Below, one piece after another: positions 1-64,000 of a stretch of 64,000 bases of DNA (within the stretch, counting starts at the first letter, position 1; each line of letters opens with the position of its first letter). This DNA comes from an uncultured bacterium (GTDB lineage: Bacteria > Vulcanimicrobiota > CADAWZ01), in the NCBI GenBank assembly GCA_902790465.1, contig CADASF010000005.1, positions 70,039 through 134,038 of the forward strand. Direction: 5' to 3'. The notes beneath the pieces are model-generated. The model was not told where the DNA came from, searched no databases, and saw only the letters and a list, made by a program, of their open reading frames with translations. A program made the translations under genes and the position numbers.

Positions 1-320
1 ATAAAAAAAGCAACACTACAGGTGGATGTGCTGAATTTCAGGTGGTAAATGAGATATTATTACATAATGAAAAATTTTATAGTGATAGTAAAGAAAATAA
101 TATCGATAATATCAGATTAACTTTTGCAGTTAGATTAAAACCTCAAGAAAAACTTATGTTAAAATTAATGAGAACAGGATTATTAGAAAGTACAGGATTC
201 GATGTCGAAAAAAAATGGTTTGCAATGCTTAATTATACGGCAACTGAGCATTTACCTTACTGTGATAATTGTAAATTTATGTTTGAAGGAAAGCCTACAC
301 TAAAAGAAAGTTTTATTTAA
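1..320 (+). CDS. Deaminase-fold protein (toxin-like), 5' end truncated by window edge (frame open from nt 3)
   Basis: Translation contains GGCAEFQVVNEILL ... PYCDNCKFMF. This is the same CAE / PYCxxC zinc-ligand motif pair as the four 'Deam' genes at 26-36 kb. Stop codon at 318-320. Confidence 0.6.
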   Translation, partial: KKSNTTGGCAEFQVVNEILLHNEKFYSDSKENNIDNIRLTFAVRLKPQEKLMLKLMRTGLLESTGFDVEKKWFAMLNYTATEHLPYCDNCKFMFEGKPTLKESFI

Positions 321-342
321 AATAAAAGGAGAATTTTATAAG

Positions 343-846
343 ATGAGAATATCAGAACATGATATTTATTGTTGTGAAAATTGGTGGCATGCTGTTGACA
401 AAAATGGCTATATTTTTTGTTGTATAACTTCTGGAACCCCTAATATTCCAGAATTTGCATGTTTAGATGATGATAAAAATAATTTTCTAAATAAATTTTT
501 TATATTCGATTTTGATAAAGAAAAAAATTTGGAAAATTTTGATTCAATTCCTGATGAAGTATTTAAAAAAATAATACTTGATACTTTTATAGAAGATGAT
601 AATTTTATACTTGCTCTAAAAGGTATTACTTCTTTTGATACAATAGTTAAATATCTTAACCCAAAAAGAAGAGCTGAATTTGATAAATATCCATATTGGT
701 ATAAAAAAGTGACACAACCAATTGAATTATTGCATTTCGATCAACTTCCTGAAGATATTCAAAAAATAATGGATTCCCGTAGAATGAATGATGTTGATGT
801 AACTAAAACTGATTATTTCTTTGTTCCTGCTAATCCCAATTACTAA
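343..846 (+). CDS. Cognate partner (putative immunity) protein of the deaminase-fold family
   Basis: Carries the WHAVDKNGYIFCCITSG..PEF and YPYWYKK...LHFDQLPEDIQKIMDSRRM motifs shared with 25486-26187, 28040-28516, 30557-31261 and 34929-35414. RBS AAAGGAG lies 22 nt after the upstream stop. Confidence 0.6.
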   Translation: MRISEHDIYCCENWWHAVDKNGYIFCCITSGTPNIPEFACLDDDKNNFLNKFFIFDFDKEKNLENFDSIPDEVFKKIILDTFIEDDNFILALKGITSFDTIVKYLNPKRRAEFDKYPYWYKKVTQPIELLHFDQLPEDIQKIMDSRRMNDVDVTKTDYFFVPANPNY

Positions 847-867
847 TTGTGAAATCATAGCATAACA

Positions 868-922
868 AAAAACAAATAGCTTGTCTGAACGACTATTCAG
901 GCAAGCTATTTTGTTTTTTGTT
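868..922. terminator. Bidirectional rho-independent terminator (about 24-bp near-perfect stem) between the convergent partner gene and fusA
   Basis: acaaaaaacaaatagcttgtctgaa / ttcaggcaagctattttgttttttgt inverted repeat, flanked by T runs. Confidence 0.6.
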
Positions 923-936
923 ACCACGCTAACAGG

Positions 937-3006
937 CTATTTCTTTTCATTAGCCATCTTCACAACTTCTTCAGCCATTGATTCTGGAAGTCTTTCATAA
1001 TCCAAGAACTCCATTGAGAAATTGGCTCTTCCGCTACTCAAACTTCTTAATGTTGTTGCATATCCAAACATCTCTTTTAAAGGTACAGTTCCATTAATTT
1101 TTTGAGAACCTTTTCTGAATCTTCTCATATTTGAAACTTTTCCTCTTCTTCTTGTGAGATCTCCAATAATATCGCCTAAATATGAGTCAGGTGAGTTGAT
1201 TTCTATCTTCATTATTGGTTCAAGAAGAACAGGAGATGCATGCTTAAATGCGTCTTTAAATGCCATTGAACCACAAGTTCTGAATGCCATTTCTGAAGAA
1301 TCGACAGGGTGATAAGAACCATCGAGAAGTGTAACTTTGACATCAACTACAGGATATTTTGCTATTGTTCCTTCTTCGAGTGCGTCAATGATACCCTTTT
1401 CAACAGCAGGAATATATTCTCTTGGAATATCTCCACCTTTGACAACTTCGTTAAATTCAAATCCTTTGCCTGGATTTGGCTCAATTCTGATTATGCAGTG
1501 AGCATAATGACCTTTACCGCCAGTCTGTTTAGCATATTTTGTATTTGAATTTCCTTCTGTTGTGATTGTCTCTCTGTAAGAGATTGAAGGCTCGCCTGCT
1601 TGAACAGGTACTTTAAATTCGGTTCTGATTCTATCAATTATTATTTCAAGATGAAGTTCTCCCATTCCAGAGATAATGGCTTCCTCTGTCTCTTCGTCAA
1701 AATGATAAGAGAATGAAGGGTCTTCAAGATGAAGTTTATTTAGAGCATTTCCAAGTTTATCTCTTTCCTGTCTTGAATCAACTATTGCTTTTACACTTAT
1801 AACTGCAGGTGGTACTGTTATATTTTCAAGAATAATTGGAGCATTTTGATCGCATAGAGTGTCGCCTGTTGTTGTTGATTTCATACCTATGAGAGCAACA
1901 ATATCGCCAGCTTGTGCTTCCTCTATTTCTTCTCTGTCTTTTGCAAAAATTCTCAAAATTCTGCCAATTCTCTCTCTTTTTTTCTTTGTTGAATTCCAAA
2001 CCATGTCCCCTGTCTTAATTTTACCAGAGTAAATTCTTATAAATGTCTGTTGACCTACAAATGGATCATGAATGATTTTAAATGCAAGAGCTGAGAATGG
2101 AGCAGATGGAACAGGTTGTCTTGTAAGTGATTTTTCTTTGTCATCAGGACTGTATCCAAGAACTTTACCAGCTTCTGTAGGAGCAGGTAAGTAATCAACT
2201 ATTGCATCGAGAAGAGGTTGTATACCCATATTTTTGTAGGCAGCTCCACAAAATACAGGAGTGAACAGTGCTTTATGAACACAATCAGCAGTTACTTTTC
2301 TTATTAAATCTGAAGAAATTTCTGAGTCTTTTCCTTCGAGATATTGTTCCATTATCTCATCATTGAATTCTGATAACTTTTCGAGCATTATGTTTCTGTA
2401 TTTTTTTGCACTTTCGAGTAGTTCCTCAGGAATATCTTTTACTCCATTGTTTCCCTCTTCATAAGAGACTAAAAACATGTCGATTAAATCGACTATTCCC
2501 AAGAAATCTCCATCTTTATACCAAGGAATTTGATATCTTACAGGATTTGCTCCCAACATCTCATCCATCATATCAATAGTTTTATTAAAATCAGCTCCTT
2601 CACGGTCCATTTTGTTGATAAAGGCGATGTGAGGAGTTCCAAATTTTTGTGCTTGATTCCATACTGTCTCTGACTGTGGCTGAACACCGCCGACTGCACA
2701 GAAAACTGCAACAACTCCGTCTAGAACTCTTAGAGATCTTTCGACTTCGAGCATGAAATCGACATGGCCAGGAGTGTCGATTAAATTTAATCTGTGTTCT
2801 CGCCAATTACAGCATATAGAAGCAGAGGCAATAGTAATTCCTCTTTCTTGTTCCTGTTTCATGAAGTCCATTGTTGCTTCTCCATTGTGGACTTCTCCTA
2901 ATTTTCTCAAAAAACCAGTATAGAATAAAATTCTTTCTGATACTGTTGTTTTTCCAGCATCTATGTGGGCTATTATTCCAAAATTTCTTACTTTACTTAA
3001 TGACAT
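937..3006 (-). CDS. fusA: Translation elongation factor G
   Basis: [17 protein letters not shown] and NKMDR GTPase motifs. Full EF-G domains II-V (689 aa). Confidence 0.95.
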   Translation of the reverse strand: MSLSKVRNFGIIAHIDAGKTTVSERILFYTGFLRKLGEVHNGEATMDFMKQEQERGITIASASICCNWREHRLNLIDTPGHVDFMLEVERSLRVLDGVVAVFCAVGGVQPQSETVWNQAQKFGTPHIAFINKMDREGADFNKTIDMMDEMLGANPVRYQIPWYKDGDFLGIVDLIDMFLVSYEEGNNGVKDIPEELLESAKKYRNIMLEKLSEFNDEIMEQYLEGKDSEISSDLIRKVTADCVHKALFTPVFCGAAYKNMGIQPLLDAIVDYLPAPTEAGKVLGYSPDDKEKSLTRQPVPSAPFSALAFKIIHDPFVGQQTFIRIYSGKIKTGDMVWNSTKKKRERIGRILRIFAKDREEIEEAQAGDIVALIGMKSTTTGDTLCDQNAPIILENITVPPAVISVKAIVDSRQERDKLGNALNKLHLEDPSFSYHFDEETEEAIISGMGELHLEIIIDRIRTEFKVPVQAGEPSISYRETITTEGNSNTKYAKQTGGKGHYAHCIIRIEPNPGKGFEFNEVVKGGDIPREYIPAVEKGIIDALEEGTIAKYPVVDVKVTLLDGSYHPVDSSEMAFRTCGSMAFKDAFKHASPVLLEPIMKIEINSPDSYLGDIIGDLTRRRGKVSNMRRFRKGSQKINGTVPLKEMFGYATTLRSLSSGRANFSMEFLDYERLPESMAEEVVKMANEKK

Positions 3007-3396
3007 ATTTATTCCTTATATATATTATCTCTTCTCTTATATTTACTTTAATTTTGAATTATGCCATTTTTCACAAAATATGTCAATACTTTTTTCTTGT
3101 GAAAATATTTTTATTTTTGTAACATTTTGTTAATTGAATTATTTAAATAAGTGTGTTATATTATAAATGTCATATTGACATGTTTTTTTATATAATTACA
3201 GGTGATTTTGCTGGATTATTATAAAAAATTAGAGAAAGGAGAAGTTGCTCAAAAAATATATTTTAAGATTGTAGATATTATTTATCTACTATGTAGCTGT
3301 AGAGATATTTAAGAGTCTATAATTTGATAGTGAAGAGTATTTCTGATTATCAATGAATTATATTTGATTGTTTTTTGAGTGGCAGTTATATAGATT

Positions 3397-3756
3397 ATGT
3401 TAGGAATGAATATGGGATTTGTACCAGGCTTTATGCCTCCACCACCTCCACCAATGGGAATGCCTGTTGGATTTGGTGGAATGAGACCTCTTGGAATGCC
3501 AATGATTGGCAGACCATTTGTCATGGGTTGTGGTGGTCTTGCAGGCGGTCTTCTCGGTGCTAATTTAGGTGGAATGACAGGAACCATGGTTGGCGGAGGA
3601 ATCGGAAGCCAAATCGGTGGAATGCTCGGACATAGTATCGGTGGATTTAGTGGTGCTGCTCTCGGTTCAGCTTTAGGTGCATTTACAGGCGGAATGCTTG
3701 GCGGTGCAGTTGGAAGTAATGTCGGTTGGCATGTAGGCTCAGGAATGATTTTCTAA
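3397..3756 (+). CDS. Small Gly/Met/Pro-rich glycine-zipper protein
   Basis: Repeated GxxxG/GxxxGxxxG runs and an N-terminal PPPPPPMGMP stretch. Locally high GC in an AT-rich genome. No clear SD sequence, and an antisense Pro-rich ORF also exists. Confidence 0.4.
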   Translation: MLGMNMGFVPGFMPPPPPPMGMPVGFGGMRPLGMPMIGRPFVMGCGGLAGGLLGANLGGMTGTMVGGGIGSQIGGMLGHSIGGFSGAALGSALGAFTGGMLGGAVGSNVGWHVGSGMIF

Positions 3757-3900
3757 ATTAAGCCTTTTATAATGAGTTTTGAATGGCTGTCATAACTCTT
3801 AGCTATGACAGCTCATTTATTTTTATTATTTTCTTTGTTCTTGACATTCTTGTTATATTTTGATAATATTAAGAAGTTTTTTTTTGGGAGGATAAACTCA

Positions 3901-5169
3901 ATGACTCAAGATCCACTTTTTGAATTGACTCGTTCGCCTCAACTCAATGTTCTTATTAATAGAACAAAAGAATTTTATGAAAATACTATAACAGATGCCG
4001 AGTTTAAGGAAAGTATAAAAACTTTAAATTCATTTAGAAGAGAATTTAGATCATTTTTGAGAGAGCAGATAAAGTTTAATGCCATGACTTCTACAATGAA
4101 GCAACAGACAGAAATTATTGAACAGTCTCTTGAGAAAATAAGAGAAGGTCTTGAAGAGATGTATTCTTATTTCAATGATAGGAAGCAGGAACACATAGAT
4201 TCAGGACTTACAAAATGCAAATCTGCTTTTGAAAAATTACATGACTCTATTGAATCAATACAAAAAGAGGAAAAAGATACCCAAAAAACTTATTCTAAAG
4301 CTCCTCTTCAGAATGAATTGATGAGAATTGGGTATGCTTTAATTGATGGCAAAGTATCTCCTGATGCTTTTAAAATCAAACTCGATTCTTTGAAAAATTC
4401 ACTTAGAATGTATTATGGTTATTTTGATAAAATAGTTCCTCAGCCTTCAGAAACAGAATTTTTCAAAGAAAATGGTTCTATTATAAAAAGTTGTGTCAGA
4501 GATTATATAAAAGCCCTTGAAGAAGTCGGTATATTTTTTAAAGATTTGAATACCGAACATATAAAAGTTGGGCTACAAAAATCAAATGAAGCTGCTGAAA
4601 AATTGATGGATTTTCAAAATCGCTTAAATGAGCTAAAATCTGTCAAAAATTGTTTTAGATGTGGCACAAAAAATTTGGCTTCTGCTAAAATTTGTTCATC
4701 CTGTGGAGCAACTCTTCCTGTTATTGGTGAGGAAGAAGGCGGAGAAAACATAGATGTTAGAGTTGATGAAGATAATAACATAAATAATACAAATCATGTT
4801 CAGACAGAGCTTACAAAAAAAGTGTCTGATCTCGTTGCAGATTTTAAAAGTAGAAAAATATCTTCATCAGAAGCAAAGAAAAATTTAAATCAAATAATAG
4901 ATTCAGTTGTACAAACTAAAAAAGATAAAGATAAATTTAAACTTCCAAGTGATTTAAATGAAGATAATGAATATACATCAATATTTAACAAAATGGAAAA
5001 TTTGATGATTTCTGGATTAAATGAAATGGAAGATGGTTTGAGAAAAATTGAATCTTGTTTTGAAATTGAAGATGATTCTCAAATTGATTTTGCTCTTGAA
5101 CAATTCTTTTTTGGGGCAGATAATCTCTCAAAAGTTGTTGTCATGTCAGAGAGTTTAAAAGATAGTTAA
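3901..5169 (+). CDS. Hypothetical coiled-coil protein with internal zinc-ribbon (CxxC-x12-CxxC)
   Basis: CFRCGTKNLASAKICSSCG. The start was moved to ATG 3901 (RBS GGGAGG). The ORF-track N-terminus 3805-3900 reads through a TTGACA/-10 promoter. Confidence 0.5.
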   Translation: MTQDPLFELTRSPQLNVLINRTKEFYENTITDAEFKESIKTLNSFRREFRSFLREQIKFNAMTSTMKQQTEIIEQSLEKIREGLEEMYSYFNDRKQEHIDSGLTKCKSAFEKLHDSIESIQKEEKDTQKTYSKAPLQNELMRIGYALIDGKVSPDAFKIKLDSLKNSLRMYYGYFDKIVPQPSETEFFKENGSIIKSCVRDYIKALEEVGIFFKDLNTEHIKVGLQKSNEAAEKLMDFQNRLNELKSVKNCFRCGTKNLASAKICSSCGATLPVIGEEEGGENIDVRVDEDNNINNTNHVQTELTKKVSDLVADFKSRKISSSEAKKNLNQIIDSVVQTKKDKDKFKLPSDLNEDNEYTSIFNKMENLMISGLNEMEDGLRKIESCFEIEDDSQIDFALEQFFFGADNLSKVVVMSESLKDS

Positions 5170-5937
5170 ATGAAACCAGCTGAAATATTTGAGAAAATAT
5201 TCAAAGAAAAATTAATTTTTAATTCAGATAAATTACAATTTATATCCTCAGTTATGTCTTGTTTTAGAGATATTCCTTATGAAAATATTTCTAAAATAAA
5301 TCTATTAAAACCGACATTGAGAACTCCTGAAATTGTTATGCATGATTTTGAAAAGTTTGGGTTAGGGGGGACTTGTTTTTCCTTAACTTGGCTTTTAAAA
5401 ATCGTGCTAAATTATTTTGGGGAAGAATTTGCAGTATATTCTGCAGATAGAACTTATGGAGAAAATACACATTGTGCAGGAGTTTGGACTGATTCAAATG
5501 GTGCTAAATATCTCCTCGATGTTGGTTATCTTATTTTTACCCCTGTTTTAATTCCTCAAAATGAAAAAGAATCGGAATTTTCTTTTGGTTCTTTTGATTT
5601 TAAAATTGTCAATTCAAATTCAAGACTTCAAGTGTATTCCAAGACAAAAAATGCTGATTATAAATTTCGATATGTCATAAAAATGGATAAGATTTCAGAT
5701 TCAGATTTTATGGATATATGGATAAAAAGTTTTGAATTTGCTATGATGAATAATATCATTGTCAATAAATATTTAGGTTCTGATTTGGTATATATAAAAG
5801 ATTGTAGAATAAATTTTACAGGAAAAGCAAAAAAAGTTTCGCAAGATGAAGTAATCAATTTTATTTCAGAATTGGGAATTTCATCAACTGAAACACAAAA
5901 GGCTTTTGAAAAGATAAAAAAAGATGGAAAAAGTTAA
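5170..5937 (+). CDS. Arylamine N-acetyltransferase-like (Cys-His-Asp fold) protein
   Basis: GGTCFSLTWLL ... HCAGVWTDSNGAKYLLDVGY resembles the NAT GGYCFE...HLALLV..YLVDVGFG motifs. Confidence 0.5.
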   Translation: MKPAEIFEKIFKEKLIFNSDKLQFISSVMSCFRDIPYENISKINLLKPTLRTPEIVMHDFEKFGLGGTCFSLTWLLKIVLNYFGEEFAVYSADRTYGENTHCAGVWTDSNGAKYLLDVGYLIFTPVLIPQNEKESEFSFGSFDFKIVNSNSRLQVYSKTKNADYKFRYVIKMDKISDSDFMDIWIKSFEFAMMNNIIVNKYLGSDLVYIKDCRINFTGKAKKVSQDEVINFISELGISSTETQKAFEKIKKDGKS

Positions 5938-6436
5938 ATTATTTTACGCAATTTTATTTAATGATACAGATATATTGGAAAAGGCAAAAGAACTCCTCAT
6001 TAAAAAATGGGGAGCTATTGATTTTGTCAGTAAGCCATTTCCTTTTGATGGCACTTCCTATTATGAAGAAGAAATGGGAAAAGACCTTTCGAGAATTTTT
6101 GTCTCTTTTGATGAATTACAGGCTCCTTCTATTTTGCCTGAATCAAAAAATGTAGCTACTGAGATAGAAAATGTTTTTGCTATTGATGGAAAAAGAAAAA
6201 TAAATCTCGATCCAGGTTATCTCGATTATGCAAAACTTGTGCTTGTAAGTGGAAAATATGCCCCTCATAAACTTTGGATAGCAGATGGTATGTATGCAGA
6301 TTTTACACTTATCTATTCAAAGGGAAAATTTCAAAAGTTCAACTGGACTTTTCCTGATTTTGCTAAGGGTATATATGATTCGTCTCTTTTAAAAATAAGG
6401 GAATTGTATAAAAAGAAAGTCAATTCAAGTCGGTAA
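5924..6436 (+). CDS. Conserved hypothetical protein (DUF4416-like)
   Basis: Overlaps the upstream gene by 14 nt (operon). Identity assigned from the sequence pattern alone. Confidence 0.4.
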   Translation: MEKVKLFYAILFNDTDILEKAKELLIKKWGAIDFVSKPFPFDGTSYYEEEMGKDLSRIFVSFDELQAPSILPESKNVATEIENVFAIDGKRKINLDPGYLDYAKLVLVSGKYAPHKLWIADGMYADFTLIYSKGKFQKFNWTFPDFAKGIYDSSLLKIRELYKKKVNSSR

Positions 6437-6536
6437 ATAGAGCGTGTTGGTAAATTGTTTTCGCAACTTTTTGGGTGCAAAGAGGAGAAGCGGAAATCAA
6501 TTTCCGTAACCAAGATAGCCTCTATTTATAGGTGAT

Positions 6537-6567
6537 GTCATTGCGAGGGAGCTGTGCGACCGTGGCA
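6537..6567. repeat. MITE-like repeat, partial copy A (core + right part), forward
   Basis: gtcattgcgagggagctgtgcgaccgtggca is identical to 19482-19512. Its reverse complement lies at 8022-8055. Confidence 0.7.
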
Positions 6568-6642
6568 ATCTCAAAGGCTTAATTTAACAAAAATTATTTT
6601 TTATGAGAGAAGGACGGCTGAAGAGCCAGAAGAGGAGAGAAA

Positions 6643-8016
6643 ATGGCAAAGAAAAAAGTTGAAGAACTCACAATAGAAGAAAAATTACAAAATGCACTTA
6701 TACCAGAAAAAGACCAGCCTTATAAAATCCCTCAAAATTGGTGTTGGGTAAAAATTATGAATATAGGTGAAGTAGTTACAGGAAGCACACCAAATACAAA
6801 AGAAAAATCATATTTTGGAGGAAATGTTCCCTTTATAAAACCTGCAGACATTGATCAAGGAAGATATATTATATTTTCTAAAGATACATTAAGTGAAGAA
6901 GGAAAAAATGTATCTCGTCCTGTACCTAAAGGGTCAACTTGTATATGTTGTATAGGTACAATAGGAAAATGTGGATACTTAATGGTTGATGCTGTAACCA
7001 ATCAACAAATAAACACAATTATTCCTTATAAGATAGTAAATAGCTTATTTGTTTATTATTATTGTATTAGTGATTATTTTCAATGTACCATAATTAATAA
7101 CTCTTATGCAACAACTATATTTATAATAAAAAAATCTAAAATGTCAAGTTTACCCTTTCCTCTTCCTCCATTAGCAGAACAGGAGAGGATAGCAAATAAA
7201 CTTGATAATTATATTTCTAAACTCGATGAGGCAAAAGAAAAATTAGAAAAAGTTGTTGATACTTATGAATTTAGAAAATCTGTAATTTTACACAAAGCAT
7301 TTACTGGTCAACTGACTAAAAATTGGCGAAAAGAAAATAAATTTGAATTAGATGATGATATAAAAAAGAAAGCAATAACTAAAGATTCAATGCTACCTGA
7401 TGAATATCTATATGAAATTCCTGAAAATTGGCGTTGGGTTAGATTAGGTAATATAGGAGAAATAGTTACAGGAAGTACACCCAATACAAAAGATAAATCT
7501 TATTTTGGTGGAAATGTTCCTTTTATAAAACCAGCAGAACTTGATCAAGAAGAAAATATAATATCATCTACAGAAACATTGACAGAAAAAGGCAAGAATA
7601 TTTCTCGTCCTGTTAGAAAAGGTTCAACTTGCATTTGTTGTATTGGTACAATAGGAAAATGTGGATACTTAAGAGTAGAAGCAGTCACTAATCAGCAGAT
7701 TAATACAGTAATTCCTTATGATTTTCTTGATGATTTATTTGTATATTATTATTGTTGTAGTAAGTTTTTTAAGAAAGTTATAAGAACATCAAAATTACCT
7801 TTTCCTCTTCCACCCATTGAAGAACAGAAAGAGATTGTAAAAATTCTTGATTCTTTTTTGACAAAAGAAAAACAGGTTAAAGAAATAGCAGAAAAAGAGA
7901 TAGAGAGAGTTGAGGAGCTAAGGGAAAATCTTTTAACTCGTGCATTTGGTGGAATCCTTGGAACAAATAATCCAAATGAAGAAAATTCAATCGAATTATT
8001 AAAAACAGTGCTGTAA
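6643..8016 (+). CDS. hsdS: Type I restriction-modification specificity subunit HsdS (orphan)
   Basis: Two TRDs plus central and C-terminal conserved repeats (LPFPLPPLAEQERIA / LPFPLPPIEEQKEIV). No hsdM or hsdR in the window. Confidence 0.85.
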   Translation: MAKKKVEELTIEEKLQNALIPEKDQPYKIPQNWCWVKIMNIGEVVTGSTPNTKEKSYFGGNVPFIKPADIDQGRYIIFSKDTLSEEGKNVSRPVPKGSTCICCIGTIGKCGYLMVDAVTNQQINTIIPYKIVNSLFVYYYCISDYFQCTIINNSYATTIFIIKKSKMSSLPFPLPPLAEQERIANKLDNYISKLDEAKEKLEKVVDTYEFRKSVILHKAFTGQLTKNWRKENKFELDDDIKKKAITKDSMLPDEYLYEIPENWRWVRLGNIGEIVTGSTPNTKDKSYFGGNVPFIKPAELDQEENIISSTETLTEKGKNISRPVRKGSTCICCIGTIGKCGYLRVEAVTNQQINTVIPYDFLDDLFVYYYCCSKFFKKVIRTSKLPFPLPPIEEQKEIVKILDSFLTKEKQVKEIAEKEIERVEELRENLLTRAFGGILGTNNPNEENSIELLKTVL

Positions 8017-8021
8017 CTAGA

Positions 8022-8092
8022 AGCTCCCTCGCAATGACAAAGTGGCAGTGTACAGCTATATATTGGATAGTTTATAGCAAATTTTTATTTAC
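8022..8092. repeat. MITE-like repeat, partial copy B (left part + core), inverted relative to copy A. Abuts the hsdS stop codon.
   Basis: The reverse complement matches 19422-19498 at about 95%. Confidence 0.7.
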
Positions 8093-8268
8093 TTATTTTT
8101 TAAAATCAAATAGCAAAACGAGTTAAATTTAAATTTATAAATACAATTTCTAAGATTTGTACCGCACAAAAGTTGCTATTGGAAAGTTTAACATGCTCTA
8201 TTATTGTTCAATTTGACTTGACGACTTAATAATAAAATTTAAAGAATTTGGAGAAGAATAAAAAAAAA

Positions 8269-9660
8269 ATGAATAGACATAAAATGCCTGAACAGGACCC
8301 AAATATAAGAAAGAATAATTTTGAGGAAGTTGCTCTTGGATATGATGAAGAGACAGCTGTGGAAGAAGCAAAAAGATGTCTTCAGTGTAAAAATCCACAG
8401 TGTAGAAAAGGCTGTCCTGTCCATGTAAACATTCCTGAATTTATAAAGAATATAAAAGAAAGAAAATTTGATACAGCAATTTCTGTTATAAAAGAATCAA
8501 ATTCACTTCCTGCCGTATGTGGAAGAGTTTGTCCACAGGAAAATCAATGTGAAAAACATTGTGTATTGGGAATTAAAAATGAGCCTGTCGCAATAGGAAA
8601 TTTAGAGAGATTTGTGGCAGATAAAGACCTTGAAAAGGCAGAAGAACCACAAAAAATAGAATTTAAAGAAAATGCTCCAAAAATTGCAATAATTGGCTCT
8701 GGTCCAGCAGGTCTATCCGCAAGTGGAGACCTTGTAAAATTGGGTTATAAAGTTACAATATTCGAGGCATTACACAAAGCAGGTGGAGTTTTGTCTTATG
8801 GAATCCCTGAATTTAGACTTCCAAAAGATAAGATCGTTAAAAAAGAGATAGAAAATTTGGAAAAATTGGGTGTTGAAATAAAATTAAACTCAATAGCTGG
8901 AAAGTTATTTTCTATAGATGAACTTTTTGAAGAAGGTTATAGTGCTGTTTTTGTCGGAACTGGTGCTGGTCTTCCACATTTCATGAATATAAAAGGTGAA
9001 AATTTTAATGGTGTTTATTCTGCCAACGAATTTTTGACAAGATGTAATTTGATGAAAGCATATAAATTTCCTGAATATGCGACACCTATTTCTGTTGGAA
9101 AAAATGTTGCTGTAGTTGGTGGTGGAAATGTTGCTATGGATTCAGCAAGAAGTGCAAAAAGACTCGGAGCTGAAAAAGTTTTTATCATATACAGAAGAAG
9201 TGAAGAAGAACTTCCTGCAAGAAAAGAAGAAGTCAAACATGCCAAAGAAGAAGGCATAGAATTTTTGTTGTTGTCAAATCCTGTTGAAATAATAGGATAT
9301 GATAATGGTTGGGTAAAACAAATAAAATGTATAAAAATGGAATTGGGAGAACCTGATTCTTCAGGAAGAAGAAGACCTATAGAAATCAAAGATTCTGAAT
9401 TTACAGTTGATGTTGATTCAATTATAATGGCAATAGGACAAGGGCCAAATCCTGTTTTATCATCTTCATCTCCAAATTTACAATTAAATAAAAGAGGCAA
9501 TATTATTGTTAATGAGGAAACTCTTGAAACATCTATTGAAAATGTCTTTGCAGGTGGCGATATTGTAACAGGTGCCGCAACAGTTATACTTGCAATGGGG
9601 GCAGGTAAAAAAGCAGCAAAAGCAATAGATGAAAAATTGAAAAATCAAAGGGAAAAGTAA
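8269..9660 (+). CDS. gltD: NADPH-dependent glutamate synthase small-subunit-like FAD/NAD(P) oxidoreductase (GltD/SudA family)
   Basis: N-terminal 2x[4Fe-4S] Cys clusters CLQCKNPQC.../CGRVCPQENQCEKHC. GSGPAG and GGGNVAMD dinucleotide motifs. Confidence 0.8.
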   Translation: MNRHKMPEQDPNIRKNNFEEVALGYDEETAVEEAKRCLQCKNPQCRKGCPVHVNIPEFIKNIKERKFDTAISVIKESNSLPAVCGRVCPQENQCEKHCVLGIKNEPVAIGNLERFVADKDLEKAEEPQKIEFKENAPKIAIIGSGPAGLSASGDLVKLGYKVTIFEALHKAGGVLSYGIPEFRLPKDKIVKKEIENLEKLGVEIKLNSIAGKLFSIDELFEEGYSAVFVGTGAGLPHFMNIKGENFNGVYSANEFLTRCNLMKAYKFPEYATPISVGKNVAVVGGGNVAMDSARSAKRLGAEKVFIIYRRSEEELPARKEEVKHAKEEGIEFLLLSNPVEIIGYDNGWVKQIKCIKMELGEPDSSGRRRPIEIKDSEFTVDVDSIIMAIGQGPNPVLSSSSPNLQLNKRGNIIVNEETLETSIENVFAGGDIVTGAATVILAMGAGKKAAKAIDEKLKNQREK

Positions 9661-9714
9661 GAAGAAAAGTAAATATAAAAATATAATTGTATTTATTTTT
9701 GGAGAAAAAGTTAT

Positions 9715-10278
9715 ATGACAATTAATGAAGAACTTTTGCCTAAAGAACGAAAAAAAAATGGCTTTGATATTGTAACTGTTTTATTTTTATTTATGTTTGT
9801 ATTTACATTCATATGTTGTTATTTATATACAATGAGACTTGAAGTTGAAGTAGATCACCAAAAAAAAGAAATTGCTGAATTACAAGCGAAAATTGAGCAA
9901 GAAAAAAAAGGATTTGAAGATATAAAAAAATTAAGAAAGAATATTATTGAATTAAAAAATGATATAGTTTTTTATAATATTGGTGGTCAAGAGATTTTTG
10001 GTGAATTATCTTCTCTTATTCCAAATAATATGAAGTTAAATGATATTTCTATAACTTTTTCTAAGGATCACTCTAAGCCTTCGACATTAACACTTTCTGG
10101 AGTCGTTATTGAAAAACAAGGAACTAAACCTGACGAATCTGTTTCTAATTTTGTAAAAAACATAAAAAAATCAAAATATTTTAAAAATACCACAATTACG
10201 AATAATCCGACTAAATCTAAAACTACTAAAGATAAATATTATTGGAATATAGAAATTAAATACAATGATGAAGTTTAA
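9715..10278 (+). CDS. Hypothetical bitopic membrane protein (TM + coiled coil; PilN-like topology)
   Basis: Single N-terminal TM, heptad-repeat region and a C-terminal beta-rich domain. Confidence 0.35.
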   Translation: MTINEELLPKERKKNGFDIVTVLFLFMFVFTFICCYLYTMRLEVEVDHQKKEIAELQAKIEQEKKGFEDIKKLRKNIIELKNDIVFYNIGGQEIFGELSSLIPNNMKLNDISITFSKDHSKPSTLTLSGVVIEKQGTKPDESVSNFVKNIKKSKYFKNTTITNNPTKSKTTKDKYYWNIEIKYNDEV

Positions 10279-10293
10279 AGGAGTTGACAAAAT

Positions 10294-10617
10294 ATGGGAC
10301 TTATTCCAAATATAATGAAAATATTTATTGGATTAATTGTAATTGTTTTTATTGTTGCTATATTTTGGGCTACTTCTTGGCGAACACAAATGGAAGAAAT
10401 TAAATATTGCAAAAAGATGATTGTAGAAGAAAACTATAGGTTAGATCAAATTCGCAGAGATAAAGAAGAAATACCTAAATTGATTGCAATGATAAGGCAT
10501 TTGCAGGCAGAGTTTCAAACAGTTAAAGTACAGCTTATAGCAGATTTTAACGATGCAGAAAAGCCACTTGTTAAAAAACAGAAACAAATTATTGAACAAC
10601 AAAAGAAACAAAAATAA
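10294..10617 (+). CDS. Small membrane protein with coiled coil (PilO/FtsB-like topology)
   Basis: TM helix followed by a charged coiled coil. Confidence 0.35.
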   Translation: MGLIPNIMKIFIGLIVIVFIVAIFWATSWRTQMEEIKYCKKMIVEENYRLDQIRRDKEEIPKLIAMIRHLQAEFQTVKVQLIADFNDAEKPLVKKQKQIIEQQKKQK

Positions 10618-10635
10618 CAATAAAGGTTTAATAAT

Positions 10636-11454
10636 ATGGATGAAATTTTAAAAATATTCGGTGGAGGCGGTGGAGAGGAAGATAATTCCAACTCCAATTT
10701 TGGGCAATCCTCACAGCAACAGGGAGGAAGAAGTCGTGAACAATCTCTTCCAGGAGGTGGAGGAGTTTGGGAATTTGAAATGCCTGATGGTGGGATTCAA
10801 GAATGGCAACAGCAACAGAGACAGCAGGAACAGAGAAGAAGCAATGTATATAATCTTCCTGCTCCTGAAGCAGACCGTTCTGGAATGCCTATGCAACAAC
10901 CAATGCAAGACATGGATATGAACCAAAATAATTTTCCGCCTGAATATGAGCTTGAACCTGGAATTGAAAATGCCTCTTCTTTTGCTGTACCAGGTGGTGT
11001 ACCTTCTTCTGAAATACAAGTAACAGAAAGTACAATAGAAGGATACATGAAGACCATGGGCATTATGTCTGAAAAAGTGGATACATGCCTTTGGACGATG
11101 AAATATGAAGGTGGAGCTAAAGATTACGATGTTTATATCGAATTGACAGCTACTTCAGTTAGGATAGTCCTTCCAATATTGGAAAGAGTTAGAGATGTAT
11201 GCAGAGAGAAAGTTTGGTATCATCTTTTGAGATTGAATTATGTTACAGATGATATTGTTATTGGATTAAATAAAAGAGATGAAGTTTTTATGACTTCTGT
11301 TATACCTATAAAATATATATCTTATGATGATTTTAAAAAATCATTGACATATATTTTTACAATGGTTGATGAATTATATCCTGAATTATTATTCTTATCA
11401 CAAAAGACAACTGCCGTTTCAAGTTTTCTCCAAGAAGGAGGAGGAGCAAAATAA
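10636..11454 (+). CDS. Hypothetical protein; low-complexity Gly/Gln N-terminus and a YbjN-like C-terminal domain
   Basis: GGGGEED..QQQ region, then a globular C-terminus resembling the YbjN / T3SS-chaperone-like fold. Weak call. Confidence 0.3.
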   Translation: MDEILKIFGGGGGEEDNSNSNFGQSSQQQGGRSREQSLPGGGGVWEFEMPDGGIQEWQQQQRQQEQRRSNVYNLPAPEADRSGMPMQQPMQDMDMNQNNFPPEYELEPGIENASSFAVPGGVPSSEIQVTESTIEGYMKTMGIMSEKVDTCLWTMKYEGGAKDYDVYIELTATSVRIVLPILERVRDVCREKVWYHLLRLNYVTDDIVIGLNKRDEVFMTSVIPIKYISYDDFKKSLTYIFTMVDELYPELLFLSQKTTAVSSFLQEGGGAK

Positions 11455-11456
11455 GC

Positions 11457-12854
11457 GTGCAGGTTAAAAAAAATGTTATTTTGATTATGTTGGGCTGTTT
11501 TATTATAAGATTTATCTTTATTTTTGCAAAAGATATTTCTGTTGATGAATCAGCTCTTCTTTTTATTTCTAAATATCCACTTTTTGAAATAGTAAATGTA
11601 ATGAGATCTTGTGGTGAAGTTCACCCTCCATTATATTTCTTTTTTTGCCATTTTTGGCAGATGTTGGGAAATAGTGAATTTATTTTAAGGCTGTCGTCTG
11701 TTATATTTTCTTCACTTTCAGTTCCCATTATTTGGCTTTTGACTTTTGAAATATCTAAATCTGAAAAAATATCATATTTAGCAACAATATTATTTTGCAT
11801 TTCCTCTTTTGATATAGAATTTGCATGTGAATTTCGCATGTATTCCTGTTTAACTTTTTTATTTTTGTGTGCCATTTATACTTGTTTAAAATATTTAGAT
11901 ACAGAAGAAAATAAATATTTGATTGCAAACATAATAGTAGGATTAATTGGGGTATCTGTTCATTTTCTTTTTATATTTTGCATATTGGCAGAATTGATAA
12001 TATATTTATTAAACAAGAAAATAAAAGATTGTCTATATCAATTAATTCCAATAAGTCTATTTTGTTATTATTTTTTCACAACAAAAAGTCAGGATATGAC
12101 TATAAGAGAAACACCTGATATGTGGCATTTGGTGATGTTATTTTCAAAAATGTTAGCAGGTGAGGGGTTTTTGCCTACTTATGGAATTGCTGATCCTTGG
12201 GATGAACCTATTTTAATATTCGGGGGAATAGGATTATTGTTTTTTATTCCTTGTTTTTTGTTATATTTGGATAAATCAAAATATTTATTGATTACATTGT
12301 CCTCTTTTTTTATACCTGTATTTCTTTTGTCTTGTTTTACAAATATAAAGATATTTGAGTATAAATATTTTGTTGTTATGTTTCCTTTTTTCATAATAAC
12401 TATAAGTATTCTGATAACCAAGTTAACTCAGAGTATGAACTTTACTCTCCTTTTTTTGTTGATATTTATACCAGCAAATATTTTTTCTTCAATATCCCTA
12501 TTTTATGATTCTAATTTTAAAGGTCCAGATTGGAGAGCAACAGCTCAATTTATAGAAAATAATTGTAAAGAAGATGAATTGGCAGTTGTATTTCCTTCAA
12601 TGATGAGTTTGCCTGTAGATTATTATTTGAAGAGAAAAAAACAATTACTTCCTGCAAATAAAATAGACAAAAATTTTGTTGAAATTGCAAGTGGGTTTAA
12701 AAATATTTGGTTTTGTTCTCTAACAAATCATCCTTATGTATTAAAAGAAAAGCCAAATGAAATACTTCAATATATTTATGTGGAAAAGAAAAAAATAGAA
12801 ATTGAATCTCATCAAAGTAAAGATTCAATTTCTATAGTTAAGTATAGTATATAG
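11457..12854 (+). CDS. Polytopic membrane glycosyltransferase (GT39/GT83 ArnT/PMT-like)
   Basis: About 11 predicted TM helices. GTG start. Similar to dolichyl-phosphate-mannose / 4-amino-arabinose transferase family architecture. Confidence 0.45.
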   Translation: MQVKKNVILIMLGCFIIRFIFIFAKDISVDESALLFISKYPLFEIVNVMRSCGEVHPPLYFFFCHFWQMLGNSEFILRLSSVIFSSLSVPIIWLLTFEISKSEKISYLATILFCISSFDIEFACEFRMYSCLTFLFLCAIYTCLKYLDTEENKYLIANIIVGLIGVSVHFLFIFCILAELIIYLLNKKIKDCLYQLIPISLFCYYFFTTKSQDMTIRETPDMWHLVMLFSKMLAGEGFLPTYGIADPWDEPILIFGGIGLLFFIPCFLLYLDKSKYLLITLSSFFIPVFLLSCFTNIKIFEYKYFVVMFPFFIITISILITKLTQSMNFTLLFLLIFIPANIFSSISLFYDSNFKGPDWRATAQFIENNCKEDELAVVFPSMMSLPVDYYLKRKKQLLPANKIDKNFVEIASGFKNIWFCSLTNHPYVLKEKPNEILQYIYVEKKKIEIESHQSKDSISIVKYSI

Positions 12855-12857
12855 CTT

Positions 12858-13787
12858 TTATTGAAATAATATTGATGATAAGTATCTTTCACCTGTATCA
12901 GGTATGATAACGACGACATTTAAATTTTTATCTTCTTGTCGCTCTATTGCCTTTAAACCTGCACAAAAGGCAGCACCACCAGAAAAACCACAGAAAATAC
13001 CGTATTTTTGAGCTAAAATTCTTGCATGTGAAATTGATTCATCGTTTGTTATTTTTTCAACTCTGTCAATCATTGACAAATCGAGTGTTTTGGGGATAAA
13101 TCCAGCACCTATTCCTTGTATTTTGTGTGAACCTGATTTTATTTCTTCGTTTGCCAATTTTTGACTTATCACAGGAGAAGTTGCAGGCTCAACAGCTATT
13201 GAACAAATCTTTTTTTGTCTGTCAATTTTTATGTATTGTGATACTCCACTAAATGTGCCACCTGTACCGACACCTGCTACAAAAACATCAATATTTCCAT
13301 CGAGATCATCCCAAATCTCAGGACCTGTAGTCATTCTGTGTATTTTTGCATTTACAGGATTTTCAAATTGGTTAGGAATGAAATATTTATCGCTTTCGCT
13401 TGCAAGTTTTTTTGCTTCATTGACAGAACCTGTCATTCCTTTAGCTCCTTCTGTCAATATTACCTTAGCTCCAAATGCTTTTATTAAGTTTCTTCTCTCA
13501 ATGCTCATTGTTTCAGGCATTGTCAAAGCTACTTCAAATCCGAGTGAAGCACCTATCTGAGCAAGTGCTATACCAGTGTTTCCACTTGTAGGCTCTAAAA
13601 TGGTCATGCCTTCTTTTAATTTACCTGTTTTTAATGCCTCGTCAATCATTGCATTTGCGAGACGGCTTTTTACAGAACCTGAAACATTTCTGCCTTCAAG
13701 TTTTAAAAATAGATTTGAATTTTTGTGTTTTATTCTTACAAGAGGAGTATGTCCGATAGTGAATTTTTCTAAATCATAATATCTCAT
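12858..13787 (-). CDS. cysK: Cysteine synthase A (O-acetylserine sulfhydrylase)
   Basis: PLP-lysine motif SVKSRLA and the SGNTG Gly-rich loop. Confidence 0.9.
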   Translation of the reverse strand: MRYYDLEKFTIGHTPLVRIKHKNSNLFLKLEGRNVSGSVKSRLANAMIDEALKTGKLKEGMTILEPTSGNTGIALAQIGASLGFEVALTMPETMSIERRNLIKAFGAKVILTEGAKGMTGSVNEAKKLASESDKYFIPNQFENPVNAKIHRMTTGPEIWDDLDGNIDVFVAGVGTGGTFSGVSQYIKIDRQKKICSIAVEPATSPVISQKLANEEIKSGSHKIQGIGAGFIPKTLDLSMIDRVEKITNDESISHARILAQKYGIFCGFSGGAAFCAGLKAIERQEDKNLNVVVIIPDTGERYLSSILFQ

Positions 13788-14013
13788 GTTTTGTCTGTCC
13801 TTTTTTTGTTATTATGTTTTATTTATTTTCTTTGACAATTTCTATTTTTCCTTTTATAAATTTGATGAAATTTGAGCAAGAAATAATATTTAGATATAAG
13901 CTATTTTGGGGGTTTTGCAATGCAATAAAGGATTTTATTTTATTTCCTTCGAATTTTGTTTTTTATAAAAAATATACATATATTTTTTATAAAAAGATAA
14001 AATTGGAGGTTTT

Positions 14014-14859
14014 ATGATTAAGAAAAATATTGGATATTTGATAGCTTGTTTATTTTTTGTGGCTATCATTGTTTCAGCTTGTGGTGGTGATGGTAAAACT
14101 TTACCACCAGATAATTCATCTCTTTATTATTTGTTGGCTCAACAACAAAATGAACCAGTTCCTGAACCTATTCCGACTCCTTCTCCTACAGTATCTCCTG
14201 ATCCTGAGCCAGAACCAGAGCCTACGACTGAGCCTGAACCGACTCCAGTAAATCCATTTGCAGAAGCTCAGGAAGGTGATGAAGTTGAGTTTGGAAATTA
14301 TCCTCAGACTGCAGATGGTGAGGTACAGCCAATAAAATGGCGTGTCTTATCAAGAGATGATGATAAAAAGGAGTTATTGGCACTTTCCGTTAATGTTCTT
14401 GATTCAGTTCGTTTTGATGGTGATTCAACTGATTGGGGAAATAGTGAGATTCGTAGTTGGTTAAATGGTGATGATTTTTATAATAAAGTTTTAGATGATG
14501 GAACAGCTGTATTTACAGAGGCAGAGAAGAGTTTTATAAAGCCAGTAGTTCTTACAGATGTAGATATGACTGAGTCAGATAATGTGTTTTTATTGAGTGG
14601 TGATTGGAACCGTAATGGTGAGGCAAATGCTTATTTTGCAAATGATTCTGCAAGAATGTGTAGAGCAACAGAATATGCAGTAGCAAATGGTGTTTGGGTA
14701 GCAACTTCAGGATTTTATGCAGGTAATTGTTTATGGTGGTTGCGTACTGCTAATAATTCTAAGTATGTTTATTATGTTCTCAGTGCTGGGAACATCGGCT
14801 GCAACGATCCAAACTTTAAAAACCCTGGTGTTAGGCCCGCTTTGTGGATAAATCTTTAA
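14014..14859 (+). CDS. Lipoprotein with Pro/Glu/Thr-rich linker
   Basis: Signal peptide plus lipobox (VSAC). PEPEPT low-complexity spacer and a globular C-terminal domain. Confidence 0.5.
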   Translation: MIKKNIGYLIACLFFVAIIVSACGGDGKTLPPDNSSLYYLLAQQQNEPVPEPIPTPSPTVSPDPEPEPEPTTEPEPTPVNPFAEAQEGDEVEFGNYPQTADGEVQPIKWRVLSRDDDKKELLALSVNVLDSVRFDGDSTDWGNSEIRSWLNGDDFYNKVLDDGTAVFTEAEKSFIKPVVLTDVDMTESDNVFLLSGDWNRNGEANAYFANDSARMCRATEYAVANGVWVATSGFYAGNCLWWLRTANNSKYVYYVLSAGNIGCNDPNFKNPGVRPALWINL

Positions 14860-15292
14860 TCTTTTAATCTTTAATTTTATCTTAAATCGTATCCATAAAT
14901 CTTGCGCCTTTAGGCGCTAATCTAAAGAAATACGAAGTTATGTTGAAATAATTATTTGGGAATGAATTTAAAAAGAGTTTAAAAATGTTTTTGTCCTGGC
15001 CTAAGGCTGGGTCGCTTTTTTTTTATAATTGACATTTTTTGTACTTGGTTTTATATAAAATAAAGAAAGGATTCAGATGTTGCGAAAGCAGATAACAAAC
15101 TATTTAATTTTTTCACAGACCCTTTGGTTAGAGTTGTGCTAAATAAAAACTCTGTTCTTCAGGTGGAATATTTAACATTTGATTAAATAATTTGGTTTTA
15201 TCATTTGCTTTCAAGACTTCTGAAGGAAAAAGGATTATTTATGGATAAAAAATATTTTCAAATAATTTTTATTGAGGAATTTTGTTAAATAG

Positions 15293-17101
15293 ATGAACGA
15301 TAGAATGAGCAGAATAAGAAATTTCTGCATTATTGCACATATAGACCACGGAAAATCGACACTTGCTGATAGATTGCTTGAAGCAACAAATACTATTTCA
15401 AAAAGAGAAATGGAAGAGCAAGTTCTTGATAAAATGGATTTGGAGAGGGAGAGAGGCATAACTATTAAATCTCACCCTGTTACACTTACATATAAACACA
15501 CGGACGGAATTGAATATCAATTAAATTTGATTGATACACCAGGACATGTTGATTTTTCTTATGAAGTTTCGAGAAGTCTTGCTGCCTGTGAAGGGGCTTT
15601 GTTAATCGTTGATGCCTCACAAGGTGTCGAGGCACAGACAATGGCAAATTTTTTCCTTGCACTTGACAATGATCTTGAAATAGTTCCAGTTATAAATAAG
15701 ATTGATTTGCCTGCTGCCGATCCAGAAAAAGTTATTTCTGAAATTGAAGATATATTGGCACTTCCTGCAACTGACGCTATTTTAGCTTCGGCAAAAAAAG
15801 GAATAGGAACGGAAGATGTTTTATCTGCGTTGGTAGAACGATTACCACCTCCTAAAGGTGATGAGGATAAACCTTTGAGGGCATTGATTTTTGATTCACA
15901 ATATGATTCTTACAGAGGTGTTATTCTTTTTGTAAGAATTATGGATGGAAAAATAACAAAAGGCACACAGATAAAATTGATGTCGAATGGTAAAACCTAT
16001 GAGACAGAAGAAATAGGCATTTTTAAGCCTGACATGGTCAAAACAGATTGCCTAATGGCTGGAGATGTTGGTTATATCTGTGCTCAGATAAAAGACATAA
16101 GAGATACTCGTGTTGGAGATACTGTTACACTTGCACAAGACGGAGCAGAAGAACCTCTCCCAGGTTATAGGGATGTTCAGCCAATGGTGTATTGTGGTAT
16201 ATATACGACAGATAATATTTATTATGAATCTCTTAGAAATGCACTTGAAAAATTACAGTTAAATGACGCAGCACTCGTTTTTGAGCAGGAAAAATCACTT
16301 GCACTTGGTTTTGGTTTTAGATGTGGATTTTTGGGACTTTTACACATGGAAATTGTGGAGGAGAGAATTGAAAGAGAATATGGTCTTGACATAATAGGAA
16401 CAGCTCCTTCAGTTGTATATAAAGTTTATCTTACTGACGGAAGTCAGATTGACATACAAAATCCATCTGAATTGCCTGATCCTACAAAGATTAACAGAAT
16501 TGAAGAACCTATTGTGAAGGCTTCGATTATTTGTCCAAATGATTTTACTGGACCAGTTATGGAATTGTGTCAATCAAAAAGAGGCATTTTCAAAAATATG
16601 ACAAGTTATGTTGACGGTCGATTCATGTTGACTTATGAATTGCCGTTTGGTGAAATAATAACAGATTTCTTTGACAAATTGAAATCTGTTACTCGTGGAT
16701 ATGCTTCACTTGACTATGAATTGATTGGTTATAGAGAGTCAGATTTAATGAAAGTTGAAATTCTTGTCAATTCAGAAAAAGTTGATGCACTTTCTTTGAT
16801 TGTACATAAATCTAATTCTTATGAGCAGGCAAGGCGACTTTGTGAAAATCTGAAAGACACGATTCCTCGCCACATGTTCCAAATTCCAATTCAGGCTGCT
16901 GCAAATGGGAGAATAATAGCGAGAGAAACTATATCACCATTCCGCAAAAATGTTATTGCAAAGTGTTATGGTGGTGATATTTCGAGAAAGAGAAAACTTC
17001 TTGAAAAACAAAAAGAAGGTAAAAAGAGGATGAAAACAATTGGAAGTGTTGATATTCCTCAAGAGGCTTTCTTAGCTGTGCTTAAAACAAAAGAGGAGTG
17101 A
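15293..17101 (+). CDS. lepA: Translation elongation factor 4
   Basis: [17 protein letters not shown] and NKIDL motifs. LepA-specific C-terminal domain. Confidence 0.95.
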
Positions 17102-17262
17102 AAACCTGCCTATTTGATACACGCCCTAACATTCCAAATTGTTTTCATCATAAAAAGACGAAAGACTGAAAGACGAAAGACTAAAGGAAATTTTGCAATA
17201 AAAGAAAATATATAATTTATATATTTTTAAATTGTTTTGTAATTTTTAAGGAGAAAAAATAT

Positions 17263-17721
17263 ATGGCTACAACAGGATTTTTGCTTTTGTGTGATTTTGC
17301 TTCAAGAGCAATAGGCGGAAAATTGAATATCATGGGAATTTATGAGAGGATAATGGTAAATGAATTGCCAGTCAGAATTCCACATGCTTATATAGTTGTA
17401 AGAATCCTCATTGATCCAAGTGAAGCAGGACAGAAACATGAGTTTAAGCTCGATATGGTAAACGCTGAAGACAAAGAGATGATGAAACTTGAAGGTTTCT
17501 TCGATGTTCCACCACTACCACCAGATTTTGAAGCAGAAGAACTCAGACATGACGAAATTTTCCCACTTTATGGACCAGTATTTGAAGAAGAGGGAGAATA
17601 CTTGCTCAGAATGTGGCTTGATGGTGAACTCGACACAACAGAGCCTCTTTATATAAATATGATAAAGAAAAGTGAAGATCAAAAGAGATCTACAAACAAA
17701 AAAGATAAAAAAGATAAATAG
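17263..17721 (+). CDS. Hypothetical protein
   Basis: ORF with a good RBS (AAGGAGA). Lys-rich C-terminal tail. Confidence 0.4.
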   Translation: MATTGFLLLCDFASRAIGGKLNIMGIYERIMVNELPVRIPHAYIVVRILIDPSEAGQKHEFKLDMVNAEDKEMMKLEGFFDVPPLPPDFEAEELRHDEIFPLYGPVFEEEGEYLLRMWLDGELDTTEPLYINMIKKSEDQKRSTNKKDKKDK

Positions 17722-17776
17722 TAATATTTTTTTCAAAGACCTAAAAATCAAAAATACTGAAATTGGAGTGTAACAA

Positions 17777-19312
17777 ATGGCAATCGAAAAAAAAAATTTT
17801 GGACTTTGTGAAATTTGTTTAGGAATAAATTCAATAGATTCCTATAAGTGTGTTATGGAAAATATTGCAAAAAAAATTGTCGAAGAACTCGATTTCATAG
17901 ATGCCTCAATGATAAGAATGTCAGACAGGACATGTAAAAAACTTGAAATCGCTTCTTATTGTGGTTTGAGTGATAATTATATTCACAAAGGTGATATACT
18001 CCTAAGTGAAAGCGAAGTAGGAAGAAGAGTTTTTATCGAAGGAGAAACAGTTGTTTTAAATTTGAGCGATGAAAATGACAGAAAGAGCGTTCAGTATTTT
18101 GATTTTGTTGAAAAAGAGAAAATTACTTCCATCATCACAGCTCCAATGAAAACATCTACATACTGCATGGGAATTTTGAGAGGATATTCAAGAACATTAA
18201 CTTCTTTCACTCCTGAACAGATAGAGCTATTTTCTCGTTATGCTTCCCAAGCAGCAATAGCAGTTGAAACATTCAGATCTATGAAGCGTATGAAAACTCT
18301 TGTCGAGTTTTCACAAAAGGTAAACTCTTCATTAAATCTTGAAGAAATATTGGACACAGCTGTAGAATACGCTGCCGAAGGACTTAATTTAAAAGGTGCT
18401 TCTATCAGAATATATGAAAACAGAACTGGTCAAATGGAATTGATGGCTTCTTATGGACTTAGTGAAGTCTTTTTGAGTACAGGACTTCACAACCTCACAT
18501 ATATGCCTATAGACCAAGAAATTATGAAGGGCAACTCCCTCTATATTCCAGATGTAGGAAAAGATGAGAGATTTAAACGCCAAGATATGGCAGAAAAGGA
18601 AAAAGTCGTATCCCTTTTCGGTCTTCCATTAGCTTCTTCTGAAAGAGCATTCGGAGTTTTGAGAGTTTATTCAACTGCAGTATATAATTTCTCTGAAGAT
18701 GAAATAAACTACCTAAAGGTTTTGGCAAATCAGACATCTATAGCGATACAAAATGCACATCAAATAGAAAGACTTCACAGACTTTCACTCGTTACAAATG
18801 CAATGAATAAAAGTCTCAGTAAAGATGAAGTATTTAAACAGATTGTATCTGGTCTATATGAAGCAACAGCTTCTGTAGGAAGTGCATTGTTTATATGGCA
18901 ACCATCATTTTCTCGCTTTACTTTAAAAGCATTTTATGGAAATGTTTCAGAAGAATCATTGCAGGCTGTTCAGCAAAAATATGATGACGATTCTGAACAT
19001 GAATTATATGATAAAAATATAACAATAAATGACATTTCTGTAAGCGAATTAAAGCAGTTGGGAATTAAGTCAGCAATAAGGATTCCTATCATTTTGAAAG
19101 ACCGTGTAATTGGATTGATTCTCTGCTTTATATCTGAAAGACATGACAATCACATTTCAGAAAGTGAAAATGAATTTTTCAAGGCATTGTCAAATGCTGC
19201 AGCTACAGCAATAAGCAACATGAAACAATATGAAAAAGTCAACAAAAAATACATGGATATGGTTGATGATGTTTTCGTTTGGTATGATGGATATTCAAGA
19301 GGTCTTGAATAA
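17777..19312 (+). CDS. Multi-GAF-domain protein
   Basis: Three GAF-like repeats. No output domain. Confidence 0.6.
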   Translation: MAIEKKNFGLCEICLGINSIDSYKCVMENIAKKIVEELDFIDASMIRMSDRTCKKLEIASYCGLSDNYIHKGDILLSESEVGRRVFIEGETVVLNLSDENDRKSVQYFDFVEKEKITSIITAPMKTSTYCMGILRGYSRTLTSFTPEQIELFSRYASQAAIAVETFRSMKRMKTLVEFSQKVNSSLNLEEILDTAVEYAAEGLNLKGASIRIYENRTGQMELMASYGLSEVFLSTGLHNLTYMPIDQEIMKGNSLYIPDVGKDERFKRQDMAEKEKVVSLFGLPLASSERAFGVLRVYSTAVYNFSEDEINYLKVLANQTSIAIQNAHQIERLHRLSLVTNAMNKSLSKDEVFKQIVSGLYEATASVGSALFIWQPSFSRFTLKAFYGNVSEESLQAVQQKYDDDSEHELYDKNITINDISVSELKQLGIKSAIRIPIILKDRVIGLILCFISERHDNHISESENEFFKALSNAAATAISNMKQYEKVNKKYMDMVDDVFVWYDGYSRGLE

Positions 19313-19336
19313 TTTTATTCTCTAAACTATAACAAT

Positions 19337-19536
19337 AAAAAGGGGCTGTGAAAAAAATATTTTTTTCACAGCCTTTTTTTTATATAATCTTCGTAAATTA
19401 ACTCGTTGTGCTAAATGCAAAAAAACAAGTAAATAAAAGTTGCTATAAACTATCCAATATATGCCTGTATACTGCCACTTTGTCATTGCGAGGGAGCTGT
19501 GCGACCGTGGCATTTACTTTTTTCACAGCCCCTTTT
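19337..19536. repeat. MITE-like element, full-length copy C (about 200 bp). Its terminal inverted repeats (AAAGGGGCTGTGAAAAAA) double as the terminator hairpin of the GAF gene.
   Basis: Left hairpin at 19344-19373. Internal core is identical to copies A and B. The right end, ttttttcacagcccc, is the reverse complement of the left end. Confidence 0.65.
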
Positions 19537-19545
19537 ATATATTTA

Positions 19546-20220
19546 CTAATTTTTGATTAACTCAAGTTTTACGCTGACTCTTGTCTTTACAACTAAATCA
19601 TTTTGTGGAACTTCAACAGTTGTATTTGTTTCAACTTCTGATTTGATCAATCTGCCTCTTACATAGTCAAACAATGTTGAACCTGTTGCCGATATTTTCT
19701 GATTTACTCCTTCTTGAATTTCTGAAGATGTTTCTGGGCAACTTACTTTTATTTCTGCAGAATCCATTCCTTTATATTTTGATATATCCCAAAGTATATA
19801 TCTGTAATTAAGTTCTAATGGTTCTGATTTACCTTTTATATTTATTTTACTAATAGATGTCCATATATCTTTTTTCTTTTTTGCACCTTCAGGAAAAGAG
19901 GGTTGTGAAAAATCTACAGGAACGCTTGTATATATTATTTCACCATTTTTTTTCATTTTCATTGTTATTTTTTGTCCTGTATTTGGAAGTGGAACAGATT
20001 GTTCGCCACTTATAACAACTCCAGATTTTATGGTAACATCTACTGTAGAAATACCAGAAGAATCAACATCTGTTGTTTCTTGGGACATAACAAATTGTAT
20101 TTTGGTTATATTACTTTTTATTTGACCTTTTTCTATAATAGATTGCTTATTTTCTATCATGCTACCATAAGTAACTATATCGCCTTTTTTTGACTTGTAT
20201 TCAAGATAAATGGAATCCAT
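19546..20220 (-). CDS. Hypothetical protein
   Basis: ORF only. Beta-rich. Confidence 0.4.
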   Translation of the reverse strand: MDSIYLEYKSKKGDIVTYGSMIENKQSIIEKGQIKSNITKIQFVMSQETTDVDSSGISTVDVTIKSGVVISGEQSVPLPNTGQKITMKMKKNGEIIYTSVPVDFSQPSFPEGAKKKKDIWTSISKINIKGKSEPLELNYRYILWDISKYKGMDSAEIKVSCPETSSEIQEGVNQKISATGSTLFDYVRGRLIKSEVETNTTVEVPQNDLVVKTRVSVKLELIKN

Positions 20221-20433
20221 TTGAACACCTCTGTAAAAAATCTTTTATAATTTTATATATTCAAGAATTAAAAATATATTTCCTGTACAAATATTTTTTT
20301 GAATTACAGCAATTTTGAAATAATATTATAAAATTTTTCTTAAAAAATGTTTAAAAAAAAAGGCTGTTAAATCACATAATTAGAATATGTATATATATAA
20401 TATCAAATATAAAAAGGTTCGTAGGTTAAATTT

Positions 20434-23166
20434 ATGAGTCCTTCACGTGCTAAATCAATTGCGTTTGTAACAACTATTTTTTTATTAATAAATCTCGCAG
20501 GGGCTTTTTATGTAGTTTCTTGTATATCATCTTCAATGTCAATGCCGTTTTTTTTGGGAGGAATTTTTCTTGCCATAATATTGGAGATGTTTACTTGTGA
20601 AGTACCTTATTATGGATATATAAGCATTGCTTTTCCTCTATATATTTTCTCTGCAATGATTCCAGAAACTGGTGGTTGGGCAGGAGCTTGTATTATTGCA
20701 ACTATTGGAATTACAGCAAGAACATTTGGAAGAAACAGTCAACCTGGTTTATATAAAGCTGCTGATTTTGTTTCATCTCTTTTAAATACAGTGTTCGCTA
20801 TTTACACTTTTTCATTTATAATATTTGGTGTTGATTTGGTAAATCCATCATTTATTACTAATGTAGGACCAAAAGAACCAAATTTTATGGCAAAACTAAT
20901 GGAATATTCATCTAATATGAAACAAACAGGTATAATGGATATCCGTTTTGCGTTGGGTATTGTTTTTTCTGCCATCGTATATTTTTTGATGGATGCAGTT
21001 TTTACAACTTCAACAGCTTGCTTTTTGCCAGACGAACATATGAAAGCTTGGAATGTTATTAGAAAGAAAATCAGAGTATTTTATTTTGCTTCTTTTGCTA
21101 TCTCTCTTTTGGGATATTTTTCTTTAGCTTTTTCTGTATGGGGATTTATATGGGTTATAATATTGTTGATATCATTTTATATAACAATATCTTACATATT
21201 GGAAGAAGTTTCAACCCTTGACAGTGAAAGTATTGCACAAGAATTGACAACTGTTCAAGCTGAAAGAGATAATTTTGAAAAAATTAATCAAAAATTGAGT
21301 GGAGATTTGAGGAAAAAGATAGACGAAATCTCTGTAATACATGAAATGGGAAAATCATTGGAATCTTCAACTACTGTTGAAGGAGCTATAAATACAACTA
21401 TTTCAATGATAAGAAAATTTATTAAATATCAGACTTGTGCTGTTTTTCTTTTGGGAAAAGATGGCGGTCTTAAATGTTATAAAGCAGATTCTCCATATAA
21501 AAATACATTGGAAAGTATGCAACCAAAAGAATTTAATTCGACTGTTGTCTCCCAAGCATTACAAGTTAAAAGAGGTATTGTAATAAATGAAGAATTGCCA
21601 GAAGGTGTAACACCTGTAGTAGAAAATGAGCGTTCTATTATATGTATCCCACTTATAATGAGAGATAAAGTAATAGGTATGCTTTATATTGGTGATCCAA
21701 GAAATGCTTGTTATGATGATAGTCATTTGGGCATGTTGGAAACACTTTCACTTTCAGTCTCTGTCTCTATAGAATCAGCTCTATTATATGAACAAAAAGA
21801 AGAATCTTTTGAATCTAAAAATGATTTAACTATTGAACTTCAAAAATCTGTAAAACAACTTTCTGATTTGAATGAACTTGGTAAATTTTTGGGCAGTAGT
21901 CTAAAAATAGATGATGTACTCAATTTTGTCTGTTCAAAGATAAACAATATACTTGAGTTCCAAACTTTTATAATATTCTCTATTGTAAAAAATGAAAAAG
22001 CAAATAAAGAAAATGGTGAAGATGAAAAAATTGTTGAGACAAGAAGAGTAATTTCACCTTATGCAGATTATCTTGCAGATTTGACATATAAATATGATGA
22101 CGGAATTTTGGGATCAGTTATCAAAAATATGCAACCTGTTATTTTGGGAGATAATTTTAAATCAGAATATCCAAATCTTTTGGAAAATGAGCCATCTTCT
22201 ATAATTATTCCAATGGTATTGGAAAATGAAGTTTATGGAATTTTCTATGCAGGTAGTGGTAAAAGTAGTTTTTATGATGAAAATAATTTAAATTTATTGT
22301 CAACAGTTGCATATCAAACTGCAATGGCAATAAAAAATTGTGAATTATATGAACAGATGGTATCACTTGCTATAACAGATGGATTGACAGGTTTATATAC
22401 TCATAGATATTTCCAAGAGCGTCTTGCTGAAGCATGTAAAGAATATGATAGAACACATAAATCATTCTCTTTGATAATGATAGATGCGGACCACTTTAAA
22501 ACATATAACGATACACTTGGACATCCAGAAGGTGATAAGTTACTTAAAGAAATTGCAGAACTTTTAAAAACTTATTGTAGAGATACTGATATTGTAGCTC
22601 GATATGGTGGAGATGAATTTGCAGTTATACTTAAAGAATCAGATAAAGTAAATGCCATAAGAGTTGCAGAAAGAATAAGAGACGCATTTAATAGAAGATT
22701 TGCAACATATAGAGTTCCTATTACTGCAAGTTTAGGTATTGCAAACTTCCCACAAGATGCTTCACAGAAAGATGAATTCATAGTAGCAGCAGATAAAGCA
22801 CTTTATGAATCTAAGAAACATGGAAGAGATAGAGTAACAGCTGCACCTTCTATGACTGATGCAGGTAGTTTATTGGCTGGAGCAGATGATAGGAAGACTT
22901 CTAAAATGAGTGCAAAGAATAAGACTAAGGCTTTGACACCTCAACAATTAGAAGAGATGAAAAAGAGTTATTTCAGTTCTTTAAATGCAAAATCAACAAA
23001 TTTATCACCTTTGATAAATAAAGAAAATTCTTTCAGAGGACAGAGAAATACTGACATGAGATTTCATGTGCCAGATGCTCCTTCTGAAATGAATATCAAT
23101 AGAAAATCTATTAAAACTCAGATTTTTAACCCAGAGGCTTCTCCTCTTACACAACAAAATAATTAA
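20434..23166 (+). CDS. Membrane sensor diguanylate cyclase (multi-TM + 2xGAF + GGDEF)
   Basis: GGDEF active site RYGGDEFAVIL. Preceded by DADHFKxYND. About 7 TM helices at the N-terminus. Ser/Thr-rich C-terminal tail. Confidence 0.85.
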   Translation: MSPSRAKSIAFVTTIFLLINLAGAFYVVSCISSSMSMPFFLGGIFLAIILEMFTCEVPYYGYISIAFPLYIFSAMIPETGGWAGACIIATIGITARTFGRNSQPGLYKAADFVSSLLNTVFAIYTFSFIIFGVDLVNPSFITNVGPKEPNFMAKLMEYSSNMKQTGIMDIRFALGIVFSAIVYFLMDAVFTTSTACFLPDEHMKAWNVIRKKIRVFYFASFAISLLGYFSLAFSVWGFIWVIILLISFYITISYILEEVSTLDSESIAQELTTVQAERDNFEKINQKLSGDLRKKIDEISVIHEMGKSLESSTTVEGAINTTISMIRKFIKYQTCAVFLLGKDGGLKCYKADSPYKNTLESMQPKEFNSTVVSQALQVKRGIVINEELPEGVTPVVENERSIICIPLIMRDKVIGMLYIGDPRNACYDDSHLGMLETLSLSVSVSIESALLYEQKEESFESKNDLTIELQKSVKQLSDLNELGKFLGSSLKIDDVLNFVCSKINNILEFQTFIIFSIVKNEKANKENGEDEKIVETRRVISPYADYLADLTYKYDDGILGSVIKNMQPVILGDNFKSEYPNLLENEPSSIIIPMVLENEVYGIFYAGSGKSSFYDENNLNLLSTVAYQTAMAIKNCELYEQMVSLAITDGLTGLYTHRYFQERLAEACKEYDRTHKSFSLIMIDADHFKTYNDTLGHPEGDKLLKEIAELLKTYCRDTDIVARYGGDEFAVILKESDKVNAIRVAERIRDAFNRRFATYRVPITASLGIANFPQDASQKDEFIVAADKALYESKKHGRDRVTAAPSMTDAGSLLAGADDRKTSKMSAKNKTKALTPQQLEEMKKSYFSSLNAKSTNLSPLINKENSFRGQRNTDMRFHVPDAPSEMNINRKSIKTQIFNPEASPLTQQNN

Positions 23167-23181
23167 GCATGAGGTTTTTTT

Positions 23182-23889
23182 ATGAATAAACCAAAAATTT
23201 TAGTCGTTGATGATGAAAGCTCTATTGTAGAGTTCATAGAGATAAATTTAAAGCGTTCAAATTTTGATGTATTGAAGGCTTATACTGGAACAGAAGGTCT
23301 TTTGGTACTTGAAGCTGAAAAACCAGATTTGATGGTACTTGATTTGATGATGCCAGATATGAGTGGATTTGATGTCTGCAAAAAAGCAAGGCTGTTTTCT
23401 GAGGTTCCAATAATAATACTTACAGCAAAAGGCGATGACTATGATAAAATAGTTGGTCTTGAATCAGGGGCAGATGACTACATGGTAAAGCCTTTCAATC
23501 CTTGGGAATTGATTGCAAGAATTCAAGCCATACTCAGAAGGGTTTCTAAAAAAGTAAAAACTGATGAGAAAGAAGAATCTCTTGTTTTTGGAAATATGAA
23601 AATAGATTCTCTTGGAAGAAAAGTTTGGAAAGATGATAAATTGATTGAATTGACACCGAGAGAATATGATCTTTTGATGTTGTTTTCAAGCAATCCAGGA
23701 AAGAGTTTTTCAAGAGAAGAAGTTAGAAAGGCCATTTGGGGTCATGAATTCATTGAAGAGAGAAGTATTGATGTCCATGTAAGGCGTCTCAGAGATAAAA
23801 TAGAAGATAAACCAGAAGCCCCTTCAATGATTCTTACTATTTGGGGAGTAGGTTATAAATCAAACCCTGAAATATTTGGAAAAAAATAG
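23182..23889 (+). CDS. OmpR-family DNA-binding response regulator
   Basis: Receiver D-D-K residues (LVVDDE ... DLMMPD ... K). Winged-helix C-terminus. Confidence 0.9.
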   Translation: MNKPKILVVDDESSIVEFIEINLKRSNFDVLKAYTGTEGLLVLEAEKPDLMVLDLMMPDMSGFDVCKKARLFSEVPIIILTAKGDDYDKIVGLESGADDYMVKPFNPWELIARIQAILRRVSKKVKTDEKEESLVFGNMKIDSLGRKVWKDDKLIELTPREYDLLMLFSSNPGKSFSREEVRKAIWGHEFIEERSIDVHVRRLRDKIEDKPEAPSMILTIWGVGYKSNPEIFGKK

Positions 23890-25341
23890 ATGAATAAAAT
23901 ATTTAATTTTTTTCGAAATATGAGATGGAAACTCTTTTTGAGTTATTTTATTCTTGTCCTTTTTAATATATCTCTTTTGGGTTTCCTCTTTTATTTATTT
24001 ACAATGGGACATTTTATGTCAACAAGAGAATCATATCTTGAAACAGCTTCTGATTATTTTGTCAAATTTGTAACAGCAAATATGGAAAATGATGGACAGC
24101 TTATCGGAACATCAAAATTTTTTCTCAGACAAAATTGGGAAAAAATGGATTATGAACTCATTGTTTATGATAGGTCTAATCTAATTATAGCGGATTCTCG
24201 TTCACTTGATGAACAGATGGGAATTTTTTCAATGAATTCCAAGGGAGATGAAAAAATATTATCTGTTTTAAAGACTGGACGTCCTTTGTGTTGGAAGATA
24301 AAAAAAGACAGTTCTAATTTTATTTATTATGCTTGTCCTATTTTTTTTGAAACCAAAATTATTGGTGCAGTAAAAATAGGGATGACAACAGATGATTTTA
24401 ATGCTTTATTTGACATATTTAAAGATTACTTTCTTATAACTTTTATTCTGTCATTGATAGCTGCTTTGGGGCTTGCATTTATATTTGTAAGAAATATAAT
24501 GAAACCTGTCATGAAAATAAGAGATATTGCCTCAGAAATTTCACAGGGTAAATTTGAAAGCAGAGTAAATTATGATGCTATGGATGAATTGGGAGACCTA
24601 AGCAGAACGATAAATAAAATGGCAGAAGATTTAAATAAATTGGAAGAGACAAGAAATTTATTTCTTGCAAATATCTCCCATGAATTGAAAACTCCTCTTA
24701 CTATTATAAAAGGATTTGCACTGACAATGGAAGGCGATCCAGAAATAAGAGAAGATCAAAAGCATTTTCTTGAAACAATAAATAAAGAAGCAGATAGACT
24801 TACAAGGCTTGTAAATGAACTCCTTGAGTTAAGCAGATTGAAAACCAAGAAAACAGTTATGAAAATTGCTCCTTTTGATGTAAAAGAAATAATTGAAGAT
24901 GTTGTTTTCAATATGCAGACTAAGGCAGATAAATTTAACTGCACTATTTCTTGTTCATGTCCTGATAAACTTCCGCTTGTTCCTATCGATCCTGATAAAA
25001 TACATGAAGTTTTTATAAACTTGATTGACAATGCAATAAAATATTCACAAGGACATAAAGAAAAGCCTGAAGTAAAAGTTTTTGTTGAGACAACAGAAAA
25101 AGAACTCGTTGTAAAAGTCAGTGATAATGGTCCTGGAATACCACAAGCAGATTTGGATTTGATTTTTGAGAAATTCTTTAGGAGTGGAAGTAGATCGCAA
25201 AAAATCGAAGGTGTCGGTCTTGGGCTTTCAATCGTAAAAGAAATTGTAAATGCACATAATGGAAAAATATATGCCGAAAGCACAGAAGGTCAAGGCTGTA
25301 CTTTCGTAGTCAAATTGCCGTTACAACAACCCAAAAAGTAA
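23890..25341 (+). CDS. Sensor histidine kinase (2 TM, HAMP, HisKA, HATPase_c)
   Basis: H-box ISHELKTPLT. N, G1 and G2 boxes (DNAIKYS, DNGPGIP, GVGLGLSIV). Confidence 0.9.
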   Translation: MNKIFNFFRNMRWKLFLSYFILVLFNISLLGFLFYLFTMGHFMSTRESYLETASDYFVKFVTANMENDGQLIGTSKFFLRQNWEKMDYELIVYDRSNLIIADSRSLDEQMGIFSMNSKGDEKILSVLKTGRPLCWKIKKDSSNFIYYACPIFFETKIIGAVKIGMTTDDFNALFDIFKDYFLITFILSLIAALGLAFIFVRNIMKPVMKIRDIASEISQGKFESRVNYDAMDELGDLSRTINKMAEDLNKLEETRNLFLANISHELKTPLTIIKGFALTMEGDPEIREDQKHFLETINKEADRLTRLVNELLELSRLKTKKTVMKIAPFDVKEIIEDVVFNMQTKADKFNCTISCSCPDKLPLVPIDPDKIHEVFINLIDNAIKYSQGHKEKPEVKVFVETTEKELVVKVSDNGPGIPQADLDLIFEKFFRSGSRSQKIEGVGLGLSIVKEIVNAHNGKIYAESTEGQGCTFVVKLPLQQPKK

Positions 25342-25352
25342 CATCAAAAAAT

Positions 25353-25410
25353 GGGCTGTGAAAAAAGTAAATAGAATAGATGTCATTGTATCTAGCAACT
25401 TTTTATTTAC
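25353..25410. repeat. MITE-like element, internally deleted copy D (inverted), directly after the HK stop at the boundary of the module array
   Basis: gggctgtgaaaaaagtaaat is the reverse complement of 19511-19530. agcaactttttatttac is the reverse complement of 19431-19447. Confidence 0.55.
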
Positions 25411-25444
25411 ATACTTTTTTGCACATACACTATTATTATAAACG

Positions 25445-25483
25445 AACCTCGGTGCTTGAAATGATTTTCAACACCGAGGTTTT
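25445..25483. terminator. Conserved-loop hairpin H1 (CCTCGGTG-cttgaaatgattttcaa-CACCGAGG)
   Basis: Perfect inverted repeat with a flanking T run. One of 5 related copies. Confidence 0.7.
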
Positions 25484-25485
25484 AG

Positions 25486-26187
25486 TTATTTTTCACGCAT
25501 TGGCTTACAGACCAATTTATTATTTCTTGCCTCTTTATTTATAGTTCCAGAGGCATCTTTATAAATTTCTGGAATAAAAAAATATTTTGTGTTGTGAGCA
25601 TCTATTGTCATTCTGTGAGAATCCATTATTTTACGGATATTCTCAGGTAATTGATCAAAATGTATGGGATTTGTTGGATTATTTATCTTTTTATAATGAT
25701 AAGGATGATTTTTAAAATCACTTCTATCTATATTTTCTTCTTTTACTTTTAAGGTGCGGACTTGTAAACCTTGTTTTTTATTGTGTCGTTTAGTTTTTTT
25801 CTTAAATTCGATTCTATCAATATCCAAAGGTTTTATTTCTTCATAATATTCATCAATAAAAAAATAACAAAAAATATTATTTTCTTCAATCTCTACCGCA
25901 GAAAACTCACCTTGAAGAACAAATTTTGAAAAATAATCATATAAAATTTCTGACTCTGTATAGCTTTTTATGACAAATTCTGGAACATGCCAACTGTTAG
26001 TTGTACAACAAAAAATATACCCAAATTTATCTATTGCAAACCACCTAGAACCAATAACAGAGAGTTCTCCAGGTGTGATCCTATCTGTATGTGCTTCTAA
26101 TTTTGAAGCTCTATAAGTTTCATCTGGTAAATTCTCTGATGTATCTATTTCACTAAATCCATTACTCTTATTTTTCTTTTTAGTCAT
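25486..26187 (-). CDS. Partner/putative immunity protein ImmA
   Basis: 233 aa. WFAIDKFGYIFCCTT and HPYHYKK..IHFDQLPENIRKIMDSHRM motifs. RBS GAGAGG. Confidence 0.6.
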   Translation of the reverse strand: MTKKKNKSNGFSEIDTSENLPDETYRASKLEAHTDRITPGELSVIGSRWFAIDKFGYIFCCTTNSWHVPEFVIKSYTESEILYDYFSKFVLQGEFSAVEIEENNIFCYFFIDEYYEEIKPLDIDRIEFKKKTKRHNKKQGLQVRTLKVKEENIDRSDFKNHPYHYKKINNPTNPIHFDQLPENIRKIMDSHRMTIDAHNTKYFFIPEIYKDASGTINKEARNNKLVCKPMREK

Positions 26188-26311
26188 TTAAACCTCTCAA
26201 AAAAATATTAAAATATATTTTTCAAGAAAATATATATAATACCTTTGCATAAAAAAATAACTTGCTTTTATACAAAACAAGCTATTTTTTATGGTAAAAA
26301 TCAATAAATTT

Positions 26312-27001
26312 TTAAATATTTATAGGAATTTTAGTAGTACATTCACTTTCTCTTTTTAGAAGATGGGGAATATTTTGAAACATTCTTCGGCAAGTAGAAC
26401 AATATGGAGTATATCCCAATTTACCTTCCTCTTTATAACGAAATGCTATTGTCAATCTGATATCTCTAATATCACTACCCATATTTAAAAGAGCATTTAC
26501 TGCTCTAAATTCTGCACAACACCCTACTCTACTATTTGTACCGTCAATATATTCATTTATCTTACCTACATTTTTAGCAAGGTCTTTTACGATTTTATTA
26601 GTTCTTGGATATAAAGTTTTATGAATAAGTCTTGGAGGATAAGAATCTGAGACATCTACTTTTATATATCCTTTTTTTATATCATAGGCACCTACAAAAA
26701 CTTTTTTCTTTACTTTGTCTCCAATAAGACTTTTTACCTCATAGTAAAGTTTTCTTATTTGCTTAAAAATAATCTGCTCGTAAAACTTATTTTCGTTCCG
26801 TTCAAGTAAACATTCATACTCTGAATAAGTATATGCAGATATTTTACCTTCCACATATGCCTTAGATAAATAATCTAATATCCTATATTCATATTTTTTT
26901 ACGATATTTTCAATATCCATATTTACTTCAGGTAAATAATCAAAATCATCATACCCTGAATTGTCAAAATTTTCAAAATCATAAAAATCAAAATCGTTCA
27001 T
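26312..27001 (-). CDS. Deaminase-fold (CDA-like zinc motif) protein DeamA, putative toxin/effector
   Basis: GCCAEFRAVNALL ... TPYCSTCRRMF resembles CAER(x)A(I/V)...PCxxC of tetrameric cytidine deaminases. Confidence 0.6.
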   Translation of the reverse strand: MNDFDFYDFENFDNSGYDDFDYLPEVNMDIENIVKKYEYRILDYLSKAYVEGKISAYTYSEYECLLERNENKFYEQIIFKQIRKLYYEVKSLIGDKVKKKVFVGAYDIKKGYIKVDVSDSYPPRLIHKTLYPRTNKIVKDLAKNVGKINEYIDGTNSRVGCCAEFRAVNALLNMGSDIRDIRLTIAFRYKEEGKLGYTPYCSTCRRMFQNIPHLLKRESECTTKIPINI

Positions 27002-27090
27002 TTTAACTTTACCTGACTTTCAAAATATTCAAAAAGCGCTTTTCGTTAATGTGATTATATCAAAATAAAATAATAATGTCGTTGTCTAAA

Positions 27091-27109
27091 AGTTGCAAAA
27101 AAGTTGCAT
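27091..27109. promoter_or_regulatory. Direct-repeat operator-like motif AGTTGCAAAAAAGTTGCAT in a divergent promoter region
   Basis: The same AGTTGYA-N4/5-AGTTGCA motif is found at 29120-29149, 32100-32119, 33472-33502 and 36096-36114. Confidence 0.5.
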
Positions 27110-27168
27110 AAGGTAGTATTTTGTTTGTGTGAATTAATGATTTTACAAAATTTACAAACTGTGATATA

Positions 27169-27807
27169 ATGCAAATTGCGTATAAATCACAAAAATATTT
27201 TATTAAAGAGGTTGTAATAATGTCTGTTAGTAGAGTGAAAACTTATATTGCTGCGGATTGGGATCATGATAAGGATTTTATAAAAATATTAAAAAAAATA
27301 TTAAAAGAAATTATGTTAGAAGAAAATTCTAAAGGTAAAGATTTAAAAAAATATTTTACCGATATACATGAAAAAATACAGATAAGTGATAACAATCCTT
27401 ATTGTATCATAAAAAAATCTTTAGATAAAAGACTTAAGATGTCAAAAGTATTCATTTTAATTGTTGGAAAACATACAAATAAGCTAAAAAAGGGAATATG
27501 TAGCTTTTGCAAACATTATAATAAAAAAAGAAAGACATGCTCTATTGGCAATGATGTTGATAAGCGGAGTTATATAAAATATGAATGTTATGAAGCTATT
27601 GACAAGGAGTTAAAAATAATCGTAATTTATAAAAATTATGATGTAGATAGAAAGAAATGTCCTAAAATTTTGAGAGAGGAAGGAACTCATATTCCTGCTT
27701 ATACTTTAACAAAAAAATCCACTCAATCAATTAAAATAGATAAGAACAAATTTTTAAATTTTCCTGAAATTGTAACTGAAATAGTGGGAGCATTGTACAC
27801 AGATTAA
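27169..27807 (+). CDS. Conserved Cys-rich hypothetical protein, copy 1 (TIR-like/flavodoxin-like fold suspected)
   Basis: VKTYIAADWDHDKD N-terminal strand plus acidic loop. Cys cluster PYC..GICSFC..KTC..YEC..KKC. About 85% identical to copies at 32221 and 36175. Start possibly at 27220. Confidence 0.5.
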   Translation: MQIAYKSQKYFIKEVVIMSVSRVKTYIAADWDHDKDFIKILKKILKEIMLEENSKGKDLKKYFTDIHEKIQISDNNPYCIIKKSLDKRLKMSKVFILIVGKHTNKLKKGICSFCKHYNKKRKTCSIGNDVDKRSYIKYECYEAIDKELKIIVIYKNYDVDRKKCPKILREEGTHIPAYTLTKKSTQSIKIDKNKFLNFPEIVTEIVGALYTD

Positions 27808-27809
27808 TA

Positions 27810-27968
27810 TACAGAGGTCAAGTCATTCCAAAAGATGACTTGGTAACAGTCAGAGTTTGGGTAACCTCAAAATCAAATGATGACAAAACGATAATTTGTG
27901 ACGGTTGGTTGTCAGTAGATGGTCGAAATATCTACAAATTCTCCAACTTCGCACTAAAGATGATGTAA
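27810..27968 (+). pseudogene. FabA/FabZ-like (hotdog) C-terminal gene fragment
   Basis: ...TIICDGWLSVDGRNIYKFSNFALKMM* resembles the FabA C-terminus ...[23 protein letters not shown]. A degraded second copy is at 36790-36967. Confidence 0.35.
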
Positions 27969-28039
27969 CAGCTTATTAGTAAATAAAAAAGGCTCAGTAC
28001 TGAATTAATATCACTGAGCCTTTTTGGGGATTGGTTACT

Positions 28040-28516
28040 TTAATCTATTTTAATATTTCCTGACCAACTCTCACAAAACTCTTTATAAGCCTGATCAACA
28101 TTCATATAAACATCATGAAAAACATCTATGTCTACTCTGTGTGAGTTCATAATTTCTTGAATATTTTTTGGAAGTTGATTAAAATTCAAAGGATTTTTTG
28201 GAGAAAATTTTACAGATTTCTTATACCAATATGGATATTTAATAAAATCCTCACTTTTTGGGATTGTTTCAACTATGGCATCAAAATAGAATAAGCCTTT
28301 GCTTGCAAGAACTTCGTCGTTATCAAAATCGTCTTCATCTATTCCCAAAGTTGTGAAAAAATATTTTTCTAAAAATTCTGTTTCTTCCTTGCTTTTACAT
28401 ACAAATTCTGGAACTTTATGACTTCCTGCAGTTGTACAAGCAAAAAGAAAACCATTTTTATCAGTGCCGAACCAAAGTATGTCTTCTGTCAGAACTTCAC
28501 CTTTAGTAATTCTCAT
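28040..28516 (-). CDS. Partner/putative immunity protein ImmB
   Basis: 158 aa with family motifs WFGTDKNGFLFACTTAGSHKVPEF and YPYWYKK..LNFNQLPKNIQEIMNSHR. 4-nt gap to DeamB. RBS AAGGAGG. Confidence 0.6.
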   Translation of the reverse strand: MRITKGEVLTEDILWFGTDKNGFLFACTTAGSHKVPEFVCKSKEETEFLEKYFFTTLGIDEDDFDNDEVLASKGLFYFDAIVETIPKSEDFIKYPYWYKKSVKFSPKNPLNFNQLPKNIQEIMNSHRVDIDVFHDVYMNVDQAYKEFCESWSGNIKID

Positions 28517-28520
28517 GTTT

Positions 28521-29036
28521 TTAATCCTCCTTATCTAATATATCCTTAAACATATATTTACAATTAGGACAATAAGGTACTAATAATAATCCTTCTTTTC
28601 GAAATCTATATGCTTTAGTTAACATAAACTCTCCCATAGAATAACCTTTTTTCAACATTTTATTAACTAAACGAAATTCAGCACATTTTCCAACAATATT
28701 TTCATGTTTAGCAGGATCATTAGTAGGATTAGAAGTAAGACCAGTAGAACCTATTCCACCAATATCTTTTGCTAAGTTCACTAAATATTCGTCAATATCT
28801 TCTGGAAAATCTCCTGAATAATCAACATCAAAATTTCCAATTTTATCATAGCAACCAACATATGCTCCCTTTTTTTTATGTATTTTCATTATTCTTTTTA
28901 TTTCTTCTAAAGCATTGTTTTTAGCTACTTTACAGTTAAAATCAATATCTTCATTTTCATAGTCTTCAATTATATAGCCAGTATTCCTAAGTTCAAACCA
29001 TCTTGCTTCTATGATATGTCTAATACCTTCTAACAT
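28521..29036 (-). CDS. Deaminase-fold protein DeamB
   Basis: GKCAEFRLVNKMLKKG ... VPYCPNCKYMF. RBS AAAGGAG. Confidence 0.6.
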   Translation of the reverse strand: MLEGIRHIIEARWFELRNTGYIIEDYENEDIDFNCKVAKNNALEEIKRIMKIHKKKGAYVGCYDKIGNFDVDYSGDFPEDIDEYLVNLAKDIGGIGSTGLTSNPTNDPAKHENIVGKCAEFRLVNKMLKKGYSMGEFMLTKAYRFRKEGLLLVPYCPNCKYMFKDILDKED

Positions 29037-29069
29037 AATAAACTCCTTTAAATATGGTTTAATTATTTA

Positions 29070-29083
29070 AAAGAGCGCTCTTT
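29070..29083. promoter_or_regulatory. Leader palindrome AAAGAGCGCTCTTT just downstream of the TGATATAAT -10 box of DeamB (minus strand)
   Basis: Perfect 14-bp palindrome. Analogous palindromes at 27030-27045, 32038-32053 and 36034-36049. Confidence 0.5.
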
Positions 29084-29480
29084 ATTGAGATTAATTATAT
29101 CATAGCAAAATAAATTTGTAGTTGTTGTAATAGTTGCAAAAAGTTGCATTTAAAATTTTAGAATCTTGACAAATTATGTTATAATATTAATTGTGTAATA
29201 TTTCACAAATATTTTTTAAAGAAGAAAACAATGTTTATGTTTTTAATTTTTACTCTTGCATGTTTTATTAAAAAATTGAAAGAAAACTGTAATGTAAAAA
29301 AAAGTAATGAAGATTTCATTCGGGATTTTTTTACACAAATTTTTAAAGATATATCTTTAGATGATATAAAAGTTAGAAAAAAAGAAGAAAGATTTTAATA
29401 ATAAAAACGATGTTTTTATTTTAGGATTATATTTAGATAAATCTACAATTAGCAAATTACGAAATAATAAAATAAATATT

Positions 29481-30509
29481 TTGAAAGACCTAAAAAATAA
29501 AATATTTGATAAAAATAATAAGGATAAGATAAGTTTAAATATGGATGAATTTATTAAAGATAACATGGAATTAGCATCAATAGATAATTTAATTGAGAAA
29601 TTAAAATCTGCAATTTTAGAAGTAAAATTAACTGAAACAGAAAAAGAAAGTATTAAAAATTTTAAAATAGAAAAATATGAAGAGAAAATAAATTTTATAT
29701 ATGAAGCATTTAGAATTGCTTTAAACAAAGATAATAAACTAAAAGAAAATTCTAATTCTTTAATTTGGAAAAGAGGAAACGCTTTAGTAAATGCAATAAC
29801 TGGAGATATATTTAGCTATGGATTTAATAAAAGAAGTGAAGAGAAAAATATTGTTGTAATTCCAGTAGATACATCTTTTGAAACTCATATTACAACAAAA
29901 TTAGAAAAAGAAAAATATCCACTTGTTTCTGAAAATACAATTCACGGACAATTTCTTTCAAGAATGTACAAAACTACAGTCAAAAAAAATCCACCCCCAA
30001 AAAATGATATAGAAAGTAAGCGTAAAAGACATTATACTGAAGAAGATATTAAAAATTCAATAGAAGAATCCTTAACACTCCAAGGAATTAAGCCTTTAGG
30101 AAATAATTCTAAAAATAATCCTCTTTATCCAATTGGAACAATTGCTGTTATTGGTCATGATCTTGATACTATTGACACTATTTTTTATCTTTTAGCAATA
30201 TCACAATTTGATGAAAATAATAACGCTCAAAGCAATGAAAACAATATAAAAATAGCTATAGAAAATCTTTTAGATTTTTATAATAACAAGGGGCAAGAAT
30301 ATTCTCTATACTTGCCATTAATAGGTACAGGATTATCACGAGTTAATTTCACTAATAAGGAATCACTCGAATTTATTTTATCCACTATGATGGAAAATAA
30401 AGATAAAATACATGGAAAAATAAATATTGTTATTTCAAAAACAATACAACAACAGGAATTAGAAGAATTATATAAAGTTATTTCTGAATGGAAGAATAAA
30501 TATAAATAA
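29481..30509 (+). CDS. Macro-domain-like protein, copy 1 (apparently N-terminally disrupted relative to copy 2)
   Basis: NIVVIPVDTSFETH and LYLPLIGTGLSRV resemble macro motifs (IVNAANssL / AFPAISTGiyG). TTG start. The N-terminal homology is carried by a separate 55-aa ORF at 29232-29399. Confidence 0.4.
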   Translation: MKDLKNKIFDKNNKDKISLNMDEFIKDNMELASIDNLIEKLKSAILEVKLTETEKESIKNFKIEKYEEKINFIYEAFRIALNKDNKLKENSNSLIWKRGNALVNAITGDIFSYGFNKRSEEKNIVVIPVDTSFETHITTKLEKEKYPLVSENTIHGQFLSRMYKTTVKKNPPPKNDIESKRKRHYTEEDIKNSIEESLTLQGIKPLGNNSKNNPLYPIGTIAVIGHDLDTIDTIFYLLAISQFDENNNAQSNENNIKIAIENLLDFYNNKGQEYSLYLPLIGTGLSRVNFTNKESLEFILSTMMENKDKIHGKINIVISKTIQQQELEELYKVISEWKNKYK

Positions 30510-30514
30510 AGTAA

Positions 30515-30553
30515 AAACCTCGGTGCTGAAATGATTTTCAACACCGAGGTTTT
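30515..30553. terminator. Conserved-loop hairpin H2
   Basis: aaaacctcggtg ctgaaatgattttcaa caccgaggtttt. Confidence 0.7.
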
Positions 30554-30556
30554 TAC

Positions 30557-31261
30557 TTATCTTTCACGCATTGGCTTACAGACCAATTTATTATTTCGTG
30601 CCTCTTTATTTATAGTTCCAGATACATCTTTATAAATTTCTGGTATAAAAAAATATTTTGTATTGTGAGCATCTATTGTCATTCTGTGAGAATCCATTAT
30701 TTTGCGGATATTCTCAGGAAGTTGATCAAAATGTATGGGATTTGTCGGATTATTTATTTTTTTATAATGATAAGGATGATTTTTAAAATCACTTCTATCA
30801 ATATTTTCTTCTTTTAATTTTGAGACACGGACTTGTAAACCTTGTTTTTTATTATGTCGTTTCGTTTTTTTCTTAAATTCACTTCTATCAGTATCTAATG
30901 ATTTTATAAATTCAAAATAATATTCATCAATCAATTCATAACAAAAAATATTATTTTCTTCAATCTCTACCTCAGAGAACTCACCTTGAAGAACAAATTT
31001 TGAAAAATAATCATATAAAATTTCTGACTCTGTATAGCTTTTTATAAAAAAAACAGGAACATGCCAAGTTTTAGTATAACAACAAACAATATAACCAAAT
31101 TTATCTATAGCAAACCACATAGAGCCAAAAATAGTGAGTTCTCTTGGTGTTATTCTATCTGTATTTGCTTCTAATTTTGAAACTCTATAAGCTTCATCTT
31201 GTAAATTCTCTGATGTATCTATTTCACTAAATACATTGTTCTTATTTTTTTTCTTACTCAT
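30557..31261 (-). CDS. Partner/putative immunity protein ImmA' (about 88% identical to ImmA)
   Basis: 234 aa; same motifs as ImmA. Confidence 0.6.
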   Translation of the reverse strand: MSKKKNKNNVFSEIDTSENLQDEAYRVSKLEANTDRITPRELTIFGSMWFAIDKFGYIVCCYTKTWHVPVFFIKSYTESEILYDYFSKFVLQGEFSEVEIEENNIFCYELIDEYYFEFIKSLDTDRSEFKKKTKRHNKKQGLQVRVSKLKEENIDRSDFKNHPYHYKKINNPTNPIHFDQLPENIRKIMDSHRMTIDAHNTKYFFIPEIYKDVSGTINKEARNNKLVCKPMRER

Positions 31262-31341
31262 TTAACTCTCCTCTAAATAAGGAATAGCATATAATTTTCC
31301 ACACAATATATGCTATTCCCTGTTTTTATTCTATTTAGTTA

Positions 31342-32007
31342 TTAAAGTTCTATTTCTGTATCAGTACATTCACTTTCTCTTTTTAGGAGATGTGGATATT
31401 CTTGAAACATTTTCTGACAATTTTTACAATATGAAATAGCCACTAACTTACCGCTATCATACTGAAATGGTCTTGTGAATCTGATATCTTTAATATTACT
31501 ACCCATATTTAAAAGACCATTTATTGCTCTAAATTCTGCACAACAAGCAACAACATTGCTTCCTTGAATATGCTCATTTATCTTACCAACTTTTTTAGAA
31601 AGATCTTTTAAAATCTTATTAATTCTTGGACGAGCTTGTTCAATTTTATTAATTCTTGGAGGATAAGAATCTGAGCAATCTACTTTTATATATCCCTTTT
31701 TTTTATCATAAGCCCCTATATAAGCTTTTTTATTAGCTTCCTTACTTCCTTCAATATCCTTTACTTCCTTGTAAAGTTTTCTTATTTTTCCAAAAATAAT
31801 CTGCTCGTAAAACCTATTTTCGTCTCGTTCAAGTAAACATTCATACTTTGAATAAGTATATGCAGATATTTTACCTTCCATATATGCCTTAGATAAATCA
31901 TCTAATATCCTATATTCAAATTTTTTTACAATATTTTCAATATCCATACAGGCAGGTAAAGGTTCTAAATCCCAATACCCTGAATTGTCAAAATTAAAGT
32001 TTTCCAC
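31342..32007 (-). CDS. Deaminase-fold protein DeamA' (about 65-70% identical to DeamA)
   Basis: ACCAEFRAINGLLNMG ... SYCKNCQKMF. Start reassigned to the GTG at 32007, preceded by the GGAGGTGAAATTAAA leader identical to DeamC. The ORF-track TTG at 32040 lies inside the leader palindrome. Confidence 0.55.
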   Translation of the reverse strand: MENFNFDNSGYWDLEPLPACMDIENIVKKFEYRILDDLSKAYMEGKISAYTYSKYECLLERDENRFYEQIIFGKIRKLYKEVKDIEGSKEANKKAYIGAYDKKKGYIKVDCSDSYPPRINKIEQARPRINKILKDLSKKVGKINEHIQGSNVVACCAEFRAINGLLNMGSNIKDIRFTRPFQYDSGKLVAISYCKNCQKMFQEYPHLLKRESECTDTEIEL

Positions 32008-32220
32008 TTTAATTTCACCTCCATTTTTTAAAATATTCAAAGAGCACTCTTTGTTGAAATTATTATATCAAAGTAAAATAAATCCGTCGTTGTCTAAGAA
32101 GTTGTAAAATAGTTGCATAAGGTTGTATTTTTTGCGTTAGTTAATGATTTTACAAAATAATTGTGATATAATGCAAATTGCGTATAAATTACAAAAATAT
32201 AATTAAAGGGGGGGGGAATA

Positions 32221-32808
32221 ATGTCTGCTCGTAGAGTGAAAACTTATATTGCTGGTGATTGGGATCATGATAAGGATTTGATAGATATATTAAAAAATAT
32301 ATTAAAAGAAATTATGTTAGAAGAAAATTCTAATGGTAAAGATTTAAAATCATATTTTACCGATATACATGAGAAAATACAAATAAGTGATAACAACCCT
32401 TATTGTATTATAAAAAAATCTTTAGATGAAAGATTTGAATTGTCAAAACTATTTATTTTAATTGTTGGCGAACATACAAATAAACTAACAAAGGGAATAT
32501 GTAGTTTTTGCAAAGATTATAATAAACATAATAAGACTTGTTCTCTTAATAATAAAATTGACAAAAAAAGTTATATAAAATATGAATGTGATAAAGCTTT
32601 TGAAAATGACTTAAAAATCATTGTAATTTATAAAGATTATAATGTTGAGGAAAAAAAATGTCCTGAAATTTTGAGAGAGGAAGGAACTCATATTCCTGCT
32701 TATACTTTAACAAAAAAATCCCCTCAATCAATTAAAATAGATAAGGACAAATTTTTAAATTTTCCTGAAATTGTAACTGAAATAGTGGGAGCATTGTACA
32801 CAGATTGA
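32221..32808 (+). CDS. Conserved Cys-rich hypothetical protein, copy 2 (TIR-like?)
   Basis: MSARRVKTYIAGDWDHDKD. Promoter ttgtgatataatgc (extended -10) 45 nt upstream. Confidence 0.5.
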   Translation: MSARRVKTYIAGDWDHDKDLIDILKNILKEIMLEENSNGKDLKSYFTDIHEKIQISDNNPYCIIKKSLDERFELSKLFILIVGEHTNKLTKGICSFCKDYNKHNKTCSLNNKIDKKSYIKYECDKAFENDLKIIVIYKDYNVEEKKCPEILREEGTHIPAYTLTKKSPQSIKIDKDKFLNFPEIVTEIVGALYTD

Positions 32809-32848
32809 TAAAAATGGTGCTGTGATCAATAAATTCCCCCCATTTTTG

Positions 32849-33245
32849 AAAACAGTCATGAAGATAAGAGATATTGCCTCTGAAATTTCTCTTGGTAAAT
32901 TTGAAAGTAGATTTAATTATGAGGTCATGGACGAATTAGAATGCCATAAAATATTCACAAGGACATAAAGAAAAGCCAGAAGTCAAAGTAAATGTTGAAT
33001 TAGCAGAGAAAGAACTTATTGTAAAAGTAAGTGATAATGGACCAGGTATTCCACAAGCTGATTTGGATTTGATTTTTGAAAAGTTCTTTAGAAGTGGAAG
33101 TAGATCGCAAAAAATTGAAGGTGTAGGTCTTGGTCTTTCAATAGTTAAGGAAATTGTAAATGCTCATGACGGCAAAATATATGCAGAAAGTCCAGAGGGG
33201 CAAGGTTGCACTTTCGTAGTCAAACTGCCACTAAAGGCAAAATAA
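32849..33245 (+). pseudogene. Truncated duplicate of the 3' end of the histidine-kinase gene (internal deletion)
   Basis: ...KTVMKIRDIASEISLGKFESRFNYEVMDEL joined to ...KYSQGHKEKPEVKVNVELAEKELIVKVSDNGPGIPQADLDLIFEKFFRSGSRSQKIEGVGLGLSIVKEIVNAHDGKIYAESPEGQGCTFVVKLPL. Corresponds to HK residues about 205-235 and 375-483. Confidence 0.85.
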
Positions 33246-33260
33246 ATCTTTTGGAAAACT

Positions 33261-33300
33261 AAAAACCTCGGTGAAAAGTAATTTCCACCGAGGTTTTTTT
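33261..33300. terminator. Conserved-stem hairpin H3 (variant loop)
   Basis: aaaaacctcggtg aaaagtaatttc caccgaggttttttt. Confidence 0.7.
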
Positions 33301-33599
33301 GTGAGTAAATCTTTCTTAAAAGCTAAATTCTATGATGTTGCTTTAAATTTTTTAAAATTTTCTATAGGGTGTTTTGGTAAAGTGTTTTTGCATATTTAAA
33401 ATTTGCTATAAACTATCTGTATATTACCATTTTATCTTGGCTAGGCTAATTAGTAGTTTAAAACACACTTTAGTTGTAGAAAAAGTTGCAAAAAACTTGC
33501 ATTTTGTTTTTTATGATTCTACAATATTTACAAAATTTCCAAATTGTGCAATAATTCAAATAGTGTACTATTACACAATTATTTTTTAGGAGGAAAAAA

Positions 33600-34844
33600 A
33601 TGTTCATTTTTTATACTTTTGCATGTTTCATTAGAAGTTTAATGGATAATTGGAATGTACAACCATACCAAGAAAAAATTATAAATAGCTTATTTAAAGC
33701 ATATATAGGGGATAAGAATTATAATGATTCATATTATTTACAGCCAGAAACAGTTAGTAAAGTTATGAAGAATAGTATAAACCTTCCAAATTTTGTAAAA
33801 GGAATAACTTCTGATGAAGACTATGATACAAAAATTTATTCTGCTATGTATAATTTTATTTTAGAAAATATTAATTCAATAGATAATTTAATTGATGAAT
33901 TAAAATCTGCTATTTTAGAAGCAGAAAATTTAAGTGAAACAGAAAAAGAAACTATTAAAAATTTAAAAACAGAAAAAAAAGAAGATAAAATAAATTTCAT
34001 ATGTGAAGCATTTAGAATTGCTTTAAAAAATGATAATAAACTAAAGATAGACCATAATTTAATTTGGAGAGGAAAAAATTCAGTAAATGCAATAATTGGA
34101 GATTTATTTAGCTATGGATTTAATAAAAGAAGAGAATGCAAAAATATTGTTGTAATTCCAGTTGATACATCTTTTGAAACCCATATTACAACAAAATTAG
34201 AAAAAGAAAAATATCCACTTGTTTCTGAAAAAACAATTCACGGAAAATTTCTTTCAAGGATGTATAAAATTACTGTAAAAAAAGAACCTCTACTAAAAAA
34301 TGATACGGAAAGTAAGCGTAAGAGATGTTATACTGAAGAAGGTATTAAAAATTTAATAGAAAACAACTTAAAAGAACAAGGAATCGAGCCTTCAGGAAAT
34401 AATTCTAAAAATAAGCCTCTATATCCAATTGGAACAATTGCTGTTATTTATCATCTTAATACCATTTTTTATCTTTTAGCTATATCAGAATTTGATGAAA
34501 ATAATAATGCTCAAAGTAATGAAAAAAATATAAAAATAGCAATAGAAAATCTTTTGGAATTTTATGATAAAAAAGGGCAAGGGTATTCTTTGTATCTGCC
34601 ATTAATAGGAACAGGATTATCACGAGTTCGTTCATCATCTGAAAAAATATCCAAAATGTCCCCCTCAATAGTTTGTTTATCTCCTAAAGAATCCTTTGAA
34701 TGTATTTTATCTACAATTATGGAAAAAACAGATAAGATATTAGGAGAAATAAATATTGTTATTTGGAAAGAAATACACCCAGAGCATTTGGAAGAGATAA
34801 ATTTATTTTTGAATACACTCAGAAAATCTGAAAAATTAAAATAA
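33600..34844 (+). CDS. Macro-domain-like protein, copy 2 (full length, 414 aa)
   Basis: NIVVIPVDTSFETHITT and LYLPLIGTGLSRV. About 75% identical to copy 1 with two indels. Confidence 0.45.
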   Translation: MFIFYTFACFIRSLMDNWNVQPYQEKIINSLFKAYIGDKNYNDSYYLQPETVSKVMKNSINLPNFVKGITSDEDYDTKIYSAMYNFILENINSIDNLIDELKSAILEAENLSETEKETIKNLKTEKKEDKINFICEAFRIALKNDNKLKIDHNLIWRGKNSVNAIIGDLFSYGFNKRRECKNIVVIPVDTSFETHITTKLEKEKYPLVSEKTIHGKFLSRMYKITVKKEPLLKNDTESKRKRCYTEEGIKNLIENNLKEQGIEPSGNNSKNKPLYPIGTIAVIYHLNTIFYLLAISEFDENNNAQSNEKNIKIAIENLLEFYDKKGQGYSLYLPLIGTGLSRVRSSSEKISKMSPSIVCLSPKESFECILSTIMEKTDKILGEINIVIWKEIHPEHLEEINLFLNTLRKSEKLK

Positions 34845-34865
34845 TCAATCAATAATTTATTATAA

Positions 34866-34908
34866 ACAAACCTCGGTGCTGAAATGATTTTCAACAACGA
34901 GGTTTTTA
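34866..34908. terminator. Conserved-loop hairpin H4 (one stem mismatch)
   Basis: aaacctcggtg ctgaaatgattttcaa caacgaggttttt. Confidence 0.65.
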
Positions 34909-34928
34909 GTTAAAATAATATTATGATT

Positions 34929-35414
34929 TTACTCTTTATAAATAGGTGGAACAAAAAAATATTTTATTTGGCGAGAATCAATTTGAATTTTATGATAATT
35001 CATTATATTTTGAATATTTTTAGGAAGTTGATTAAAATGTAAAGGTTTTTTGGGGAATGTAAGTTTTTTATACCAATAGGGATGAATCTCAAAATCTTTT
35101 TCATTATCTATTGTCTCATATTTAATGATAGAATCAAAAGAACTAATGCCTCTATCTAAAAGAATGACATCTTCCTCACCTATTAAATCATAGTCTAATT
35201 CATAAGAAAATTTTTCTATTTTTATATCTAAATTTGAAAATTCAGAACTAAATAAAAAAAAATTTTCTAAAACGCAAGTATTTTCTTGGCTTTTACATAC
35301 AAATTCTGGAACATTAAATGTTCCTGCGGATGTACAAGAAAAAACATAGCCATTTTTATCAATAGCAAACCATCTAATATCATTACAGAAAAGGTCTTCT
35401 TCGCTAAATCTCAT
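34929..35414 (-). CDS. Partner/putative immunity protein ImmC
   Basis: 161 aa. WFAIDKNGYVFSCTSAGTFNVPEF and HPYWYKK..LHFNQLPKNIQNIMNYHK. 5-nt gap to DeamC. RBS AAGGAGG. Confidence 0.6.
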   Translation of the reverse strand: MRFSEEDLFCNDIRWFAIDKNGYVFSCTSAGTFNVPEFVCKSQENTCVLENFFLFSSEFSNLDIKIEKFSYELDYDLIGEEDVILLDRGISSFDSIIKYETIDNEKDFEIHPYWYKKLTFPKKPLHFNQLPKNIQNIMNYHKIQIDSRQIKYFFVPPIYKE

Positions 35415-35419
35415 CTTTA

Positions 35420-36001
35420 TTAATCCTCCTTTAGTATTTCCATTCCTTCAAACATTTTTAAGCAATTGGGACAATATGGCACTATATCCCAACCCCAATT
35501 TTTTATTCTAACTGCTTTAATTAATCTAATTGCTTCTATATTACTACCTTGCCATAGCAATTTATTGACTACATGGAATTCAGCACATCTACCAACTTTA
35601 TTAAAAGTATTTTTTTCTCCTGTAATTTTTAATTCTTTTTCAATTTTATTAGAAGTATCTGTTTCTTCTTTCCTTGTAATTTTTAATCCTTTATCTTTCA
35701 TAATTTTTTTTAATTCGTCATGAATATCTTTGTCTGCGGGTGGACTTCTTGAATAATCTGCACAAGCATTTCCAGTATCTATATCATATCCTCCAATATA
35801 AACAGCAGGATTTTCATATTTCATTTTTATTCCATTTTTTCTATTATTTTCTCTTATTTTTTTAAAATCATCTATTTTCTTGTTTATTTCTTCTTCAGCT
35901 TTTTTTTCGTATGTTGCATTTTCTGTTCGTTCTTGTATATATATATTGTCATAATTTTTATATAAAAGTATTGGGTATTTAAAATGTTTGAAATATTTCA
36001 T
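35420..36001 (-). CDS. Deaminase-fold protein DeamC
   Basis: GRCAEFHVVNKLLWQG ... VPYCPNCLKMF. RBS GGAGGTG 8 nt upstream. Confidence 0.6.
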   Translation of the reverse strand: MKYFKHFKYPILLYKNYDNIYIQERTENATYEKKAEEEINKKIDDFKKIRENNRKNGIKMKYENPAVYIGGYDIDTGNACADYSRSPPADKDIHDELKKIMKDKGLKITRKEETDTSNKIEKELKITGEKNTFNKVGRCAEFHVVNKLLWQGSNIEAIRLIKAVRIKNWGWDIVPYCPNCLKMFEGMEILKED

Positions 36002-36174
36002 TTTAATTTCACCTCCAATTTTTTTTTAATATTCAAAAAGCACTTTTCGTTGATGTTATTATATCAAAGTAAAATAAATCCGTCGTTGTCTAAGAAGTTG
36101 TAAAATAGTTGCATAAGGTTGTATTTTTTGCGTTAGTTAATGATTTTACAAAATAAATTGTGATATAATGCAAA

Positions 36175-36786
36175 TTGCGTATAAATTACAAAAATATAAT
36201 TAAAGGGGTTGTAAAAATGATTGTTGATAGAATAAAAACTTATATAGCTGGAGATTGGGATAACGATAAGGATTTTATAAAAATATTAAAAAAAATATTA
36301 AAAGGAATTATTTTAGAAGAAAATTATAAAGGTAAAGATTTTAAAAAAAAATTTACCGATATACATGAAAAAATACAGATAAGTGATGACAACCCTTATT
36401 GTATTATAAAAAAATCTTTAGATGAAAGATTTGAACGATCAAAACTATTTATTTTAATTGTTGGAAAACATACAAATAAGCTAAAAAAGGGAATATGTAG
36501 TTTTTGCAAACATTATAATAAAAAAAGAAAGACATGCTCTATTGATAATGATGTTGATAAGCGGAGCTATATAAAATATGAATGTGATAAAGCTTTTGAA
36601 AATGACTTAAAAATAATCGTAATTTATAAAGATTATAAGGTAGAAAGAAAAAAATGTCCTAAAATTTTGAGAGAGGAAGGAACTCATATTCCTGCTTATA
36701 CTTTAACAAAAAAATCCCCTCAATCAATTAAAATAGATAAGAACAAATTTTTAAATTTTCCTGAAATTGTAGCTGAAATAGCGTGA
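36175..36786 (+). CDS. Conserved Cys-rich hypothetical protein, copy 3 (TIR-like?). Premature stop relative to copies 1 and 2.
   Basis: MIVDRIKTYIAGDWDNDKD. Ends ...EIVAEIA*, 5 codons earlier than the other copies. Start probably at 36217. Confidence 0.45.
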   Translation: MRINYKNIIKGVVKMIVDRIKTYIAGDWDNDKDFIKILKKILKGIILEENYKGKDFKKKFTDIHEKIQISDDNPYCIIKKSLDERFERSKLFILIVGKHTNKLKKGICSFCKHYNKKRKTCSIDNDVDKRSYIKYECDKAFENDLKIIVIYKDYKVERKKCPKILREEGTHIPAYTLTKKSPQSIKIDKNKFLNFPEIVAEIA

Positions 36787-36789
36787 GCA

Positions 36790-36967
36790 TTGTACACAGA
36801 TTGATATACAGAGGTCAAGTCATTCCAAAAGATGACTTGGTAACAGTCAGAGTTTGGGTAACCTCAAAATCAAATGATGACAAAGTAATTATCTGTGACG
36901 GCTAGCTTTCTGTTGATAGCAGAAACATCTACAAATTCTCCAACTTTGCACTAAAAATGATGTAAAT
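36790..36967 (+). pseudogene. Degraded second copy of the FabA/FabZ-like fragment
   Basis: About 90% nucleotide identity to 27808-27968, with frame-disrupting indels. Confidence 0.3.
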
Positions 36968-36987
36968 GCGTGAAAGATAAACAACAA

Positions 36988-37024
36988 AAAAACTCGGTGC
37001 TGATACCAAACACCGAGTTTTTTT
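36988..37024. terminator. Hairpin H5 (CTCGGTG stem variant) between the module array and the phosphoesterase gene
   Basis: aaaaactcggtg ctgataccaaa caccgagttttttt. Confidence 0.65.
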
Positions 37025-37035
37025 GTTTTTGATTC

Positions 37036-37929
37036 TTATATTTCAATTGTATATGGATTGACACCTTCAGGACTAAAGCTCATATTTACGCATTTTATTC
37101 TGCCTTTTACGAGTTCTTGTCTTTCATGGATATGTCCCCAAAGTGCAAGACAGACTTTTGGATGTCTATATAAAACTTCACCTAAATATTTACTTCCTGC
37201 CCAAGCATTTCTTACACAAGCCACAGCTGTTGCATTTTTTCTTATAAGACCTTCTTTAAATGGAACACAATGGAAAACTGCTACTATTTTTCTTGCATTT
37301 CCTTCTATAGAAGCTATGTCATCTTCGAGTTTTTCCTTCATTTGATCACAGAATATTACATCATCTGGAAAACCTTTTATATAATCAATGTCATTAGTTC
37401 CTGTCTGCTCAATACTAAAGAGGGTTTTTATTTTGACATATCCTCTTTTCCAATCTGCCTGTGTCATTTGAGCCCAACTTACTACTTGTTTTGTCTCTTG
37501 CAAATTATCATCAAGCCTTATGAATTTAGTTCCAAAAGGTGGTGAATAAGTTCTGACAAAAGTATAGTCAAACCAACCTATATTTCCTGCAAAACCAACA
37601 TCTTTATATAATAAAGGTTGTTTTTCAAGGGAATAAAAGCCATATTTTTCATATATTGCTGGAAGTACATTTTGTAATCTATTTAGAGATGTTTCTGTGC
37701 TGTTTTTATCTGCAATCCATAGATCATGGTTACCAGAAACATACATTTTTAGACCACGAAAATTTGATATAGATGCTAAAAAATCTTCTAAGGCAGCATC
37801 ATTGGCAGGAGCAATATCTCCTCCTAAAATAAGAACTTCTGCATCACTTTTATTTATTGCGTCAACCATTTGAGGCAATCTTGCATTGTTCTTTGGGATA
37901 TGAATATCTGAAACAGCTATTATTTTCAT
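37036..37929 (-). CDS. Calcineurin-like metallophosphoesterase
   Basis: Metal-binding motifs DIH...GDI...GNHD...GHIH. Confidence 0.8.
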   Translation of the reverse strand: MKIIAVSDIHIPKNNARLPQMVDAINKSDAEVLILGGDIAPANDAALEDFLASISNFRGLKMYVSGNHDLWIADKNSTETSLNRLQNVLPAIYEKYGFYSLEKQPLLYKDVGFAGNIGWFDYTFVRTYSPPFGTKFIRLDDNLQETKQVVSWAQMTQADWKRGYVKIKTLFSIEQTGTNDIDYIKGFPDDVIFCDQMKEKLEDDIASIEGNARKIVAVFHCVPFKEGLIRKNATAVACVRNAWAGSKYLGEVLYRHPKVCLALWGHIHERQELVKGRIKCVNMSFSPEGVNPYTIEI

Positions 37930-37946
37930 AGTTTTTTCTTTCCTAA

Positions 37947-39989
37947 TTAATGAATTCTATCTCCAGGTTTTGCTCCTGCGTCTGGTCTTAAAACAAATAT
38001 ATCACTACCACCAGGACCTGCAGCAATAACCATGCCTTCACTCATACCAAATTTCATTTTTCTTGGCTGTAGATTTGCAACTATTACAACTTGTGTTCCC
38101 TCAAGTTTTTCAGGTTCATAAGCTGATTTAATACCTGCAAATATGTTTTTTTCAATTCCTCCACCTATATCAACTATCAAGTGGAGTAATTTTTTTGCTC
38201 CTTCTACATGCTCTGCTTTTTTCACATATCCAACTCTTAAATCTATTTTAGCAAAATCATCTATTGTGCATTCAGGAGCGAGTGGTTCTATCTCAGAAAT
38301 TTCAACTTTTTCTTCAGTTTTTTCTTTTACTTCAACTTCATTTTCTTTTTTAGTTTCTTCTGTCATTTTGTCTATACTCTCTTTCTCAGTTCTTGTTGCA
38401 AGATGTGGAAGTTTTTCAATTTGTCTATTTTCAAGGGTTGAATTGATATGCGACCAATCCATATTTCCTGTTTTTAGGCTTTCTTCTGTTTTTGAAGCAA
38501 ATTTTGGCATTACTGGTTTCAAATATAATACCAAAAGCCTAAATGCTTCGAGAGATGCTGTCAATTTTGATCTTGTTTTTTCTGGATCTGTTTTGACAAG
38601 GCTCCAAGGCTCACTGTCTTCAACAAATTTATTTGCTACATCAGAGAGTCTGCATATTTCACGCATTGCTCTTGCATAGTCAAGTTTTTCATAAAGTTGT
38701 TTTATTGTTTCAGCACTATTTTTTATTTCATCAATAAAAGGCAAATCCTCTTCTAAGATTTTTCCTGTTTTGCCTTCAAGAGATCTTGAAAGAATAGAAG
38801 AAGTTCTAACTCCTAAATTTGCTATTTTTCCAACTATATCTGAATTTACTTTTAAAACAAAATCATCAAAATTTAAATCTATGTCTATTATACCGCCTGA
38901 TAATTTACATGCATAGTAATATCTCAAAAATTCAGGATTTATATATTTTGCAAATGTAGAGGCTTTTATAAATGTTCCTCTTGATTTTGACATTTTTTCT
39001 CCATTTATAGTCAAAAAACCATGGACAAAAACTTTGTCAGGAGTTCTAAATCCTGAACTCATCAGCATAGCTGGCCAAAATAGACAGTGGAAATAGATAA
39101 TATCTTTTCCGATAAAATGACATATTTCAGTATCAGGTGATTTCCACCATGATTCAAAATCTGATGAATTTTTATCACACCAATTTTTAGTTGAAGCTAT
39201 ATAACCTACTGGAGCATCGAGCCAAACATAGAAATATTTGTCATCTGTTCCAGGAATTTTAAATCCAAAATATGGTTCATCTCTCGATATATCCCAATTT
39301 TTGAGACCTTCTTTAAACCATTCATTTAATTTTTTATGTATTTCTTCTTGAACATGACCACCGCCAAGCCATTCTTGAAGCTCTTTTGAGAAATTCCCCA
39401 ATTTGAAAAAGTAATGTTTTGAATTTTTCATTATTGGTTTGCTGTGGCAAACTGTACAATAAGAATCAGAAAGTTCTGCAGGATCGTAAGTTGCTCCACA
39501 TTTTTCACAAGAATCACCATATTGGTCTTCAGCCCCGCATTTTGGGCATGTCCCTTTTATAAAGCGATCAGGAAGAAACATTTTGTCTTTTTCACAATAC
39601 ATTTGTGAAATCTCTTTTTCTTCTATATGACCACCCTGTACCATAGAATTGAATATGTGTTCACATATATTTCTATTTTCTTCAGAATGAGTTGTATAAT
39701 AATTATCAAATTCTACAAGAAATTTTCCGAAATCTTCAATTCTTTCTTCGTGTATTTTTGATATATACTCCTCATTTGTCATTTTGGCTTTTCTTGCACC
39801 AATCATGACTGGAGTTCCATGGGTGTCATCTGCACACATATATCTGCAGTCAACACCATTCATTTTATGATTTCTAACCCAAATGTCCGTCTGTATATAT
39901 TCTACTAAATGTCCAAGATGAAGTGGACCATTTGCATATGGAAGTGCGGAAGTAACTAATATTTTTTTCTTGTTCATGAATTTCCCCAT
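37947..39989 (-). CDS. metG: Methionyl-tRNA synthetase with C-terminal tRNA-binding (EMAP/Trbp111-like) domain
   Basis: HLGH and KMSKS motifs. CPKCG...CEKCG zinc knuckle. Confidence 0.95.
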
Positions 39990-40181
39990 TGAGATTTATA
40001 TATATAAAATAACATAATTCTAATTAATTCCATTCTTAAATTTAATTTCCCTACTATATATAATATATATTACAATATTTTCATAATTTCAGATTTTTTA
40101 AAAAAAAAGTTGTCTGAGGTATTGACAAATTTTTTAGTTTGAGGTATTATATGACCACGTTAAGACACTAACTAAATGTTT

Positions 40182-40254
40182 GCGGGGATAACTCAATTGG
40201 CAGAGTGCTAGCCTTCCAAGCTGGATGTTGCGGGTTCGAGCCCCGTTCCCCGCT
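40182..40254 (+). tRNA. tRNA-Gly (anticodon TCC)
   Basis: Manual cloverleaf: acceptor gcgggga/tccccgc, anticodon arm ctagc-cuUCCaa-gctgg, T-arm gcggg-ttcgagc-cccgt. Confidence 0.75.
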
Positions 40255-40373
40255 TTTTAAATTTCTAAAAAAATTAGAAATGACTATATCCGCCTTTGAG
40301 TTTAACAGAAAAGACGGAGACAGATTCACCATATCTGGAGAATTAAGGGATATAATTGCGGTCTGTGTCTGAT

Positions 40374-40446
40374 GCTGGGGTAGCTCAGTAGGTAGAGCAC
40401 ATCCTTGGTAAGGATGAGGTCGACGGTTCAATCCCGTTCCCCAGCT
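40374..40446 (+). tRNA. tRNA-Thr (anticodon GGT)
   Basis: Acceptor gctgggg/ccccagc, anticodon arm catcc-ttGGTaa-ggatg, T-arm gacgg-ttcaatc-ccgtt. Confidence 0.8.
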
Positions 40447-40503
40447 TTTTTTATATAATTTTAAAAATTGTAGTTCACATTTTCTATTTGCTTAATTTTT
40501 TAA

Positions 40504-40576
40504 GCACTCGTAGCTCAATGGATAGAGCGGTGGACTCCTAAGCCAAGGGTTGGAGGTTCGAGTCCTCTCGGGTGCG
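40504..40576 (+). tRNA. tRNA-Arg(CCT)-like with a non-canonical anticodon stem (possible pseudo-tRNA)
   Basis: Canonical acceptor (gcactcg/cgggtgc), D-arm (gctc-aatggata-gagc) and T-arm (ggagg-ttcgagt-cctct). The anticodon arm gtgga-cuCCUaa-gccaa has only 3 central base pairs. Confidence 0.45.
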
Positions 40577-40729
40577 TTTTTTTGTGTTTGAATATTTTTA
40601 AGTTTTTTTTTGATTCGGTATCGTTTCCTGTATTTTTTTTCTGATAGTCAAAAAATGCCATACTAAATTTGTTGGGATTCAGAACCGTGTCAATTATTTT
40701 TGACTGTTTATTTATTTTAGGAGGATAAT

Positions 40730-41923
40730 ATGGCAAAACAGAAATTTGAAAGAACAAAGCCACACGTCAACATAGGTACAATTGGTCACGTTGATCATGG
40801 TAAAACAACTCTTACCTCTGCCATAACAAAAGTTCTTGCTAAAAAAGGACTTGCTCAGGCACTCGATGTCGATAAAATCGATAACGCTCCTGAAGAGAAA
40901 GAAAGAGGAATCACAATCGCTATCTGTCACGCAGAATATCAGACAGAAAAGAGACACTATGCACACGTAGATTGCCCAGGACACGCTGATTATATCAAAA
41001 ATATGATCACTGGTGCAGCTCAAATGGATGGAGCAATCCTTGTAGTATCAGCTTCAGATGGTCCTATGCCACAAACTCGTGAGCATATCCTTCTTGCTCG
41101 TCAGGTCAATGTTCCATATATCGTTGTATTCCTCAACAAATGTGATATGGTTGACGATCCAGAGCTCATCGACTTGGTAGAAATGGAAGTAAGAGAACTT
41201 CTTTCATCTTATGACTTCCCAGGTGATGACCTCCCAGTAATCAGAGGATCAGCTCTTAAAGTAGTAGAAGACGACCCAGATCCAAAGTGGGAAAAAGCTA
41301 TAATGGATCTCTGTGATGCCGTTGATGAATATATTCCACTTCCAGAACGTCCAGTTGACAAACCATTCCTTATGCCAGTTGAAGATATCTTCACAATCAC
41401 TGGTAGAGGTACTGTTGCAACAGGAAGAGTTGAAAGAGGTATCATAAAGACTGGTGAAGAAGTCGAACTCGTAGGACTTGTTGAAAAACCAAGAAAACTC
41501 GTCGTAACAGGCGTAGAAATGTTCAGAAAGATCCTTGATGAAGGTCGTGCAGGAGATAACATTGGTCTTCTTCTCCGTGGTATTGACAGAAAAGACATCA
41601 AGAGAGGTCAAGTTCTTGCAAAACCAGGTTCAGTAAAGGCTCATACAAAATTCAAAGCTCAGGTCTATGTCCTTTCAAAAGAAGAAGGTGGACGTCATAC
41701 TCCATTCTTCAATGGTTACAGACCACAGTTCTATTTCAGAACAACTGATATCACTGGTTCAATCAAACTTCCAGAAGGCGTAGAAATGATTATGCCTGGC
41801 GACAATGTCGAAATCGAAGTCGAACTTATCACACCTATGGCTCTTGAACTCAACCTCAGATTTGCTATCCGTGAAGGTGGCAGAACTGTTGGTGCAGGAG
41901 TTGTCTCCGAGATTCATGAGTAA
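40730..41923 (+). CDS. tuf: Translation elongation factor Tu
   Basis: [18 protein letters not shown] and NKCD motifs. 397 aa. Confidence 0.97.
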
Positions 41924-41959
41924 TTTTTAGGAAATTTTTCCGAATAGTGAGGGATTATC

Positions 41960-42124
41960 ATGGCCAAAAAGGAAGCTCGTATTACCATTTCATTGGCCTG
42001 CGGAGATTGCAAAAGAAAAAATTATGCAACAAGAAAGAACAAACAGAATACAACTGACCGTATAGTCATTAAAAAGTATTGTCCTTTCTGTAAAAAACAT
42101 ACTCCGCATAAAGAGTCAAAATAG
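41960..42124 (+). CDS. rpmG: 50S ribosomal protein L33 (54 aa; below the ORF-track size cutoff)
   Basis: Hand translation [54 protein letters not shown] with a C4 zinc ribbon. RBS GAGGGA. Confidence 0.85.
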
Positions 42125-42142
42125 AGAAATTACCTTAGAAAC

Positions 42143-42168
42143 AGGACGGAAATTTTCCGTCCTGTTTT
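42143..42168. terminator. Rho-independent terminator after rpmG
   Basis: acaggacggaaattttccgtcctgt followed by TTTTGGGG. Confidence 0.6.
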
Positions 42169-42312
42169 GGGGTTTATAAATCTTTTCGTAATACGATAAA
42201 TAAAAAAACGGTAGTAGCGTATGCCGTTAAAAGTCAAATTTCATATAATGTGAAAAACGCTAAAGCCTGTTAGATGTTTTAATTACATCTTTAGTGAAAG
42301 GTTGTTGCGACT

Positions 42313-42714
42313 TTGGAAAAAAAGAAAAATAAAAAGAATAAAATTGATAAAGAAGTTTCTGAACTCAAAGAAAAGTCCGAGACCAAACAGAAAAAAGAAG
42401 TAGTTTTATCCAAAAAAGAAGAAAAGAAAGAAAAATCTAAAGAAATTTCAAAGGCTTCTGCTTCTAAGAAAAATAATAACAATAATGAAGAAAAGAAAGT
42501 CTCTTGGAATCCATTTACTAAAGAAGGACAATATTCAATAAAAGTTTGGTTTCAAGGATTAAAATCAGAACTATGTAAAATTATATGGCCTACAAAGCCT
42601 CAGCTTATTGTTTATACTATCGTTGTATTAGTAACACTTGTAAGCGTTTCTGTTTATCTCTTTTTCCTCGGCAAAATTTTTGAATGGTTATTCAAAGGTG
42701 CGGGAATTGTATAA
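42313..42714 (+). CDS. secE: Preprotein translocase subunit SecE with a Lys/Glu-rich N-terminal extension
   Basis: C-terminal KIIWPTKPQLIVYTIVVLVTLV matches the SecE TM / WPT motif. TTG start. Confidence 0.75.
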   Translation: MEKKKNKKNKIDKEVSELKEKSETKQKKEVVLSKKEEKKEKSKEISKASASKKNNNNNEEKKVSWNPFTKEGQYSIKVWFQGLKSELCKIIWPTKPQLIVYTIVVLVTLVSVSVYLFFLGKIFEWLFKGAGIV

Positions 42715-42758
42715 AAACCAATGATATAACTAAAAAAAAATTGAGAAGGATATTTCTT

Positions 42759-43463
42759 ATGAGTGAAAATGATAATGTAAATTTCGAAAATGAAAATTTG
42801 GAAGAGTCTAAAGAACAATTAGAACAATCTTCTGAAAATTCTTCTGAGGAAAATATATCTTCTGTTCAGCCTAAAAAAGATCCAAGAATAAAATGGTATG
42901 TCATACATACTTATTCTGGATATGAGAAAAAAGTTAAAAGCAATTTAGAAAAGAAGATAAAGAAGTCAAAAGAGAGTATTGGAAAAAATTCCGAAGACTC
43001 AAAAGATGTAAATGTAAGAAATTTAGAAGATTACATTTTTAGAGTTCTTGTTCCAACAGAAGATGAAATCGAATTTAAAGATGGAAAGAAAAAAACAGTT
43101 CAGAAGAAAATATATCCAGGATATGTCTTAGTTGAGATGATCATGGATGACTACACTTGGTTTGTAGTTAGAAATACTTCTGGTGTTACTGGTTTTGTGG
43201 GGCCTGTGGGAAGTGGAGTAAGACCTGTTCCTCTACCAGATGACGAAGTCGATAAAATTTTGAGACAGATGGGACTTGTCGAACCTGCAAAAGTTAACCT
43301 TGATATTTCTTCTGGTCAACTTGTAAAAATTACAAAGGGACCTTTTGAAGGATTTAGAGGTGTTGTAGTCAATATAGAAAGAGACAAAATAAAAGTTCTT
43401 CTCACCATGTTTGGCAGGGAAACCCCTGTTGAAGTTGAATTTAACCAAGTCGAGAAGATTTAA
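42759..43463 (+). CDS. nusG: Transcription termination/antitermination factor NusG
   Basis: NGN domain (WYVIHTYSGYEKKV) and KOW motif (GQLVKITKGPFEGFRGVV). Start placed at the ATG with an upstream GAAGGA RBS. The longer ORF-track start 42684 overlaps secE. Confidence 0.85.
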   Translation: MSENDNVNFENENLEESKEQLEQSSENSSEENISSVQPKKDPRIKWYVIHTYSGYEKKVKSNLEKKIKKSKESIGKNSEDSKDVNVRNLEDYIFRVLVPTEDEIEFKDGKKKTVQKKIYPGYVLVEMIMDDYTWFVVRNTSGVTGFVGPVGSGVRPVPLPDDEVDKILRQMGLVEPAKVNLDISSGQLVKITKGPFEGFRGVVVNIERDKIKVLLTMFGRETPVEVEFNQVEKI

Positions 43464-43475
43464 GAGGTGTAAATT

Positions 43476-43898
43476 ATGGCAAAGAAAGTAAAAGCAATTG
43501 TCAAATTGCAGTGCCCAGCAGGAAAAGCTAATCCAGCTCCTCCAGTAGGTCCTGCTCTTGGTCAGCATGGCGTTAATATTATGGAGTTTGTAAAACAATA
43601 TAACGCCAGAACAGCAAATCAGATCGGTATGACAATTCCGGCTGAAATCACAATTTATGAAGACAGAACATTTACATTTGTTACAAAAACTCCTCCAGCT
43701 TCAGCTCTTCTTTTAAAAGCTGCTGGTGTTGACAAAGGTTCTGGAAAACCAAACACAACTAAGGTTGCAAAGGTTACAAGAGCACAAGTAGAAGAGATTG
43801 CTAAGGTAAAGATGCCTGACCTCAATGCTAATGACATTGAAGCTGCAATCAAAGTAGTTGCTGGTACAGCAAGAAGTATGGGTATTGTTGTAGAGTAA
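43476..43898 (+). CDS. rplK: 50S ribosomal protein L11
   Basis: [25 protein letters not shown] motif. Confidence 0.95.
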
Positions 43899-43964
43899 TA
43901 AAATTTTAAAAAAAAATTGAGTTGGGAGGGATTTTAGAATCCCGATATAACCACAGGAGGAATC

Positions 43965-44678
43965 ATGGCTAAAACAGCTAAGAGAATGGCTGCCATTCTC
44001 AAAACATATGATAAATTGAACTATTTCTCAGTAGCAGAAGCTGTAGAACAAGTTTTGAAAAATGCTTCAGCAAAATTCAACGAAACAGTTGAAATCCATG
44101 TAAAACTTGGAATTGATCCTACAAAGAGCGATCAAACAGTAAGAGGAACTGTAGTTCTTCCAAACGGAACTGGTAAAACTCCAAAGATTATCGCTTTCGT
44201 AAAAGCAGATAAAGAAAAAGAAGCACTTGATGCTGGTGCAGAAGCAGCAGGAGCAGATGAGCTCATTGCAAAAGTCAAAGCAGGATATTCAGATTTTGAA
44301 ATCTGCGTTGCAACACCTGATATGATGGGACCTATTGGTAAAGGTCTTGGAAGACTTCTCGCTGCAAAGATGCCTAACCCAAAAGCTGGTACAGTTACAA
44401 AAGATATTGGAAAGACAATTAAAGAACTTAGACTTGGTAAAATCCAATACAGAGCTGACAAGCAAGGTATCGTTCACTCTTCAGTTGGAAAAAGAGATTT
44501 CGGCAAAGACAAAATTTTGCAGAATATCGCAACACTTCTCGATGCAGTTATCAGAGCAAAACCAGCAGCTGCAAAGGGTACATATATAAAGAGTGTTGTT
44601 CTCACTTCAACAATGGGTCCAAGCGTAAGAGTTGACCCACTTAAAGTTCCAGCATTCTTACAGGGCAGAGAAAACTAA
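43965..44678 (+). CDS. rplA: 50S ribosomal protein L1
   Basis: Whole-length L1 similarity (237 aa), including the VVLPNGTGKT motif. Confidence 0.95.
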   Translation: MAKTAKRMAAILKTYDKLNYFSVAEAVEQVLKNASAKFNETVEIHVKLGIDPTKSDQTVRGTVVLPNGTGKTPKIIAFVKADKEKEALDAGAEAAGADELIAKVKAGYSDFEICVATPDMMGPIGKGLGRLLAAKMPNPKAGTVTKDIGKTIKELRLGKIQYRADKQGIVHSSVGKRDFGKDKILQNIATLLDAVIRAKPAAAKGTYIKSVVLTSTMGPSVRVDPLKVPAFLQGREN

Positions 44679-44727
44679 TTTAGAATATAATGAGCTGTAT
44701 ATTACAGCTTTATAGAAATATTTAGAG

Positions 44728-44775
44728 ATTTTGTCAATATTTTTTGTAAAGTATTGACAAAATCTCATTTATGAT
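44728..44775. promoter_or_regulatory. Perfect 15-bp inverted repeat (gagattttgtcaata / tattgacaaaatctc) overlapping TTGACA and TATATAAT elements upstream of tRNA-Ala. Likely the rplA terminator plus the tRNA promoter.
   Basis: Read directly from the sequence. Confidence 0.45.
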
Positions 44776-44795
44776 ATATAATTTTTAACAGTCTT

Positions 44796-44868
<73 letters not shown>

Positions 44869-45018
44869 TAAAATTTTACAGCTCGTGTGTTTTAAAACAT
44901 ACGAGCTTTTTTATATTTTATTTGTAATTTATACAATAATGTTCTTCTAAACTATTACAAAACAGGAAATATATATTTTTTTTTGAAATAAACAAAAAGA
45001 AATTTTTAGGATAATTAT

Positions 45019-45738
45019 ATGATAAATAAAGTTAAAACAGCTGTTTTATTGTCAGCAGGTTTGGGAACACGAATGAGACCTATTACAAATTCTATCCCCA
45101 AGCCACTTGTAAAAGTAAATAATAAATCACTTATAGAAACAGTTATTGATTCTCTTATATTCTATGGTGTTGAAAATATCTATATTGTTACAGGATATTT
45201 GGCAGATAAATTTTCATTTCTTGAAAAAAAATACAATGGCAAATGTGAGATACATTTTGTTCATAACAAGGATTATGAGACAAAAAACAATATATCTTCA
45301 CTTTATGTAGTTAAAGATTTAATAAAAGATAATTGTTTTATATGTGAAGCCGACCTTTTTATACCTGATGAAAAATTATTTTCAACTTTAAATATAAATC
45401 GTTCTTGTTATTTTGGAAATTTTGTAGAAGGTCATTCTGATGATTGGGCTTTTGTCTGCGATTCTGATAAAAAAATAACTAAGATCGCAATAGGTGGAGA
45501 TAATCTTTTTAATATGGTTGGAATTTCTGTTTGGTCAAAAGAAGATTTTCTACAAATAGGAAATAGGGTAGGGGAGATGATGAATGAACCAAATGGAGAT
45601 AGTAGATTTTGGGATGAAGCTGTTGACGATATATTAAATAAAATATCTGTACATGTTCTTCCTATTGAAAATGGTCAAATAATAGAAATTGACACTGTAG
45701 AAGAATTGGAAAGGGTCAGAAAAAATTATGAAAAATAA
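45019..45738 (+). CDS. LicC/PntC-like sugar-phosphate (or phosphonate) nucleotidyltransferase
   Basis: N-terminal LLSAGLGTRMRPIT..PKPLV nucleotidyltransferase signature. Confidence 0.7.
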   Translation: MINKVKTAVLLSAGLGTRMRPITNSIPKPLVKVNNKSLIETVIDSLIFYGVENIYIVTGYLADKFSFLEKKYNGKCEIHFVHNKDYETKNNISSLYVVKDLIKDNCFICEADLFIPDEKLFSTLNINRSCYFGNFVEGHSDDWAFVCDSDKKITKIAIGGDNLFNMVGISVWSKEDFLQIGNRVGEMMNEPNGDSRFWDEAVDDILNKISVHVLPIENGQIIEIDTVEELERVRKNYEK

Positions 45739-47035
45739 AAAAACTGTTTATATGAGTTTTGCGACAGATATTATAAACAGTGGACATTTAAATATAATTG
45801 AAAAAGCCTCTGAACTTGGTGATATAATAGCTGGAATTCAGACAGATGAAGTCATAGCACAGAATAATCGTTTTCCATTAGTTGATATTGAAGAGAGAAT
45901 AAGGATATTTTCTTCTATCAAAAATATATCAAAAGTAGTTGTTCAAGATACTCTTTCATATAAAAAAATATTGAATGAGTTAAAACCTGATTATGTTGTA
46001 CATGGTGATGATTGGGTTAATAATGAGCTTTCATTTATAAGAGAAGAAGTAATAAAAATATTGTCTGAATATGGCGGAAAACTTGTAGAATTTCCATATA
46101 CATATAACAACACATTGACACAGTTAAATCACAAACTAAAAATTCAATCAGGACTTCCTGAAGTTAGAAGACCTAAATTGAAAAGGTTATTGAAATCAAA
46201 AGATATTGTTTCAATAATAGAAGCACACAGTGGATTAAGTGGGTTAATTGCAGAAAACACGGTTGTAAGGGTTGATGAAAAATTGAAATCATTTGACGGC
46301 ATGTGGGTTTCAAGTCTTTGTGATTCAACCATGAAGGGAAAGCCTGACATCGAACTTGTCGATTTTACAAGTCGTATTTCAACAATAGATGAAATAATGG
46401 ATGTTACAACAAAGCCAATAATTCTCGATGGAGATACTGGCGGACTTATTGAGCATTTTGTGTATAATATAAAAACGATTGAAAGAATAGGCGTTTCTGC
46501 CGTAATTATTGAAGATAAAAAGGGATTAAAGAAAAATTCACTGTTTGGAACAGATGTTTCACAACAACAGGATTCAATAGAAAATTTTAGTGCTAAAATA
46601 AGTGCAGGAAAAAGGGTTTTGATAAGTGATGATTTTATGCTTATTGCTCGAATAGAAAGTCTTATTTTAGAAATTGGTCTTGAAGATGCTTTAAAAAGAG
46701 CTAATGCCTATGTAAATGCAGGGGCTGATGGCATAATGATCCATTCGAGAAAAAAAGAACCTGATCAAGTATTTGAATTTGCAAAAGAATTTAAAAAAGA
46801 ATTTCCAGACATTCCTCTTGCAGTTGTACCTACTACATATTGCCAAGTAACTGAAAAAGAATTGGCAGACCATGGAATAAATATTGTTATATATGCAAAT
46901 CATCTGATAAGAAGTGCATATCCTGCAATGTTGAATTCTGCTAAATCTATACTTTCGAATGGTTCTGCTGTAGAAGCCTCTAAAAAATATTGTGTATCTA
47001 TAAAAGATATTCTTGGAATACTTCCAAATCGTTAA
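45728..47035 (+). CDS. Cytidylyltransferase-domain (HxGH) :: phosphoenolpyruvate mutase fusion
   Basis: N-terminal FATDIINSGHLNII (TagD-like HxGH). C-terminal EAHSGLSG ... IIEDKKGLKKNSLFG (PEP mutase EDKxxxKxNSL signature). Confidence 0.75.
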   Translation: MKNKKTVYMSFATDIINSGHLNIIEKASELGDIIAGIQTDEVIAQNNRFPLVDIEERIRIFSSIKNISKVVVQDTLSYKKILNELKPDYVVHGDDWVNNELSFIREEVIKILSEYGGKLVEFPYTYNNTLTQLNHKLKIQSGLPEVRRPKLKRLLKSKDIVSIIEAHSGLSGLIAENTVVRVDEKLKSFDGMWVSSLCDSTMKGKPDIELVDFTSRISTIDEIMDVTTKPIILDGDTGGLIEHFVYNIKTIERIGVSAVIIEDKKGLKKNSLFGTDVSQQQDSIENFSAKISAGKRVLISDDFMLIARIESLILEIGLEDALKRANAYVNAGADGIMIHSRKKEPDQVFEFAKEFKKEFPDIPLAVVPTTYCQVTEKELADHGINIVIYANHLIRSAYPAMLNSAKSILSNGSAVEASKKYCVSIKDILGILPNR

Positions 47036-47047
47036 AGGTTATTAAAA

Positions 47048-48265
47048 ATGATTTTATACATAGACCCAGGTACAGGGAGCATGCTTTTTTCAATATTTAT
47101 TGGATTGGCAGCAGCTCTCTACTATTTTTTTAAAATGGCAATAATAAAATTTAAATTTCTCTTTACTGGAAAAAATACAGCTATTGAAGATTTAAAAGAG
47201 CCAATTGTAATATATTGTGAAGCAAATCATTATTGGTATGTTTTTAAGCCAATTTTGGATGAACTTGAAAAAAGAAAACAAACGGCAATATATTATACAT
47301 CTGTAGAAAAAGATAGATTTTTTGAACAAAATTATTCTTTCATAAAAGGAAAATACATAGGTGAAGGAAATAAGGCGTTTGCTTTTTTAAATTTTATACA
47401 TGCCGATGTATGCCTTATGACAACACCTGGGCTTGATGTTTATCAACTGAGGCGTTCTAAACTTGTAAAACACTATTCACATATTTTACATTCTGTTGAT
47501 GATGCTACAAGCTATGAAATATTTGGAATAGATTATTATGATTCTGTACTCCTTTCAGGAGATTATCAAAAGGACGGAATAAAAGAACTTGAATCAAAAA
47601 GAGGAGACACTCCAAAAGAACTTATTACAGTAGGAAGCACTTATCTTGATTGTTTTAATGAAAAATTAAAATCAATGAAAATAGATAAAAGCGAAAAGAC
47701 TACAGTTCTTGTGGCACCTTCATGGGGAAAAAATAGTATTCTTGTGAAATTCGGAAAAAAACTGCTCGATGTATTGGCTTCTTCTGATTACAATATAATA
47801 ATCCGTCCACATCCACAATCTTTAAAATCAGAACCAGATGTTATAAATGATTTAAAAGACCATTATAAAGAAAGATTTTCTTGGGATTTTGCCCCTGAAA
47901 ATTTGGATTCTCTCTCAAAAGCAGATATCATGATAAGTGATTTTTCAAGTGTTATATTTGACTATTGTTTCTTATTTGATCGTCCTTTCTTCTATTGCAT
48001 GCAAGATTTCAACATGGAAATTTATGATGCAGGTGATTTAGATGAAGAGCCTTGGAAATTTAGGATACTTGAAAAAATTGGAATTGAATTGAAAGAAGAA
48101 GAATTTCCAAAATTTACTGAAATTGTGGAAAAAGCACTAAAAGATGACAATTTGAGTAAAGCGAGAAAATTGGCAAAATCAGTCGCTTGGCAAAATATAG
48201 GGGAAAGTGGAAAAAGAACAGTTGATTTTTTGTTGAGTAAAGTAGAGCGGAAAGAAGAAAAATAG
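47048..48265 (+). CDS. CDP-glycerol glycerophosphotransferase-like (TagB/TagF family) enzyme
   Basis: C-terminal APSWGK ... IRPHP ... ADIMISDFSS motifs typical of the TagF family. N-terminal TM. Confidence 0.65.
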   Translation: MILYIDPGTGSMLFSIFIGLAAALYYFFKMAIIKFKFLFTGKNTAIEDLKEPIVIYCEANHYWYVFKPILDELEKRKQTAIYYTSVEKDRFFEQNYSFIKGKYIGEGNKAFAFLNFIHADVCLMTTPGLDVYQLRRSKLVKHYSHILHSVDDATSYEIFGIDYYDSVLLSGDYQKDGIKELESKRGDTPKELITVGSTYLDCFNEKLKSMKIDKSEKTTVLVAPSWGKNSILVKFGKKLLDVLASSDYNIIIRPHPQSLKSEPDVINDLKDHYKERFSWDFAPENLDSLSKADIMISDFSSVIFDYCFLFDRPFFYCMQDFNMEIYDAGDLDEEPWKFRILEKIGIELKEEEFPKFTEIVEKALKDDNLSKARKLAKSVAWQNIGESGKRTVDFLLSKVERKEEK

Positions 48266-48270
48266 ATAAA

Positions 48271-50892
48271 ATGGATTTTTTGTATCAAATAGTAATTTAT
48301 CCAATTCAACTTTTTATTGAAATTATATATATAACTCTTTATCATGCTCTTGAACATGTAGCAGGACGAAGTGGATATGCAATAATAGGAGTAAGTCTTG
48401 CTGTTTCATTTTTGACACTTCCAATGTATGTAAAGGCTGAAAAACTTCAAGATATTCAAAGAGATATTTTGAAGAAAATGGAAAAAAAGTTGGAGTCAAT
48501 AAAACGCAATTTTAAAGGTGATAAGAAATATATGTTAATTTCAGCATATTACAAAAAAAATTCTTATCATCCTTTGATGGTTTTGCGTAGTTCTCTGAGT
48601 CTTTTTATTATGATTCCATTTTTCATGGCAGCATATATATTTCTTTCAGAGCCTCGTCTTTTATCTGGTGAATCATTTTTCTTTTTAACAGACTTATCTA
48701 AACAAGATCAATTAATAAATTTATTTGGCTTAAGACTAAATTTACTGCCAATTTTGATGACTGTTATAAATATTTTTTCTGGTTATATTTATTCTGAAAA
48801 ACTTTCAAAATCAGAAAGACTTCAGATTTATATAACATCTATTATTTTCTTATTCATTTTATATACTTCCCCATCAGGGCTTGTTTTTTATTGGACTTGT
48901 AATAATATATTTTCATTTTTTAAAAATATTTGGATTAAGTATAATTTTAAGATAGGTTTTAATATTAGCTTTATTTTAAATAGATTTGACAAACTTGAAA
49001 ATTTTAATACAGATAGTTGTTTTATTCTTTCTATGTTTTTATTTTGGCTTTTAATAGGACTTGTTATTCCAACAGATTTTATGTCATCTTCTTCACTTGA
49101 AATTTGTAAAATGTGCAGGGATATGTCTATTTGGAAGGTTTTATCATATCCTGTCTTGCAGTCTTTTGGAATATTTGTATTTTGGGGCATTTTAATTTTT
49201 TACCTTGCAGATAAAAAAATAAAGAATTTATTTACATTATTTTCTATTTCCACATTTATTTATAGTTTGATACAAATGTACCTATATCCTTATGGTTTAG
49301 CTGATTTTACTTTTAGATTTAGCCCATATATGTCAAAAACAACACCTGTAGTTTCTTGTTTATTGATAATAATTTACATATTTACATTATTTATTTTATA
49401 TAAAATATTTGTAAATAATAAAGAAAAAATTATATCATCTATTATGTCAATATTAATAATTGCCTGTCTAATGACTATTTTTGTAAATGTAAATAAGATA
49501 AATAATGGATATGTAAGATATAATGAAATTGTGTCAATTGACTTAAAAGATCAAATTAGTAACAATAAAATATTTAAATTCACAAAAACAGGAAAAAATG
49601 TTCTTATAATTTTTCTTGATAGAGCTATAAGTTCATTTTTTCCTCTTATAATGGAAAAAAATGAAAATTTAAAGAAATCTTATGAAGGTTTTATTTATTA
49701 TCCCAATACAGCCACTTTTTATTGTCATACCATTTTAGGTGCTCCACCAATATTTGGTGGTTATGAGTATACACCAATAGAGATGAATAAACGAAAGGGT
49801 CTTATGAAAGATAAACATAATGAAGCTCTTTTAGTATTACCTTCTATTTTTAAAAATAAAGGTGCTTATGTATGTGTTACAGATGCACCTTTAAAAAATT
49901 ATGAATGGATTTCAGATAATAAACTTTATAAAGAGAAAGGAATAAACGCTTATAATTTATTGGGATGTTATACAGAAAAGTTTTTAAAAGATAAATTAGA
50001 TATAACATTTTCGGATTCTTCACCTTCGGTTTTATTAAAACATGATTTTTTATTTTTTTCTTTTATGAAAATTTCAGACAGTGTAATAAGGCATATTTTA
50101 TATAATGATAAAAAATATTTAAATCCAATATATCTAAAAAAAAATAATATAATTTGTAATCCTGATAGGTTAATGATGCTGGATTCTTATTCAACTCTTT
50201 TAGAACTTAACAATTTATCTGATTTTACTTGTAAAGAAAATTTAACATTAAATATTATGATTAATAACTTGACACATGACATTGATTTTTTCCAATTACC
50301 AAAATATACTATTGAGAAAAAAGTGAACAATATTGGAATAAATTTTATAGGTAATAGAAAGTCTTTTCGTTTTTATCATGGAAATACTTCTTCATTGTAT
50401 AGACTTTCAGAATGGTTTGAAGAACTTAAAGCCAATGGAGTTTATGATAATACACGAATAATAATAGTTTCGGATCATGGATTTTCACTTGTAAATAATT
50501 ATTGTAAAAATGAAAGGGCAACATTTTTTAATGCATTATTAGTTGTAAAAGATTTTAATTCTAAAGGATATTATAAAATAGATGATACATTAATGACCAA
50601 TGCTGATGTTCCTTATATTGCAACTAAAGATGTTATAAATAATCCAATTAACCCATTTACAGGCAAATCTATTAATGAGTTTGATAAATCAAAAGGTATT
50701 AATGTATTGAATCAACATTTATATAATCCACAAGATTTTGATGGCGATAAATGTATTTTTCAAGATTATTATTTTCATATAAAAAATAGTGTGTTAAACA
50801 GCGATGACTGGAAAGTGGAATTGTTTTCATTAAATACGAATAGTAAAGAAAGTATATCAAATAATAGTTTATCCAATTCAACTTTTTATTGA
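48271..50892 (+). CDS. Membrane protein: N-terminal YidC/Oxa1-like insertase domain fused to multi-TM segment and C-terminal LtaS/sulfatase-like (alkaline-phosphatase superfamily) domain, paralog 1
   Basis: GYAIIGVSLAVSFLTLPMYVKAEK...KYMLISAYYKKNSYHPLMVLRSSLSLFIMIPFFMAAY resembles the YidC core. C-terminal VLIIFLDRA...IIVSDHG metal-site motifs. Confidence 0.6.
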   Translation: MDFLYQIVIYPIQLFIEIIYITLYHALEHVAGRSGYAIIGVSLAVSFLTLPMYVKAEKLQDIQRDILKKMEKKLESIKRNFKGDKKYMLISAYYKKNSYHPLMVLRSSLSLFIMIPFFMAAYIFLSEPRLLSGESFFFLTDLSKQDQLINLFGLRLNLLPILMTVINIFSGYIYSEKLSKSERLQIYITSIIFLFILYTSPSGLVFYWTCNNIFSFFKNIWIKYNFKIGFNISFILNRFDKLENFNTDSCFILSMFLFWLLIGLVIPTDFMSSSSLEICKMCRDMSIWKVLSYPVLQSFGIFVFWGILIFYLADKKIKNLFTLFSISTFIYSLIQMYLYPYGLADFTFRFSPYMSKTTPVVSCLLIIIYIFTLFILYKIFVNNKEKIISSIMSILIIACLMTIFVNVNKINNGYVRYNEIVSIDLKDQISNNKIFKFTKTGKNVLIIFLDRAISSFFPLIMEKNENLKKSYEGFIYYPNTATFYCHTILGAPPIFGGYEYTPIEMNKRKGLMKDKHNEALLVLPSIFKNKGAYVCVTDAPLKNYEWISDNKLYKEKGINAYNLLGCYTEKFLKDKLDITFSDSSPSVLLKHDFLFFSFMKISDSVIRHILYNDKKYLNPIYLKKNNIICNPDRLMMLDSYSTLLELNNLSDFTCKENLTLNIMINNLTHDIDFFQLPKYTIEKKVNNIGINFIGNRKSFRFYHGNTSSLYRLSEWFEELKANGVYDNTRIIIVSDHGFSLVNNYCKNERATFFNALLVVKDFNSKGYYKIDDTLMTNADVPYIATKDVINNPINPFTGKSINEFDKSKGINVLNQHLYNPQDFDGDKCIFQDYYFHIKNSVLNSDDWKVELFSLNTNSKESISNNSLSNSTFY

Positions 50893-51061
50893 AAGTATAA
50901 AGTATATATTTGATTCTTTACCGAATTTGACAAATCAAAGGGAATAAGAGTCTTAGATTATTTTAGAGACAAACCAAAATATTTTAAAGAAAGTTAATGT
51001 TCTAAAACATCAAATAATATTTTAGATATTTTAAATTGGAATAAAGAAAATAATTAATAAT

Positions 51062-53638
51062 ATGGATTTTTTATATCAAATAGTAATTTACCCAATTCAG
51101 CTTTTTATTGAAATTATATATATAACTCTTTATCATTCACTTGAACATGTTGCAGGAAGAAGTGGATATGCAATAATAGGAGTAAGTATTGCTGTTTCGT
51201 TTTTGACCCTTCCAATGTATGTAAAGGCTGAAAAACTTCAAGATATACAAAGAGATATTTTGAAGAAAATGGAAAAAAAGTTGGAGTCAATAAAACGCAA
51301 TTTTAAAGGTGATAAAAAGTATATGCTGATTTCAGCATATTACAGAAAAAATTCTTATCACCCTTTGATGGTTTTGCGAAGTTCTCTGAGCCTTTTTATA
51401 ATGATTCCATTTTTTATGGCTGCATATATATTTCTTTCAGAACCTCGCCTTTTAGCAGGTGAATCATTTTTCTTTTTGACAGACCTTTCAAAACAAGATC
51501 AATTAATAAATTTATTCGGTCTCAAATTTAATTTACTTCCAATTTTGATGACAGTTATAAATATTTGGGCAAGTTATGTCTATACAGAAAAACTTTCAAA
51601 ATCTGAAAAATTCCAATTATATATAACAGCCATTGTTTTTCTATTTCTTTTATATACTTCTCCATCAGGTCTTGTTTTTTATTGGACATGTAATAACATT
51701 TTTTCACTTTTTAAAAATATTTGGATGAAATACAATTTTAAAATAGATTTTAATGTTGATTTTATTTCAAAAATATTTGACAAACTTGAAAATTTAAAAT
51801 TTAATGCAGATATTTGTTTTATCTTTTCAATGGTTTTGCTTTGGCTTATGTCTGGAATTTTGCTTCCATTTAATATGGCTTCTGCTTCACCTATTGAATT
51901 TTGTGGAATATGTGGTGATGTGTCTGTTTGGCAAGTATTATTATATCCTGCATTACAGTCTTTTGGGATATTTGTATTTTGGGGAATTTTAATTTTTTAT
52001 CTTGCTGATAGAAAATTTAAAAATTTACTTACATTAATTTCTGTTTCTACAATTTGTTTAAGCATTATAAATATATATAGACATTCGTCATCTCTAATAT
52101 CACAATCTTTTAGACTTAGACCTGCTGAATTGGTAATACCTATATTTGTTTCTTATTTATTGATAATTGTCTTTTATATAATTTTTTGTTTTGTTTTTTA
52201 TAAAATATTTGAAAAAGGAAAAGGAAAAGTTATAACATCTTTATTTTCAATTTTATTAATTGCTTGTTTTATACATATTTTTTTAAGTAGCTATAAAATA
52301 AATAGTGGTTTTAATAGATATAAAAAAATTGTTTCAGACGAGAAAAAGACTTTTGTTGATGATAAGATTTTTAAATTTACGAAAACAGGAAAAAATGTTC
52401 TTGTAATATTTTTGGATAAAGCTATGAACTCATTTTTCCCTCTTATATTGGAAAAAGATAAAGAATTGAAAAAATCTTATGAAGGTTTTGTTTATTATCC
52501 AAATACAGTTACTTTTTATTGCCATACTATTTTAGGAGCTCCTCCTATTTTTGGAGGTTATGAATACACACCACAAGAGATGAATAAACGAAAAGGGATT
52601 AAAATGAAGGATAAACATAATGAATCCCTTTTGGTATTGCCTTCTATTTTCAAAAATAAAGGTGCTTATGTTTCTTTTACAGATGCACCACTTAAAAATT
52701 ATGAGTGGATTTCAGATAATAAACTTTTTACTGAAAAAGGAATAAATGCTCGTAATTTAATAGGAATGTTTACTCAAGATTTTCTTGAAAATAAAATGGG
52801 CATGAATGTATCTGAATTTAGTCCAGCTGGATTATTAAAACATGATTTTTTATTATATTCTTTTATGCAAATTTCCCCAGATTCAATAAATAGAAGATTT
52901 TATAACAGTGGAAAATATTTAAATTCGATATATATTTTGATAAAACAAATGATTCCAGGTGAGAATATCGCATTATTTGATTCTTATTCTGAATTGTTAA
53001 ATCTAAAAAATATTTCTGATTTTGATTTAAAAGATAATTTATCTCTTAATATAATAACTAACGATATTACACATGAACCAGCTTTACTTCAGTTGCCAAA
53101 ATATACCATAGAAAAAAATATAGATAATGTTGGAGAAAATTTTGTTGGAAGTCAAGATACTTTTGAGCATTATCATGTCAATGCTTCGGCATTGTATAGA
53201 CTTTCAGAATTTTTTGATGAACTTAAAAAGAATGGCGTATATGATAACACAAAAATAATAGTTATATCAGATCATGGTGCACCTGTTAAAAATTATGCTT
53301 CTGAAAGTGAAACATTAAATTATTTTAATCCTCTATTATTAGTAAAAGATTTTAATTCAAAAGGCAATTATAAAATTGATAATTCAATGATGACCACTGC
53401 AGATGTTCCTTATATTGCTACTAAAGACATCATAGAAAAGCCAACTAATCCATTTACAGGTAAAGATATTACTGAATTTGATAAATCAAATGGTATAGAT
53501 GTTATTAATGGAAATAAACATAATCCTCAAGATTTTAGAGGAGATGAATGTATATTTGAAAAATATCACTATCATATAAAAAGTAGAGTTTTAAATGGTG
53601 AAGATTGGAAAGCCATTGAATTAAAGGAGGAAAAATGA
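51062..53638 (+). CDS. YidC-like :: LtaS/sulfatase-like fusion protein, paralog 2 (about 65% identical to paralog 1; N-terminal about 190 aa more than 90% identical)
   Basis: Same motifs as paralog 1. VLVIFLDKA ... IVISDHG. Confidence 0.6.
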   Translation: MDFLYQIVIYPIQLFIEIIYITLYHSLEHVAGRSGYAIIGVSIAVSFLTLPMYVKAEKLQDIQRDILKKMEKKLESIKRNFKGDKKYMLISAYYRKNSYHPLMVLRSSLSLFIMIPFFMAAYIFLSEPRLLAGESFFFLTDLSKQDQLINLFGLKFNLLPILMTVINIWASYVYTEKLSKSEKFQLYITAIVFLFLLYTSPSGLVFYWTCNNIFSLFKNIWMKYNFKIDFNVDFISKIFDKLENLKFNADICFIFSMVLLWLMSGILLPFNMASASPIEFCGICGDVSVWQVLLYPALQSFGIFVFWGILIFYLADRKFKNLLTLISVSTICLSIINIYRHSSSLISQSFRLRPAELVIPIFVSYLLIIVFYIIFCFVFYKIFEKGKGKVITSLFSILLIACFIHIFLSSYKINSGFNRYKKIVSDEKKTFVDDKIFKFTKTGKNVLVIFLDKAMNSFFPLILEKDKELKKSYEGFVYYPNTVTFYCHTILGAPPIFGGYEYTPQEMNKRKGIKMKDKHNESLLVLPSIFKNKGAYVSFTDAPLKNYEWISDNKLFTEKGINARNLIGMFTQDFLENKMGMNVSEFSPAGLLKHDFLLYSFMQISPDSINRRFYNSGKYLNSIYILIKQMIPGENIALFDSYSELLNLKNISDFDLKDNLSLNIITNDITHEPALLQLPKYTIEKNIDNVGENFVGSQDTFEHYHVNASALYRLSEFFDELKKNGVYDNTKIIVISDHGAPVKNYASESETLNYFNPLLLVKDFNSKGNYKIDNSMMTTADVPYIATKDIIEKPTNPFTGKDITEFDKSNGIDVINGNKHNPQDFRGDECIFEKYHYHIKSRVLNGEDWKAIELKEEK

Positions 53639-54117
53639 AGAAGAATTTTGTTTTTATTTTTTGTTTTTTGTTGATTATGCTTTCTCCTGTGTATGCAAAA
53701 GAATCACTTGTTGAAAAAGCACATAAAGAAGCACCAGCAAATGCTATTTTTGCAGTTATGGATAATGTTGGGGAAACTGATGTCATGGAGGCAAATGCTC
53801 TTATAACAAGATCAAATGCTTATTCAAACGATATGATGTTCAACTATGGCGTTCATATTTTAATAATTCCATTAAAAGAAGATGTTACAATAAAAATAGA
53901 CTATGTAAAATATGATTTTAAAACTGAAAAAATGAATGTAATTAAAACTTTTCATGAGTCAAAAGATAGATGTGTAGATTTCTTCACAGTGAGAGCTGAA
54001 ACAATACCAATTTATAGGGTAAGAGGAATATATAAAGGACAAGAGGCTATTCATTATATAACTGTTGATGGAAAAGACGGCGATGATGTAATGAAATTTA
54101 TTGAACCTAAAAATTGA
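53635..54117 (+). CDS. Secreted hypothetical protein (signal peptide)
   Basis: N-terminal hydrophobic h-region plus VYA|KE cleavage-like site. Overlaps the upstream stop by 4 nt. Confidence 0.5.
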   Translation: MKKNFVFIFCFLLIMLSPVYAKESLVEKAHKEAPANAIFAVMDNVGETDVMEANALITRSNAYSNDMMFNYGVHILIIPLKEDVTIKIDYVKYDFKTEKMNVIKTFHESKDRCVDFFTVRAETIPIYRVRGIYKGQEAIHYITVDGKDGDDVMKFIEPKN

Positions 54118-54166
54118 GAAAAATAATGAAGAATAAAAAAAATGTCAGAAATTTCTGACATTTTTT

Positions 54167-54577
54167 TTATTCTTTATCTTCTACATTTTGTTTTGTATTT
54201 GCTATAATCTGTTTGTATTTTTTTATTTCTTCCAAAAGATTATTTATTTCTTCACTCTTCTTGGACATCTCTTTTCGCATTTCTGCCTTGATTTTTTCCA
54301 TTTTCTCAATCATATTTACTATTATCTCGACACCTGCTAAATTAACTCCAAGATTTGTGAAGCTACATATTTGTTCCAATCTGCCTATATCACTATGTGA
54401 ATAGAGCCTCATGTTTCCATCTGTTCTATGTGGATTTAAGAGACCAAGACGCTCATAATGTCTGATTGTCTGCGGATGAACATTAAGCATTTTTGAAACT
54501 ACACTTATTACAAAATAAGGTTCTTGTTTATCATTACTCATTTGTCTTCTCCTTCTCCGCTTTCTTAACTCAGACAA
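54167..54577 (-). CDS. hspR: MerR-family heat-shock repressor HspR
   Basis: HTH YFVISVVSKMLNVHPQTIRHYERLGLL. Last gene of the dnaK operon. Confidence 0.8.
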   Translation of the reverse strand: MSELRKRRRRRQMSNDKQEPYFVISVVSKMLNVHPQTIRHYERLGLLNPHRTDGNMRLYSHSDIGRLEQICSFTNLGVNLAGVEIIVNMIEKMEKIKAEMRKEMSKKSEEINNLLEEIKKYKQIIANTKQNVEDKE

Positions 54578-54583
54578 AACGGA

Positions 54584-55615
54584 TTATTTTTTATACATGT
54601 CTTTTCGAGGATTATCTTTCATTATTTTTGAAAGTTCTTCAAAAAGAGCTTTTTCTTTGTTACTGATTTTTTCAGGAGCTACTACTTTAATTTCGATATA
54701 AAGGTCTCCTGCATTTCCTTTTATGGAAGGTATTCCATATCCAGCAAGTCTAAGTCTTTTACCAGTTTGAGTCATAGGAGGTATTTTTACAGAAAGTTTG
54801 CCTTTTAATGTAGGAACATCTATTTCTGCACCGAGTACGGCTTCAGTTATAGAAATAGGTATTTTTTCTGTCAAATCTGCTCCATTGACTTCAAAATATT
54901 TGTGTGGAAGAATTTTTATAACAAGAATAAAATCTTCTACTCTTATTTTTGAACCATTTTTTACTCCAGCTGGGATTTTTACATCTATTGAAGCAGTTTT
55001 ATCAACATGACCTGTTCCACGACATGTGTTACATACTGTATGACCAATCCAACCGCTTCCAGAGCATATTTCACATGTTTTTGAGCTTGGAACTTGAAGT
55101 GTTCTTGATGTTCCTGAGACAGCCTCTTCAAGTGTTAATTCAAGTGTGTATTCCTCTTGAGCTTTTTCTTGTTGAGCATTTCTCATGCCTGCACCAAATA
55201 GATCACCTATATTTCCAAAGTTCATTTTACTGCTTCTTTGACCTCTGCCTCTTTGAGAATTTCCAAAGAAAGTTGAGAAAATATCTCCAAAATCAGCACC
55301 TTGACCACCATTAAATGTATATGAAAAACCACCATTCATATTTGAAAATGGATTGCCACGCCCTGAAAAATCAAAATCAGATGGGTTTGCTCCATTGAAT
55401 AGATTTCCAAACTCATCATATTTTTTTCTCTTATCAGGATCGCCTAAAACTTCATAAGCTTCATTTATTTCTTTAAATTTTTCTTCAGCTGATTTATCAT
55501 CTGGATTTACATCAGGATGATACTGACGAGCCAGTTTTCTGTATGCTTGTTTTATTTCCTTATCTGTAGCTGTTTTATCTACTCCGAGAATTTTGTAGTA
55601 ATCTTTGTTAGTCAT
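54584..55615 (-). CDS. dnaJ: Chaperone DnaJ (short type: J domain + G/F + C-terminal, single CxxCxGxG pair)
   Basis: J-domain HPD (YHPDVNP). CEICSGSG / CNTCRGTG zinc-finger motifs. Confidence 0.9.
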
Positions 55616-55696
55616 AAAGCCAGTACCGTCCTTTCTATAGTTTTATCTGCCTATTCCCCTTGTTAACTAACAAAGGGAATAGGCAGATTATATATA

Positions 55697-56134
55697 TTAT
55701 TCTTCTACATTAATCTTAACTTGTTTTGGCTTGACTTCTGAACTCTTTGGAAGAGTTATTACAAGAACGCCATTTTTATAAGAAGCACTTATATTTTCTC
55801 TCTCTACTTGTGCGGGAATTTCAAATGCTCTGTAAAAACGTCCATAAACTTTTTCTTTTCTCTGATATTTGTTGTTTTCATCTGAAACAAATTTTCTTTC
55901 GCCTCTTATTATGAGGTTGTCGCCTTCAGCTTGAACATCTATTTCACTTGGGACTATACCAGGAACATCAAGAGAAATATTTACAGTCTTTTCTGTTTCC
56001 CATACTTCTGCAGGTGGAATCCATGCTTCTGGGTCTGAAGGAACTTTATACGCATTTAGTTTTCTGTCATATTTGTTTTCAAGTTGTGTCAACATATTTT
56101 CCAATGCTGTCAATGGGTCTGTGTATCTATACAT
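55697..56134 (-). CDS. Small heat-shock protein (Hsp20/alpha-crystallin)
   Basis: Alpha-crystallin domain (AFEIPAQVERENISASYKNGVLVITLPK). Start set at the ATG after the GGAGGTG RBS. The ORF-track TTG start lies inside the RBS. Confidence 0.8.
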   Translation of the reverse strand: MYRYTDPLTALENMLTQLENKYDRKLNAYKVPSDPEAWIPPAEVWETEKTVNISLDVPGIVPSEIDVQAEGDNLIIRGERKFVSDENNKYQRKEKVYGRFYRAFEIPAQVERENISASYKNGVLVITLPKSSEVKPKQVKINVEE

Positions 56135-56149
56135 AATAAGCACCTCCAA

Positions 56150-56346
56150 TTTTTATATATTATATATTTTTTCAAATATTAACTTTTAATTTATTCCCTC
56201 CTTTAAAAGGAGGGATAGGGTGGATGAGCCGTTTTATAGGTGTCGGCAGACACCGATCCCCTCCCCCTCATATTTTTTTTCTCCTTGCTTGCAAGGAGCT
56301 TAATTGATACTGAGGGGGTAAGGGGGAGTTGAATCTTTTAGAATTG
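56150..56346. promoter_or_regulatory. Highly structured dnaK-hsp20 intergenic region with several nested GC-rich hairpins plus an AT-rich promoter-like stretch
   Basis: ccctcctttaaaaggaggg. ggtgtcggcagacacc. ctccttgcttgcaaggag. Outer cccctccccctca / tgagggggtaagggggag pairing. Confidence 0.45.
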
Positions 56347-58212
56347 TTACTCTTTTACTTTGTATTCAGCGTCGATTACATCATCATCGCCTTTTGGCTC
56401 TTCCTTCTTTTCTGAACCTGCTCCAGTTTGTGCATTTTCAGCACCAGGCTGTTGTTGTGCCTGCTGAGCTCCTACTTTTGAATATACATCTTTTGAAAGG
56501 TCAGAAAGTGCATTTGTAAGAGTTTCAATGCCTTTTGTTATATCTGCATCGTTGTCTGATTCCATAGCTTTTTTGAGGTTTGCAGTTTCTTCTTCTACTT
56601 TCATTTTCAATTTAGAATCTGCTTTGTCGCCCAAATCTTTTACTACTTTTTCTGCTTGATATGTAAGAGTTTCTGCTTTGTGCTTCAACTCAATTTTTTC
56701 AAGTCTCTTTTTATCTTCTTCACTGTGCTGTTCAGCTTCTTTAACCATTCTATTGACATCGTCTTTAGAAAGTGTTGTTGTTGCTGTGATCTTTATCTGT
56801 TGGCTCTTTCCAGTTGCTTTATCTTTTGCAGTTACTGAAAGAATGCCGTTTCTATCTATATCAAAGCTGACTTCGATCTGTGGAATTCCTCTTGGTGCTG
56901 GTGGAATATCTGCAAGAACAAATTTTCCAAGTGTCTTGTTTTCAGCTGCAAATCCTCTTTCACCTTGAAGTACATGGATTTCAACTGCTGGCTGATTATC
57001 TGCTGCTGTTGAGAAGATTTCAGATTTAGAGCAAGGAATTGCTGTATTTCTTTGAATCAACTTTGTCATAACTCCACCGAGAGTTTCAATTCCGAGTGTC
57101 AATGGTGTAACATCGACGAGAACGATTCCCTTTACATCTGAATCACCTGAAAGAACAGCACCTTGAACTGCAGCACCTAATGCAACACATTCATCTGGGT
57201 TGATGTCTTTGTTTGGTTCTTTGCCAAATTCTTTTCTTACATAGTCAACAACCATTGGCATACGGGTTGATCCACCGACCATGAGGATTCTGTCTATATC
57301 TTTTTCTGTCAATTTTGCATCACTCATTGCTTGTTTGACAGGTTTTTTGCAACGTTCGAGTAAGTGATATGTCATCTCTTCAAATTTTGCTCTTGAAAGT
57401 GTCAAATCAAGGTGTTTTGGACCGCTTGCATCTGCTGTGATGAAAGGAAGGTTGATGTTTGTTTGAAGAACTGTTGACAATTCAATTTTTGCTTTTTCTG
57501 CAGCTTCTTTTAGACGCTGTTTTGCCATTGGATCGTTTCTCAAATCGATTCCATTCATTCTCTTGAACTCGTCAGCCATCCAGTCAACAATTTCATTATC
57601 CCAATCATCTCCACCAAGTCTTGTGTCACCAGCTGTGGATTTTACTTCAAATACACCTTCACCGATTTCAAGAACAGATACATCAAATGTACCACCACCT
57701 AAATCAAATACGAGAACTTTGAGCATTTGATCGAGTTTGTCAAGACCATATGCAAGAGCTGATGCTGTTGGTTCGTTTATTATTCTTTTTACTTCTAATC
57801 CTGCGATTGTACCTGCGTTCTTTGTTGCCTGTCTCTGTGAATCATTGAAATATGCAGGAACTGTGATTACTGCCTCTGTTACAGGTTCACCTAAATATTT
57901 TTCTGCATCATCTTTTAGTTTTTTGAGAATCATTGAAGAAATCTCTTCTGGGCTGTATTTCTTGTCATCTATATTTACTCTGTAATCTGTTCCCATGTGT
58001 CTCTTTATAGAGATAACTGTTTTTTCTGGGTTACTTACAGCCTGACGCTTTGCCAATTCACCAACAAGTCTTTCACCTGTTTTTGAAAAACCTACTACTG
58101 AAGGTGTTGTTCTGTTGCCTTCTGCATTTGCTATAACAGCTGGCTTTCCGCCTTCCATAACTGCTACTACTGAGTTAGTAGTTCCAAGATCGATACCGAC
58201 TATCTTTGCCAT
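56347..58212 (-). CDS. dnaK: Chaperone DnaK (Hsp70)
   Basis: IDLGTTNS and DLGGGTFD motifs. 621 aa. Confidence 0.97.
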
Positions 58213-58256
58213 AATTTTATTCCTCCCAAATACTTGATATTTATATTTACATTTTA

Positions 58257-58922
58257 TTATTTTTTATTTACTATAACCATTGAAGGCCTGATGACTTTGT
58301 CATGTAACTTATAACCTTTTAGAAGTTCTGCTATAACTACATCTTCGTCTAAATCGTCTTTCTTTTCACAAAAAACGGCTTGATGTAGAGCTGGATCGAA
58401 AACATTTCCTATTGAATCAATAGCAGAAAGACCAACTTTTCCCAAAATCTCCCAAATTTGGCGATTTATCATTACGACTCCGTCTTTTAGAGAATCGTAA
58501 TTTTTTGTCTTTTCCGAAGCATCAACTGCTCTTTCAAAATTGTCAACAATCGGAAGGAGTTCTGAGACTATCTTTTCTGCTGCATATTTTTTTGCTGAAT
58601 CAGCTTCTGCTTCTTTTCTTTTTCTGAAATTGTCATAATCGGCATAGAGTTTTTGAAGTCTTTCTTCAAGTTCATCTATTCTTTTATCTTTTTCAGCTAT
58701 TTCAGATTTCATCTTGTCTATATCAATGAATTCATCTTTGACTTCTTCAGATTCTTTGTTTGCTTCAATTTTTTCAGTTTCTTGAACTTCAGAATTTTGA
58801 AGGTTTTCAGAGTCTTTAGAATTTTCGTTTTCTGGAGTTGTCTCTGAATTGCTATCTACTTTGGATTCATCTTTAACAACTATTTTTATTTTATCTTGAT
58901 TTTTATCTGTGTTCAACTTCAT
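58257..58922 (-). CDS. grpE: Nucleotide exchange factor GrpE
   Basis: C-terminal GrpE domain similarity (...[24 protein letters not shown]...). Located upstream of dnaK. Confidence 0.9.
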
Positions 58923-59123
58923 ATTCTCCTTTCCCTTAACTTCGTTATTATTATAAACCTTTAGTCAGTTATTGTCAAGGTTTTTTTAAAAATTTTTTTA
59001 ATTTTTTTTAAAATAATAAGCTAAAACTAAATAAATTGCTATAAATGTGAAACATAATGGGTATTTTAGATAGGTTCCTAAAAAAAATAAAGGCAAAATA
59101 ATAAATAAATTGAAATAGAAATA

Positions 59124-60104
59124 ATGAATAAATATAAAAAGAGGATAAAAGATATGGATACTTTTGTTATTGGTGTTGATTTAGGTGGCAGTCATGCAGC
59201 TTGTGGTTGTGTTGATTTAGATGGAAATATAAGTTGTATGTGTGAAACAGAAATAGATAGAGAAAACAGTGCAGATAAAGTAATAAATGAAAATCTTATT
59301 CCACTTATAGAAGAATGTAAAAATAAAGCTAAAGATAAAAATATTGTTGGAATTGGAATAGGTATTCCAGGTAGAACAGATTCAAAAAATGGAATATGTG
59401 TATTTGCCCCAAATTTAAATTGGCATGATGTTGATGTCAAAACTCCTATTGAAAAAGCATGTAAATTACCTGTTTTTATATTGAATGATGCGAGAGCCAT
59501 GGCTACTGGAGAAAAATATTTTGGCAATGGAAAAGGCATTGACAATTTTGTTTGTATTGCCATAGGAACTGGAATTGGCGGTGGAATTGTAGCAGGTGGC
59601 AAATTGATATTAGGAGCCGATGAAGCAGCAGGAGAAATAGGTCATATAACTGTTGAACCAAATGGTCCCGTCTGTGGTTGTGGAAACAGAGGTTGTGTTG
59701 AAGCATTGGCTTCAAGACTTGGAATTGTAAAAAGAGCAGAAGAAGCTATTGATAGTGGTGTTGAAACTGTTTTGAAGAAAGAAAATTTGACATCAAAAGA
59801 TATTTTTGATGCTGCTAAACAGGGGGATAAACTTTCTTTAAAAATATGGGAAGATACAGGAATATATTTGGGTAGATTTATTGCAAATCTTGCAACAACA
59901 GTAAATCCACAGAGAATTCTATTTTCTGGTAGAGTATCAGGGGCATCTGAATTATTCCTTCCTTCATTGAAGAAAGAATTAAAAGAAAGAGCAAGAATGG
60001 TTCCTGTTGAAAAAATAGAATTTATGAAAGCAAAATTTGAAGATGATGCTGGAATTGTTGGAAATGCAGGAAGAGCTTTTGAGTGTTTGGGATATTTAAA
60101 GTGA
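59124..60104 (+). CDS. ROK-family sugar kinase (glucokinase-like)
   Basis: GIGIGIPG ... CGCGNRGCVEALAS ROK zinc motif. Confidence 0.8.
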   Translation: MNKYKKRIKDMDTFVIGVDLGGSHAACGCVDLDGNISCMCETEIDRENSADKVINENLIPLIEECKNKAKDKNIVGIGIGIPGRTDSKNGICVFAPNLNWHDVDVKTPIEKACKLPVFILNDARAMATGEKYFGNGKGIDNFVCIAIGTGIGGGIVAGGKLILGADEAAGEIGHITVEPNGPVCGCGNRGCVEALASRLGIVKRAEEAIDSGVETVLKKENLTSKDIFDAAKQGDKLSLKIWEDTGIYLGRFIANLATTVNPQRILFSGRVSGASELFLPSLKKELKERARMVPVEKIEFMKAKFEDDAGIVGNAGRAFECLGYLK

Positions 60105-60123
60105 TAAGAGGTGGGCGGTTTTT

Positions 60124-61125
60124 ATGGAAAACGGCAAACTTGAAAAAATAAGAGGTTATTATATCAAAGATTTTATAAATTATCTCGTTGTAGAGAGAAA
60201 TCTTTCAAAAAGAACAGTAAAAGAATATGAAAGAGATATAAAGTTATTTCTTGGCTTTTTTGAAAAATATCTTGAAGCTGAAATGACTTTAAGTGATTTT
60301 GATGAGAGAACTATAAGAGAATATCTTACACATTTAAAACTTGATTTGGAATATTCTCCACGAGCTATAAATAGAAAGTTGGCTGCAATAAAATCATATT
60401 TTAAATTTATTGAGCAGGAAAGATTTATAGAACATTCTCCAGCTACAAATATAAAAAATACAAAATTGGATAAGAGATTGCCTAAAATTTTAGATGAAGA
60501 TGATGTAGATAGACTTATTGACACGACAGAAGAAGTTTGTTTGGAAAAAACACCTGATGAATATGATCCAGAAAATTACAAGAGTTTTGTCTATTTGAGA
60601 GACTGTGCTATTATGGAGATATTATATGCTACTGGAATGAGAATCAGTGAACTTGTAGGTCTCGATATAAAAGATATAGATTTCAAAAACAAAACAGCGA
60701 GAGTAACTGGAAAAGGTTCTAAACAAAGAATAGTTCTTTTAAATGAGCCAGCGATAAAAGCACTTGATGAATATCTTGCAGTAAGACCAGATGTCAGCAT
60801 AACTGCTCTGTTTTTAAACAGATATAAAAACAAATTATCTGCAAGGTCTGTTGAAAAGATGTTTAAAAAGAATATGAACAGGTCTGGTGTTGGAAAACCT
60901 GCTTCTCCACATACAATGAGGCATTCATTTGCAACACATTTACTCCAAGGTGGCTCAGATGTTGTTACAATAAAAGAGCTTTTAGGTCATGAAAGTCTTG
61001 CGACAACTCAGATATATACAAATATATCTATGAATAGGATAAAATCTACTTATGAGAGTGCTCACCCAAGAGCCAAGTTGAAAGATGATAAAAAAAATAA
61101 AGAAGATAATGGAAAGGAAGAGTAA
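60124..61125 (+). CDS. xerD: Tyrosine site-specific recombinase XerC/XerD-like
   Basis: R...HxxRH...Y catalytic residues (ARVTGKGSKQR, HTMRHSFATHLL, LATTQIYTNIS). Lys-rich C-terminal tail. Confidence 0.8.
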   Translation: MENGKLEKIRGYYIKDFINYLVVERNLSKRTVKEYERDIKLFLGFFEKYLEAEMTLSDFDERTIREYLTHLKLDLEYSPRAINRKLAAIKSYFKFIEQERFIEHSPATNIKNTKLDKRLPKILDEDDVDRLIDTTEEVCLEKTPDEYDPENYKSFVYLRDCAIMEILYATGMRISELVGLDIKDIDFKNKTARVTGKGSKQRIVLLNEPAIKALDEYLAVRPDVSITALFLNRYKNKLSARSVEKMFKKNMNRSGVGKPASPHTMRHSFATHLLQGGSDVVTIKELLGHESLATTQIYTNISMNRIKSTYESAHPRAKLKDDKKNKEDNGKEE

Positions 61126-61126
61126 C

Positions 61127-61351
61127 ATGAATTTTGGACACAGTGGCATGATGAGTGCTGAAGAATCTGAAAAACTTAGACAGGCTGTAAATGAAGCGAT
61201 GAAAAAGAAAGATTTCAAAGAAGAAATGTCAAAGCCTGATTTGAAGCCCAAAGATAAAAAAATGGCTGACAATGCTGGATATATGGACATCATAGATAGA
61301 ATAATACCAGTTACTCCAGAAGATATCAAAAAAGCTAAAGAACAAGAATAA
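61127..61351 (+). CDS. Small charged hypothetical protein (74 aa)
   Basis: ATG immediately after the xerD stop. The ORF-track alternative start 61085 overlaps xerD. Confidence 0.35.
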   Translation: MNFGHSGMMSAEESEKLRQAVNEAMKKKDFKEEMSKPDLKPKDKKMADNAGYMDIIDRIIPVTPEDIKKAKEQE

Positions 61352-61405
61352 TCAAGGGATTTTTTGTTAAAAATAGAATAAATATTTTCAAATATTATAA
61401 AAAAA

Positions 61406-62071
61406 TTGGAGAACATTATGAAAAAAATAATATGTGCAGTGGGAATAGCATTATGTCTCTTTGCAACAGGTTGTGATAATAGTAAAGTTACTGTTCTTGA
61501 GTCAACAAATAAAAGTCTTCAAGTTCAAGTAGAAGTCAAAGATAAAGAAATTGCAACTCTAAAGAAGCAAAATGAAGAGATGGCAAAGAAACTAAAAGAT
61601 ATGACTGAAGAAAAAAGCAGACTTGCAAGAATGTTGACAGATGCTGGTCTTTCAACAAATCCTGAAGAGATTTCTTTCAATGAATGTAGAGAAAATCTCA
61701 AAAAAATATCTGTTGGTTTAAAATTATATTCTGCCGATCATAAAGGTACATATCCAAAAAAACTTTCAGAAATATCACCTGATCCAAGATATTTAGATTT
61801 TGTTCCAACATGTCCAGCAGCCTCAAAAGATACATATACAAGTGGATATCAGCCAGCAAGAGATTTAAAATCATATAAAGTATGTTGTTTTGGTCATAAT
61901 CATAAGTCAATGATGATAAAAGAAAATAATCCAAGTTTTGACTCTGTAAGAGGTCTCGAAGTAGAAAGAGATACAAATATACAACAAGATGATACAAATT
62001 ATCAAGAAGAAGCAAAAACAGAAGCAAAGACAGAGGCAAAGTCTGAAGCCAAAACTGAAGAGAAAAAATAA
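61406..62071 (+). CDS. Lipoprotein with coiled coil and a C-terminal EAKTEAK repeat
   Basis: Lipobox LFATGC. EAKTEAKTEAKSEAKTEEK tandem repeat. Confidence 0.5.
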   Translation: MENIMKKIICAVGIALCLFATGCDNSKVTVLESTNKSLQVQVEVKDKEIATLKKQNEEMAKKLKDMTEEKSRLARMLTDAGLSTNPEEISFNECRENLKKISVGLKLYSADHKGTYPKKLSEISPDPRYLDFVPTCPAASKDTYTSGYQPARDLKSYKVCCFGHNHKSMMIKENNPSFDSVRGLEVERDTNIQQDDTNYQEEAKTEAKTEAKSEAKTEEKK

Positions 62072-62127
62072 ATAGATAAAAAAACTGACCTCTAAAATTT
62101 TAGAGGTCAGTTTTTTTATCTAACTAA

Positions 62128-62631
62128 TTATTCAATCATGTTATCTAAACTCATGTAATATTCTTCTATTTTTCTCCTATTTTCTCTGTTTATTCTCATT
62201 GCATCATTTATTCTTTCATTGCCTTCATAGATAAGTTGCATTCCATGGGAAACATTTACAGGATTGCCATCTTGTGTATATTTCATCAAATATGAAATAC
62301 CTTCATTATATAAGTCTATTCCATGGTATCCAACATTCAATTCATCTGCAAAATCTTCAAGAGATTCTTCTGGAATTTCTACTTCTCTTATTTCACGCTC
62401 TTTTTGTGATAGAACTTCTCTTAAATTATGGAGATATTCTGCATATTCATTCATTGTCCAATGACCAGCTAATACTTTATCTGAAGCATCTTTTATTTGA
62501 AGATATCTATCATTTACTTTTGCAGGAGGGGCAGAACTTACCATGTGGCTCATTCGAGGAATAGGTGTTTTGCAATTTATACAAACAGAAGCTGTTTCAG
62601 GATTATCATGACCGCACATAAGACAAAGCAT
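62128..62631 (-). CDS. Hypothetical protein with N-terminal zinc ribbon
   Basis: CLMCGHDNPETASVCINC. Confidence 0.45.
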   Translation of the reverse strand: MLCLMCGHDNPETASVCINCKTPIPRMSHMVSSAPPAKVNDRYLQIKDASDKVLAGHWTMNEYAEYLHNLREVLSQKEREIREVEIPEESLEDFADELNVGYHGIDLYNEGISYLMKYTQDGNPVNVSHGMQLIYEGNERINDAMRINRENRRKIEEYYMSLDNMIE

Positions 62632-62724
62632 AAGTAAAAATCCCCTTTCAAATAAAAAACAATTATTCTAAAAAAAACATTCTATATAAAATTAAATAAA
62701 TCCTTTGAAATTATTTTGCAAGAA

Positions 62725-63285
62725 TTACTTTTCTGAAAAAAGTTGAACCGAAAAAATAAATATTTCTGCTGATCCATCTTTCCAAGAATCTTTTGCAATA
62801 CCTGCTTTATCAATACACAATCTGTTCATAAAAGTGTCTCTTGACCAACCAGTTTCTGTTGCAACTTGTGGAAGAAATACTCCTTGACGATGTCCTTTTT
62901 TTACAATAACCCCATGCTCACCCATTTTAATTAAATTTGGATCAGATATTTTTTCTGGTTTTGTCAATACAGAAATTTCGATATCAATATCTTGATATTC
63001 TGAAATAGAAACGGGTGGAAAACGAGGATCGTTGAAAGCTGAAGCCAATGTCAAATCAGAAACAGCCTCATATAGAGGCATTACCCCTTCAATATAACCA
63101 ATACAACCTCTCAAATTTCCTTTTTTGTGAAGTGTTACAAACATTCCACAATTTTCTTTTAAAGAATCTGAAACATCTGATTCTGAAAAAATAGTTTTTG
63201 TCCTATTTTTTAAAAAGTCTCCTAAAACAGTCCTTGACATCGAAAGCAATTTTTTTCCGTCTTCTAATGAAATTTTACTGCTCAT
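62725..63285 (-). CDS. AMMECR1-domain protein
   Basis: GCIGYIEG ... conserved AMMECR1 core. Start probably the MSSKISL Met. The ORF-track start 63324 overlaps the upstream gene. Confidence 0.75.
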   Translation of the reverse strand: MSSKISLEDGKKLLSMSRTVLGDFLKNRTKTIFSESDVSDSLKENCGMFVTLHKKGNLRGCIGYIEGVMPLYEAVSDLTLASAFNDPRFPPVSISEYQDIDIEISVLTKPEKISDPNLIKMGEHGVIVKKGHRQGVFLPQVATETGWSRDTFMNRLCIDKAGIAKDSWKDGSAEIFIFSVQLFSEK

Positions 63286-64000
63286 TATTTTCTTCCGCCT
63301 TATCATCTGATTTTTTTTCTTCAACTGGCTTTGGTTCAGAAAGTGTAAATTTTATCACCATTATGCTTGGGGATGATATTGATTTATTGAAGAAATATTC
63401 TGATCTGCCTTCCATATTTTCTTCTTCAATCAAAGAATAAGAACCATCTGATTTTACTAAAAATCTCTCCATTTTGACACTTTTATTTGACCAATTACAA
63501 TCAGTCAAACTCATTCTAAATCTTGTATATTTAGGTGAAAAGAAACCATCTGTGAATTTGTGAACCAAAATTCTGTATTCTTCTTCAAATTTTTTGACAA
63601 AATCTTCAGATGAATCAGAATTGTCATATAACCACTGAGAAGGATTTGAAACAGCAAATAATATCACTAGACCTGATTCAGTAATAGCTGATTGAGCAAC
63701 AAAAGATAGTCTATCAAGCCCCTTTGTATCATTCAATTCAGAATATTTTGCCTCATTTTCAAAAAATTTTCCAAATGTATTTTTTGCTATTTCACCATTT
63801 ACAGAATCTGGTAATTCGATAAAATCTGCATTTGATTTTAATGCACACATTGCATTTTGGAATGCAAGTACAATACCCATATCTTTATCAGAAGATTTTG
63901 AGATAAAATCAGATATGGAAACATATATTTTTAATTTTAAGTCAGGATATTCTGGAAATATTTTGCTTTTTAAAAATGCAGGTTCTAAAAAATAATTATA
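63275..64000 (-). CDS. Hypothetical acidic protein (5' end may lie beyond the window edge)
   Basis: Open minus-strand frame up to the window end. No recognisable motifs. Confidence 0.35.
   Translation of the reverse strand, partial: YNYFLEPAFLKSKIFPEYPDLKLKIYVSISDFISKSSDKDMGIVLAFQNAMCALKSNADFIELPDSVNGEIAKNTFGKFFENEAKYSELNDTKGLDRLSFVAQSAITESGLVILFAVSNPSQWLYDNSDSSEDFVKKFEEEYRILVHKFTDGFFSPKYTRFRMSLTDCNWSNKSVKMERFLVKSDGSYSLIEEENMEGRSEYFFNKSISSPSIMVIKFTLSEPKPVEEKKSDDKAEENNEQ

Follow-up and report, generated by a model that had tools for sequence, protein, structure and literature searches.

The window analysed here, a stretch of 64,000 nucleotides from an uncultured rumen Xenobia, carries an intact histidine kinase gene at 23890-25341 on the plus strand. 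According to Pfam, the encoded protein of 483 amino acids, hereafter HK_W, contains HAMP, HisKA and HATPase_c domains. The gene is the 3' member of a GGDEF-RR-HK core block, and an intact OmpR-type response regulator gene, likewise assigned by Pfam, lies immediately 5' of it at 23182-23889. The right core flank of the locus is formed by a Metallophos gene on the minus strand (37036-37929), beyond which follow MetRS, tRNAs, EF-Tu, SecE, NusG, L11 and L1. The identical HK_W protein was found on 10 metagenome contigs, some of which differ from the window in what lies between the two core genes.

In the window, this interval is occupied by an accessory island of 11.6 kb, here also called the array, which extends from the HK stop to the native terminator between HK and Metallophos. 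Two contigs of a closely related lineage (L124 and L125) align to the window until 25349 and again from 36983, so that the island comprises positions 25350-36982. Its GC content of 25-29% compares with 30-36% in the flanks. The cargo consists of three ThsB (TIR) genes, two ThsA (Macro) genes and four toxin/immunity-like pairs termed B and A. Leaving aside frames that overlap a longer gene, all open reading frames of at least 50 amino acids within 25350-36982 proved to be ThsA, ThsB, B or A. Part of the island is repeated, as a block at 25445-27809 and again at 30516-32810 that begins at a hairpin. None of its frames matched an integrase or transposase family in searches with Pfam, PADLOC and NCBIfam. 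The window has just one tyrosine recombinase gene, which is XerC/D-like and 23 kb distant, and the nearest tRNAs lie 3 kb beyond the right flank. An integron-like, an IS-mediated and a tRNA-targeted insertion were rejected on the grounds of the missing integrase and transposase and the distance to the tRNAs.

Thoeris and toxin/immunity-like genes of the island

The genes that an earlier note on this DNA had described as Cys-rich are ThsB TIR proteins (PADLOC, 3.5e-46), and those described as macro-like are ThsA Macro proteins (Pfam PF20016, 3e-32 and 2e-28; PADLOC, 1.6e-48), the Pfam match of 2e-28 belonging to ThsA2. Two defects reported for these genes were confirmed, as ThsB3, the third of the Cys-rich genes, ends 6 codons early and ThsA1, the first macro copy, is split into parts of 55 and 342 amino acids here while a related strain encodes an intact protein of 421 amino acids. 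ThsB2 lies at 32221-32808 on the plus strand, and the homology of its downstream region with the regions downstream of ThsB1 and ThsB3 ends at 32810. ThsA2 (33600-34844, plus strand, 414 amino acids) combines a helical N-terminal domain with a ThsA-type Macro domain. An AlphaFold (AF2) model of ThsA2 with a pLDDT of 83 was matched by Foldseek to the ThsA Macro crystal structures 8r66/8v6q (E 4e-8, TM 0.75). The N-terminal 150 residues are helical and were modelled by AF2 as short amphipathic helices. A hydropathy scan of ThsA2 revealed no transmembrane helix, the top 19-residue score of 1.76 falling inside the Macro domain, compared with 2.79 for the HK control. One promoter/operator block is common to all five plus-strand Thoeris genes; in front of ThsA2 it was located at 33440-33599 on the plus strand by alignment and promoter scan.

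The four B/A gene pairs are encoded on the minus strand between the Thoeris genes. Neither B nor A had a significant match in Pfam, PADLOC, NCBIfam or a PDB profile search, and a search for the B family returned only 6 clusters. B contains the deaminase-type zinc motif [HC]AE ... PCxxC, with CAEF and (P)YCxNC invariant in 10 sequences. The matches of B to known deaminases (Pfam YwqJ-deaminase, E 0.31; Foldseek blasticidin-S/cytidine deaminases, TM 0.4-0.5, E ~1) hint only weakly at a deaminase fold. A B homologue shares the N-terminus MSKGNSGLFKGTIGEK with a Tox-GHH nuclease protein at an unrelated locus (L094). A DUF4417 gene precedes each of the two, an A homologue follows the B homologue only, and the operons are interleaved with ThsB and ThsA. 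By this common N-terminus and the pairing of A with B only, the B/A pairs look like polymorphic-toxin-type toxin/immunity pairs. With its Macro ThsA proteins devoid of transmembrane segments, its four rare toxin/immunity pairs and its common operator, the surrounding Thoeris array may represent a new variant and may deserve a study of its own.

The island further contains a FabA-like 3' gene fragment twice, as noted before, at 27808-27968 on the plus strand and, with an internal stop, at 36805-36965. The copies are 89% identical and match positions 90-137 of the 138 positions of the Pfam FabA profile (E 4.7e-6), and the window holds no intact FabA-like gene. In contig L016, such a fragment follows a ThsB gene in an unrelated genomic context.

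Hairpins related to the native terminator

Five hairpins were identified at the locus, with folding energies of -15.9 to -31.3 kcal/mol and z-scores of -3.9 to -10.3. The hairpin at 36983-37033 (hairpin 5) is the native bidirectional terminator of HK and Metallophos and is present in the empty site, which in L124/L125 holds one hairpin, AAAAACACTCGGTACTGAATTAGCACCGAGTGTTTTT. Hairpin 1, at the left cassette boundary (25446-25483, -23.7 kcal/mol), lies 105 bp past the HK_W stop, and related copies were found at 30513-30554 (-31.3 kcal/mol) and 34868-34924 (-15.9 kcal/mol). The remaining hairpin (33261-33298, -20.4 kcal/mol, z -4.75) follows the kinase fragment described below. The GC-rich stem-loops with A/T runs on both sides correspond to intrinsic terminators, and the presence of these runs on either side identifies them as bidirectional. 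Within the 64 kb, the stem CTCGGTG/CACCGAG occurs four times exactly and once in degenerate form, always at this locus, where none would be expected by chance. A scan of JGI metagenomes with the stem pattern gave 25 matches, none of them related, as their GC content is 38-60% and blastn aligned none of them to the window, and an Rfam search over 23-38 kb found no RNA family. Between sister contigs, the hairpin loop is the exact reverse complement. Related copies of hairpin 5 thus stand at the cassette boundaries as hairpins 1-4.

A truncated kinase fragment of foreign type

Within the island, 7.5 kb 3' of the intact HK_W gene, the earlier note had reported a truncated copy of the HK 3' end together with its hairpin. 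The truncated copy was borne out by blastn as two segments on the plus strand, here called the scar, in which positions 32847-32937 match HK positions 24500-24590 at 84.6% identity (E 5e-24) and positions 32940-33229 match 25030-25319 at 86.2% (E 9e-97). This homology far exceeds chance, at an identity below the reported value of about 90%. The first segment (32847-32937) corresponds to HK nucleotides 611-701, i.e., to HAMP residues 204-234. The second (32940-33245) runs from HK nucleotide 1141 to the stop and covers the C-terminal part of HATPase_c, with residues 381-477 plus a tail unlike that of HK_W. HK nucleotides 702-1140 are absent at the deletion junction (32938-32939). As the 439 bp removed are not divisible by three, the two parts fall into different frames, and the description as an in-frame mosaic does not hold: both parts are out of register, stops close each of them and occur in every frame, and the sole survivor is an ORF of 60 amino acids with a TTG start.

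A terminator region of D type (33261-33310) follows the second segment and consists of the hairpin and 12 nucleotides of post-hairpin homology to lineage D, a sister rumen Candidatus Xenobia lineage. The scar and the intact HK are thus followed by hairpins with the same CTCGGTG/CACCGAG stem, as had been claimed, but with different loops and at different distances from the stop. On its 5' side, the scar is separated from the ThsB2 stop by 38 nucleotides of filler (32809-32846, plus strand), for which only a weak resemblance to 25347-25372 was found. The spacer downstream of HK_W showed no significant similarity to HK. The exact 27-mer across the deletion junction gave 0 matches in a scan of JGI metagenomes. 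The scar is an ordinary pseudogene fragment for which a function of its own is unlikely, and its present role, if any, is possibly that of a terminator for ThsB2.

Comparison with related genomes revealed that the scar resembles the HK of lineage D more closely than the resident gene. Identity to the D-lineage HK (L001/L020) amounts to 94.5% for segment 1 and 96.9% for segment 2, compared with 84.6% and 86.2% to HK_W, and segment 1 is 96.7% identical to a deletion allele of the D lineage (L018). A protein search with HK_W retrieved orthologues at 88-92% identity, P0001 among them. The translation of segment 2 differs from P0001/P0245 in 1 residue, the LKAK tail before the stop included. Both the scar and P0001 end in KLPLKAK, whereas HK_W ends in KLPLQQPKK. 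The distance from the stop to the hairpin is 16 bp in the scar and in L001/L020, as opposed to 105 bp after HK_W. The alignment of L001 to the scar continues past the stop through the 16-bp spacer and the hairpin and ends 12 bases later at 33310, which gives a demonstrable foreign stretch of 464 bp (32847-33310). Beyond this position the L001 alignment is ambiguous and offers no proof of a ThsA2 promoter 3' of HK in D. By sequence identity, C-terminal tail and terminator spacing, the scar is foreign and of D type in origin.

A deletion allele common to two lineages

The 439-bp deletion itself was also found in D-lineage sequences. Protein P0256, a member of the P0001 cluster, has the N-terminus of a D-type HK and ends in FESRFNYEVMDELECHKIFTRT directly before a stop, which is the reading of the scar across the junction. 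The junction GACGAATTAGAATGCC is identical in the scar, in contigs L018/L019 and in P0256. L018 (MEGAHIT) and L019 (Logan) derive from one bovine rumen run assembled by two pipelines. They contain a D-type GGDEF gene, the RR gene and a complete HK 5' end followed by the junction of the scar, and the F/V substitutions of the scar are present in them as well. Both contigs stop 30 bp past the junction, and consequently do not demonstrate ThsA2 or the array downstream in the donor. With a small probability they are chimeras joined within the 53 bp that the D-type HK and the scar have in common, but L018 is D-like both 5' of the junction and over the 53 bp that follow it. The identical junction in a D-type genomic context demonstrates one deletion event common to a D-lineage chromosome and the scar in the W lineage, the lineage of the window. 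In the reverse order of events, which is possible, the deletion would have been born in the scar of the W array and later recombined into a D genome.

Strain variation at the locus

The interval between HK and Metallophos differs between strains. In the W3 contigs L124/L125, of a lineage 93-95% identical to the window, HK and Metallophos are convergent and 58 bp apart and the site is empty. In lineage D (L020-L023), Metallophos is separated from the HK and its hairpin by ~1.2 kb containing a truncated A relic in inverted orientation. Contigs encoding the exact HK_W protein show three states: in L007, the kinase gene is followed by a truncated A gene, the hairpin and Metallophos, and the array is absent; L009 has unit 2 directly after HK and represents a partial state; L011 and L017 carry the full array as in the window. 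L011, from a related strain, is itself a mosaic relative to the window, with blocks at 100% and others at 82-94% identity. The claim that the locus is still evolving and that its copy number varies between strains is supported by these empty, relic, partial and full states.

The flanking kinase gene has been recombined as well. In lineage W2 (L024-L027), HK nucleotides 1-701 are of W type (97%) and nucleotides 1141-1430 of D type (93-95%), which demonstrates a recombinant tract in the gene. The GTDB representative, 'Candidatus Xenobia bacterium ruminal_MAG_271', belongs to W2. In the flanks of the island (19.5-25.3 kb and 37.0-44.0 kb), the window shares 93-95% identity with L124/L125 and 82-88% with D, and on this comparison the backbone belongs to the W clade on both sides. 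The locus thus shows what characterizes a defence hotspot, with conserved core flanks, variable occupancy including an empty site, defence cargo, an island without mobility genes and a recombinant tract in the flanking HK (W2). The earlier note had proposed that the array grew from the HK/array junction. The HK-side junction is indeed involved, as the boundary hairpins are related to the native terminator, but the process is one of exchange between lineages and not of local HK duplication.

Origin of the scar

We consider it likely that 32847-33310 is a non-functional xenologous remnant, namely the 3' part of a D-lineage HK with its terminator and a 439-bp deletion, which was carried along as donor flank and left behind by recombination at a defence hotspot. 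In the history that we propose, DNA of a D strain would have entered a W chromosome that already carried array units 1 and 2. The incoming DNA would have contained the damaged HK 3' end with its terminator, probably adjoining a ThsA2-A''-B''-ThsB3 module. Its right side would have been integrated by recombination in homologous array or terminator sequence, and its left end would have been joined illegitimately just past the ThsB2 stop. This join would have replaced the stretch of FabA fragment, A' and B', which in unit 1 and in L016 lies between ThsB and ThsA, and the piece of HK would be the hitchhiking flank of the donor. The direction of the transfer, the transfer in one piece with ThsA2 and the mechanism of the join are what we infer from this arrangement.

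A broader proposal, to which we assign a low probability, places the scar among the by-products of a larger system. The island would then be an undescribed composite Thoeris variant with ThsA lacking transmembrane segments, in which each ThsB is divergently paired with a deaminase-type toxin/immunity operon under one operator. The toxins would act as the actual or as auxiliary effectors, or as addiction modules stabilizing the array, and cassettes would be shuffled between species via copies of the native terminator palindrome, with the scar as a by-product of this traffic.

The transfer could also have run the other way, which appears improbable to us. The scar would be the original D-type HK of this chromosome, and a W-type GGDEF-RR-HK block together with units 1 and 2 would have been imported and have displaced its 5' part. 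The scar does lie on the HK-distal side of units 1 and 2 and has kept its own terminator, as a displaced 3' end would, and mosaic HK genes are evidence that replacements of this kind happen. However, both flanks are those of the W clade, by the identities to W3 (93-95%) and D (82-88%), and a W-type HK lies directly against a W-type Metallophos gene in L124/L125 and L007. The import would moreover have to exceed 5 kb upstream, yet no breakpoint is visible there.

A role of the hairpins in the transfer is doubtful for other reasons. If the hairpin copies were active recombination joints at which cassettes are gained, lost and inverted, the D-type HK fragment would have entered attached to its hairpin. 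Many homology breakpoints do lie at or near hairpins (25445/30516, 33310, 36983 and the switch in L009), the stem is specific to the locus, the loop is reverse-complemented between sister contigs and D carries the A relic in inverted orientation. Against this, a location between convergent genes tolerates breakpoints anyway, neither the left boundary of the island (25349) nor the left end of the scar (32847) is at a hairpin, the island encodes no recombinase, and passive co-duplication of terminators accounts for the copies.

The explanation offered by the earlier note, a recent and imprecise tandem or segmental duplication in situ that copied the 3' end of the resident HK and its terminator into the array, where the copy decayed, is very improbable in view of the divergence data. 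It has in its favour the homology of the fragment to the neighbouring HK, the hairpin with the same stem behind it and the repeated nature of the array. A locally copied and decayed pseudogene would be expected to show a dN/dS approaching 0.5 or more. The scar differs from HK_W at 57 nucleotides, 43 of them at third codon positions, and the resulting values (dS 0.92, dN 0.051, dN/dS 0.055) describe an almost purely synonymous divergence that a local copy decaying neutrally could not have produced. Towards the D-lineage HK, the scar has a dS of only 0.146. W-D orthologues diverge by a dS of 0.93 for the RR, 1.06 for HK, 0.80 for Metallophos and 0.65 for MetRS, and at the nucleotide level the window is about 82-88% identical to D in flanking core genes and only 82% over the rest of the locus. 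Since the dS between the scar and HK_W equals that of W-D orthologues, the scar is to be regarded as a xenologue from the sister species-level lineage. The repeated genes of the array (A1/A2, B1/B2, ThsB1-3 and ThsA1/2) have a dS of 0.13-0.34 and a dN/dS of 0.26-0.66. They are not recent copies themselves, and the dS between scar and HK_W is still 3-7 times theirs, which contradicts a common age of scar and array units. An origin as an in-situ duplicate was rejected on all three counts, the nearest relative being the HK of D (97%, against 86% for the resident gene), and is also at odds with the D-type tail and stop-to-hairpin spacing and with the deletion allele in a D genomic context.

An assembly chimera, in which reads of co-occurring D cells were mis-joined into the W array, could be imagined for a repeat-rich region where several contigs break at hairpins and for lineages that both live in ruminant guts, but its probability is negligible, since five assemblies, made independently from the samples of different projects, agree at 99.5-100% identity over the stretch ThsB2-filler-scar-hairpin-ThsA2, which excludes an assembly artefact, the 11-kb contig L011 covers the whole array, and the 5' truncation and the filler are absent from the intact D-type HK. 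The near-identity among these assemblies also suggests that the event which gave rise to the scar was fairly recent and is common to its carriers.

Comparison with known systems

As the remnant of a transfer from D, the scar is a datable and directional marker. It shows anti-phage cassettes moving between species-level lineages at a fixed hotspot of Candidatus Xenobia (Vulcanimicrobiota) without mobile-element machinery, and the retained piece of donor flank allows the donor lineage to be named. It also calls for caution in reading a sequence by itself, because a gene piece close to its intact copy need not have arisen by local duplication; here, codon-position statistics and one comparison with relatives overturned that view. 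Scars of segmental or tandem duplication look alike in that repeated DNA contains, at a few kb from an intact gene, a truncated copy of it together with the terminator. They differ from the present case, in which the nearest relative is the orthologue of another lineage and the synonymous divergence is as deep as the species split.

Integron cassette arrays resemble the island in their short gene cassettes that end in imperfect palindromes and in interspersed toxin-antitoxin-like pairs. The island, however, has no integron integrase, attI or Pc, its genes lie in both orientations, and its palindromes are strong terminators that combine a GC stem with A/T tracts.

Homology-facilitated illegitimate recombination during the uptake of foreign DNA has reportedly been described by de Vries and Wackernagel in 2002 and by Prudhomme et al. 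in 2002. In this process one end is anchored by homology and the other is joined illegitimately, which matches a donor flank followed back to a short filler at the ThsB2 stop. Here the mechanism would be read from its product, in which the position of the anchor and microhomology at the join are not demonstrable.

In Type II Thoeris, a ThsB TIR sensor acts together with a TM-Macro ThsA effector (PMC11204291; bioRxiv 10.1101/2024.01.03.573942). Domain matches clearly place ThsB TIR and ThsA Macro domains in the island, and several ThsB genes per locus, as found here, are known from Thoeris. The ThsA of Type II systems carries N-terminal transmembrane helices and is pore-forming, whereas the ThsA of the island has a predicted soluble helical N-terminal domain. 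Type II systems are further characterized by His-ADPR signalling and phage defence. The island also differs in gene content, as it carries three ThsB and two ThsA genes, and a toxin/immunity-like operon is divergently paired with every one of them.

Variable defence content between conserved core genes is also the hallmark of defence hotspots described before (PMC5635113; Johnson et al. 2023, PMC10250203), among them the islands of E. coli (Hochhauser et al. 2023, PMC10121019). The present locus shares with such core-gene hotspots the empty, partial and full states, the lack of an integrase or transposase and the recombinant flanking core gene. [quoted passage not shown] Two features set it apart: the relic of the donor's flanking gene stays inside the island, where a clean double crossover would leave a mosaic flank, and the donor is another species-level lineage (dS ~0.9), with an uncultured rumen Xenobia as host. 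A recombination-driven defence hotspot is thus already known, and what is new here is the explicit relic of the donor flank, the cross-species scale and the rumen Xenobia host.

B/A gene pairs and Thoeris genes

The four toxin/immunity-like B/A pairs of the array all lie on the minus strand (B/A, window 26312-27001/25486-26187, 28521-29036/28040-28516, 31342-32040/30557-31261 and 35420-36001/34929-35414). A deaminase-type motif, CAEF...(P)YCxNC, is invariant in B, and the family is rare: 5.8 billion proteins yield just 6 clusters. In the unrelated locus L094 (5268-10019), a Tox-GHH protein has the same N-terminus as a B homologue, and both follow DUF4417 genes. As in the window, ThsB and ThsA are interleaved there with the B homologue and Tox-GHH genes. 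B/A thus looks like a toxin/immunity architecture of polymorphic-toxin type that is associated with Thoeris at both loci, the window and L094.

Sequences flanking the Thoeris genes and HK

One conserved upstream block is common to all five plus-strand Thoeris genes, lying 5' of each (window 27040-27220, 29080-29235, 32048-32225, 33440-33602 and 36044-36220). It comprises a -35 element TTTACA, an extended -10 element TGTGATATAAT, a conserved 5' leader GCAAATTGCGTA and a direct repeat AGTTGCA-N4-AGTTGCA, which is a candidate operator. No regulator gene is evident within the island.

The earlier note attributed the two FabA-like 3' gene fragments (window 27808-27968 and 36805-36965) to local duplication. 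This was rejected, since such a fragment also directly follows ThsB in L016 (680-828), an unrelated genomic context where it adjoins Dus and T2SSE genes. The fragment is therefore a long-standing passenger of the ThsB cassette and a second, older flank relic; the window contains no intact FabA-like gene.

In the terminator hairpin following the histidine kinase gene (HK), the loop is exactly reverse-complemented between sister contigs, reading GCTGAACATAAGC versus GCTTATGTTCAGC (L024 5250-5285 and L027 10630-10666 versus L025 3005-3040 and L026 1700-1735). Either a palindrome flip or an inversion between hairpin copies could account for this.

The hotspot in other lineages

Within the HK-Metallophos gap of the D lineage, a sister rumen lineage, contig L020 has an A-family gene that is both truncated and inverted (11380-11964), 88% identical to A1/A2, which indicates that array material was formerly present in this lineage at the same hotspot. 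Its GAF-protein block is also inverted and adjoins a XerC/D-like integrase gene (window 17181-19339 and 60107-61335 versus L020 1-3448), a chromosomal rearrangement between the window and D lineages upstream of the hotspot. In a third lineage (L002/L003/L004/L029, about 81% identity), a MoxR/BatA-D aerotolerance-type operon follows HK, replacing Metallophos/MetRS, and HK lacks a downstream CTCGGTG hairpin.

Elsewhere in the window, a phosphonate-type cluster (45019-48265) downstream of ribosomal protein genes encodes a nucleotidyltransferase, a PEP mutase fused to a cytidylyltransferase-like domain and a glycerophosphotransferase-like protein.

ThsA proteins

ThsA1 is split in the window (29231-29398 and 29481-30509; 55 and 342 aa) and likewise interrupted in contig L017 (99.96% identical); strain contig L011 has it intact, at 421 aa. 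Array unit 1 is thus probably defective in the window strain. For ThsA2 (window 33600-34844) and the L011 protein (3219-4484), the Macro domain matches ThsA crystal structures, and the N-terminal domain of about 150 aa is helical and soluble, with no transmembrane helix. That soluble helical N-terminus sets both apart from the described TM-Macro type II Thoeris effectors.

Follow-up and report, generated by a model that had tools for sequence, protein, structure and literature searches.

Enzymes of the LtaS, LtaP and GacH type consist of a polytopic N-terminal module (five transmembrane, TM, helices in LtaS) followed by an extracytoplasmic domain of the alkaline-phosphatase (AP) fold, in which catalysis involves a Thr nucleophile, acidic and Asp-His ligands for the metal and a His that binds phosphate; EptA, MCR-1 and PbgA (YejM) likewise combine five TM helices and Thr nucleophile chemistry with a periplasmic AP domain. 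To our knowledge, LtaS, EptA and GacH use bulk phospholipids and require neither a dedicated flippase nor a TagF-like partner. The known activity of TagF-family enzymes is on lipid-linked glycans or polymers and does not extend to the synthesis of a simple lipid donor. Cytoplasmic loading of a lipid, flipping across the membrane and transfer on the outside are the tasks of the GtrB/GtrA/GtrC and CsbB/GtcA/YfhO systems, which are built from GT2, GtrA and GT-C proteins and have sugars as cargo; MprF is a natural flippase-synthase fusion with lysyl-PG as cargo. The canonical YidC groove carries an arginine that attracts acidic tails, and Pf3 coat and F0c are YidC-only substrates.

Against this background we analysed a window of 64,000 nucleotides of DNA from an uncultured bacterium (GCA_902790465.1, CADASF010000005.1:70039-134038). 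A first-pass annotation had called two tandem genes there, encoding proteins of about 860 amino acids that join a YidC/Oxa1-like domain, a polytopic membrane region and an LtaS/sulfatase-like catalytic domain. Both ORFs were confirmed (Table 1), the peptide strings quoted for them are found in the sequence, and LicC-like, cytidylyltransferase-PEP mutase and TagF-like genes do lie upstream, as expected from the claim that the fusions follow a PEP-mutase/TagF-like cluster. No characterised fusion of this kind had been known to the annotator and our literature searches found no description either. We hold the assignment of architecture, family and operon with high confidence; the operon genes, including the fusions and the TagF-like partner, are predicted to be co-transcribed.

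Table 1. Features of the locus, with coordinates counted from the first nucleotide of the window.
Feature	Coordinates	Strand	Evidence or remarks
Terminator-like hairpin	44880..44907	+	3' of tRNA-Ala (44795-44869); upstream boundary of operon
LicC-like nucleotidyltransferase, 239 aa	45019..45738	+	Pfam NTP_transferase 49.5 bits, NTP_transf_3 40.3 bits
Fom1-like cytidylyltransferase + PEP mutase fusion	45728..47035	+	TIGR02320, Pfam PEP_mutase, Ppm motif
TagF-like CDP/CMP-alcohol phosphotransferase, 405 aa	47048..48265	+	Pfam Glyphos_transf, AF2 model, Foldseek
N-terminal anchor of TagF-like partner	47048..47167	+	Invariant alignment columns, model
Fusion paralog 1, 873 aa: YidC-like + 5 TM + AP-superfamily domain	48271..50892	+	
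Paralog 1 YidC/Oxa1-like domain, residues 1-226	48271..48948	+	
Paralog 1 second membrane module, residues 245-426, 5 TM helices	49003..49548	+	
Paralog 1 extracytoplasmic AP-superfamily domain, residues 436-855	49576..50835	+	Foldseek, invariant residues
Fusion paralog 2, 858 aa, architecture as paralog 1	51062..53638	+	
orf160, small protein, signal-peptide-like N-terminus	53635..54117	+	
Bidirectional terminator-like hairpin, 20-bp stem	54129..54174	.	Downstream boundary of operon

The AF2 model of the fusion (pLDDT 88, pTM 0.84) has 5+5 TM helices, and the predicted topology is of ten TM helices with the N-terminus and the catalytic domain outside; loops assigned to the inside contain 17 K/R per 75 residues and those outside 7 per 101. 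About eight further TM helices had been proposed beyond the YidC core, but the model places only five between that core and the catalytic domain (residues 247-273, 287-312, 315-338, 359-381 and 385-~407).

The proposal that the N-terminal segment is a YidC/Oxa1 core would have been refuted by the absence of a match to YidC/Oxa1 profiles. The segment matches Pfam 60KD_IMP (PF02096) over the whole core (residues 35-223, profile positions 2-162/163), with scores of 78.4 and 76.1 bits for the two paralogs against a cutoff of 35 bits. A sequence search against the PDB matched solved YidC structures over their full length and a fusion-family profile matched YidC2 (3wo7) with an E-value of 3.5e-10 over residues 8-225. 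In the model an amphipathic helix (2-26) precedes TM helices at 33-55, 101-125, 158-177, 180-197 and 202-223, with a cytoplasmic helical hairpin at 56-96 (helices 56-80 and 83-96) between the first two; judged from AF2 secondary structure only, this is the five-TM core and hairpin of E. coli YidC (3wvf) and B. halodurans YidC2 (3wo6), and P51 and the 'PFF', 'DLS', 'LPILM' and 'PSGL..Y' motifs are retained. Unlike these proteins, the fusion lacks TM1, a signal peptide and the P1 domain, has an enzyme in place of the C-terminal ribosome-binding tail, and never carries the groove arginine (R366/R72): the position equivalent to E. coli R366, which aligns with S46 of paralog 1, is N in 67, S in 46, T in 34, C in 2 and Q in 1 of 150 family sequences, and never R or K. 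Polar TM residues S42, T164, N167, N211, N212 and S215 are invariant, the family having further invariant Asn in TM4 and TM6 by comparison with YidC. This is the best-conserved region of the protein (block conservation 0.6-0.82) and, as far as conservation can tell, a functional yet diverged domain, of which the insertase activity and role are unproven.

The database names, together with a Pfam score above threshold, would suit the view that the fusions are the organism's housekeeping YidC insertases with an extra C-terminal domain. Judging from the fusions and their loci alone, we nevertheless consider this very improbable: the genes are multi-copy, here as two tandem copies in an accessory surface-decoration operon and elsewhere as up to three per locus, the family is found in polysaccharide or teichoic-acid-type loci, and the groove arginine is always absent. 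The scores with NCBIfam TIGR03592 (83.1 and 81.1 bits) are also just under its cutoff of 84.3, and those with the YidC equivalog models (21-55 bits) lie far below cutoffs of 282-891. The small YidC of one related locus (L083) was tried as a housekeeping control and set aside, as it falls in the divergent subfamily of the fusions.

Placement of the C-terminal domain in the LtaS/EptA-like AP superfamily, also proposed at first pass, is supported both by its fold and by the invariance of its catalytic residues. Foldseek matches against the PDB, at a probability of 1.00, included MCR-1 (9nww_B, 1.3e-6), LtaS (2w5q, 1.4e-6), PbgA (6xlp, 3.3e-6) and EptA (5fgn, 9.1e-6); within the LtaS/LtaP/GacH group 2w5q, 2w8d and 4uoo were matched with E-values of about 1e-6. 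Each of 155/155 family members has D450, T487, H669, D735 and H736 (paralog 1 codons 49618-49620, 49729-49731, 50275-50277 and, for D735-H736, 50473-50478; D452, T489, H671, D737 and H738 in paralog 2), and their order matches E255/T300/H416/D475/H476 of LtaS, where H416 is uncertain, and E488/T530/H650/D711/H712 of GacH. Equivalence to the LtaS residues rests on order, invariance and alignment of the DHG motif, without residue-level superposition; on that basis the metal/nucleophile set of D450, T487, H669 and D735-H736 appears intact, and activity is inferred. In contrast to LtaS and GacH, the first metal ligand is Asp rather than Glu, an insert of ~65 residues separates the Thr from the His, there is no sequence-level membership (17.8 and 23.9 bits with Pfam Sulfatase, PF00884, where the cutoff is 25, in a local match at ~714-746 only), and neither a fused YidC-like domain nor a TagF-like partner is known there. 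EptA, MCR-1 and PbgA provide the best full-length structural matches but share only about 11% sequence identity with the fusion, which has the extra N-terminal YidC-like five-TM domain and lies in an operon for CDP/CMP-alcohol activation, not lipid A modification.

The same searches raise the question of whether the outside domain acts in hydrolysis or remodelling, as a phosphodiesterase, a phosphonate monoester hydrolase or an enzyme resembling sulfatases, and trims or recycles head groups put by the TagF-like enzyme on exported glycoconjugates, since phosphonate monoester hydrolases and sulfatases were matched at similar E-values (2w8s, 2.1e-6; 2vqr, 4.3e-6) and matches at sequence level are confined to short, local ones around the DHG motif, with sulfatase or Phosphodiest profiles. 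However, sulfatases have a Cys/Ser-x-P-x-R formylglycine motif where the nucleophile here is an invariant Thr, the layout of five TM helices and an outside domain is that of the head-group transferases LtaS, EptA and PbgA, and the biosynthesis genes in the operon suggest installation of a head group, not its removal; we regard a hydrolase as improbable.

The fusion is a large family, common in databases rather than a rarity, with members in Treponema, Sphaerochaeta, Clostridia, Elusimicrobia, Acholeplasmataceae and others that are automatically annotated only as 'YidC' or 'membrane protein insertase YidC'. We rejected the possibility that the five-TM and AP module is an independent family that sometimes gains a YidC domain, given that full-length fusions account for about three quarters of the 150 best relatives and that fragments are frequent among the others. 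Members without a YidC domain are rare, and the one examined in its genomic context, which retains a remnant YidC N-terminus and lies beside an intact fusion, is a secondary derivative.

A fused YidC might merely assist the insertion or folding of its own five-TM module and outside domain, without taking part in catalysis or in binding of the partner; being N-terminal it would be made first, and YidC is described as an insertase and chaperone for polytopic proteins (PMC7618853). We regard such assistance in cis as decidedly improbable. LtaS, EptA, GacH and PbgA share the five-TM and AP layout without a fused YidC, the derivative lacking the YidC domain persists as an ORF beside the intact fusion, and conservation is higher in the YidC-like domain than in what it would chaperone, the five-TM module being the family's least conserved part. 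In addition, the small YidC-like gene of L083 stands alone and belongs to the subfamily of the fusions; the sole definite case when more were sought in 88 loci, it is translationally coupled to another TagF-like gene with the DPGTGS anchor described below, without an AP module.

The conserved partner of the fusion is a TagF-like phosphotransferase, rather than PEP mutase. Of 80 loci, 55 have the TagF-like gene next to the fusion (55/69 where flanks were adequate, about 14 of these 69 lacking it at the adjacent position), and in 54/55 cases the two genes share a strand, often with overlapping stop and start codons; in the reverse test, linkage was recovered in 4/4 cases (Acholeplasmataceae, T. 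denticola, Sphaerochaeta and Bacilli). PEP mutase, considered as the defining partner, was rejected as it occurs in only 12/80 loci, which makes its link to the fusion local and that of the TagF-like gene general. The partner matches Pfam Glyphos_transf (PF04464) partially, over residues 212-322, at 43.2 bits (cutoff 22.1), and no NCBIfam model matches it; its AF2 model (pLDDT 87.5) has the GT-B fold of TagF and TagF-like capsule polymerases, with TagF+CDP-glycerol (3l7k_D, E-value 1.2e-11, TM 0.58) as the top Foldseek match and the A. pleuropneumoniae Cps3 polymerase (8qoy) next. Residues H142, H145, H148 and H255 (in RPHPQ) are invariant in the partner alignment and were not mapped residue-wise onto TagF, in which we take the catalytic histidine pair to be H444/H584. 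Unlike TagF, the partner has a unique N-terminal anchor of invariant residues Y4-I5-D6-P7-G8-T9-G10-S11-x-L13-F14-S15, after which come a TM helix (helix 7-40 in the model) and K34/K36, and its nucleotide-linked substrates probably vary by locus. Among 1031 neighbouring ORFs the YIDPGTGS motif is confined to the TagF-like partner family, and we found no description of it in the literature.

This anchor bears on a simpler role for the YidC-like domain, as dock or insertase only. The domain would be a receptor dedicated to the short acidic N-tail and TM anchor of the TagF-like enzyme, inserting the anchor and/or holding it permanently in the groove, and would unite the cytoplasmic and outside enzymes in one complex without passage of lipid; either both enzymes would act, at separate stages, on one glycoconjugate, or bulk phospholipid would serve the outside domain. 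Invariance and family specificity of the anchor agree with this, as do its resemblance in topology to YidC-only substrates (a ten-residue tail with D6, a TM helix and K34/K36), the standalone YidC-like gene coupled to an anchored TagF-like gene, and the nearly identical YidC domains of two paralogs served by one partner gene. Yet such an anchor is also within the reach of a housekeeping YidC, an insertase that handles an Asp-containing tail would be expected to have kept the groove arginine, and it is left unexplained why an outside transferase, and not any membrane anchor, is fused in nearly all members. We see a dock-only role as unlikely, though it cannot be dismissed.

The two paralogs are 69% identical over their whole length (588/853) and, in line with the more than 90% identity claimed at first pass for about the first 190 amino acids, 92% identical over residues 1-190 (175/190). 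The accompanying claim that the catalytic domains have diverged holds for an insert at residues 561-700 but not for the core at 431-560, which is still 85% identical; divergence is concentrated in that insert and in the five-TM region (dN 0.342, dS 0.568 for the second membrane module), while dN/dS is about 0.09 for the YidC-like domain. Pure gene conversion as the source of the N-terminal identity was mostly rejected, because dS is not zero (codons 1-100, 0.28; codons 101-230, 0.66) and because across phyla, too, no part of the protein is better conserved than this domain; partial conversion within the first 300 nt cannot be excluded.

Genes for the head group differ between loci. The PEP mutase gene scores 395.5 bits with TIGR02320 (cutoff 319.55) and 184 bits with Pfam PEP_mutase; like Fom1 and PntC of phosphonate tailoring, its product joins a PF01467 cytidylyltransferase (residues 14-99) to a PEP mutase (residues 151-433), and it carries the sequence EDKKGLKKNS, in agreement with the Ppm motif EDKxxxxxNS (PMC6697681). 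Such fusions make up 23.6% of Ppm proteins (PMC6697681). In contrast to those pathways, the 64-kb window contains no alcohol dehydrogenase and, by tblastn with the Ppd and PntC-AEPT of a related locus (L012) as queries, no phosphonopyruvate decarboxylase (Ppd) or AEP transaminase; Ppd or the transaminase may be encoded elsewhere in the genome. Such enzymes do occur among the related loci, which variously carry a phosphonate set (Ppm/Ppd/AEPT or Fe-ADH), a choline kinase with a cytidylyltransferase and BCCT transporter, or a TagD-like cytidylyltransferase. Homologues of the LicC-like nucleotidyltransferase, which presumably activates the head group, occur in 34/80 related loci. As this enzyme and the cytidylyltransferase-PEP mutase share the operon, the head group is probably a phosphonate, although without Ppd and AEP transaminase in the window it is not defined.

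The conserved context of TagF-like and CDP/CMP-activating enzymes, the latter for phosphonate, phosphocholine or glycerophosphate, supports the head-group transfer suggested at first pass, a function that remains inferred. We lean towards a joint action with the TagF-like enzyme in which a phospho(no)-alcohol is transferred on the extracytoplasmic side, again as an inferred function. The best explanation overall, inferred without experiment and on which our judgement is evenly balanced, is a make-flip-transfer machine that would decorate envelope glycoconjugates. The TagF-like enzyme, with its N-terminal anchor docked on or in the YidC-like groove, would load the activated phospho(no)-alcohol on a lipid carrier in the inner leaflet; the uncharged polar groove would act as a scramblase through which the polar head group crosses the bilayer; and Thr487 of the outside domain would accept the head group covalently and hand it over to an envelope glycolipid or glycopolymer. 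Both paralogs may use a common donor and partner and differ in acceptor specificity, the former fitting the nearly identical YidC domains and the latter the divergent five-TM module and 561-700 insert. The proposed machine shares its logic with the Gtr-type systems and MprF by analogy, not homology, and differs from them in its putative parts (TagF-like enzyme, YidC-like domain, AP-fold domain) and in its phospho(no)-alcohol cargo.

Within the make-flip-transfer reading, the part given to the YidC-like domain, as dock and lipid head-group conduit, is only tentative, with groove orientation and anchor docking both inferred. That a YidC/Oxa1 fold has been recruited beyond general insertion, as a substrate-dedicated conduit and dock in a three-part machine, is rather doubtful; here the DPGTGS anchor would occupy the arginine-less polar groove and the carrier lipid would be regenerated after transfer. 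Flipping is plausible, as E. coli YidC in purified form acts in vitro as a scramblase of glycerophospholipids (bioRxiv 10.1101/2023.09.01.555937).

The known activities of TagF and of LtaS, EptA and GacH, the ~14/69 loci without an adjacent TagF-like gene and the rare members without YidC count against the machine as a whole, as do the lack of Ppd and AEP transaminase in the window and a catalytic-residue equivalence to LtaS that is based on order and invariance.

Because the family travels with a TagF-like partner, it suggests a previously unrecognised way to carry phosphate- or phosphonate-linked groups across the membrane. It is a candidate for moving cytoplasmic nucleotide-activated phosphonates (AEP/HEP), phosphocholine or glycerophosphate onto glycoconjugates on the outside, a step for which the phosphonate-tailoring literature consulted names only LicD-like phosphotransferases or glycosyltransferases (PMC6697681). 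Thousands of 'membrane protein insertase YidC' entries would then be envelope-modifying enzymes and hence mislabelled, hiding a widespread system that decorates the surface of bacteria of the gut, rumen and mouth; carriers include Treponema denticola, Sphaerochaeta, many Clostridia and Acholeplasmataceae. The conduit reading, if true, would be the first natural case with insertase-type lipid scrambling as a selected physiological function, and a new, widespread route for decoration with phosphocholine, phosphonate or glycerophosphate in gut and oral bacteria. The physiological role of such scrambling becomes testable in a non-essential, mutable protein by 31P-NMR or MS of the envelope, and mutagenesis has defined targets in the DPGTGS anchor, which is invariant, and in the groove, which lacks the arginine.

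At the 3' end of the operon, the stop of paralog 2 and the start of orf160 share 4 bp. The orf160 product has no Pfam or NCBIfam match and no homologue was found in 80 related loci, and it is lineage-specific. Convergent hspR-dnaJ genes face the downstream hairpin. The closest named relatives of LepA are from Xenobiia/Eremiobacterota (73-74% identity), which places the host, indirectly and from sequence alone, as an uncultured gut bacterium near that group.

The first-pass annotation had read the N-terminal segments of the two tandem proteins as YidC/Oxa1-like, a reading that would have failed had profile searches returned no match. Pfam model 60KD_IMP matched residues 35–223 of both proteins (profile positions 2–162 of 163) at scores of 78.4 and 76.1 bits (cutoff 35); NCBIfam model TIGR03592 gave 83.1 and 81.1 bits, slightly below its cutoff of 84.3. 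A phmmer comparison with solved YidC structures matched the whole core at about E 1e-5, and the family profile matched B. halodurans YidC2 over residues 8–225 (E 3.5e-10). Given these whole-core matches, the N-terminus is a true YidC/Oxa1-fold domain; the peptide strings cited for both ORFs were also all found in the sequence. The domain is the best-conserved region across the family, with a 20-residue block conservation of 0.6–0.82 versus 0.3–0.58 in the 5-TM module and 0.63–0.74 in the catalytic core. S46 (paralog 1 numbering, as below unless stated) aligns to R366, the hallmark groove arginine of E. coli YidC, and family-wide this position is occupied by N, S, T, C or Q and never by R or K. 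Virtually no variation occurs at S42, T164, N167, N211, N212 and S215, and position 106 retains a basic residue. These alignments establish an arginine-less, polar YidC groove under strong constraint; the domain is functional yet non-canonical, with insertase activity unproven.

An AlphaFold2 model of the fusion (53 homologs, pLDDT 88, pTM 0.84) gave the arrangement listed in the table, with five TM helices after the YidC core in place of the roughly eight initially suggested. Read with the canonical N-out topology of YidC, the model puts the catalytic domain outside the cytoplasm, and a positive-inside count agrees (17 K/R per 75 inside-loop residues versus 7 per 101 outside). Foldseek against the PDB returned full-length MCR-1, LtaS, PbgA/YejM and EptA, followed by phosphonate monoester hydrolases and sulfatases (E about 1e-6, probability 1.0). 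Sequence-level similarity to solved relatives reached only the DHG region and Pfam Sulfatase stayed below threshold for this module, which is therefore a separate, distant family inside the alkaline-phosphatase (AP) superfamily. It has exactly the layout of LtaS, EptA and PbgA, five TM helices and an outside AP domain. D450, T487, H669, D735 and H736 (D452, T489, H671, D737 and H738 in paralog 2) are invariant in 155/155 family members and stand in the same order as the metal, nucleophile and phosphate-binding residues of LtaS and GacH. The LtaS/EptA-like assignment thus holds by both fold and invariant residues, and the catalytic set is intact as judged by residue order; catalysis itself is inferred, and that the outside domain acts as a hydrolase remains a lesser alternative to the transfer reaction proposed below.

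Features of the operon, the fusion protein and related loci
Feature	Location	Strand	Remarks
Terminator-like hairpin	44880–44907		After tRNA-Ala
Cytidylyltransferase–PEP mutase fusion	45728–47035		EDKKGLKKNS motif
TagF-like partner	47048–48265		405 aa; N-terminal DPGTGS anchor and TM helix
Fusion paralog 1	48271–50892	+	873-aa ORF
Fusion paralog 2	51062–53638	+	858-aa ORF, in tandem with paralog 1
orf160	53635–54117		160 aa; signal-peptide-like N-terminus MKKNFVFIFCFLLIMLSPVYAKE
Bidirectional terminator-like hairpin	54129–54174		Near-perfect 20-bp stem AAGAATAAAAAAAATGTCAGAAATTTCTGACATTTTTTTTATTCTT, T-runs on both strands
Amphipathic helix	residues 2–26		AlphaFold2 model
YidC core TMs	residues 33–55, 101–125, 158–177, 180–197, 202–223		AlphaFold2 model
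Cytoplasmic helical hairpin of YidC core	residues 56–96		AlphaFold2 model
Five further TM helices	residues 247–273, 287–312, 315–338, 359–381, 385–~407		AlphaFold2 model
Globular domain	residues 436–855		AlphaFold2 model
Split paralog	L082 5676–7968		106-aa ORF (~residues 3–50) and 655-aa ORF P0236 (5-TM and AP), after intact 914-aa fusion
Standalone YidC-like gene (220 aa) and TagF-like gene (317 aa)	L083 14207–15224 (YidC-like gene 14207–14869)		Acholeplasmataceae MAG

The two proteins belong to a large family characterised by this fusion. Searching with the complete protein sequence yielded 2710 matches at E ≤ 1e-3; those listed are of 850–950 amino acids, carry no other name than "YidC/Oxa1 family membrane protein insertase", and include entries from Treponema primitia, Leadbettera azotonutricia, Brucepastera and T. 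lecithinolyticum. Among species-representative genomes, at least 569 encoding stretches were confirmed, in taxa that include Treponema, Sphaerochaeta, Lachnospiraceae, Oscillospiraceae, Ruminococcaceae, Elusimicrobiaceae, Erysipelotrichaceae and one member of the Coriobacteriia. Residues 240–873 alone, searched against 1.84 billion cluster representatives, gave 2010 matches (746 at E ≤ 1e-30), the best 150 of which are mostly 850–930 amino acids long with the match starting near residue 290–300, indicating that the N-terminal domain is present. The shorter matches are in part fragments. One complete standalone form, P0236, lies directly after an intact fusion, and as the ORF preceding it matches fusion residues 3–50, it is a secondary derivative that has lost most of the YidC domain; this split paralog could be a pseudogene or a copy using its neighbour's YidC-like domain. 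Another fusion gene, on a metagenomic contig otherwise like the T. denticola locus, is broken into ORFs of 653 and 267 amino acids (L086 10212–12954), and the same gene is intact in T. denticola (916 aa; L085 10212–12962), next to the partner gene within positions 1113750–1132964 of CP076572.1; frameshift, phase variation or assembly error are possible.

Comparison of the window's neighbouring genes with 80 related loci (tblastn) found the TagF-like gene in 55/80, the LicC-like transferase in 34/80 and the cytidylyltransferase–PEP mutase in 12/80; the same conserved partner emerged when 1031 neighbouring ORFs were clustered without supervision. The TagF-like gene always lies within 675 bp of the fusion, mostly at less than 90 bp or overlapping, and on the same strand in 54 of the 55 loci; 11 of the 25 loci lacking it are truncated contigs. 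In the reverse test, partner-family genes from an Acholeplasmataceae MAG, T. denticola, Sphaerochaeta pleomorpha and a Bacilli MAG each adjoined a PF02096 fusion gene (4/4). The partner model (pLDDT 87.5) best matched TagF with CDP-glycerol (3l7k, E 1.2e-11) and then a TagF-like capsule polymerase. Conservation of the partner peaks at its very N-terminus, where Y4-I5-D6-P7-G8-T9-G10-S11-x-L13-F14-S15 is invariant in 38 homologs (52–85% identity) and is followed by a TM helix and K34/K36; among the 1031 ORFs the DPGTGS motif was confined to the partner family. The fusion is thus operonically coupled to an enzyme of TagF fold whose anchor is invariant.

A standalone YidC-like protein in the Acholeplasmataceae MAG belongs to the same subfamily as the fusion's domain, whose motifs it shares, and has Ser in place of R366; its stop codon overlaps the start of another TagF-like gene, beginning MMVFYLDPGTGS. 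A few kb upstream of this pair is a complete cluster comprising fusion, partner, choline kinase/cytidylyltransferase and BCCT genes, and the arrangement of the pair begins likewise in a second assembly (L084 10917–11468). The YidC-like domain is therefore linked specifically to the DPGTGS-anchored enzyme, independent of the AP module, albeit in a single lineage represented by two assemblies. This pair, the multi-copy accessory context and the missing arginine together weaken two lesser alternatives, namely that the YidC domain is purely a cis-chaperone and that the fusion is a housekeeping YidC.

The supply of head groups varies between loci. Ppm, Ppd and a PntC–aminotransferase fusion accompany the pair in one locus type; Sphaerochaeta has Ppm, Ppd and an Fe-alcohol dehydrogenase, a hydroxyethylphosphonate-type set; the Acholeplasmataceae locus has a BCCT transporter and a choline/ethanolamine kinase–cytidylyltransferase; the Bacilli MAG a TagD-like cytidylyltransferase and LicD; and in T. 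denticola the pair lies within a large glycosyltransferase cluster. Loci without an adjacent TagF-like gene have GtrII, MBOAT and AMP-binding (Dlt-like) neighbours. Given these variable activation genes and the glycoconjugate-locus setting, we infer that, in loci for envelope glycoconjugates, the fusion–partner pair is a general module for phospho- or phosphono-alcohols activated with CDP or CMP, not tied to one head group. The Acholeplasmataceae are a wall-less lineage, and the pair's presence in a MAG of that name suggests membrane anchoring of at least some acceptors.

We propose that the TagF-like enzyme docks on the YidC-like domain through its N-terminal anchor and, once docked, would charge a membrane lipid of the inner leaflet with the activated head group; the YidC-like groove would let the polar head cross the bilayer; and Thr487 would take the head group and transfer it to an outside glycoconjugate, in a manner likened to LtaS, GacH and EptA chemistry. 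Scrambling of phospholipids has been seen in vitro with purified E. coli YidC (bioRxiv 10.1101/2023.09.01.555937). The main rival to our proposal retains the docking and drops the lipid conduit. The component parts are all of known kinds; there is a real, though less than even, chance that in this family the Oxa1/YidC fold has been put to a new use. A literature search found no paper on the fusion, on a TagF-like partner with the DPGTGS anchor (nor anything on this N-terminal motif itself) or on systematic loss of the groove arginine, and no curated model in an NCBIfam search spans the entire fusion protein.

Within this scheme the two paralogs would have partner and donor in common and differ in acceptor. 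Overall they are 69% identical (588/853), and the earlier estimate of more than 90% over the first 190 or so residues was borne out (175/190, 92%). Values of dN and dS were 0.044 and 0.476 for the YidC-like domain, 0.342 and 0.568 for the 5-TM module, and 0.431 and 0.857 for the 561–700 insert. Over codons 1–100 (48271–48570 versus 51062–51361) dS was 0.28, below the remainder of the genes (0.57–0.86), a hint that the 5' ends have undergone some gene conversion in addition to purifying selection.

The paralogs belong to a run of six co-directional genes (45019 to 54117) bracketed by the two hairpins, the second of which is likely a bidirectional terminator and separates this surface-decoration operon from the convergent hspR-dnaJ-hsp20-dnaK genes. 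The upstream PEP mutase noted initially is genuine (TIGR02320, 395.5 bits; EDKKGLKKNS motif) and represents the fused, Fom1-like form reported in PMC6697681. No Ppd, AEP transaminase or alcohol dehydrogenase was found anywhere in the 64-kb window, whereas such coupling enzymes adjoin Ppm in related loci L012 and L087; the coupling enzyme may be encoded outside the window, or else the pathway is unusual or incomplete, and without Ppd or AEP transaminase in the window the exact identity of this operon's head group is unresolved. The last gene, orf160, overlaps the paralog 2 stop by 4 bp with its start codon; having no Pfam or NCBIfam match and no homolog in the related loci (0/80, tblastn), it looks like a lineage-specific secreted add-on.

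Apart from the operon, the window is chromosomal housekeeping sequence (EF-G, LepA, MetRS, EF-Tu, ribosomal proteins, DnaK). The nearest named relatives of LepA are Candidatus Xenobiia/Eremiobacterota (Vulcanimicrobiota) MAGs at 73–74% identity, and the host is not a spirochete; among the matches listed, the closest fusion homologs beyond the host lineage are spirochaetal. At 43965–45018, secE-nusG-rplK-rplA is followed by tRNA-Ala and the operon, with no further ribosomal-protein genes in the stretch examined, and the G+C content of the paralog region (48001–54000) is 0.25 versus 0.31–0.39 in the flanks; this could reflect an acquired island or merely membrane-protein codon usage. Elsewhere, the ORF at 6643–8016, whose neighbours at 3805–6436 yielded no NCBIfam match where searched, resembles a type I restriction-modification specificity (S) subunit, far under curated cutoffs (NF007278, 96.8 bits versus 662, E 1.2e-27), and also matches the MADS5 defence-system S-subunit model.
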